From positions 1 to 35,738 of the IMG/VR virus record IMGVR_UViG_3300044855_000299: a stretch of 35,738 nucleotides of DNA. One strand, given 5' to 3'. This document shows, one piece after another, positions 1 to 35,738 of the stretch. Under the pieces are notes generated by a model. It saw nothing but the letters and a program-made list of their open reading frames with translations, searched no databases and was not told the DNA's origin. The position numbers were made by a program, and so were the translations under genes. Source of the DNA: a virus (Duplodnaviria > Caudoviricetes). Numbering within the stretch: the stretch's first letter is position 1; every line of letters starts with the position of its first letter.

Positions 1-33
1 TATTAATTCTTGCTAAACAGGGCTTCGAGAGTG

Positions 34-41
34 AATAAATA
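34..41 (+). promoter_or_regulatory. T4-type late promoter variant (AATAAATA)
   Basis: One mismatch to TATAAATA, 40 nt upstream of ORF 82. Confidence 0.5.
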
Positions 42-81
42 GACGTGGCTAACTTTAAAATAATTATTTCAGACAGCACAT

Positions 82-435
82 ATGGCTCAAAAGTTTATCC
101 AGCACATTAAGAATAAATCTTATATAGATTTTGTAAAAGAAACTCAAGCTATCCTCGATGCTCAACATGAAAAGCAAGTGCAGGAATTTATTGAAGTTCT
201 TCTTAGAAATGGGTCTCTTGTGAATGACTCAGAGACAACTGAAGTCCATGAAGCTCTTACTCGTAAACATTTTAAACTCGCTGCTGATAGCGTTAAGTCA
301 ATTGAAGACAAGCAAAAGCGCAAGGAACTAGCTCAGCATCATGCTGATATATTTACTAAATCCAACCCACGCTTTGACCGTAAAAAGTTTATGCAAGCTG
401 CTGGCGTAGAAGAGCACGAAGAGACCAAAAAATAA
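82..435 (+). CDS. hypothetical phage protein, possibly late/virion-internal
   Basis: 117 aa, charged and helical; C-terminal NPRFDRxxF motif that I recall from phage proteins; late-promoter-like site upstream. Confidence 0.6.
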   Translation: MAQKFIQHIKNKSYIDFVKETQAILDAQHEKQVQEFIEVLLRNGSLVNDSETTEVHEALTRKHFKLAADSVKSIEDKQKRKELAQHHADIFTKSNPRFDRKKFMQAAGVEEHEETKK

Positions 436-475
436 ACATCTCATTAACTCGCACAGTTTTAAAAAGTAATGTTCA

Positions 476-540
476 GCTTTGCCTTTGTTTAATAGAATTA
501 AACAATACGGTTTAATTTTGTTTTAAGCAAAAGGTAAAGT
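476..540 (+). promoter_or_regulatory. long imperfect RNA hairpin occluding the RBS of ORF 541
   Basis: gctttgcctttgtttaatagaattaaac / gtttaattttgttttaagcaaaaggtaaagt pair with several G-U pairs; 3' arm ends at the ATG. Confidence 0.6.
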
Positions 541-843
541 ATGCCATACATACGCACATCTGAAAGAGAAATCTATAATAAGCAAATATTAAAACTAGCG
601 GAAAAGATTCGCGAAGAAGGGTATAAAAGCGCAAGCTCTTTCACCGGGCAACTCAACTACGTTATAACTCGCCTTATCCTTGAACTTTATGGTCCTTATC
701 TGCCAAATTATGCAGATTTCAATGAAATAATTGGCGTTTTAGAATGTGCCAAATTAGAAATGTATAGACGACACGTCGGCACGTACGAAGACTTGAAAAT
801 TCAAGAAAACGGCGATGTAAAGCCATCTGGCACGAAACAATAG
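541..843 (+). CDS. conserved phage protein (DUF6899-like)
   Basis: MPYI...GQLNYVITRL...NEIIGVLECAKLEMYRR...YEDLKIQENGDV pattern. Confidence 0.7.
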   Translation: MPYIRTSEREIYNKQILKLAEKIREEGYKSASSFTGQLNYVITRLILELYGPYLPNYADFNEIIGVLECAKLEMYRRHVGTYEDLKIQENGDVKPSGTKQ

Positions 844-880
844 CTATAAAATACATTAACACTTAATTATATGTTTCTCT

Positions 881-1282
881 ATGACCAATCGAGTTTTGTT
901 TGTTTATGATAATTTGAAAGTTACCCTCAATCCAGGAGATCAGCCATATTACGGCTTTGATATTCTTGTCGGAGAAGCTCAATGTAGTGCGGAAGGCACT
1001 TTATACGACCTTGGTTCAGATGCAGGATTCGTACCCCATGGCAAGACGCGAGTAAGGGGGCAAATATGGATTGCCGATACAACAACCCTCATCGAAGAGC
1101 TAAAGGAATTTGCATACCCTAAAGGTAATGTTCGCTTAGTCTCCATCCATGTCACAATTACTGAAGAGAATGAAAAACTTGTAATTCCATCACTAACATT
1201 TGCGTTAGAGCAAATACCGCGAATGGCCAAGCCGGTGCAGTCAGGCTTTTGGCCAGTTCGCTGTTCTCTTAAAGGTAGTTAA
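881..1282 (+). CDS. degenerate gamma-glutamylcyclotransferase (AIG2-like) fold protein
   Basis: LFVYDNLK (cf. LFVYGTLK), GTLYDLG, VRGQIW (cf. VxGEVY). Confidence 0.55.
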   Translation: MTNRVLFVYDNLKVTLNPGDQPYYGFDILVGEAQCSAEGTLYDLGSDAGFVPHGKTRVRGQIWIADTTTLIEELKEFAYPKGNVRLVSIHVTITEENEKLVIPSLTFALEQIPRMAKPVQSGFWPVRCSLKGS

Positions 1283-1285
1283 AAT

Positions 1286-1690
1286 ATGTGGTCATTGATA
1301 ATAAAAGGACTAATCCTACTAAAGGACAATTTAGTACCAATTCTTATCTCAATTGGCGTGGGAATCGTTTTGTTTTTCGTTGTTGGCTTTTTTTCATTTC
1401 GGCAGAAACTTCATGAAGCTGAACAAAAGCTAACCATGGCAGAAACTCAGATCACTCAGTTGAAAAAGGATATACAGGAGATAACATCTGCACACATAGA
1501 CCTTTCAAAAGATGCAGAACAGTATAGAAAAAAGAGCCAAGACTTAGAAAGGCGTCTTGAAAGGCGAGGTAAAAAGCCCATTACTGAACTAGCTCGAAAG
1601 CGAGCTAAACTTGTAGAAAAAGCAATTAACTCAGGCACAAAAAAAGCTTTAAAATGCATTGAGATTATCAGTAATGGCGGAGCGTGTTAA
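1286..1690 (+). CDS. i-spanin (Rz-like)
   Basis: N-terminal TM helix, coiled coil, C-terminal cysteines; directly followed by a lipoprotein. Confidence 0.7.
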   Translation: MWSLIIKGLILLKDNLVPILISIGVGIVLFFVVGFFSFRQKLHEAEQKLTMAETQITQLKKDIQEITSAHIDLSKDAEQYRKKSQDLERRLERRGKKPITELARKRAKLVEKAINSGTKKALKCIEIISNGGAC

Positions 1691-1693
1691 CAT

Positions 1694-2002
1694 ATGAAAG
1701 CTAAAATATTGAAAATGGGCATTTTATTTGTGTTGTTTACTGGTTGCACTCCGGCGCAGAAGATTGGTAGGTCACCACTCAATTTACCATATCCAGAACC
1801 GCTCATTATGAGACCTGTTGAGTGGAGTGTTATTCCAGATAATTTAACAGGCACTCAAAAAGACAAAACAGTCCCATTCATTGCTCTAACCGAAGATGGA
1901 TATAAAAACTTAGCGGAAAACTTTAGAAATACTACGAATTTTATCGGTCTCCAGCATAAAATCATTGAAAAATATAAAAGCTACTACGAATCTGAAAAAT
2001 AA
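1694..2002 (+). CDS. o-spanin (Rz1-like lipoprotein)
   Basis: Signal peptide with lipobox LFTG-C, Pro-rich segment, C-terminal KYKSYYE. Confidence 0.7.
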   Translation: MKAKILKMGILFVLFTGCTPAQKIGRSPLNLPYPEPLIMRPVEWSVIPDNLTGTQKDKTVPFIALTEDGYKNLAENFRNTTNFIGLQHKIIEKYKSYYESEK

Positions 2003-2044
2003 TACGCGAAGTCTTGATATTAAAAAGCATACTTCGTTAACTTC

Positions 2045-2052
2045 TATAAATA
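2045..2052 (+). promoter_or_regulatory. T4-type late promoter TATAAATA
   Basis: Exact consensus 7 nt before the gp25 start. Confidence 0.85.
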
Positions 2053-2059
2053 ACGGAAT

Positions 2060-2452
2060 ATGCCAAGCGTTACTAAAAAATATTCTGATATAGATTTGTC
2101 GTTCACTCCTCATCCTGTAACCGGAGACATTACGGTTTTGCGCGATGCAGAGGCTGTTAAGCGGTCTTTAAGCAATTTAATTTCCATGAATAGATTTGAT
2201 CGCCCTTTTGAACCGGATCTCGGTACAAATTTACGCGAGCTGCTCTTTGAACCTATAAATCCACTTACAGAAAAATCAATTGATATGCAAATTCGAGGAG
2301 CTATTTCTCGATATGAACCCCGCGTTTCAATTACAGATTTGACAATTGAGGGAAGACCAGATGAACACGGCTATTATATAACGTTAAAATTCGTCATAGA
2401 TTCACTATCCATTTTTGAAACAATTACTGCGTTTTTAGAAAAACTTCGATAA
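2060..2452 (+). CDS. gp25: baseplate wedge subunit gp25-like
   Basis: YSDIDLSF..HPVTGDI, AVKRSLSNL, RPFEPDLG, YEPRV motifs. Confidence 0.93.
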   Translation: MPSVTKKYSDIDLSFTPHPVTGDITVLRDAEAVKRSLSNLISMNRFDRPFEPDLGTNLRELLFEPINPLTEKSIDMQIRGAISRYEPRVSITDLTIEGRPDEHGYYITLKFVIDSLSIFETITAFLEKLR

Positions 2453-2466
2453 GTTAAAAATAAGCT

Positions 2467-4269
2467 ATGACCACTAACTTTAAAAACCTTGATTACGCTC
2501 AAATAAAAACTTCCTTAATAGAGCATTTAAAAACCCTTAAGGAATTTCAAGATTTTGATTTTGAGGCAAGTGGTATTCAGCAGATTTTATCTATTCTTGC
2601 GTATAACACGGCATACAATGCTTTTTACTTAAACATGGTCGGTGCTGAGATGTTCTTGGATTCCGCTCAGCTCCGCTCTAGCGTCACATCACGTGCAAAA
2701 GCTATAGGATACACACCATCGTCAATTGCAGCAGCCAGAGCCAAGATACGCATAGAAATAGACACTACCACCGGACCAGGACCGGCTAATCCAGCATTCG
2801 TGAGATTAAACACAACTGATGAATTTCAATCTTATCTAGATGGAAAGGCTTACTTTTTTACCCCCGAAAGAACATACCTAATTGAGCCGAATGGTAACGG
2901 AAAGTACATAGAGGATGTGACACTAATTGAAGGGAAGCGCTTAAAGTACGAATATGTCGTCGATCGAACGTCCCCAGTCAAGCAAAGATTTGAAATTCCC
3001 AACAAGAACGTGGATATGACGACTCTTAATGTAAGAGTAAAGGAATCAGTTTCTTCTGCTGCTATTACTGTATTTTCAAAATCAGGAAACATCAATTTGC
3101 TTGATTCCAGCTCGCTTGTATATTTCACCCAAGAGAATGAAAATGGGCTCTACGAAGTTTATTTTGGCGAAGATGTACTCGGAGTTCAGCCTAAAAGCGG
3201 AAATATCGTGATACTAGAATACGTTGTAAGCAGTGGTTCCGCTGCCAACGGATTAAAAGTATTCGGAAAAATAAACAAACCGACTGGTTATGATTCGATT
3301 AAAATTAGCACACTACAAGCAGCCCAAGGCGGAAAGGAACAAGAAGATATTGATTCTATTAAACTTTTAGCTCCATTGCTTTATGAGTCTCAAGATAGAG
3401 CGGTTACCCGAAATGATTATGAGGCATTAATACGGAAAGATAATCCCAACATTCAATTTGTTAGAGTGTGGGGAGGTGAAGAGAACGTTCCGGCAGATTA
3501 CGGTAGGGTCTATGCGTCGATAAAACCTAAAACTGGAACGAGACTTTCAACAGAAGAGAAAGCTCTTATCGTCAATCGCCTCTTAAAAGAGAGAAACATA
3601 GTTTCAGTTGAAGTAAAGATCGTTGACCCAGAATACGTGTTCATGAATCTTACTTCAGTTGTAAATTTCAAATCCAAGAGCACAACGTTAAGAGCAGTAG
3701 ACATAAAAAAAGCAGTTTACGATGAGATAGTCGCCTATAAAGACTCAGTACTTAATGGATTTGACGCCGATTTTTCACATTCTAAAATGCTTGGTAAAAT
3801 TGACTCAGTAGATAGGTCTATTGTAGGAAATGTCACGACCATCGATATTAAGAAGCGCATTTATCCGGCCTTTAATTCGCCTTCGCGGTTTGAGATTAAT
3901 TTCTACAACCCAATCGATCGCGGGGATAGTGCTAATGAAGTCAATTCCGTAACCTCAAGTGGCTATACATATCGCGGTCTCCTTACGTACATTGGCGATG
4001 ATGGCAAGGGCGCATTATATCTGTATCGAATCGTAGACGGAAAAAAGGTAATTATTCAAAAGGGAATCGGCTCAGTTGATTATGAGAAAGGGCTTGTAGT
4101 TATCGATTCTTTAGACGTTCAGGGCATACCAAACGGCGATTTCATCGAAATGACGGCAAAGCCAGTTACGTACGACATTTATACCCCAAGGGAGGCTATT
4201 TTGCTTCTGGAGGAATCGGACATTGCAGTTTACGTGAAGGCTATCGATGTATTGGGAGAAAAGGCATAA
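2467..4269 (+). CDS. gp6: baseplate wedge subunit gp6-like
   Basis: DFDFEASG, LAYNTAYNAFY, FLDSAQLRSSV..AK.IGY.P, QDRAVT..DY, VWGGE motifs. Confidence 0.95.
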   Translation: MTTNFKNLDYAQIKTSLIEHLKTLKEFQDFDFEASGIQQILSILAYNTAYNAFYLNMVGAEMFLDSAQLRSSVTSRAKAIGYTPSSIAAARAKIRIEIDTTTGPGPANPAFVRLNTTDEFQSYLDGKAYFFTPERTYLIEPNGNGKYIEDVTLIEGKRLKYEYVVDRTSPVKQRFEIPNKNVDMTTLNVRVKESVSSAAITVFSKSGNINLLDSSSLVYFTQENENGLYEVYFGEDVLGVQPKSGNIVILEYVVSSGSAANGLKVFGKINKPTGYDSIKISTLQAAQGGKEQEDIDSIKLLAPLLYESQDRAVTRNDYEALIRKDNPNIQFVRVWGGEENVPADYGRVYASIKPKTGTRLSTEEKALIVNRLLKERNIVSVEVKIVDPEYVFMNLTSVVNFKSKSTTLRAVDIKKAVYDEIVAYKDSVLNGFDADFSHSKMLGKIDSVDRSIVGNVTTIDIKKRIYPAFNSPSRFEINFYNPIDRGDSANEVNSVTSSGYTYRGLLTYIGDDGKGALYLYRIVDGKKVIIQKGIGSVDYEKGLVVIDSLDVQGIPNGDFIEMTAKPVTYDIYTPREAILLLEESDIAVYVKAIDVLGEKA

Positions 4270-4273
4270 TTAA

Positions 4274-5980
4274 ATGTCAAACATATTTCCAACCAGTTTA
4301 AATAATGTTCCTACTGTCGGCACTCCCAATGTAGTCTTGGGGACGCTTTATATTTCAGTCCCCAGCATCGTTCGATTTCCTTCCGTCTCATCTCCTGCTG
4401 TAGGGAACATTAATATTAACGGTTTTGGTATAGCCAACGATCAGCAAAAGTTCGGGATACCATCAGCATATTCAACTAGCCAAGTTCCGGAGATTCATAG
4501 TCAAGTTGAATTTCTGTTTCCTGAGTTTATACAAGAAGAACACAGGGCATTTATCGCATTTATTCAAGAGTATTACAAATTCATTGAAAAAAGTGAAGGA
4601 CCACTTCACTTCTTGCGCCGACTTTTGCATCTGCAAAATATAGACCAAACGGCAAGCGATTTGCTCGAATATTTTTATAGAGAGTACGCGCCGACATTTC
4701 CTCGGAATACGGTACTATCTCCTGCGATTATTTTCAAAAATATTAAACAATTTTATGTCGCAAAGGGTTCTGAAAAATCGTTTGAATTTCTATTTCGCGT
4801 TTTCTTCGGTACCGAGATAGAATTCTACTATCCTCGCCTTGATATACTTCGCTTTTCGGATGGTAAGTGGATTCAAAACAGAACCATTAGAGGTATCTTA
4901 CTCCAAGGTGAGCCGTCAAAACTGATAGGAAATAGAATCTTCGGCGTGCAAAGCAAAGCAAGCGCCTTTGTCGAGAACGTGTTAATTACACAAGAAGGTT
5001 CAATTACAGTTCACGAACTGTTTTTAAACGCATCATCGATTGTGGGTAAATTTGAAATAGATGAAGTCGTAAAAGACGAAAGCGACCAAATAAAATGTCG
5101 AGTCTTACCGATGATTTCAGAAATAAAAATAACCTCTCCAGGGCGTGGGTATGAAGCAGGTCAGGAGTTGAGCATAATTGGAGAGGGCTTTAACTGCAAA
5201 GCCAGGGTGGGAAAAGTAAGTGAAAGCGGCGGAATCCAATCTGTTGAAATCTATAAATTTGGCGCTGGTTATAAAGCTGAAACCACTTCAGTTGCATTTC
5301 CGCAATATGCAAATGTAATTGAGCAGGCTTCGGGGAAACCTACTTTTAATTCAACGGTAAAATACCCAGGATATTTTTTAAACTCGGATGGAACGTTTTC
5401 TGATCTTAAATATATTCAAGATAGTTATTATTATCAGCAATTTAGTTATGTTATTCGATCGCCAGAAAGCCGAGACCGATACGAAAGTATTGTCAAGAAC
5501 CTAGCACATCCGGCAGGATTTATTTTCTTTTCTGAAGTTGTACTGGAAACTAATATCGACGCATCTCCAAATATTCCAGAAGATTTAGACGGTAACATTA
5601 CAACTAACTTTGAGCGATTTACTGATTATCGATTCGATTTTAACGAATTTCATGTTCCGATAAATGAATATGTATTTCAAGAAGTTCCAACTTCTACTGA
5701 GGACACAGATGTTGAGTTCTTTGCCGAGGATGTTACATACGCCGAGCGCAACACGCCTATGGGACCGACTTGGAATGATTGGGAAAAATGGAAGACGGAC
5801 TATCGCCCAACTCCAATATTCGGACAACCTACTGATGAAATTATACAGCCTGGATACTATTCACTCTACGCAAACACTCCATTAAAGGCTTTTGCTGATG
5901 TAAAATTAGCAGATATAGTGTTTAATTCGTTTGCACAAATTGATCACTTACCTGAGACGACGATTACTCAGGAAGTTTAA
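4274..5980 (+). CDS. gp7: baseplate wedge initiator gp7-like
   Basis: KNIKQFYVAKGSEKSFEFLFRVFF, SDGKW, IQDSYYYQQFSYVI, HPAGF; between gp6 and gp8. Confidence 0.85.
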   Translation: MSNIFPTSLNNVPTVGTPNVVLGTLYISVPSIVRFPSVSSPAVGNININGFGIANDQQKFGIPSAYSTSQVPEIHSQVEFLFPEFIQEEHRAFIAFIQEYYKFIEKSEGPLHFLRRLLHLQNIDQTASDLLEYFYREYAPTFPRNTVLSPAIIFKNIKQFYVAKGSEKSFEFLFRVFFGTEIEFYYPRLDILRFSDGKWIQNRTIRGILLQGEPSKLIGNRIFGVQSKASAFVENVLITQEGSITVHELFLNASSIVGKFEIDEVVKDESDQIKCRVLPMISEIKITSPGRGYEAGQELSIIGEGFNCKARVGKVSESGGIQSVEIYKFGAGYKAETTSVAFPQYANVIEQASGKPTFNSTVKYPGYFLNSDGTFSDLKYIQDSYYYQQFSYVIRSPESRDRYESIVKNLAHPAGFIFFSEVVLETNIDASPNIPEDLDGNITTNFERFTDYRFDFNEFHVPINEYVFQEVPTSTEDTDVEFFAEDVTYAERNTPMGPTWNDWEKWKTDYRPTPIFGQPTDEIIQPGYYSLYANTPLKAFADVKLADIVFNSFAQIDHLPETTITQEV

Positions 5981-6530
5981 TTTCGGGATCATAATCCAAT
6001 TGAATTTGTAACGCTCCCGCCTTCTCTATAACGGCATCCAAAGATATTGGGGTGAAATTCCAGCAATCGACTCCCACGTCAAAGGATAAGCCATGTGGTG
6101 GCATATTACCGTGACTGTGACCAAAGAGGTGAATTGACCCATGATTCGATCTCAGCCACGTTCGGTGTGCGTAATGGGAAAGAAAAAGCTGAACCTTTTT
6201 TCCTTTGTGTTGAGTTTTTAAAACGTGAACATCTTTAATAAATTGAAATCTTTGACTTGCAGGTTCACGAATCGCTGAATCGTCATGATTTCCTTTTATC
6301 AGATAGAGTTTGCCGTTAAGTCTTTGCAACACTCGATATAAATAGTCAGGGGAGCCAAACCCGACGTCCCCTAAGTGGTAAACGTGGTCATTTGGCTGAA
6401 CGACGGAGTTCCAGTTTTCTATGAGAGTTTCATTATGCTCGGCTAAAGATTCAAAAGGTCTGGCGCAATACTTAATTATGTTGCGATGGCCAAAATGAGT
6501 GTCTGCTGTAAAGAATATGCAACTTGTCAT
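5964..6530 (-). CDS. calcineurin-like metallophosphoesterase
   Basis: DTHFGH, HLGD, GNHD, LSHY, GHSH, DVGVD motifs all intact. Confidence 0.92.
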   Translation of the reverse strand: MTSCIFFTADTHFGHRNIIKYCARPFESLAEHNETLIENWNSVVQPNDHVYHLGDVGFGSPDYLYRVLQRLNGKLYLIKGNHDDSAIREPASQRFQFIKDVHVLKTQHKGKKVQLFLSHYAHRTWLRSNHGSIHLFGHSHGNMPPHGLSFDVGVDCWNFTPISLDAVIEKAGALQIQLDYDPEIKLPE

Positions 6531-6759
6531 ATGTTTGTTTGCCCAAATGGATCGGAAAAGTGATCGCTAAATCTTAGTTGTTTTACCAATCTATAAAAAT
6601 GTGGTCATTTCCATAGTAGATGTCACCACCAATATATTTATTGGAGAGCATATACAGCATTACATTTTGCAAAAGTAATGTTGTACATATGATCTCTTCA
6701 AATAAGATGTAAAAACGGTCATTGATAGTGAGACCAAGGAAAAACGGAAATATAGACGA

Positions 6760-6767
6760 TATAAATA
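6760..6767 (+). promoter_or_regulatory. T4-type late promoter TATAAATA
   Basis: Exact consensus upstream of gp8. Confidence 0.8.
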
Positions 6768-6801
6768 TCACACTGAATCGTTTCAACGGTGCTAAAGAAG
6801 A

Positions 6802-8511
6802 ATGACGGCTAAACTTACTCCCAATTTAAGGCTCCGCAATGCACAAGATTTTCTTGAGAATCTTGTAAATCACCCTATCACACCACCTCAAACGGCAGCC
6901 GATGGCTCGCATAAAGTGGATAGGAGTCACTATGTTTTTGTAGGTCGAACGAAGGAGTGGCCAACTAACCTTCTAGCGAATCCGGTAGTTTCGGAATATT
7001 CGCCCCCTTCACCGCAAAATACCGTCGCAGAAGACCTTGAGACCAGAGATCACATGATTGCTCTAAAGAAAGTTAGAGATGTGGATGCGACTCTTGTTGT
7101 TCGTCGCTTTAATTGGGATCAGTCCGGTCAAACGGTGTACGCGCCTTACGACATTTCTGACGCTGAATTGTTCAATCATCCTACTCAGGCTGAAATACAA
7201 GCTGCCAACGTAAACGGAACATATAAGGCGGGTAGTCATTATGTTATTACTGAAGATTATCACATTTTTAAATGTCTCTCCAACGGCAATGGAGCCAAAA
7301 GTACAGTTAAGCCAACCTTACCGTTAAGTCCACCGTTTACAGTTTCGGGCGTAGATGGTTATGTTTGGAAATATTTGGGAACAGTAACTAACTTCCAGAC
7401 TCAATATTTCCTCACTAACCAGTGGATTCCTGTAAAAAAACTTATCGACGACAGCGGTACAAATCAGTGGGATGTCCAAGTATCTGCTGTAGATGGTGCC
7501 ATAGACTCATATTTAATCGCAAATGCAGGTAACGATTATATTAATGTTTATTCTGGCACATTCGATGCTAGTGGCGTTAATACTGCTACATTACCCGAAG
7601 GTCCTACTCGCTCTCTCATTGACGATGCGTATAAAAATAGTCTCGTCTGGATTACAGGTGGAACCGGCTTTCCGTCAGGTCCGTTTTTAATTACAAGTTA
7701 CGTCGCAGCCACAAGGACTATTACAATCAGCGGAACGTGGGGAGTTGATGCAACTACCACATTTGAAATCCTTCCTAGAGCCGTAGTCTCAGGTAATGGC
7801 TCAGGCGCAACCGCTAAGGTGCTCGTCGATACTTCAACAAATAAAGTTAAGCAAGTACTCCCAGTAGAGTTTGGTAGCGGTTATAGCAACGCGACGGTTG
7901 AAATCTTCGGAGGAACAACAGGAACGCCAGCCACCGTAGTGCCACAAATTCCACCACCTGGCGGTCACGGTTCGGATATTGAGCGAGAATTGAATGCCTG
8001 CTTTGTAATGCTAACAGCTCGTCTTCCTTATGATGATGGAACTCAAGATTTCCCACTATCTAACGATTATCGTCAGGTGGGTATTATTCGAGATGTTAAG
8101 AAGTTAAACGGAGAACTTGCAAACGCCCAAACGCTAAGAGCGAGTAGGGGAATTAAATTAACAAGTGTTGCCACTGGAGCCGGAGGAGCTTTCCAACCTG
8201 ATGAATTAATCATAGGAACGAATGGAGTGACGACCGCAAGGGCTCGAATTATAGCAATTGTTAATGGTCCGGGACCAACAGATGCCAGCATTCATTTTTA
8301 TCAAGACTCTTCAACTGGATATGATTCTTTTGTTGCAGGCATGGCCGTTACTGGGTCAACGACAAATGCAACGGGGAATATTCCTGTAGGCGGGCTAATT
8401 GATTCGGAAATACAAAAATTATCTGGAGATATTCTATACATAGATAATAGGCGAGCTGTCTTAAGGGCACCGAATCAAACCGAAATACTTAGAGCTGTTA
8501 TTAAATTTTAA
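6802..8511 (+). CDS. gp8: baseplate wedge subunit gp8-like
   Basis: IFKCLSNG, DGYVWKYL, NDYRQVGII, SGDILYIDNR..R...Q.E...VIKF. Confidence 0.92.
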   Translation: MTAKLTPNLRLRNAQDFLENLVNHPITPPQTAADGSHKVDRSHYVFVGRTKEWPTNLLANPVVSEYSPPSPQNTVAEDLETRDHMIALKKVRDVDATLVVRRFNWDQSGQTVYAPYDISDAELFNHPTQAEIQAANVNGTYKAGSHYVITEDYHIFKCLSNGNGAKSTVKPTLPLSPPFTVSGVDGYVWKYLGTVTNFQTQYFLTNQWIPVKKLIDDSGTNQWDVQVSAVDGAIDSYLIANAGNDYINVYSGTFDASGVNTATLPEGPTRSLIDDAYKNSLVWITGGTGFPSGPFLITSYVAATRTITISGTWGVDATTTFEILPRAVVSGNGSGATAKVLVDTSTNKVKQVLPVEFGSGYSNATVEIFGGTTGTPATVVPQIPPPGGHGSDIERELNACFVMLTARLPYDDGTQDFPLSNDYRQVGIIRDVKKLNGELANAQTLRASRGIKLTSVATGAGGAFQPDELIIGTNGVTTARARIIAIVNGPGPTDASIHFYQDSSTGYDSFVAGMAVTGSTTNATGNIPVGGLIDSEIQKLSGDILYIDNRRAVLRAPNQTEILRAVIKF

Positions 8512-8519
8512 GTTTTAAT

Positions 8520-11500
8520 ATGGTAGATATAAAAAAGCCTCCATATTTTTCAGCCTACGATGAGGCAAAAAAATATTACCGCATTCTTGCTCGACCTGGC
8601 AGACCAATACAGGTACGTGAATGGAACGACCTTCAAGAGCAAATTCAAAAACAGATAGAACGAATCGGCGCTCATCTTTTTGAAAACGGTGCTCAAATTC
8701 TACCGGGAAGTAAAGAGGGTGTGAAATATGTAAATAACATTGGCTGGATTAAAATTCCAAGAACGGCCAATGCAGATACTGAAGCAGCACTTAAAAATTT
8801 GTGGCTCGGTAAAACTATTATTAGCACTTCGGGAAATCTCGGAATAAAGGCTCAAGTTATTGGCTTTAAGGTGCCAGATGAGTCAAACGAAGCCAGACTA
8901 TTTCTTAATTATTTAAACGCCGATGCAAGTGGAGTGTACACAGCATTCTCGGAAGGGCAGGTTGTAACTACACAAGAAACTAGCCCTATTAGCGCAACCA
9001 TTGTAGCAAATTACGGCGTTGGTCAAATTTCATCGGTAATTGTTGAAGAAGGGGTTTATTTCTACAACGGGAATTTCATACTCGTCGATCAGCAACAGAT
9101 TTTTATTGAGCCGGAGAATCCACTAGACCAGACAGCCTGGATAAACAGACCAGCTGCACTTGTAGCCTTAAGAGTGACCGAGAGTATTGTCACGGCGGAG
9201 GATGACCCAACTTTATTTGACAATGCATCAGGAACTCCAAATTTTTCAGCTCCAGGAGCGGATCGTCTTGCAATTACGGCCACTCTCATCCAGACGAATT
9301 TAGATAATACCGATCCTAATTTGATACCACTGTTAAAGGTAGTGGATGGGACAGTGCAGCAGCGAGTTGTTCGCACAGACTATTCAGTAATCGAGGACAC
9401 CTTAGCACGACGTACGTTTGATGAATCCGGCGATTACTGTATTAATCCTTTTACGATTTCTATACAAAATTTCCTTCGAATTGGAAATAATGAAGGAGTT
9501 CATGTAGAAAAGGAATTCTATTTCGAAACATCTGAAGCAGCCAAGGAAGCGTCAAAAAGACTTTTTAACTTTCCCGATCCTGGCGAATCTTGTAATCATC
9601 CAAACGTACCGGGCTTTTTCCTTCCCGCATCTTCTTATAGTCGCTTTTTGCAACTCTGCAATGATAGACTTTCGATACGAGTCGGTCCTGGGAAAGCTTA
9701 CGTCAAAGGTTACGAGATAGAGAAGATATTCACTAATACCATTGATATAGAAAGAGCGAGAACTCTTAAATATAGAAACAATAAGTCTGTTTTTACACCT
9801 CTTGGTACGTTCTTATACGTTACTAACTTATTTGGCACACCCAAGATAGAAGATTATGATTTAATCGAGATTCATTCAAAGTTTGTTACAACAAACGGGG
9901 TCAGCCCAGCCTCTAAAATAGGTACAGCTCGCGCACTGGCTCTTGAGTTCTTTAGTGGAGTAAACGGAAGTTCGACGGGAGTCTATCGCCTGTTCCTTTT
10001 CGACATTCAAGCCGATGACGGAAAAGATTTAACTCAAGCAAAAAGTCTTTATTCAGGAAGTCCAACTTTCACCTGCAATATTGAACCAGAGTTCTTTAGA
10101 TTAAATGGCTCAATAACAACCACAAATATCGGCGGTGTGGCAGCTGGCGCAAACACACTTTTAGGAATTGGCACCTCTTGGAAAAACGATCAAACACAGG
10201 TTTTGAAGAAAGGTGATTATATTCGCGTTGGGCAGGGAGAGCAAGCAAGACTTTACTCTATCACAGAAGATCCAGATACGGATAACAGTCTCACTGTAGC
10301 TCCAAATCCAGCAACCGATGGCCATACATGGCCTGACGGAGCAACGGTTGATTATGTTTTTGCGACGGTCAAGGGAACATCAGAAACTCCATCACTCCTT
10401 TATAAGCTTCCTGATGAAATCGTATACACCATTAGAGGAGGGGAGCAAGGAGAGGTTAATCCCGCGATTATTGATACATCTTATGTTTCAAGACGAGTCA
10501 TCTTGGACGGCACTCCGCCAAATTCTACGGCTAACGGACTTGGAAAACTAACTGCTACGATTGGTGCAGATGAGGAGTTTCAAACATTTTCTGCGTCAGA
10601 TTATGTTGTTATCGATCAGGATACGGGAGACTATCTTGAGGTTCTTCCATATGTCTCAGGCAACCCAACCACTGGAAAATGTGAAATCCAACCTGTGGGA
10701 TCGCAGCTTACCATTCACTGCAACGCAGCTCTAGCAGGTCATAATTTTTATGTTATTGCATCCATTAGGCGTAACGGAAATTCTGCCGGTCAGGAACGAG
10801 CGAAAACGCTGGTTTCTGGGATTTTTAGCGGTGGAGTCGGAAGCTTTTATAGTGGACCATACGCCGAATCAAATGGAGCCGATGTAAACGTCATATCTCT
10901 TGGCAAAGCTGACGTCGTTCGAGTTACAAGAATTGTCGAATCACCAAATTATAATACCACTCCAAGTAATTTAGAAACACTACCAGACGGGCATAAAGAT
11001 ATTACTGGAGCATACATTTTAGATAACGGTCAAAGAGACTACTACTATGATATTGCTCGCATAACTTTAAAGGCAGGCGCAATTAGGCCGAAGGGAAGAG
11101 TTAGAGTTGAATTTGAATACTTTACTCACGGTAACACTGGTAATTATTTCTCAGTGGATTCTTATCCGTTTAAGGGATCGAATCCTCAAATGCGATACGA
11201 GGATATTCCCTTGTATAATTCCCCAAATGGCGGGCAATATGATTTAGCAAGCTGCTTAGACTTTAGACCTCGCGTTTCTGAGCCTGGTGGGATTGGCGAT
11301 GGGTTCTCCACGAGTATTGAACCACCTAAAGATTCAGTGCGCTGTGATTATCACTTTTTTGAAGCCAGAATTGATAAACTCTACCTAGACCGAAGCGGTA
11401 AGTTTGGTATTAAAAAGGGTGTCCCTGACATCACTCCTGTCACTCCAGGAGAGCCAGATACGGGGATGACTCTATACAAGTTATATTTGCGACCATACAC

Positions 11501-12407
11501 AGCCAACCCCAGCGATTGCGTTCCAGAGTTAATTGATAATCGACGTTATACGATGCGCGATATCGGAAAACTCGAAAAACGTATTAAAAATCTTGAGGAT
11601 TACACTAGCCTTTCCTTATTAGAAAAGGAAACATCCGATTTACTTATTCCGGACGCAACTGGAAAGAATAAGTTTAAAAATGGATTTATGGTTGATAACT
11701 TTAGCGGATTTAAACTGTGCGATCTCGGCAGTTTGGATTTTAGGGCAGCAGTCGATACCGCCTCACGCGAACTGCGACCTATGGCATATCGCGATAACGT
11801 TAGAATGTTTGAATTAAATCTACTAGAGCCTAACGAAGTTACGCGACAGAGTAATAGAGCAGCAAACCATTATCAAAAAACAGGTGACATTTATACTCTA
11901 CCCTATACTGATACAGTCTTAGTCGAGCAAACAAAGGCCAGTAAGGTCTCAAACGTGAATCCATATGCCGTATTCACTTACGTTGGAGTTCTTGACATTA
12001 AACCTTGGTCTGACGAATGGAAAGAAGCTGACCAGTGGGCACCTCCACTAAATGTCGTGGACGATTCAGAATTTCAAGCTGTCAATCGCTCATTTGGTCC
12101 TCCGGGAACGTCAATTTCTTGGGGAGCTACACTCAACAACTGGACTGGCATTGACATAAACAAAACCAATACGGGACGCGAAAAGCTAATTACCGCAGGC
12201 CATGCTGATGTGGCAAGAGTAAGGAAGATTGCTGAAGAAAAAACCAGAGATAACAAAAATGAAAATAGAAACAACCCAGAGCAAGGAAAGAAGGGTTCTT
12301 CGGGAAGCAGTACAATAAGAGGTCCAGGAAAGCCAGCACAAAACTCTTCCAGTAAGGGAGGAAGGCAGCAAGTTGGCGGCCATAGAGGTGGAAAAAATAG
12401 AAAATAA
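8520..12407 (+). CDS. large virion structural protein, VrlC/DUF4815-like, N-terminal part
   Basis: YYRIL.RPG..IQ.RE, APGADRL, LARRTFDESGDY, GKAYVKGYE, RRYTMRDIGKLEKRI..LE.YTSLSLLE, FKNGFMVDNF. Confidence 0.85.
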   Translation: MVDIKKPPYFSAYDEAKKYYRILARPGRPIQVREWNDLQEQIQKQIERIGAHLFENGAQILPGSKEGVKYVNNIGWIKIPRTANADTEAALKNLWLGKTIISTSGNLGIKAQVIGFKVPDESNEARLFLNYLNADASGVYTAFSEGQVVTTQETSPISATIVANYGVGQISSVIVEEGVYFYNGNFILVDQQQIFIEPENPLDQTAWINRPAALVALRVTESIVTAEDDPTLFDNASGTPNFSAPGADRLAITATLIQTNLDNTDPNLIPLLKVVDGTVQQRVVRTDYSVIEDTLARRTFDESGDYCINPFTISIQNFLRIGNNEGVHVEKEFYFETSEAAKEASKRLFNFPDPGESCNHPNVPGFFLPASSYSRFLQLCNDRLSIRVGPGKAYVKGYEIEKIFTNTIDIERARTLKYRNNKSVFTPLGTFLYVTNLFGTPKIEDYDLIEIHSKFVTTNGVSPASKIGTARALALEFFSGVNGSSTGVYRLFLFDIQADDGKDLTQAKSLYSGSPTFTCNIEPEFFRLNGSITTTNIGGVAAGANTLLGIGTSWKNDQTQVLKKGDYIRVGQGEQARLYSITEDPDTDNSLTVAPNPATDGHTWPDGATVDYVFATVKGTSETPSLLYKLPDEIVYTIRGGEQGEVNPAIIDTSYVSRRVILDGTPPNSTANGLGKLTATIGADEEFQTFSASDYVVIDQDTGDYLEVLPYVSGNPTTGKCEIQPVGSQLTIHCNAALAGHNFYVIASIRRNGNSAGQERAKTLVSGIFSGGVGSFYSGPYAESNGADVNVISLGKADVVRVTRIVESPNYNTTPSNLETLPDGHKDITGAYILDNGQRDYYYDIARITLKAGAIRPKGRVRVEFEYFTHGNTGNYFSVDSYPFKGSNPQMRYEDIPLYNSPNGGQYDLASCLDFRPRVSEPGGIGDGFSTSIEPPKDSVRCDYHFFEARIDKLYLDRSGKFGIKKGVPDITPVTPGEPDTGMTLYKLYLRPYTANPSDCVPELIDNRRYTMRDIGKLEKRIKNLEDYTSLSLLEKETSDLLIPDATGKNKFKNGFMVDNFSGFKLCDLGSLDFRAAVDTASRELRPMAYRDNVRMFELNLLEPNEVTRQSNRAANHYQKTGDIYTLPYTDTVLVEQTKASKVSNVNPYAVFTYVGVLDIKPWSDEWKEADQWAPPLNVVDDSEFQAVNRSFGPPGTSISWGATLNNWTGIDINKTNTGREKLITAGHADVARVRKIAEEKTRDNKNENRNNPEQGKKGSSGSSTIRGPGKPAQNSSSKGGRQQVGGHRGGKNRK

Positions 12408-12415
12408 ATTAGTAT

Positions 12416-15400
12416 ATGGCTAATACGAGAAATTCAAACAGAAATAACAGAAGTAAAGCGGCAAAGGCAAAGGCTCCGCAATCTGTTAAGAATGCTCTGG
12501 ACGACATTCGCAATGAGGTGAACATTAAAGCTCCACCCGGATATGTGAATGAGGGGCAAAAGGTAAATGTTGATGATATCAGCGTTGTCAGCCCAGAAGT
12601 AAGAACCACAGTCGGGCTTTCGGGAAATGAAATTCAAGTTGGAGTTCAAACTTCCATTCAAGATTTAGGATATACTACTCCAGTAAATCTTGGTGATCGA
12701 ATTACTGATATCTCTTTAGCCAATTACATGCGCTCAAGAGATATAACCTTCACAGGAAAGGCTTTCATGCCAGGAAGCCGTTTATATCCTTTTTTTGATG
12801 ACGTTGATGTAAGCGATTATTGTAAACCTGATGGTGGAGATTACGGCGATCCTCTTATTTGTAATTCGAAAGGGCAAGTAAGTGGAACGTTTACGATTCC
12901 CAATGAGCCGGAAAGTGGAATTAGATTCAAGACCGGAACTGTTACATTTCGTCTTACCACCTCTCCTACAAATCAGCAGTTTCCTCCACCTGCATCTTTT
13001 GCTGATGCGAAATATATGGCGACCGGATGGGTTGCGACAAAGCAAGCTACTACATACTCCACCAGAGCGTTCAAATACGACATCAAATCAGTTTCTAAGG
13101 TGGGCAATTCAATTGAAAAAACTGACTCCGTAGATGCCTTTGAGGGAGTTTGTCCACGAGACCCTATATCGCAAAGTTTTTTCATTTACGATCAAGGTGG
13201 CTGTCATATTACAGCAATTGATGTTTTCTTTTACAAAAAGCCAGACGACCCAGCAAAACCACAGCCTCCCGTCATCTTGCAGTTAAGAGCCTTAGATGAT
13301 GGCGGTAACCCATCATCTAAAATTCTCCCACTAGGTGAGGTCGTAAAGGAATCTGAGGAAATTGTCATTAATAAAATTGATTTAAATGCCGGAACACTAA
13401 CCGTTACGGGAAACCCCAGCGGGACGGCTGGAGTGGATGTTGGTCCGTGGACTTCGACGACAGAGGTTAGAAATAAATCCGGAGTAACGATACCGAATGG
13501 AACTCCGATTTCCATGTACGTTGCCGGATTTAATCCTACAGATCATATGATTCCAACGCGGTTTCGCTTTGAATCGCCCATTCCCGTATTACAAAATACC
13601 AGCTACTGTTTTGTAATTTTATCAGACAGCAATGAGTATAACGTGTGGGTTTCGCAATCCGGTCCCGATGTTACGGGGCGCGAGGGTGTAGATGCTTTTC
13701 GAGCATCAGGAGAAATCAATACTAACATCGGAACTAACGATCCTATTCAAAAAGACCCGTACGTTCAGGGAGTATTTTTCAAATCACAAAACGGTATCTC
13801 TTGGACTGCTGACCAGACTATTGACATAAAATTTGCAATTTATAAGGCAAAATATGACATTTCACGTAAGGGTGAAATCGATTTTGTTAATGAAACGCTA
13901 CCATTAAAAACACTGCCTCTTGACCCTTTTATAGTTCAGCAAGACTCATCTGTTGTTAGAGTGCTTCATGCCAATCATGGGATGCCGATTAGTAGCAGAG
14001 TGGTGTTTGCCGGTGTAAGTGGGCAATCAAATGGGATTCCTCTTTCTACGTTCAATAGAGCCGAGGGATTTACAATTATTCAATCTGAACTTGATTATTA
14101 TGTAATTGATGTTGGCGTAAATGCCACTACTTCCGGAAAAATTGGCGGTAGTGCGGTGAAAGCAACCGAAAATAAACGATTTGAAGAACTACTGTTCCTT
14201 ACGACTCAACTGGAACTACCAGAGACTGATATTACGTGGAATATTCAAACCACATCTAGCCAAGGAGCTAACGAATCAATCAACATACCTTATCTAGTAC
14301 AGCCAAGACGAAATATATCCCCAAATACTAACATCATATTTGATAAGCCTATGCATATTTCGTCGTCTATCAATGAAAATAACTCATTAGATACGCCGAC
14401 TGGACCATCTACAGTATTGACAACTGGACTAGGAGATAAGAAATCACTTCAAATACGAGCAATATTAGCTAGTTCAAATGCTAATTTGTCTCCTATTATA
14501 GATACATCACGCTTTAGTGTCACGCTAACTGATAATCGTATTGATAATCCAAGCGGTACTATTCCTTTAGGTTCTACCATTGATCCAAATACTGTAATAA
14601 ATGGTGTTTGGGATAATTTTCAGTGCGTACCGACGAATGATAATCCCGCAGTTGCAAGCACCGCCAATAAAATTCATTTCAGTACTTCCACTGGAGCCTT
14701 AACGGGCACCAATTTTGTAAGCAGCGGAACGACAGTCACGGGAACTGGAAGTAGGTTCATCGCAGAACTTTCAATAGGGGATATAATTAAAGACCCATTG
14801 AGCGGAGAGGAAAGAACGGTCATTTCTATTTTATCAAATACTTCCTTACAGACTGATATTGCTTTTAATCCGGCGCTTGGCACGACGACGCTTCTAACAG
14901 AGCCACCGCCATTAAAAATTAAAACAGCCGATGATAATGTCGCTCTGCATCTCTCAAAACTAGACGTTGGAAAATTAGTTTCCATAAACGCAGGAGTAGG
15001 AACAGATCGTACATTCGCGGATCAATACATTTTAGAGGTAAACTATACTCCGAATAATACCGTGGTCGATTCTGATTTATCAGCTCCAGTGAAATGTGAA
15101 GTTGTTATCGATTATAGACCAAAGACTGCGGCAGGCATTTCTTCAGAAAACGTCACAATTATTCAAAAAGATCGATACATCGATGAGATAGCTCCGAGTG
15201 GGGGAAGCTGTTCAGCAAAATATGTTTCTAAAACTTTACTCCTTGCACAATCAGCTAATTCTTTAAAAGTTATGTTTGATTGTAACCGACATGAAAGCAA
15301 TCAAGTAGACTTGTACTATAAACTTTCCTTGGTGGACGATAAGGCACGTCTTGACGATACAAACTGGACTCTGGCTGAGTTCAACTTAGAGCAAAACGGG

Positions 15401-15580
15401 CAACTAGTACCAACTACACCACTTCCAAATGATGACCCAGATGAGTTTAGTGCATACGAAGCTAACCTAATAGATTTACCACAATTTAATGGTGTACAAA
15501 TTAAAATTGTAATGCGAGGTGGTAATCCGGCAAGAGTGCCGCGAATTAAGAATTTAAGAATAATTGCTTTGGATGAATAA
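12416..15580 (+). CDS. large virion structural protein, VrlC/DUF4815-like, C-terminal part
   Basis: YMRSRDI.F, DPISQSFF, FFKSQNG.SW..DQ..DIKF.IY.A.Y, PRIKNLRIIAL. Confidence 0.85.
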   Translation: MANTRNSNRNNRSKAAKAKAPQSVKNALDDIRNEVNIKAPPGYVNEGQKVNVDDISVVSPEVRTTVGLSGNEIQVGVQTSIQDLGYTTPVNLGDRITDISLANYMRSRDITFTGKAFMPGSRLYPFFDDVDVSDYCKPDGGDYGDPLICNSKGQVSGTFTIPNEPESGIRFKTGTVTFRLTTSPTNQQFPPPASFADAKYMATGWVATKQATTYSTRAFKYDIKSVSKVGNSIEKTDSVDAFEGVCPRDPISQSFFIYDQGGCHITAIDVFFYKKPDDPAKPQPPVILQLRALDDGGNPSSKILPLGEVVKESEEIVINKIDLNAGTLTVTGNPSGTAGVDVGPWTSTTEVRNKSGVTIPNGTPISMYVAGFNPTDHMIPTRFRFESPIPVLQNTSYCFVILSDSNEYNVWVSQSGPDVTGREGVDAFRASGEINTNIGTNDPIQKDPYVQGVFFKSQNGISWTADQTIDIKFAIYKAKYDISRKGEIDFVNETLPLKTLPLDPFIVQQDSSVVRVLHANHGMPISSRVVFAGVSGQSNGIPLSTFNRAEGFTIIQSELDYYVIDVGVNATTSGKIGGSAVKATENKRFEELLFLTTQLELPETDITWNIQTTSSQGANESINIPYLVQPRRNISPNTNIIFDKPMHISSSINENNSLDTPTGPSTVLTTGLGDKKSLQIRAILASSNANLSPIIDTSRFSVTLTDNRIDNPSGTIPLGSTIDPNTVINGVWDNFQCVPTNDNPAVASTANKIHFSTSTGALTGTNFVSSGTTVTGTGSRFIAELSIGDIIKDPLSGEERTVISILSNTSLQTDIAFNPALGTTTLLTEPPPLKIKTADDNVALHLSKLDVGKLVSINAGVGTDRTFADQYILEVNYTPNNTVVDSDLSAPVKCEVVIDYRPKTAAGISSENVTIIQKDRYIDEIAPSGGSCSAKYVSKTLLLAQSANSLKVMFDCNRHESNQVDLYYKLSLVDDKARLDDTNWTLAEFNLEQNGQLVPTTPLPNDDPDEFSAYEANLIDLPQFNGVQIKIVMRGGNPARVPRIKNLRIIALDE

Positions 15581-15582
15581 CT

Positions 15583-15819
15583 ATGAATTCATTTTTAAAA
15601 GTAAAAGATCATCCTGGTTTGATAAGAGATATGAATTCTCAAGGTATCGTAAATGTTGATAGTAACAAATACAATGCTCATAAACTTCAAAAGCAATCTG
15701 TAGAACAGCAAAAGCGAAAAGAGCAATTGCGTGAAGATAAAATAAATAAACTCGAAGATGATGTTATTCAGCTAAAAGAAAGCATTAATGAAATTCTAGC
15801 AATTTTGAGGAATAAGTAA
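15583..15819 (+). CDS. small conserved T4-like/cyanophage protein
   Basis: KVKDHPGLIRD..S.GIVN plus coiled coil; expected position after a VrlC-like gene. Confidence 0.7.
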   Translation: MNSFLKVKDHPGLIRDMNSQGIVNVDSNKYNAHKLQKQSVEQQKRKEQLREDKINKLEDDVIQLKESINEILAILRNK

Positions 15820-16022
15820 TGAGTATCCCGCAAGTCGATATCAACAGTTTTACAATCGCTACACAAGTTGAAACGATCAATGAAATTGCACAATTGGAAG
15901 GAGACTTGGAAACATTAGAGACGGATGCCAAGGATAATTTAGTTGCTGCAATTAATGAAATTCGCTCTTCACTCGCCGGTCTTAAGCGATCAATTCTAAC
16001 CTACGCAATTGCAATGAGCTAA
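15819..16022 (+). CDS. small virion/fibre-associated protein
   Basis: L.T.AK.NLVAAINE motif; coupled to the upstream stop (TAATG). Confidence 0.6.
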   Translation: MSIPQVDINSFTIATQVETINEIAQLEGDLETLETDAKDNLVAAINEIRSSLAGLKRSILTYAIAMS

Positions 16023-16023
16023 A

Positions 16024-16719
16024 ATGGGTAATTCATTATTTAAAAACGCAATTAAACCATCTGTTGGGAACAGCTTTCAGACGCTGTATAGTGCCCCAGC
16101 AGGTCAGGGGAGCCTCCTTTTACAGCTAAACGGCTCAGTGGTAGGGGCTGCTGCTTTGGTCGGTTCAGCTCGTATCTTTGATGCCTCAGAGGGAACGTAC
16201 TCATACCTCATTAAGAAAGCGCCAATTCCCACTGGTGATGCTATTAGATTGATCGATCAAGCGAAGGTTGTGCTCGAATCTGAAGATCGCATTGAGATAA
16301 TGTGCGAATCTCCATCAGAGACAATTGATTTTATTGGATCTCTCATTGAGGATATCAACGATAATTCATTTGGAAAGTTTTTAGGAAGTTACAAAAACGC
16401 TATTAAACCCGATGTTGGTAATAGCTGGACTACACTTTATCAAGCTCCAGCAGACAAGACTACTTTTGTTCTGCAAATAAATGCTGCCAATAAATCCGAG
16501 AGTGGTGTTCAGGTATCGGTGAGACTTTGGGACGATTCAGCCGGATTGTATGCGTCGGTTCTTGATTCTGCACCAGTACCAGTTGCAGATGCTATCCGCC
16601 TCATCGATCATGCTAAAATTGTATTGGAAGGAAATGATAGACTTGAAGTTAAGTGCAACACTTTAGGTGAAGCAGTTGATTTAGTAGGAAGTTTAATTGA
16701 AGACGTAAACCAGATTTAA
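16024..16719 (+). CDS. virion structural protein with internal tandem domain duplication
   Basis: Two ~112-aa halves: KNAIKP.VGNS..TLY.AP ... DAIRLID.AK.VLE..DR.E..C ... GSLIED. Confidence 0.75.
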   Translation: MGNSLFKNAIKPSVGNSFQTLYSAPAGQGSLLLQLNGSVVGAAALVGSARIFDASEGTYSYLIKKAPIPTGDAIRLIDQAKVVLESEDRIEIMCESPSETIDFIGSLIEDINDNSFGKFLGSYKNAIKPDVGNSWTTLYQAPADKTTFVLQINAANKSESGVQVSVRLWDDSAGLYASVLDSAPVPVADAIRLIDHAKIVLEGNDRLEVKCNTLGEAVDLVGSLIEDVNQI

Positions 16720-16720
16720 T

Positions 16721-19297
16721 ATGAGTTATATTCGCGGGGCATTGCCTTTTCTCATTTATAATCCGAATACACGAGATGATATCGTGCCCAACGGATCGTC
16801 ATCAAGCTTTGAGCTTTCTCAGGAAGTTCCGGGTGGATATGAAAATAATGTTCAAGTTATTAGGCGTGAGTTTAAGTCTGACGTCTTAGTGCAGTCATGT
16901 TCATCAATTGCATTTGATGGGCTGTTAAGTCAAATAAGCTGTTCTGAATCTTCCATAGCAGCAGCACTTTCCTTAGTGCAAGTGGGAGATGTGGTAAGAG
17001 TTCAAGGCGCAACTAACGCAGCCAATAACGGTGACCTTTTAATTACAGCAGTCACGTACAACGGTCAAAATATTGTCATAACAGTTGATGATACTGGTTT
17101 AATTACTGAATCCGCAGGGTCTTTGGTAACTCTTACTCGTCGGTTTGTTGGGTCATGGGAGATTCTTGAGCCTGAAATTGACTATGTAATTGGCGGAACC
17201 GGCAATCAAGTTAATAAAATAATCACATTTTCAAAAATACCTCAAGAAACTGATGTTATTTACGTTATTCATCGAGGGGAAGCCACATACAACTTTGTTC
17301 CAACTGAAAAAACAGTAGGTCCTGAGCAACTTCAAGAAAACCTCAGAAATTTCAAAGTTGATATTTTTACAGGAGACGGTTCGTCAACTGATTTTAATTT
17401 GAGTCAGTTTGCAGTAAATGCCCGAACTCTTGAGCTTTCCGTCGATGGTTTCGTCAAATATGGTAGTGATGTTGACGCTGCATTCGTCGGAGATTTTGAG
17501 TTATTGAGCGACGGTACTACGATTCGTTTCGCGAGCCCGCCATCTAATGGTGCTAAGATTTATGTAAGACATTTAGGATTTAGTACAGTTTCTCGAAGGC
17601 AGGCGCTTTCCCCATCACAAATCGGTAGCGTAGCACCCGGATCAATCAATACGGTTCATCTAGCAAATAACGCGGTTACTTCTTCTAAAATAGCTGATGG
17701 CGCAGTAACTAATACTAAAATACAAGATGGAGCTGTTAGTGGTTCAAAGATTTTACTTAATAATAATGAATCTTTAAACTGGAAAAGTGCTGTATCTCCG
17801 TTTAGCGCAACATCAGTTTTACGATTAGATGCGACGAACAATGCAATCTTAAGAGCAGTTGGCGGCAAAGTATCCGTTAATTTGTCAGACACGAAGCTCA
17901 TAGAATTTAGCTCAAGCTCCATTAAAGACGCAAGCGCATCGGGACAAGTTGATTTAGGCTCATCTGCAAATAAATTCAAAGACGCATTTCTTTCTGGTCA
18001 GATATCCTCGGCTACCGCTTCAGTAAGTGGAAATGCAAGTGTGGGTGGCGATCTAAGCGTCACTGGAAATATTATCGTTGACGGTAACGTTGATGGCGTT
18101 GATGTGTCAGCACTTCAGGCTCAGGTGAACGCACTTGCAGCTCTGGTTGCTCAAAATAGTGCAGCCGGAACTATTACACTTTGGGCTAGAGATACAGGGG
18201 CTCCAGCTGGATATCTTCTCTGTGATGGTGGTTCGTACTCAACATCAGTATATCCTAATTTATTTGCAGCCATAGGGTACACTTTTGGGGGGTCAGGTGC
18301 CACATTTAGTGTTCCAGATTTTAGAGGCCGTTTTCCGTTAGGTAAAGCATCTTCCGGTACGGGTTCTGGTTGGGGAACTGGTCCGTCAGCGAGAGGTGGC
18401 TCTTTAGACCACACTCACACCACACCAGCACACACCCACGGACTGGCGAATCACGTCCACACAATTCCATCACATTACCATGCGATGATTTTTAATAATA
18501 GCACCTTAGCTATTAATCCTTCGGGCGATCATCAAACGTCACTTAACCACGACCACGGCACATATACGACTCCTGCTGGAGAGGGTTTGCATGAGCATAA
18601 TTTAAACATTGCAACCGGAGCAGTTACAAGTTCTAATGGAGCACATTCTCACGGGTTTTCACTGAGTGCAGCAACTGCGAGTCTCAATCACCGGCATTAT
18701 ATAAATTTTAATACATCAACAGAAAGTGCTACTCACACGCATCCCGGTACGACGGACTCATCTGGAACTCATGACCATGATATCAGCGCATTACAGGGAA
18801 CCGACGTATCAGACGGTAATAGCAATAGAGCGTTTTCAGCAACTAATACAAGTTTTACCCATACACGTAATACCTCCAGCGCGGGAAATCACACTCACTC
18901 ATTTACAACAGGAAATAACTCCCAATTTCACGTTCATGCAGTTACAGGAAACAGTGATTTTACAGATGTAAGTCACGGCCACAGCATTACGGGTTCAATT
19001 AATGATGCAGGAGCCCACACACATTCAGTCGTAGGTCGAATATTCAATTACGAATCAAATCACCAACACACCGTAGATCTGCCTGAATTTACCGGATTAT
19101 CGGGAAGTAACGGTACGCATAGACATTTTGCAGGTGATTTTTCTGGTGCGATAGGAAATGTTTCAAGTGGAAGTGATGGAAATGCTGGTTTTAATTCAGG
19201 TCCTCCTTCTCCAAACTCAACAGATTCTGGCGGTGCCTTGAATACTGGACAATCAAATCCTGCATTTCAGACGATTAACTTTATCATTAAAACGTAA
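16721..19297 (+). CDS. tail fibre with tail-collar domain and His-x-His needle
   Basis: APAGYLLCDG..YS...YPNLFAAIG..FGG....F.VPDFRGRF collar, 16 HxH motifs, C-terminal NP....INFIIK. Confidence 0.88.
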   Translation: MSYIRGALPFLIYNPNTRDDIVPNGSSSSFELSQEVPGGYENNVQVIRREFKSDVLVQSCSSIAFDGLLSQISCSESSIAAALSLVQVGDVVRVQGATNAANNGDLLITAVTYNGQNIVITVDDTGLITESAGSLVTLTRRFVGSWEILEPEIDYVIGGTGNQVNKIITFSKIPQETDVIYVIHRGEATYNFVPTEKTVGPEQLQENLRNFKVDIFTGDGSSTDFNLSQFAVNARTLELSVDGFVKYGSDVDAAFVGDFELLSDGTTIRFASPPSNGAKIYVRHLGFSTVSRRQALSPSQIGSVAPGSINTVHLANNAVTSSKIADGAVTNTKIQDGAVSGSKILLNNNESLNWKSAVSPFSATSVLRLDATNNAILRAVGGKVSVNLSDTKLIEFSSSSIKDASASGQVDLGSSANKFKDAFLSGQISSATASVSGNASVGGDLSVTGNIIVDGNVDGVDVSALQAQVNALAALVAQNSAAGTITLWARDTGAPAGYLLCDGGSYSTSVYPNLFAAIGYTFGGSGATFSVPDFRGRFPLGKASSGTGSGWGTGPSARGGSLDHTHTTPAHTHGLANHVHTIPSHYHAMIFNNSTLAINPSGDHQTSLNHDHGTYTTPAGEGLHEHNLNIATGAVTSSNGAHSHGFSLSAATASLNHRHYINFNTSTESATHTHPGTTDSSGTHDHDISALQGTDVSDGNSNRAFSATNTSFTHTRNTSSAGNHTHSFTTGNNSQFHVHAVTGNSDFTDVSHGHSITGSINDAGAHTHSVVGRIFNYESNHQHTVDLPEFTGLSGSNGTHRHFAGDFSGAIGNVSSGSDGNAGFNSGPPSPNSTDSGGALNTGQSNPAFQTINFIIKT

Positions 19298-19305
19298 GGG
19301 GGCAT

Positions 19306-20208
19306 ATGTCGTATATCAGCAGAGGCAACCCTTACGGGTTTTTTGAAAAGCAAACATTTTCTCCAGATGGAATTCTCGACACTTTTACATTAAATTATCG
19401 TCCGGGTCAAAGTGGCGCTCTATTAGTAGTTTATGGTGGTGCTATCCAAGAACCAGGGACTTCTTACATTTTAATAGACGGTGGCAGAAAGATAAAATTC
19501 ACCTTCATACCAGAAGCTGGGCAACTTTTATATGTACTATATCTAGGTAGAGAACTTTCGATACCCACAGTTTCGGGCAATTACCCTATTCATGAAACTG
19601 CGATAGGTGATGGACTCAATACACACTTTACTTTACCTGTAACACCAGCTGAAGCCGCTTTAATGGTTTACATAGACGGGATATTAAAAGGATTCGGCGA
19701 ACATTGGACTCTTGTGGGTAACCAAGTTGCTTTCATAACTCCACCTTTAGTTGGCGCGAAAATTGATTTTTACATTCATGGCGTAGAAAGACTTGATGTA
19801 AGTACGGTTGACGACGGTTCGATTACAGCATCTAAGTTAAATCTTTTCTATCTACCGTTTACACCAAGTATCATTACCTTCAACGGAATGAATCACACAA
19901 CTCCAAGTTTTACTGTTTCAAAATTTTTACCTCTCGGCAATTTTGTCAAATTGCGATTATTGTTTAGCACTACATTTTCTGACGTTCCTCATAATACTGT
20001 GCGGTTTACGTTGCCTCCAGGTTATGAAAATGACGGCTCTGGGCTTGTATCAGGTAGTGTAACATTGTCTAATTCTAGCACTCTAGAAACAGGTATTTTG
20101 CGTTGGGGTAGTTTAAATTCAATTGATATTAAACGTCAAAATAACATCGATTATACGGTAGGGGATGCGTGGACGTTTGAAATCGCTCTGGATTATGATT
20201 TGGGGTAA
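19306..20208 (+). CDS. virion structural/fibre-associated protein
   Basis: Repeated (P/G)DG...F.L...V..G..Q modules as in cyanophage-type virion proteins. Confidence 0.65.
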   Translation: MSYISRGNPYGFFEKQTFSPDGILDTFTLNYRPGQSGALLVVYGGAIQEPGTSYILIDGGRKIKFTFIPEAGQLLYVLYLGRELSIPTVSGNYPIHETAIGDGLNTHFTLPVTPAEAALMVYIDGILKGFGEHWTLVGNQVAFITPPLVGAKIDFYIHGVERLDVSTVDDGSITASKLNLFYLPFTPSIITFNGMNHTTPSFTVSKFLPLGNFVKLRLLFSTTFSDVPHNTVRFTLPPGYENDGSGLVSGSVTLSNSSTLETGILRWGSLNSIDIKRQNNIDYTVGDAWTFEIALDYDLG

Positions 20209-20359
20209 TTTGTCATATCACAACGACTCTTGTCTCTGTAACAGCGAAAATAATAGTTGCGTATATTAAAATATTAAGTTTTTAAAAGAAAATCTTCAGT
20301 CGGTGGGCTTTCTCTTTTATTTCAACAGTTTAAAGTTTAAAATTATATATCGTCTGACT

Positions 20360-20367
20360 TATAAATA
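20360..20367 (+). promoter_or_regulatory. T4-type late promoter TATAAATA
   Basis: Exact consensus upstream of fibre gene 20405. Confidence 0.8.
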
Positions 20368-20404
20368 GTCAAAAACTAGGTCTAACATTTTAACATTAAT
20401 TATT

Positions 20405-23400
20405 ATGGGCGCTACGCAAATTACCGGAACACAGATAAGGGACGGCTCGGTACAAAGAAAAGACCTCGATGTTACTACGACGGGGCAGGCCGTTATAAGA
20501 AAAGTAATCGCAGGAAGTGGAATTAGTCTTTCTTGGACTGGCGTAGATGCGGGAACGGGGGATGTTACAATTAGCTCTACCGGAGGCGGTGGTGGAGGTT
20601 CGGGAATATCAACTCTTAACACTTTAACCGATTCAATTCAGACATTTGCGGTCGGTAATTCTGGTACAGACTTTGCCATTTCTAGTTCTGGTTCAGTTCA
20701 TACGTTTAACTTACCCGACGCTTCGGCTACGGCTAGAGGTTTAATTAGCACAGGAACGCAGGTAATTGCAGGTAGTAAAGACTTCACAGCAAATGCTAGA
20801 CCTACAGTGAGTGGCAATTACTATCGATTTGGCGTAAACGCTTACCCGGACATAACCGCAAATACAACTCGATACAATAAGATTATTGAATTGGAAGGCT
20901 CTAATCCCTTAATATCAGCAGGTGTAACTGATTCGGGATATAGAATAGCATTAGGAATCGAAAATTATTTCGATCATGTTGGATTCGCTGGAACTTTAAA
21001 TGAAAGCACTGGTATTTGGGCTAGAGTCGGAACAGACACGGCGTCGCCGACGGGTACGATCACTAATGTATATGCCGTAAAAGCTCAAATTCTTAAAGGA
21101 GCTAACGCAACACATACAAATGCTTTTGGGTTCTATGAATACAGCCAAGACTCAAACAGTAAAAACTATATGCAGAGTCCTCTAGGACTCAACACGACAA
21201 GTGTGTCTGCACAATTGCATGTGCAAACGAATGGCGCTGCACAAAGGGGCATACTTGTTCGAGGTTCTGCTTCGCAAACAGAAAACCTTCTTGAAATTCA
21301 AAATAATAGCTCAACGACCCTTTTTGCTGTTGACTCCTCCGGTACATTAACAGCCGGAACTATACCAGCAGCCAGAATAACGGGATTATCGACCGGAATT
21401 ACGAGTTTAAACGCACTCACCGAAGTAACACAGACTTTTGCAACAGGCACAGCAGGGGCAGACTTCGCAATCTCCAGCTCTGGCTCAACGCATACATTTA
21501 ATCTTCCCGACGCATCGGCGAGTAATAGAGGCTTAGTTACTACAGGATCCCAAACATTTGCCGGTGTTAAAACTTTTAACTCTGGAATAAGCATTGGTGC
21601 TGACTCTAATTTGGGCGGCTTTAAGCTCACTAACGTAGGCACTCCCGTATCAGCTAATGATGTCGCCACGAAAGCATACGTAGACTCAATCACGTTCCCG
21701 ATGGATGTTAAAAATTCCTGTAGAGTCGGAACAACTGCCAATATTACCCTTTCTGGTACGCAAACCATTGACGGCATTTCGGTTGTTGCTGGTGATCGAG
21801 TATTAGTAAAAAATCAAACAACTGGATCACAAAACGGCATTTATGTTGTTGCTTCAGGCGCGTGGTCTCGCTCATCAGACGCAGACTCTAGCGCAAAGGT
21901 TACTGCTAATATGTTTGTGTTTGTTTCCGAAGGTTCAACCCAAGCAGATACTCAATGGGTTTTGACAACTAACGATACTATCACACTTGACACAACTGCT
22001 TTAAATTTTGTGCAATTTGGCTCTTCGCCTGGTACTGGCATTAATACACTGAATGGTTTGTCGACTACATCTCAAACGTTTGCGGTTGGAACATCAGGGA
22101 CAGATTTTTCTATTTCCAGCTCTGGCTCAACGCATACATTTAATCTTCCTGACGCATCAGCGAGTAATAGAGGATTGATCACTACAGGAACCCAAACATT
22201 CGCCGGTACTAAAACGTTTAGTAGTAGTGATACATTTTTCCAAAATATTAGAGTAGGCACTATTTATCCGAGAAGCGGGGAAAATAACATCACGCTACTA
22301 ACAAGCAGCAGTGGTACTCTGTTTCTAAATGGTGGCACTCGTATTAACTTTGCATCCCAAAGTTTCGATTGGTCCATTAACGCCTTCACGCGCATGCAAT
22401 TTACTAATAATAGCTATTTACAAATTGGAAATCTAGGTGCTGCTCCCGGTGGAGGCTGGAATGCTCATTTACAAATAGCTTCACTTTCGGCAACAAATCG
22501 CGGTCTCGTAATTCAAGGCGCTTCGTCTCAAAGTGCAAATTTAATTGAGCTTCAAACTCATGCTTCAGCAACTGTCTTTTCTGTGAACCCATCCGGGGTT
22601 ACGACAATGGCAGAAGCAGTATGTAATACTATCAAAAATACTGGTAGCAATAATTTAGCTCTAACGACAACAAATGCACAAGATATTAACTTTAATACAA
22701 ATAATACGGCAAGGTGGACTATAAGCAGTAGTGGTCTTCTGTATAATAATACCAGTACAGCAAACCTTTCAATTATTGGCGATGCAGTTGGGCATGATAC
22801 TGCCAATTATGCACCACTCGGAGTTACGAGATCAGATACTTTAAACGATTTAACTTACATAGCATTTACTCGCTCCGGTAATGCCGTCTGGGGAATTGGA
22901 TACGGCACCGGAAACGAAAGAGTGCTATGCGGAGGAGTTGCTTCGGGTAAATCGTTTCACTCAAAGGATTTCACTTATAATCCTGGAATTAACAATGGCG
23001 AATTTAGAACAAAAGGTGACGCCTTTGCATTAAACATTAATGGCAGTGGAGATCGAAATACTTTTATCGATTTTTATAGTCGAAGTGGTGTTAATTATTA
23101 TGATGCAAGAATAATTAGAAGACCAGGCGCAACTGCGAATTTTGAGATAATCAATAACAGTGGTGGAATAACATTCTATACAAATGATCTATTACGATGG
23201 ACTATTAATTCTTCTGGCACGTTGACGTCATCCTCTGGTATCGGAATTTCATGTGCTGCGATTCAATGCTCTTCGGTGGAAGCTACCGGAGGAGCAACAT
23301 TCGGAGATGTTATCACTGTCAATAACTCGATTAGAGTCTACGGAATAAGAACGAGAAGTGGCTTTAGTGGGAGTTGGGGTAATAACCAGTTTAATATAGA

Positions 23401-23788
23401 CTGGACTGGCAGTGCTCAATTATGGATTGATGGTACTAACGTCGGAACTATTCAAATTGTATCAGACTACAGAGTAAAGAAAAATGTAGTCACGCAAACC
23501 GAAAATGCAATTGATAGAATTAAACAAATCAGACCAGTTACTTATCAAAGGGCAAATTACGGAGATATCTTTTTTGAGTCTGAGGAAATACGTGAAGGAT
23601 TCGTCGCACACGAATTAGCAGAAATAATTCCAAGCGCCGTAGAAGGTGAAAAAGATGCACCAAATCAAATACAATCGTTGAAACTCGATGCGCTGTGTTC
23701 GGTTCTGGTAAAAGCAGTACAGGAATTAACCTCAAAGGTAGAGCAGTTAGAAGAGCGTTTAAGTGTACTAGAGGGTAATAACGAATAA
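20405..23788 (+). CDS. long tail fibre with C-terminal intramolecular chaperone (peptidase S74-like)
   Basis: Gly/Ser/Thr-rich; three internal repeats; DRVLVKNQT...QNGIY module; SDYRVKKNV..., GFVAHEL, LVKAVQEL. Confidence 0.9.
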   Translation: MGATQITGTQIRDGSVQRKDLDVTTTGQAVIRKVIAGSGISLSWTGVDAGTGDVTISSTGGGGGGSGISTLNTLTDSIQTFAVGNSGTDFAISSSGSVHTFNLPDASATARGLISTGTQVIAGSKDFTANARPTVSGNYYRFGVNAYPDITANTTRYNKIIELEGSNPLISAGVTDSGYRIALGIENYFDHVGFAGTLNESTGIWARVGTDTASPTGTITNVYAVKAQILKGANATHTNAFGFYEYSQDSNSKNYMQSPLGLNTTSVSAQLHVQTNGAAQRGILVRGSASQTENLLEIQNNSSTTLFAVDSSGTLTAGTIPAARITGLSTGITSLNALTEVTQTFATGTAGADFAISSSGSTHTFNLPDASASNRGLVTTGSQTFAGVKTFNSGISIGADSNLGGFKLTNVGTPVSANDVATKAYVDSITFPMDVKNSCRVGTTANITLSGTQTIDGISVVAGDRVLVKNQTTGSQNGIYVVASGAWSRSSDADSSAKVTANMFVFVSEGSTQADTQWVLTTNDTITLDTTALNFVQFGSSPGTGINTLNGLSTTSQTFAVGTSGTDFSISSSGSTHTFNLPDASASNRGLITTGTQTFAGTKTFSSSDTFFQNIRVGTIYPRSGENNITLLTSSSGTLFLNGGTRINFASQSFDWSINAFTRMQFTNNSYLQIGNLGAAPGGGWNAHLQIASLSATNRGLVIQGASSQSANLIELQTHASATVFSVNPSGVTTMAEAVCNTIKNTGSNNLALTTTNAQDINFNTNNTARWTISSSGLLYNNTSTANLSIIGDAVGHDTANYAPLGVTRSDTLNDLTYIAFTRSGNAVWGIGYGTGNERVLCGGVASGKSFHSKDFTYNPGINNGEFRTKGDAFALNINGSGDRNTFIDFYSRSGVNYYDARIIRRPGATANFEIINNSGGITFYTNDLLRWTINSSGTLTSSSGIGISCAAIQCSSVEATGGATFGDVITVNNSIRVYGIRTRSGFSGSWGNNQFNIDWTGSAQLWIDGTNVGTIQIVSDYRVKKNVVTQTENAIDRIKQIRPVTYQRANYGDIFFESEEIREGFVAHELAEIIPSAVEGEKDAPNQIQSLKLDALCSVLVKAVQELTSKVEQLEERLSVLEGNNE
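21473..22173 (+). repeat. intragenic direct repeat 21473-21531 / 22115-22173
   Basis: 57/59 nt identical by eye; a third, more diverged copy near 20680-20740. Confidence 0.85.
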
Positions 23789-23803
23789 GGTAATTTTCGG
23801 TGA

Positions 23804-23811
23804 TATAAATA
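23804..23811 (+). promoter_or_regulatory. T4-type late promoter TATAAATA
   Basis: Exact consensus in the intergenic region before ORF 23874. Confidence 0.75.
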
Positions 23812-23873
23812 TCCTGTAATAATCTCATTACGAGAAGCATTGAATATTTTAATGATTTTAACGGAGATTTTAA

Positions 23874-24098
23874 ATGAGCGAGCAAGCAGAGAAAAAGGAA
23901 ATTACTTTACCGGAAGTTTCAAAAGCTATTGAAATTGTTGGAGTTTTACTCAATCAAATTACCATTCCAGCAAATCGTGCTCAAGAGTTTGCTCTTTTGA
24001 CTTCAACTTTAGGTGAACTTAAAGCTTTCGTTGATGGTAAAATCAATGAAAATGCACCTGAAGTTGCGGAGGAAGTGATCAATACTCCTGAGTCTTAA
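23874..24098 (+). CDS. hypothetical acidic protein
   Basis: GGAG SD, late promoter, 74 aa. Confidence 0.7.
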   Translation: MSEQAEKKEITLPEVSKAIEIVGVLLNQITIPANRAQEFALLTSTLGELKAFVDGKINENAPEVAEEVINTPES

Positions 24099-24171
24099 CA
24101 TATCGGACACTTCATCGTTCCAAAGCGTTTAAGCATAAATAAAAAACACTTTATTAACTTAAACGCGAAAG

Positions 24172-24179
24172 CATAAATA
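24172..24179 (+). promoter_or_regulatory. late promoter variant CATAAATA (second copy at 24134-24141)
   Basis: One mismatch to consensus; immediately before ORF 24183. Confidence 0.5.
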
Positions 24180-24182
24180 GAG

Positions 24183-24443
24183 ATGTTATTAAGTGAGACT
24201 TTTCAGATGATACTTAAAGAAGCACAAGACGTTACCCCAATTCATAGTGATGTTGATATCGATTCATCGGTAAAAGCAATTCGCGTGGGTCATAGCGGAG
24301 ATCTTGTGGTTCTTTTATCAAAAGATAGCACTCCAGTCACATTAGAAAACGTCGGTCCAAACGACCCGATTTTACAGTTTATAAGAATAAAGAAGATTTT
24401 CAAAGCAGGAACAACTGCGAAAAATATTATTGCTTTAAAGTAA
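24183..24443 (+). CDS. head spike-base-like protein (RcGTA Rcc01079 family-like)
   Basis: VTP..SD....KAIRVG.SGDLVV....VT..NV...IL...RIKKI...GTTA.NIIAL pattern. Confidence 0.65.
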   Translation: MLLSETFQMILKEAQDVTPIHSDVDIDSSVKAIRVGHSGDLVVLLSKDSTPVTLENVGPNDPILQFIRIKKIFKAGTTAKNIIALK

Positions 24444-24508
24444 CAGTAAAATCAAGTGAGTGGTGCTTAAAATCATCTGAAGCAAAAACTAAGTGTGAGA
24501 GGAACGAA

Positions 24509-25048
24509 ATGCTTCAGCCCCCAGTGACAGATGTTGTTTGTAAGGAAAGTGTGGGAATTTGGTCTCATCTGCATACATTTGCAATATCGACGATTGCTGT
24601 GTTTGCGCCATTAAAGAGCGTAATGTTTGCTCTTTTATTTCTCGTCTCAGTCGATGTTATCACCGGCATTTGGGCTGCAATTGTTACAAATAAACCTCTT
24701 ACCTCTCGAAGACTTGCCCGTACAATAGTAAAAACGTTTGTTTATCTTACCACTATTTGCGTAGTTCATGTGGCAAACAAATACTTACTCTCGGCTGGAG
24801 AATTTAGTCTACCTTTGGACACGCTCATCGTCGGTTTTATTGCTCTCACTGAACTAAAATCAATACTTGAAAATCTGCAAAAAATTCAGAAACAACCTCT
24901 TCTTCAATTTGTAATTGATAGAATCGCGTCTGATTCTTCAAGGGCGCTTGAGCAAATAGAACCCGAAGACAAACCTGAGATACAGCCTAAGACAAAGCCT
25001 AAGACACCAAAGGAGAAAAAAGGTGGCACTTCCAACCGACAGAAATAG
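24509..25048 (+). CDS. holin (phage holin 4 family-like)
   Basis: TM helices; DVITG, LTSRRL..TIVK, ELKSILENL; basic C-terminal tail. Confidence 0.8.
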   Translation: MLQPPVTDVVCKESVGIWSHLHTFAISTIAVFAPLKSVMFALLFLVSVDVITGIWAAIVTNKPLTSRRLARTIVKTFVYLTTICVVHVANKYLLSAGEFSLPLDTLIVGFIALTELKSILENLQKIQKQPLLQFVIDRIASDSSRALEQIEPEDKPEIQPKTKPKTPKEKKGGTSNRQK

Positions 25049-26009
25049 TTTAATTAAATTCTGTCTTCAGGAACTCGGCGCTCCAGTCATTCAAATAAAC
25101 CTTGATGAGGAGCAAATTGAGAATCAGGTAGACAAGGCTTTAGAACTCTTTAAAGAGTACCACATTGATGGTACAGCCATCTACTATAAAGCTTTCAAGG
25201 CTGAGGGCTCTAAGCTAAAACTTGCCGCAACACCCCCAAATGACTTTCAATATCGAGAAATCGTTCAAGGCTCAACGTCCGGTGCTCAAGGGCGAGTAGA
25301 AGCGTACGATAAGGCAAATAAAGAAATCACCTTTATATTTCCAGATCGCATATCCCCTAAGCATTTCGTAAATGGTGAGATTATTACAGGTAATCAATCG
25401 GGAGTAAATGCAACACTTGCCTCTAATGAGGCACAAATACTTGGTAGTATTGATAAGAAATATCTCGACCTTCCTGACTCCGTTATAGGAATCATTGATG
25501 TTTTAAAATCTAGAAGCACTTTCGGTTCACACCCGATTAACCCATTTGATTTACAATATCAACTTGCACAGCAAGTGACTATTCATACATTTTTAAATGC
25601 TGATGTCGTTACGTACTACATGTATCAGCAAGATATATCACTTTGGGATCAGTTATTTACAGGAGTCAATCCTCATTGGCATTCACGCAAAGAAAACCGC
25701 CTTTATATACACACCAATTGGACTGAAGAATATAAAATTGGTCAATACATCGTCGTCAAATTTTGGGGAGCTGTAAAACCAGAAGACTTCCCTAAAGTGT
25801 ACGGCGATAAATGGATTAGAAAATACCTAACGGCACTGCTTCAGGTTCAGTGGGGGCGAAATCTCACCAAGTTTACTAATGTGGCTCTACCGGGTGGTAT
25901 TACGCTAAATGGGGAACAGATTCTTCTCTCCGGTGAAAAGGCTAAGGAGGAAGCTGAAATCGAATTGCGCTCGACTTACGAAATGAGAACCCCATTTAAA
26001 ATTGGGTAA
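25023..26009 (+). CDS. gp13: neck protein gp13-like
   Basis: LGAPVIQIN..EEQ, EYHIDG, W.RKY.TAL...QWG.NL.KF..V.LPGG.TLNG; GTG start with AGGAG. Confidence 0.93.
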   Translation: MALPTDRNSLIKFCLQELGAPVIQINLDEEQIENQVDKALELFKEYHIDGTAIYYKAFKAEGSKLKLAATPPNDFQYREIVQGSTSGAQGRVEAYDKANKEITFIFPDRISPKHFVNGEIITGNQSGVNATLASNEAQILGSIDKKYLDLPDSVIGIIDVLKSRSTFGSHPINPFDLQYQLAQQVTIHTFLNADVVTYYMYQQDISLWDQLFTGVNPHWHSRKENRLYIHTNWTEEYKIGQYIVVKFWGAVKPEDFPKVYGDKWIRKYLTALLQVQWGRNLTKFTNVALPGGITLNGEQILLSGEKAKEEAEIELRSTYEMRTPFKIG

Positions 26010-26018
26010 GAGTTTCGC

Positions 26019-26879
26019 ATGACAGCAAACAAATATTTCAATCTTTTTAAGAATAAAAGCGAGCAAAGCTTACTTGATAGTCTCATGAACGAGACTATTG
26101 CCATTCATGGAATGAACTGTATATACATTAAACGTTCCGGTCCTGTTGATCTCTTCTACGGCGAAGACCCTCTAGCAAAATTTACCAAATGGTTTGAAAT
26201 GGTTGCCTACATAAAAAATGTAGATGGCTTTAGTGGTAGGGCAATGATGCAGAAGTGGGGCATCACGATGGAGCAATCCATTACAATTCAAATAGGTAAA
26301 ACTGAATTTACTAGACAAGTTGGTACCGAGCTAGATCCCGTAAATAGGCCACGCGAGGGTGACTTATTATATTTCCCGTATGGTTTACCGGGTCAGTATC
26401 TCCTTGAAATTAAATATGTAACCGACAACGTACCGTTTGTTGAACTTGGGCGAGATTACCTTTACGAAATTGATTGTCGCATGTTCACGTACAGCAATGA
26501 GGACTTAGACACTGGCATCTCTGAAATTGATAATATCGAAGATGAAATCAAGCAGGGCATTGAAGTTGACCTTGGAAGCGGTACGGGGCAATTTGTTAAG
26601 AATGAAATAGTCTATCAAGGCTCCTCGTTTGCTAATTCAAAATTTAGAGCTGTTGTTAAGAATATCGACGGCTCAACCTTACACCTTTCAAACATAACCG
26701 GAACTCTGAACGAGAGTCTTCCACTGAAGGGTAACACATCGAATGCCAGCAGAGCCGTTGGAGGAGACCAACAAGACATCATCAATGATGCCTCAGCTCA
26801 AAACAAAATTATTCAAACAAAATCTGAGAATGTCGTAATAAAGAATTCGAGGAATCCTTTCGATAAGGGTAAGTTCTAA
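26019..26879 (+). CDS. gp14: neck protein gp14-like
   Basis: E.I.IHG....YI.R, RPREGDLLYFP, F.YS.E..DTG..EID, NPF. Confidence 0.92.
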   Translation: MTANKYFNLFKNKSEQSLLDSLMNETIAIHGMNCIYIKRSGPVDLFYGEDPLAKFTKWFEMVAYIKNVDGFSGRAMMQKWGITMEQSITIQIGKTEFTRQVGTELDPVNRPREGDLLYFPYGLPGQYLLEIKYVTDNVPFVELGRDYLYEIDCRMFTYSNEDLDTGISEIDNIEDEIKQGIEVDLGSGTGQFVKNEIVYQGSSFANSKFRAVVKNIDGSTLHLSNITGTLNESLPLKGNTSNASRAVGGDQQDIINDASAQNKIIQTKSENVVIKNSRNPFDKGKF

Positions 26880-27706
26880 TGTTTACACACTTTTATCATG
26901 GGACACTAGAAAAGGTTACAAAAGCGTTCGGTACGCTCTTTAATCGTATCTTTGTGGTCAAATATGATGAAAGCGGAGAGGAGATTGAAAGAAACTTAGT
27001 ACCCATAAACTATGCCACTAGACACGCCTATATTGCTCGTCTGGAGTCGCAACCCGACCTTGAAGACTCACTCTACGTCGAGGCTAAGTTCCCACGTCTT
27101 GCATATGAAATCGTAGCCATTACGTACGATGGAAATAGGAAGCTAAACACAATCCATCGAAATGCTGGAAGTGTGAATCCAGATGGCAGTCGTAATGTTG
27201 CTTACAATTCAGTAGCTTATAATATTGATTTCGTGCTGACTATAATTGCTAAACATGTGGTCGACGCAAATCAAATCTTAGAGCAGATTCTTCCTTACTT
27301 CACGCCCTCTTATACCATAAAAATCAATTCGATACCTGAAATGGGCTACGAAGAAAACGTCACCATCGAACTTAACGGAATCGGTATATCAGATAACTAC
27401 CAAGATGAACTCAACGTTCAGCAGCGACAAGTTCGCTACGAATTAAGTTTTACGGCTAAAGCATGTTTTCATGGACCAGTCGAAACTGCTAAAATCATTA
27501 AGAAAGTACAGGTTGATATCTCGACGCCGAGAGATTTCGACGAAGCTATTCTCGAAAAAACGCCAAGAAAGGCCAGAGCCACTATAGAGACCGACCCACC
27601 CGATGCTGATCCTGGAGATGATTTTGGATACACGGAAACATGGCAAGAGTTTAATGACAACAAAAAGTATAATCCTGTAACCGGCACAGACGAAGAGATC
27701 ACTTAG
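26879..27706 (+). CDS. gp15: tail sheath stabiliser/terminator gp15-like
   Basis: FYH......AFGTLFN, VPI.Y, PR..YE....YD..RKL, QILEQILPYF.P. Confidence 0.93.
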   Translation: MFTHFYHGTLEKVTKAFGTLFNRIFVVKYDESGEEIERNLVPINYATRHAYIARLESQPDLEDSLYVEAKFPRLAYEIVAITYDGNRKLNTIHRNAGSVNPDGSRNVAYNSVAYNIDFVLTIIAKHVVDANQILEQILPYFTPSYTIKINSIPEMGYEENVTIELNGIGISDNYQDELNVQQRQVRYELSFTAKACFHGPVETAKIIKKVQVDISTPRDFDEAILEKTPRKARATIETDPPDADPGDDFGYTETWQEFNDNKKYNPVTGTDEEIT

Positions 27707-27724
27707 AAGGTAATGTTATCTGAA

Positions 27725-27781
27725 AGGATGCTTTTGTTACATTTATTCTACGTATTGTAGTTTAAATTAATAAAGCATCCT
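27725..27781 (+). promoter_or_regulatory. long imperfect hairpin ending at the start codon of ORF 27782
   Basis: aggatgcttt (27725-34) / aaagcatcct (27772-81) perfect 10 bp, with further inner pairing to ctac/gtag. Confidence 0.65.
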
Positions 27782-28021
27782 ATGAGTAAGAAGAAAACAA
27801 ATCTTGAAACACTTGAAGCAAAGCTAACACAGCACCTCCAAGCACTAGAAGCCATGTTTCCGAAAGGTATAAACATTTCAATTATCGGAACCGATACAAC
27901 TGGCGCTCAACGTGAATTTGTAATCAGTTCAGAGACTCCAGCTAATCTCATTAGCGCACTAAAGCGAACTACAAAGCGAATAGCTCAAGAGGATAAAGAA
28001 CAAAAGGGTAAAAGACTATAA
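27782..28021 (+). CDS. hypothetical protein
   Basis: 79-aa ORF after gp15. Confidence 0.65.
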   Translation: MSKKKTNLETLEAKLTQHLQALEAMFPKGINISIIGTDTTGAQREFVISSETPANLISALKRTTKRIAQEDKEQKGKRL

Positions 28022-28027
28022 GCCAGA

Positions 28028-28411
28028 TTAAATCCGATTTAAAAATCCTTTAATAAAGGATATTTGCATTAAATCAATGGCACCACTTCGACTTTCATTC
28101 ATACCAGCCTCTATAAGATTAACTACAAGTGTCAAACCTACGCTAAGTATAATCAAAGAGACTGTTATGAAATGTTTAAATAATGCCCTCGAAGGGGTAA
28201 TAGGGGTATTCTTCTGTATTCTGAATAGGGGAGTTTTATGTCCCCCATTACTATGCCGAAATATTATAAATTCCCCTGCACGAGTCTGAGACATCGAAAC
28301 AGTTGAACCTCGGCGAACTTGTTCATCCAGAAGCTGATTTGCCACGCTATACGCATCGCCCATCACCTCAGCGACGATTTCTCCAGTTTGGGGATCAATT
28401 ACATATATCAT
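28028..28411 (-). CDS. hypothetical membrane-anchored protein
   Basis: 127 aa with a C-terminal hydrophobic helix; own sigma70 promoter. Confidence 0.65.
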   Translation of the reverse strand: MIYVIDPQTGEIVAEVMGDAYSVANQLLDEQVRRGSTVSMSQTRAGEFIIFRHSNGGHKTPLFRIQKNTPITPSRALFKHFITVSLIILSVGLTLVVNLIEAGMNESRSGAIDLMQISFIKGFLNRI

Positions 28412-28417
28412 AATTTT

Positions 28418-28446
28418 ATTATATCACGCCCCTCGTAAGACTTCAA
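28418..28446 (-). promoter_or_regulatory. sigma70-type promoter TTGAAG-N17-TATAAT with extended TG
   Basis: Near-perfect consensus; the -10 ends 6 nt before the ATG at 28411. Confidence 0.8.
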
Positions 28447-28487
28447 ACATTATTTATCGCAACATCAAAAAAAGTAAATGTGAGCCT

Positions 28488-29093
28488 ATGCTCCAAAGTT
28501 TTACAATCAAATTCATGAAATACTACAGAATCGGCCAGCTACCAAAACATCTTTATCTTTATGTCGATACACATTTCACTCATAAAGAGTCTATAGGATA
28601 TCAGCCATGTATTTGGTTCGGCCTTGTCTCATACCCATCAAGAGCATGGGGCGCTAATCTACTACTAGAAAGCGGTGCCATATATCGGAATGTTCCACTT
28701 CATGCTCTATCTTACATCAAAGAAGCTAACCCATGGTCATTAGAAAAAGCTCAGCTTTACAATTGCTATTCTGACCAGTTTACAATCCTCGAATACGACT
28801 ACCTCTCAGGTATGAAGTGTGCTGTCAAAATAACAAACAATGCCCTTTGTCCTATGCTCATCGGCCATTATCTTTTCACCGTAGCACCACTGCACGACGG
28901 CTTCTCCGATGAGCCAGAACAAAATAAAGAATTAAAATTCATCGCACTAGAAAATGGTAGAATAACAGTTCAGCCGACTAATTACTTGAAATTTGAAGAT
29001 GTAAGCTTCACCTCAAAGATAAAAGATGATGTCACTCTACCAAAAGGGCTGAAATGCCAAAAGGAAATCTATCGAGCAGACGAAGGACTATAA
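28488..29093 (+). CDS. conserved hypothetical phage protein
   Basis: WFG..S.P.RA, LE.GAIY..VP.HAL, EQNK, LENG....QPTN pattern; true start may be 28515. Confidence 0.7.
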   Translation: MLQSFTIKFMKYYRIGQLPKHLYLYVDTHFTHKESIGYQPCIWFGLVSYPSRAWGANLLLESGAIYRNVPLHALSYIKEANPWSLEKAQLYNCYSDQFTILEYDYLSGMKCAVKITNNALCPMLIGHYLFTVAPLHDGFSDEPEQNKELKFIALENGRITVQPTNYLKFEDVSFTSKIKDDVTLPKGLKCQKEIYRADEGL

Positions 29094-29116
29094 TGTGATA
29101 TACTTTAATTAATTGT

Positions 29117-29665
29117 ATGAATATATTCTATCTAAGCAGTAACCCCGAAACCTGCGCTCAATATCATGTAGATAAACATGTAGTCAAAATGATACTAGAG
29201 TATGCCCAACTGCTATCAACAACTCATAGAGTCATAGACGGAACACAAGCCGAAACCAAATCAGACAAAGGCAGAAAGAAAACAGTTTACACTCTACCTG
29301 ACCAAAGAGACCAAACTTTATATCAAGCCACTCACATTAATCATCCAAGTGCTAAATGGACTAGACACTCAATACACAATTACAATTGGTTATATCAAAT
29401 GTGGTTAGCTCTAATGGAAGAGTACACACACAGATATGAAAAGATTCATACATGCGAAAAGCTAAAACTAGCCTTGGCTAATCCTCCATCAAATATTCCA
29501 AGTAACCCATTCTCAGCCCCTTGGAGAGCAATGCCAGAGGAATTTAAAATATCTCGCACAGTGCAAGATTATACAATCCACTCATATCGAGCATATTACA
29601 ACGGAGCTAAATCTAAAATGTTTAGCTGGAAGAATAGACCTAAACCTGAATGGGTAAGTCTATAA
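29117..29665 (+). CDS. pyrimidine-dimer DNA glycosylase (DenV-like) family protein
   Basis: MNIFYL..NP..CAQYH.DKHVVKMILEYAQLLST, TH.NHPS..W, Y..RY.K.H; extended -10 TGATATACT at 29096-29104. Confidence 0.85.
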   Translation: MNIFYLSSNPETCAQYHVDKHVVKMILEYAQLLSTTHRVIDGTQAETKSDKGRKKTVYTLPDQRDQTLYQATHINHPSAKWTRHSIHNYNWLYQMWLALMEEYTHRYEKIHTCEKLKLALANPPSNIPSNPFSAPWRAMPEEFKISRTVQDYTIHSYRAYYNGAKSKMFSWKNRPKPEWVSL

Positions 29666-29693
29666 GATTCTACGGAGCGAATAGTTCTTATTT

Positions 29694-29701
29694 AATAAAT
29701 A
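29694..29701 (+). promoter_or_regulatory. late promoter variant AATAAATA
   Basis: 6 nt before the ATG at 29708. Confidence 0.55.
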
Positions 29702-29707
29702 AGAGCT

Positions 29708-30193
29708 ATGTTAACTTTTCTTCAATATCTAAATCTCCTTGAATCGGACTCTCCTTTAGTTCTCTATCACGGAGGGAAAAGATACGTATCAAAACCAAAT
29801 TTAAAACTCACCCAGCAGACAGACAGGGGAGTGTACGGCAAAGGATTTTATACCACTACTAATCCTAAGCACGCATCAATGTACGGTTCCAAGATTAGCC
29901 AGTACGAAGTTTCACCAGAAGCAAAAGTTTTAAAATCTACATTCGACCCCAAAGAAGCTGAACCATCACAGGTAAACGATGTACTATCTCACCATCAAAA
30001 ATCAAATCCAAAAGCTTCACAATCTGACCTAGACCAGATACGAACAAATCACTCTGATTGGAACAAAGCCCTAAATGATTACGCTGACCATCACAAGTTT
30101 GATATGGTGCATCTCTCACAAGCTCACTATGAACCAGAGATAGTTGTTAAAAATCCAAAAGCAGTGCGCTATCTCGGTAAACATAAAGCATAG
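29708..30193 (+). CDS. ADP-ribosyltransferase-like protein (H-Y-E type), probably virion-packaged
   Basis: LYHG, YGKGFYTT.....A..YG, EPEIVV; N-terminal MLTFLQYLNLLE resembles a capsid-targeting leader. Confidence 0.65.
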   Translation: MLTFLQYLNLLESDSPLVLYHGGKRYVSKPNLKLTQQTDRGVYGKGFYTTTNPKHASMYGSKISQYEVSPEAKVLKSTFDPKEAEPSQVNDVLSHHQKSNPKASQSDLDQIRTNHSDWNKALNDYADHHKFDMVHLSQAHYEPEIVVKNPKAVRYLGKHKA

Positions 30194-30237
30194 TCTATTG
30201 TATAATTACCGGATCCACCGATCCCATATAGTCTCAT

Positions 30238-30431
30238 ATCTCGCCTTGGCGATCTTTTCACTCTCTCCCTATAAGATTATATGGCCGCTAATAGCTCATA
30301 GTGGACATTAGCTCATAAATATAACGATTCCCATTTTCGCCACCTCGCACTAGCGAATACTGCGAATAAATCAAATAAAATCAAATGCTAATCTCGCCTT
30401 GGCGAAACTATTGCATTTTGTCGCCTTGGCG
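30238..30431 (+). repeat. three inverted-orientation CGCCTTGGCG cores (30242, 30395, 30422)
   Basis: Reverse complement of the array core; 30400-30415 TGGCGAAACTATTGCA is a GG-N10-GC box on +. Confidence 0.85.
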
Positions 30432-30606
30432 CATTTCTAGTCAAATTTGAAAAAGTCGAACCCAAAGGGTGCGCCAAGGCGAGATTTGAATCCCCCAGTG
30501 TCAGAATATTCGATTTACGCGCCAATGCGAGATTCTCGTAGGCAATTTTCGCAAAGTTTGACGTTTTCTATGTTATGTCAATCAAAGATTTTCGTAGCTG
30601 ATGATG

Positions 30607-30836
30607 CGCCAAGGCGATTAGTGCAAGAACCTCGCCAAGGCGATTAGTGCAAGAACCTCGCCAAGGCGATTAGTGCAAGAACCTCGCCAAGGCGATTAGT
30701 GCAAGAACCTCGCCAAGGCGACCAGTGCAAGAGTCGCGCCAAGGCGACAGGATGCAAGAACCTCGCCAAGGCGACCAGTGCAAGAGTCGCGCCAAGGCGA
30801 CAGGATGCAAGAGTCGCGCCAAGGCGACCAGTGCAA
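30607..30836 (-). repeat. tandem array of 26-27-bp units, each a sigma54 -24/-12-like box on the minus strand
   Basis: CGCCAAGGCG cores at 30607, 30633, 30659, 30685, 30711, 30737, 30764, 30790, 30817; minus strand reads TTGGCGAGGTTCTTGCA or TTGGCGCGACTCTTGCA (8 complete boxes). Confidence 0.93.
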
Positions 30837-30933
30837 TTATCCAATGGTATTTTGACAATAGAAGTGCTTTTTTCCTACCCTACAAGGAAGCAATTTGATC
30901 AATTAAGTTAGACTACAGGAGAAGATTCTATGT

Positions 30934-31209
30934 TTAATCTTCAGCATAGGGAGATATATCCTTATTACATACTACACAGAATAGATTGTCGGGATCATAA
31001 TTGGATGATGAATCAATCCATATCTCACCATCTAAGAAGTCTGCATCTTCCCATATTTGATCGAATTGACCTCTCGCACAGCATCCACAGAATGTATCGC
31101 AATCGGGAGATGTAAATACTATCAATTGTGATTGTGTCGAGACTGCAAGATTGGTAAATTCGTGCTTTTCTGTTAGCTTCTTACCTGTAGTATGGTTAGA
31201 GTATTTCAT
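30934..31209 (-). CDS. small Cys-rich (CxxC...CxxC) hypothetical protein
   Basis: CGCC and CVVC; AAGGTG SD; downstream of repeat promoter copy A. Confidence 0.75.
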   Translation of the reverse strand: MKYSNHTTGKKLTEKHEFTNLAVSTQSQLIVFTSPDCDTFCGCCARGQFDQIWEDADFLDGEIWIDSSSNYDPDNLFCVVCNKDISPYAED

Positions 31210-31249
31210 TATTGCACCTTATAGTTCGACTGTTACCATCTATAGTAAT

Positions 31250-31276
31250 ATATCGGCAGACTTCAAACAATCTTTA
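31250..31276 (-). promoter_or_regulatory. sigma28-type promoter, copy A
   Basis: TAAA-gattgtttgaagtct(15)-GCCGATAT. Confidence 0.8.
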
Positions 31277-31355
31277 GAGAAGTGTGAATGTTTTTTATGC
31301 GGTCTGGTGTTTGCTTAAGAGAATAATCCTTGCAAATAGCAAGAATCATTCAATT

Positions 31356-31371
31356 AGCAATAATTATGCCA
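31356..31371 (-). promoter_or_regulatory. sigma54-type promoter TGGCATAATTATTGCT
   Basis: TGGCA(T)-N5-TTGCT with exact GG-N10-GC spacing. Confidence 0.7.
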
Positions 31372-31444
31372 AGGGATTTCGGCGCAGGTGCGCCGTCCGT
31401 CCCGCCCCCGTTAGGGCTCCCACTGCCTTGTGCCTACATATAAT

Positions 31445-31471
31445 ATATCGGCAGACTTCAAACAATCTTTA
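31445..31471 (-). promoter_or_regulatory. sigma28-type promoter, copy B
   Basis: TAAA-N15-GCCGATAT, just downstream of a terminator. Confidence 0.75.
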
Positions 31472-31480
31472 ATGTTTTTT

Positions 31481-31509
31481 AAAAAAAAATGCCACCCCGA
31501 AAGGTGGCA
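31481..31509 (-). terminator. intrinsic terminator with UUCG loop
   Basis: Minus strand TGCCACCT-TTCG-GGGTGGCA followed by T9. Confidence 0.9.
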
Positions 31510-31533
31510 CCAAAAAACGTGGAGGGTCGTTTT

Positions 31534-31689
31534 TTATGCGATGATAAAATCCCGTAAGATACTGAAAACTATTTGACCTTTAGTGTTTATATAATGAATC
31601 CAAGTATTTGTATTATTCTGATAAAGAGGACCGTGAAAAGATTCTAGGGCATCTATAATCTTTACTATCTCAGCAAGTGTGGTTTTCAT
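31534..31689 (-). CDS. small hypothetical protein, 51 aa (not in ORF track)
   Basis: TAAGGA SD, MKTTLAEIVKIIDALESFHGPLYQ...DFIIA*, followed by the terminator. Confidence 0.7.
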   Translation of the reverse strand: MKTTLAEIVKIIDALESFHGPLYQNNTNTWIHYINTKGQIVFSILRDFIIA

Positions 31690-31710
31690 GGGTTTCCTTA
31701 TTTTTGAAAT

Positions 31711-32043
31711 CTAATTAAGTACTGATTCAACTAATTGTCTTCCAGCTTCTTTGAATATGCACGTTCCAGATGAAAGACTCCAACCTTCTCCTGCTTTTTT
31801 GAGAAGGTCTATATCAGCTAAATCTTTCTGTGATGTAATGAGAGCATCCCAATATGAAAGATGTATAGAATTAAAGTGTTCGCATTTGTGGTAGCCTATT
31901 ACTAATGCCTCGATTCCAAATGTATTTTCTACAGCCTGTCTAATTTGATCATTTACGAATTGTGAATAATATTGACGGTGAATTGTGAATCCATCACTCT
32001 TATCGTCTCTAGGTGCATTTAGATAATCCTGCCTCGTAATCAT
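31711..32043 (-). CDS. conserved hypothetical phage early protein
   Basis: HRQYYSQFV, HFN.I.L..WD, SLS...C..KEA.RQ; start reassigned to the ATG after the GGAGG SD. Confidence 0.8.
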   Translation of the reverse strand: MITRQDYLNAPRDDKSDGFTIHRQYYSQFVNDQIRQAVENTFGIEALVIGYHKCEHFNSIHLSYWDALITSQKDLADIDLLKKAGEGWSLSSGTCIFKEAGRQLVESVLN

Positions 32044-32075
32044 TGTATCCTCCATCATCTACCATCTATAGTAAT

Positions 32076-32102
32076 ATATCGCCAGACTTCAAACAATCTT
32101 TA
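32076..32102 (-). promoter_or_regulatory. sigma28-type promoter, copy C
   Basis: TAAA-N15-GGCGATAT plus shared leader. Confidence 0.7.
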
Positions 32103-32125
32103 GAAAAAAATATAACTTTTTAATT

Positions 32126-32413
32126 TTATAATCTGAGAGTTTTGAGATATTCAGCTGCTCTATCAAATCCAATAGGCGACGAGTTTCGCACGTGCGACCA
32201 ATCGAAGTTTAGAACTTTAGCCGACTCCAAATCCATTTCTCCCAATCCATTGCACAGAAGGTAAGCTTGCGTATATTGCTCATCAGTTAAGAATGCATAT
32301 TCGGTTCCTTGATACTTAAGAAAACCAAGTACTAGACTTACATTATCCCAATTATACAGGCGACCATCTCTCTTTTCTGCTTCATCTATTAATTCTTTTT
32401 GAATATCAAACAT
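32126..32413 (-). CDS. hypothetical protein
   Basis: GAGGTG SD; DWSHVRNSS motif. Confidence 0.75.
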   Translation of the reverse strand: MFDIQKELIDEAEKRDGRLYNWDNVSLVLGFLKYQGTEYAFLTDEQYTQAYLLCNGLGEMDLESAKVLNFDWSHVRNSSPIGFDRAAEYLKTLRL

Positions 32414-32420
32414 GACACCT

Positions 32421-32612
32421 CTAATAGTTTTCTCTTACTATTGTTTCACTACTAACTACAGTTCCGTATTGGACAATCAGCTCTATTTCAAATTTACCCT
32501 TTAGTGCGTTTACTTTTCGGCAATATTCGGTAGCTCTCCTCTTTGAATGAAAAACTCCAACACTCTCTACTCCGTTGTTATCTTTAATTTTAATTGTGAA
32601 TTTTCTTTTCAT
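32421..32612 (-). CDS. small basic hypothetical protein
   Basis: GAGGGAG SD; downstream of copy D. Confidence 0.7.
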   Translation of the reverse strand: MKRKFTIKIKDNNGVESVGVFHSKRRATEYCRKVNALKGKFEIELIVQYGTVVSSETIVRENY

Positions 32613-32642
32613 GACTCCCTCTCATCTATCTTCTAATATAGT

Positions 32643-32669
32643 ATATCGTCAGACTTCAAACAAACTTTA
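32643..32669 (-). promoter_or_regulatory. sigma28-type promoter, copy D
   Basis: TAAAGTTT-N11-GACGATAT (full extended FliA -35); overlaps the upstream gene's TAA stop. Confidence 0.75.
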
Positions 32670-32936
32670 GAAATTATTTGATTGTGCTAATCCGTCAATG
32701 ACACCTTTTACATAAGCTAAGGTGCAATAACTATTACTTTCCTGTTCCCATGAGTTATGAGGAATAGGGTAAAATATAAATTCGCTCCCGTGTCTTCTTG
32801 CTTCACCTTCACGCAATCCCCATCGGTAGACTGCTTCATTCTGTGGGATATTAAGAGATCTAACTTCATTACGAATTTGTGTATAAGTGCCACCTTGCCA
32901 TTGGAGCGCCTCTAAAACTCGTTGTAGCGTGTTCAT
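32667..32936 (-). CDS. hypothetical protein
   Basis: AL.WQGGT..Q motif; start reassigned to the ATG after GGAGG. Confidence 0.75.
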   Translation of the reverse strand: MNTLQRVLEALQWQGGTYTQIRNEVRSLNIPQNEAVYRWGLREGEARRHGSEFIFYPIPHNSWEQESNSYCTLAYVKGVIDGLAQSNNF

Positions 32937-32968
32937 TGTGTCCTCCATCATCTACCATCTATAGTACT

Positions 32969-32995
32969 ATATCGTCAGACTTCAAACAAGCTTAA
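32969..32995 (-). promoter_or_regulatory. sigma28-type promoter, copy E
   Basis: TTAA-N15-GACGATAT plus shared leader. Confidence 0.65.
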
Positions 32996-33073
32996 TAATA
33001 ATTTTGTAAAAAAATTCAGGTTTAAATTTTGCTGAGTGGTTCAGAATGTGCAAGTAGCAAGAATCATTCAATT

Positions 33074-33089
33074 AGCAATAATTATGCCA
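33074..33089 (-). promoter_or_regulatory. sigma54-type promoter TGGCATAATTATTGCT
   Basis: Identical to 31356-31371. Confidence 0.7.
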
Positions 33090-33162
33090 AGGGATTTCGG
33101 CGCAGGTGCGCCGTCCGTCCCGCCCCCGTTAGGGCTCCCACTGCCTTGTGCCTACATATATT

Positions 33163-33189
33163 CTATCGTCAGACTTCAAACAATCTTTA
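33163..33189 (-). promoter_or_regulatory. sigma28-type promoter, copy F
   Basis: TAAA-N15-GACGATAG. Confidence 0.65.
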
Positions 33190-33253
33190 ATGTTTTTGAA
33201 AATATTTTATTGGGTAATGTTCGAGATATTTTTGGGTTCACTACTCTATATGA

Positions 33254-34087
33254 ATGATAGCACTAGGTCAGATCTATAATGAGAATTGCTTGGACACTCT
33301 AAAATGTGTCCCTGCTAATTTCATTGATCTGATAATCACAAGTCCACCCTACGATAATTTACGAACATATAACGGGTATTCATTCGAATTTGAAAAGATC
33401 GCACCTGAACTCTTTAGGGCTCTTAAGCCTGGTGGCGTAGTGGTGTGGGTCGTCGGAGATTCCACCAAGGACGGCTCAGAGTCGGGAACTTCTTTCCGGC
33501 AAGCACTCCACTTTAAAGATATTGGCTTTAATCTCCACGATACGATGATCTACATGAAGGATAATCCACCACCAACTGGCGGTCCGACTCGTTACTATCA
33601 ATCATTTGAGTATTGTTTTATACTTAGCAAGGGTACTCCGAAAACGTTTAATCCGATAGTTGAGCCAAGACGCAATAAACACAACGATAAGCGCACAGTC
33701 AGAACTCGCGCCATTACTCGCAATCGTGCTGGAACATTTACACAGAAGGAGATTCCCATAAACACCGGAAACGTAAAGTTGCAAAATGTATGGAATTATA
33801 CGGTAGGTGGTGGGAGCGTCGCATCTGATATGATCGCTCATGAGCATCCGGCAATCTTTCCGGAAGCCTTAGTCAGAGATCACATCGTGAGCTGGTCTAA
33901 TGAAGGGGATGTTATATATGATCCTTTCATGGGAAGCGGCACAGTGGCCATCGTCGCAATTAGCTTAAACCGGCAATACTTTGGTTCTGAGATCAGTACT
34001 GAGTATGTGGAGATTGCTCAAAGGAGAATCTCCAACCATCGACAATCATTAGAGACTTTCAATATAATTGATCACATCTTGCGGTAA
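33254..34087 (+). CDS. orphan DNA N4-cytosine/N6-adenine methyltransferase (beta class)
   Basis: ITSPPY (motif IV) precedes HPAIFP and DPFMGSGT (motif I). Confidence 0.93.
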   Translation: MIALGQIYNENCLDTLKCVPANFIDLIITSPPYDNLRTYNGYSFEFEKIAPELFRALKPGGVVVWVVGDSTKDGSESGTSFRQALHFKDIGFNLHDTMIYMKDNPPPTGGPTRYYQSFEYCFILSKGTPKTFNPIVEPRRNKHNDKRTVRTRAITRNRAGTFTQKEIPINTGNVKLQNVWNYTVGGGSVASDMIAHEHPAIFPEALVRDHIVSWSNEGDVIYDPFMGSGTVAIVAISLNRQYFGSEISTEYVEIAQRRISNHRQSLETFNIIDHILR

Positions 34088-34465
34088 CTCCTCAGTAAGC
34101 CATGCGCTCCCGTATCGGTAGCCGTTATCATCTAATAAATTCACCGATTTGAGAAAATCACAAGCTTGGTCATACCAATTCAACCGACTAAAAGAATCCT
34201 TAACTTCTCTTAGTGCTTGTTCCTGAGCAAGTGTCCCTGCTCTCATATCATTTAAGTGCCATCTTTCCCATATATCTACAAGCTTACTTGGTATTAAGTC
34301 TTTTGCTTCCTCGCGACACTGGCCAGCTGAGATTAAGTTTTTTTCACTTTTAAGCAGTTTCTTTCCCGTATAAACAGTCCCAGTAATACTTAGTCGGCCA
34401 TTTTCTAATCGAATTTCAATATCTGCTGATTTAGTTTCATTAGAAAAGTGTAGATTCTTTTTCAT
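34049..34465 (-). CDS. conserved hypothetical phage protein
   Basis: SAGQC, IW.RWHLNDM.AG...Q, Y.YGSAWL.EELP; start reassigned to the ATG after GGAG. Confidence 0.8.
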   Translation of the reverse strand: MKKNLHFSNETKSADIEIRLENGRLSITGTVYTGKKLLKSEKNLISAGQCREEAKDLIPSKLVDIWERWHLNDMRAGTLAQEQALREVKDSFSRLNWYDQACDFLKSVNLLDDNGYRYGSAWLTEELPQDVINYIESL

Positions 34466-34497
34466 TTTGCTCTCCATCATCTACCATCTATAGTAAC

Positions 34498-34524
34498 ATA
34501 TCGGCAGACTTCAAACAATCTTTA
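34498..34524 (-). promoter_or_regulatory. sigma28-type promoter, copy G
   Basis: TAAA-N15-GCCGATAT plus shared leader. Confidence 0.8.
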
Positions 34525-34548
34525 GAGAATATTTGTGCAGACACAATT

Positions 34549-34577
34549 TCAGTTGTTAAGTAATCCTTAACAACTGA
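34549..34577. repeat. perfect 12-bp inverted repeat with 5-nt spacer
   Basis: TCAGTTGTTAAG-taatc-CTTAACAACTGA. Confidence 0.85.
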
Positions 34578-34799
34578 CCAAATTCAGCAGCCGATGGTAC
34601 ATTTACCTACAAGATTTCCTGATTAACAAAATACGGATAACGTCAAATTAAATGGAAATGTGGCGTAATTTAGATAGCTTAGAGTTTGGGCTGTTCTAGT
34701 GTTTTTCTATATGGAGATATGGATTTGATCTAAGGAATTTGCGTATAAGTTGCAAGTGGGAATGTTTGATTATGCGGCGATTATTTTATTATTTAAGGT

Positions 34800-35180
34800 A
34801 TGAATAATAAATCTTTTATAACTGGCTCTCACGCATACGGCATTCCAACTGAGGACTCTGACATAGACATAGCAGTCTGCCTTACAAGAGATGAAATTGT
34901 TAAACTTTGGCAAATGTCAGATTCTAAAAGCAAATTAATGTTTGGGAAGATAAATCTAGTTTGCTTTAATTTCGATGACGAAGAAGACATGCAAAGATTT
35001 GAAAAATGGAAAACTACAAATGACTCCTTAGTCGCCAAGCGCCCAGTAACAAAAGAGGAAGCAATACAAGCTTTCCGAGAATCCGGAGCGGAATATAACT
35101 ACAAAAGAGTAGAATTGTCAGGACCGACAATAGCTGATGCTATGAAGACAGATTTAAGAGCCTTATCCGAAAATGAGTAA
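34800..35180 (+). CDS. minimal nucleotidyltransferase-like protein
   Basis: TGSHAYG..TEDSDIDI (GS...DxD) pol-beta superfamily motif. Confidence 0.65.
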   Translation: MNNKSFITGSHAYGIPTEDSDIDIAVCLTRDEIVKLWQMSDSKSKLMFGKINLVCFNFDDEEDMQRFEKWKTTNDSLVAKRPVTKEEAIQAFRESGAEYNYKRVELSGPTIADAMKTDLRALSENE

Positions 35181-35308
35181 TTATGGGCTGGGGATATTGT
35201 GGCATAAACAAACGCACAGGGCAGGAAATGGGATATAATGCTCAAAAATAATCGACATTTTGTAGAATCAAAAAATGTAAATGTTTGCTTACTTATAAGA
35301 AATTACCC

Positions 35309-35738
35309 ATGAACAACGCCGTTGAACGAATATTGGAACTAACACCAATGCTAAGAGATTTTGTGGGCGAAAGACCTCAATATCCCCTTGGCTCTACGGT
35401 CTACGCCGTTAGCGTAAGCAATGCAGCAATTTACAAAATTTATGGTCTTTATTTAAGCTCAGAGCAATCAAGATATATGGGGAAGCCCTTTTACCAAGGG
35501 TTTTACGAGTCGTCTCCAGGAAAGATAACCGAATATCCATTTTATATTCATAGGCATTTTGTAGCTTACACATGGGAACAAGCAAAACAAATGGCAATTT
35601 GTCATATTGCACAAAATGCTAGAATCTATCTGGAGTTTCCGAATTTTGATGATCTAATAAGTCGTTTTTGTAAAGCTCTTGAATTATCAAATGGTCTAGT
35701 TGAGTCAAACTGGAATTATTTTATTGAACCTTTACTGC
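35309..35738 (+). CDS. hypothetical protein, truncated by window end
   Basis: Open frame MNNAVERILELTPMLRDF... running to the last base; not in ORF track. Confidence 0.65.
   Translation, partial: MNNAVERILELTPMLRDFVGERPQYPLGSTVYAVSVSNAAIYKIYGLYLSSEQSRYMGKPFYQGFYESSPGKITEYPFYIHRHFVAYTWEQAKQMAICHIAQNARIYLEFPNFDDLISRFCKALELSNGLVESNWNYFIEPLL

Follow-up and report, generated by a model that had tools for sequence, protein, structure and literature searches.

We conclude that the window analysed here, a 35,738-nt stretch making up about 25% of the genome of an uncultured T4-like lake phage, bears a promoter sequence of the sigma-28 (FliA) type in seven minus-strand copies interspersed with small genes. 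As judged from sequence comparison, these repeats are probably early promoters read by the FliA of the host (itself probably a Bdellovibrionota predator), each with a 14-bp box predicted to bind a regulator.

Probable promoter repeats among small genes

All seven copies reported in a preliminary description of this DNA were recovered where it had placed them (Table 1). The pattern TAAA-N15-GNCGATA occurs exactly in six of the seven (0.06 expected; none of 100 shuffles reaches six). The -35 element is TAAAG in six copies and TTAAG in one, and the -10 element is GCCGATA in three, GACGATA in three, and GGCGATA in one, with CGA invariant throughout. The particulars given earlier also held, namely GCCGATAT in three copies, the extended TAAAGTTT in one, TTAAG in another, and five copies ahead of small ORFs, with Shine-Dalgarno-like sequences present. 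The exact spacing stressed in that description is real, but it loses its force as evidence, since the N15 spacer does not vary and the repeats are almost identical throughout: the copies differ at 0 to 3 of 27 bases, and the spacer, TTGTTTGAAGTCTG, is identical in all seven. Because the copies are a repeat family, neither the shuffle statistic nor the spacing can be counted as seven independent events.

Copies 2 and 6 (33163 and 31445), which precede no ORF, each stand at the head of a duplicated 154-nt block, a feature missed previously; we regard its non-coding part as a candidate small RNA. No Rfam match was found over the block, its fold is not better than those of shuffled sequences (z -1.26), and an nhmmer search of the fetched loci returned no homologue. 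A joint between copies 6 and 3 occurs in four of eight runs with a 29-nt side, and depth favors a third copy over a deletion. None of the seven small ORFs of the module has a Pfam match, so the earlier label of host-takeover genes stands as conjecture. Elsewhere in the window, sequencing depth approximately doubles to the right of a palindrome array.

Table 1. Coordinates of the promoter copies, genes, and other features in the window. The +1 of copy 1 was derived from the spacing in Table S2 of PMC3627812.
Feature	Position	Strand	Remarks
12-bp hairpin	34549..34577	-	upstream of copy 1
Promoter copy 1	34498..34524	-	TAAAG, box 34504-34517, GCCGATAT; predicted +1 ~34490
138-aa ORF, function unknown	34049..34465	-	relatives up to 52% in other phage contigs
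N6/N4 DNA methyltransferase	33254..34087	+	opposite strand, inside module
154-nt block, second copy	33049..33202	-	97% identical
Promoter copy 2	33163..33189	-	GACGATAG; heads duplicated non-coding block; predicted +1 ~33155
Promoter copy 3	32969..32995	-	TTAAG ... GACGATAT
89-aa ORF	32667..32936	-	no family match
Promoter copy 4	32643..32669	-	TAAAGTTT ... GACGATAT; G002 orthologue of its gene under same promoter type
63-aa ORF	32421..32612	-	38% identity from residue 1 to G002 ORF starting at predicted +1
95-aa ORF	32126..32413	-	second gene behind copy 4; 49% match in G002
Promoter copy 5	32076..32102	-	GGCGATAT
110-aa ORF	31711..32043	-	PHROG 25437 (unknown function)
51-aa ORF	31534..31689	-	second gene behind copy 5
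Terminator-like hairpin (intrinsic) with T-run	31488..31511	-	upstream of copy 6
154-nt duplicated block	31331..31484	-	promoter plus ~100 nt GC-rich non-coding sequence; candidate small RNA
Promoter copy 6	31445..31471	-	GCCGATAT; directly behind terminator; heads second non-coding block; predicted +1 ~31437
Promoter copy 7	31250..31276	-	GCCGATAT
91-aa Cys-rich ORF	30934..31209	-	behind copy 7
Palindrome TCGCC-NN-GGCGA, 13 copies	30241..30836	.	about nine in 26-nt tandem array
Box alone, without sigma-28 elements	28418..28449	-	box 28436-28449; ahead of ORF 28028-28411

A conserved box in the spacer

In related T4-like phage contigs, the spacer proves to be a separate 14-bp box, TGTTTGAAG-KCK-G(A/C), within a tripartite build, T(A/T/C)(A/C)AG - N2/3 - TGTTTGAAG-KCK-G(A/C) - CGAT. 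The preliminary description overlooked this second element. The box is asymmetric and directional, not palindromic, and a complete 145-kb relative (G002) has 19 box sites where 0.4 would be expected. Nearly all exact cores (33 of 35) lie outside long ORFs, and for 27 of the 33 intergenic ones an ORF on the same strand starts within 110 nt, a count made without a control. The box also occurs alone in relatives, in part ahead of sigma-70-type -10 hexamers. In the window, an eighth copy, likewise missed by the preliminary description, stands alone and is followed by TG-n-TATAAT 17 nt after TTGAAG, which is sigma-70 geometry.

An XRE-DUF5753 gene considered as the reader of the box was set aside; it travels in a four-gene module that is also present in a cellular genome. 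The 36 loci around relatives of the 138-aa ORF hold no copy of the motif, save one stretch with 8 mismatches. A single metagenome scan with the full pattern returned 55 loci and added no clade members, given that 54 had no clade-protein hit; the other had one weak 29% hit.

Promoter elements in related phages and alternative readings

Among 34 box sites chosen by the 14-mer alone, 18 have both the -35 element and the -10 CGA, none has the -35 element only, 3 have CGA only, and 13 have neither (Fisher p 6e-7, a test that is partly fitted because the -35 pattern was set after G001, G002, and G004 had been viewed, and in which the sites share ancestry). Without the window sites, the counts are 11, 0, 2, and 13 (p 2e-5). 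All four sites from G007 and G008, found after the pattern was set, fit it. Window copies space the -35 element 15 nt from the -10 hexamer; for the relatives this distance is 15 or 16 nt, with the box staying fixed. GACGAT replaces GCCGAT as the -10 element in 9 of 18 full copies, which weighs against the sigma-28 reading. At two sites, G002 40656 and G008 5541, an ATG, fixed as the start by homologues, follows the -10 hexamer at 8 nt, the distance at which FliA transcripts of Bdellovibrio start; the sigma-70-like hexamer overlaps the start codon at the former and is lacking at the latter. Because the start codon sits at the predicted FliA +1, a sigma-70 reading is improbable at these two sites. 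The sigma-28 reading thus appears better supported than before, through covariation of its two elements and start codons at the predicted +1. The preliminary description had also proposed a check for a phage sigma-28-like factor; in the complete relative, gp55 and an ECF sigma factor are encoded, and no sigma-28 gene was found. Judged from titles and the beginnings of abstracts, with subscription papers mostly outside the coverage, we found no report of sigma-28-type phage early promoters.

One alternative is a promoter of the T4 middle type, in which a phage activator would occupy a box centered near -30 and sigma-70 would use a TAnnnT hexamer 12 to 14 nt downstream, the sigma-28 likeness being secondary or the promoters dual. 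Such a hexamer does lie 13 nt after the 9-bp core in five of the seven window copies, and 12 to 14 nt past it in 10 of the 18 full copies, to be compared with a MotA box 12 +/- 1 bp from the -10 element (PMC2988021). The box is also directional and phage specific (five candidate host genomes gave 42 matches, against 25 for the control). We nevertheless consider this alternative unlikely, as it leaves the covariation of the -35 pentamer and CGA unexplained, the hexamer is absent from two of the seven window copies, and the two sites at which coding begins at the sigma-28 +1 speak against it. Moreover, the core, TGTTTGAAG, is not the TGCTT consensus. T4 uses middle promoters at its replication cluster, but the region ahead of the G002 replication cluster showed no box site with an exact core.

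We give less credence to the whole element being the promoter of a phage-encoded ECF sigma factor. Such a factor is encoded by G002, with 66-82% relatives on five other clusters, and the invariant core is absent from the candidate host regulons (core plus CGAT has two exact matches in 91 genomes of the candidate order). However, GAAC-N17-CGT and not the box precedes the ECF gene of the phage, the ten cellular genes most closely related to it share a conserved GTGACAAC motif, again without the box, and the flanks fit the sigma-28 consensus rather than an ECF one. Furthermore, a phage sigma factor cannot serve the genes that are expressed first.

It is more doubtful still that the repeats are an ordinary sigma-70 PeSL cassette (TTGTTT-N17-TACTAT) whose sigma-28 match arose by chance in one ancestral copy that then multiplied. 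The near-identity of the copies would suit this, five of the seven fit TTGTTT-N17-TAnnnT, and the -35 element of the nt-1/KVP40 PeSLs is as loose as TTGYVH (PMC4122927). This arrangement is not kept as such in relatives, where the first T of TTGTTT varies (12 of 18) but GAAG and CGA are invariant; the -10 element is missing in two of the seven window copies, and the sigma-28 elements are kept, with a one-base shift, in phages whose structural proteins are no more than 55-75% alike. Finally, G002 encodes two tyrosine recombinases and single genes are separated by copies, but it is very improbable that serving such enzymes of the clade as a site-specific recombination site is the main role of the repeat (a cassette array), as the box is not palindromic, most intergenic cores lie near a same-strand ORF start (the uncontrolled count above), and the promoter elements covary.

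The probable host and its FliA

The host is probably a predatory Bdellovibrionota bacterium. The preliminary description had offered this as a guess, which has gained support through gene links that point to a FliA-encoding order; these links come from relatives (G001 and G002, gp15 69-73% to that of the window) and not from the window itself. Three G002 loci have close kin in one order that includes a Bdellovibrionota-labelled genome. The N-terminal signature of the G002 subtilase hits two genomes, one of which carries this label, and the ECF sigma factor has 41-44% relatives in the candidate order, equal to its best non-clade hits anywhere. The XRE-DUF5753 module is 67% shared with one member of the order.

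Of 91 genomes of the candidate order, 83 encode a FliA that scores over the cut-off. A search of 41 genomes for THAAG-N15/16-CCGATA gave 796 matches, versus 348 for a reversed control that is not matched for word composition. In this order, the strict sigma-28 pattern lies upstream of only 3 of 42 flagellin-like ORFs, a scarcity that also weighs against the FliA reading, and the sigma-54-like hexamer TTGGCA is found in 15 of 41 upstream regions; the earlier view of a phage tuned to flagellated cells is thus too narrow, and FliA looks more like the life-stage regulator of Bdellovibrio. When positions 16000-35738 of the window were compared at the DNA level with 124 genomes of the class, a single weak match of 38 nt and no spacer-type host link emerged. 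No tRNAs were found in 12 stretches taken from G001-G003. The cultured phages are too distant to indicate a host (gp15 40%, gp6 38%).

Proposed early program

If FliA reads these promoters, infection of a free-swimming cell in the attack phase, in which FliA would be the dominant sigma factor, would be followed by transcription of the small accessory genes and the small RNA from a start 7-9 nt after CGATA, with no phage protein required. A predicted box-binding protein, made later, may then block the sigma-28 promoters, since the box takes up their spacer and reaches into the -10 element; at sigma-70-type sites, the box would sit on the -35 element. As the box is present at both promoter classes, one protein could switch the whole early set. 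Like PeSLs, the repeats may in addition provide sites of recombination at which genes are exchanged.

More tentatively, it is possible that this is a clade of T4-like phages of predatory bacteria in which host FliA fires a terminally repeated early block and a multicopy small RNA in the non-growing attack phase, and one box protein closes the sigma-28 promoters and controls the sigma-70 ones, switching the program at prey entry. FliA-driven expression would imply a T4-like phage adapted to a host met mainly as a non-dividing swimmer, and phages could then sense the life stage of the host via a sigma factor. The box points to a regulator, of phage or host, acting at two promoter classes, and the clade provides candidate phages for an uncultured Bdellovibrionota-related order.

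Comparison with known systems

The operators and stoperators of mycobacteriophage L5 number about 20 per genome; these sites of 13-14 bp are asymmetric, lie between genes, and overlap promoters (PMC9283540). The box sites are likewise many, asymmetric, and intergenic (19 in G002 versus 0.4 expected; 33 of 35 cores outside long ORFs), but they belong to a T4-like phage, nearly all look promoter-linked, and their reader is only predicted.

T4 infects growing cells, its early promoters are of sigma-70 type, and its middle promoters combine a MotA box with a sigma-70 -10 element (PMC2988021). The box shares with them its direction, phage specificity, and fixed distance from the -10 element, and differs in its sequence and in the sigma-28 elements that flank it; searches for MotA and AsiA, run without a positive control, matched none of five records. 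The PeSL cassettes of T4-like phages (PMC4122927; also PMC2839356) carry sigma-70-type promoters, or in nt-1 promoters of Mot type. As in PeSLs, units of promoter and Shine-Dalgarno sequence recur in a T4-like phage, placed between variable genes of small size; unlike in PeSLs, a strong upstream hairpin (-20.5 kcal/mol) occurs at only two of the seven copies, the others ranging from -2.7 to -12.7.

The sigma-28 promoters of Escherichia coli follow TAAAGTTT-n11-GCCGATAA (PMC2859248). This spacing recurs in the window, where the complete -35 octamer is found in copy 4 and GCCGATA in three copies. Four copies depart from the pattern with A or G as the second -10 base, and the window elements further differ in having a fixed spacer and in lying on a phage. 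In Bdellovibrio bacteriovorus, the consensus of FliA attack-phase promoters is TTAAG-N16-CCGATA, with FliA dependence inferred there from the motif (PMC3627812). In Table S2 of that paper, 16 of 22 promoters (the first 22 FliA rows, counted by eye) have their +1 at 8 nt downstream of the hexamer, and leaderless starts are also included. The phage elements differ from these promoters in their location and in a spacer that is a fixed box, whereas host spacers vary freely. They resemble them in the -35 variants TAAAG, TTAAG, TCAAG, and TTCAG, in the 15-16-nt spacing, in the CGATA -10 element, and in having start codons of the phage clade at the position where FliA transcripts begin.

Promoter repeats and their clade

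The window is a fragment (completeness about 25%) of an uncultured T4-like phage genome, in which spanins, baseplate genes gp25/gp6/gp7/gp8, tail fibres, holin and gp13/14/15 are followed by small genes; likeness to cultured phages is only 38-40%, and all seven best-matching public runs are lake-water metagenomes, five of them possible sources of the fragment. The preliminary description placed sigma-28-type promoters ahead of the small genes, and this is borne out: TAAA-N15-GNCGATA occurs in six exact minus-strand copies (0.06 expected) and a seventh carries TTAAG, with five copies upstream of ORFs of 63-138 aa. The exact spacing stressed in that description is present, but the copies share TTGTTTGAAGTCTG, differ at 0-3 of 27 bases and form one repeat family, so the spacing they have in common does not count as independent evidence. 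Two copies stand at the head of a 154-nt duplication; its downstream part is non-coding and GC-rich and is a candidate small RNA with no Rfam match. Judging by unitig depth and a joint, this stretch may be present a third time elsewhere in the genome.

A gp15 search recovered the related contigs G001 (73%), G002 (69%; complete, 145 kb) and G003, and motif scans added G004 and G006-G010, whose genes match those of G002 mostly at 55-89%. Across this clade, 33 of 35 exact copies of the core (the 9-bp part of a fixed 14-bp box between -35 and -10) lie outside long ORFs, duplicates in G006 and G007 counted. G002 has 19 copies of the extended box, TGTTTGAAG-KCK-G(A/C), where 0.4 would be expected; candidate hosts show no clear enrichment of the box. 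When IMG/VR was scanned for core plus CGAT, leaving the -35 free, T(A/C/T)(A/C)AG stood 2-3 nt upstream in 13 of 68 matches (7 distinct sequences), all on clade contigs, and in none of the other 55, which were taken regardless of kinship to the clade and lie mostly inside open frames. Separately, about 18 metagenome loci resemble L197, a recurring bacterial intergenic site with the full -35/core/-10 pattern and then a structured GC-rich stretch recalling a c-di-GMP riboswitch, although no riboswitch reached the Rfam gathering score there.

The 68-kb contig G007 (L155-L158) has no genes in common with the window and spans the part of the G002 gene map that complements it. Its tetranucleotide profile is the closest to that of the window (r 0.77), and it may derive from the window phage itself or from a close phage.

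Features and their coordinates
Feature	Location	Strand	Remark
Promoter copies 1-7	window 31250-34524	-	copy 4, 32643..32669
Eighth, partial copy	window 28449		core kept; TG-n-TATAAT 17 nt after TTGAAG
Duplicated GC-rich non-coding stretch	window 31340-31437, 33058-33155	-	behind two promoters
Non-coding stretch just upstream of module, ~200-250 nt	window 34560-34790; G001 L039 18400-18590		looks conserved by eye; box in G001 version
Palindrome TCGCC-NN-GGCGA	window 30241-30836		13 copies, most in 26-nt tandem array
ORFs between gp15 and array	window 29708-30193, 28488-29665	+	ADP-ribosyltransferase-like (ART-PolyVal, weak); pyrimidine-dimer glycosylase-like; PHROG 'ferredoxin'
ECF sigma gene	L063 11208-11801 (G002 31008-31601)		clade-conserved; adjoins gp55 in T4-like genome
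Small ORF, DUF6879, XRE-DUF5753, formyltransferase	G002 L063 13528-16073; candidate-order cellular genome L312 678-3230		four-gene module
Subtilase	G002 L063 6448-8160		host-like secreted protease; box-only and sigma-28 sites 32 nt apart
M12B peptidase	G001 L039 11322-12590		host-like secreted protease

Which polymerase reads the repeats

We conclude that host FliA (sigma-28) is probably the reader of the repeats. Among 34 non-redundant sites chosen by the box alone (G003, G006, G009 and G010 left out as near-copies), 18 have both the -35 and the CGA core, none the -35 only, three CGA only and 13 neither (p 6e-7; 2e-5 without window sites), p-values that are overstated because the -35 pattern was picked with G001, G002 and G004 already in view and the sites are related to one another. 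Four sites found later (G007, G008) obey the same rule. Between the -35 and the -10 hexamer there are 15 nt in the window; relatives have 15 or 16 nt there, with the box position constant. For comparison, PMC3627812 gives the Bdellovibrio attack-phase consensus as TTAAG-N16-CCGATA, at 92 of 140 promoters, and by our own count of the first 22 FliA rows in its Table S2, +1 falls 8 nt past the hexamer in 16. At G002 site 40656, an ATG without a Shine-Dalgarno sequence lies exactly at this +1 position and opens the orthologue of window ORF 32421-32612 (behind copy 4), the alignment running from residue 1. The MKTFQEY start at G008 site 5541 occupies the same position; an in-frame ATG precedes it by 9 nt, but the G002 homologue starts at MKTFQEY.

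Use of an overlapping TAnnnT hexamer by sigma-70, the alternative named in the preliminary description, draws on the presence of this hexamer 13 nt past the core in five of seven window copies, and 12-14 nt past it at 10 of the 18 full copies, compared with 3 of the 16 other sites, a spacing that matches T4 middle promoter geometry as described in PMC2988021. Judged from the sequence, however, such transcripts would start inside the genes at G002 40656 and G008 5541, where the start codons come first; dual use with sigma-28 is possible. A good -10 lies 17-18 nt after TTGAAG at 5 of the 16 sites that lack a full sigma-28 pair, two of them in G002, where they are the promoters of ArdC and a tyrosine recombinase. 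In G004 this recombinase gene combines the box with both sigma-28 elements and TATAAT. The box, paired with sigma-28 elements at some sites and with a sigma-70-type -10 at others, is therefore a separate element serving two promoter types.

Whether the phage encodes its own sigma-28-like factor, a check proposed in the preliminary description, came out negative for the complete relative G002: gp55 and an ECF sigma of 198 aa are its two proteins with sigma-domain matches, and neither is FliA-like; the ECF is an unlikely reader, since its gene (GAAC-N17-CGT upstream) and its ten closest cellular relatives (GTGACAAC) have no box. The upstream motif of this ECF gene is its own, ECF-type and resembles that of the cellular relatives.

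If host FliA is the reader, its holoenzyme would start the small genes once the phage enters an attack-phase predator. The box occupies the spacer and extends over two bases at the start of the -10; a protein sitting on it would therefore keep FliA polymerase out, whereas at sigma-70-type sites the box covers the -35. By analogy with the asymmetric L5 sites (PMC9283540), we lean slightly towards a phage regulator at the box that ends or switches early transcription. No box-binding protein was found.

Host and genome position

The host group is quite likely a Bdellovibrionota-type predator, as the preliminary description had guessed. The genes that link phage and host come from relatives, none from the window. 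A GTDB search with the N-terminal signature of the subtilase family from G002 hit two genomes, one titled Bdellovibrionota bacterium and the other with TTAAG-N15-CCGAT upstream of its subtilase; the phage gene has TCAAG-N16-CCGATA. The order of the Bdellovibrionota-titled genome (91 genomes) is the candidate host order; relatives of the G002 ECF occur in it at 41-44%, and the XRE-DUF5753 module of G002 at 67% in one member. The G001 peptidase is nearest, weakly, to an Atlas cluster with two known members, mostly Bdellovibrionota. FliA is encoded in 83 of 91 candidate-order genomes, and the exact sigma-28 pattern occurs 796 times against 348 for the reversed control (2.3x; 41 genomes). These links support the guess; against it, a DNA search of window 16000-35738 in 124 genomes of the class gave no direct link to a host beyond one weak 38-nt match, and the strict pattern stands at only 3 of 42 candidate-order flagellin genes (TTGGCA at 15 of 41). 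Flagellin-domain genes are numerous in genomes of this order (L264-L293; up to 38 matches), and many first genes have sigma-54-like sites together with several leader AGGA motifs.

In all five well-covered runs, sequencing depth roughly doubles from the left to the right side of the 26-nt array (left vs right: 17.8 vs 37; 32 vs 50-68; 33 vs 55-73; 11 vs 23-27; 25 vs 41-51), although contig depth does not measure copy number and a single campaign may have produced all the runs. The simplest reading is that the early module sits within a terminal repeat, an arrangement known for early genes in T5 and SPO1. The array region may mark an end of the genome, an origin or a partition site; array copy number varies among runs.

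Comparison with known systems

The literature searched yielded no paper describing early phage promoters of sigma-28 type, and PMC12622784 concerns host promoters only. Repeated early cassettes are already known in T4-like phages as PeSLs (promoter-plus-stem-loop cassettes), with sigma-70 or Mot promoters (PMC4122927), whereas the window repeats have sigma-28-type elements. What this analysis adds is the T4-like clade, the tests by covariation and by start codon, and the embedded box.
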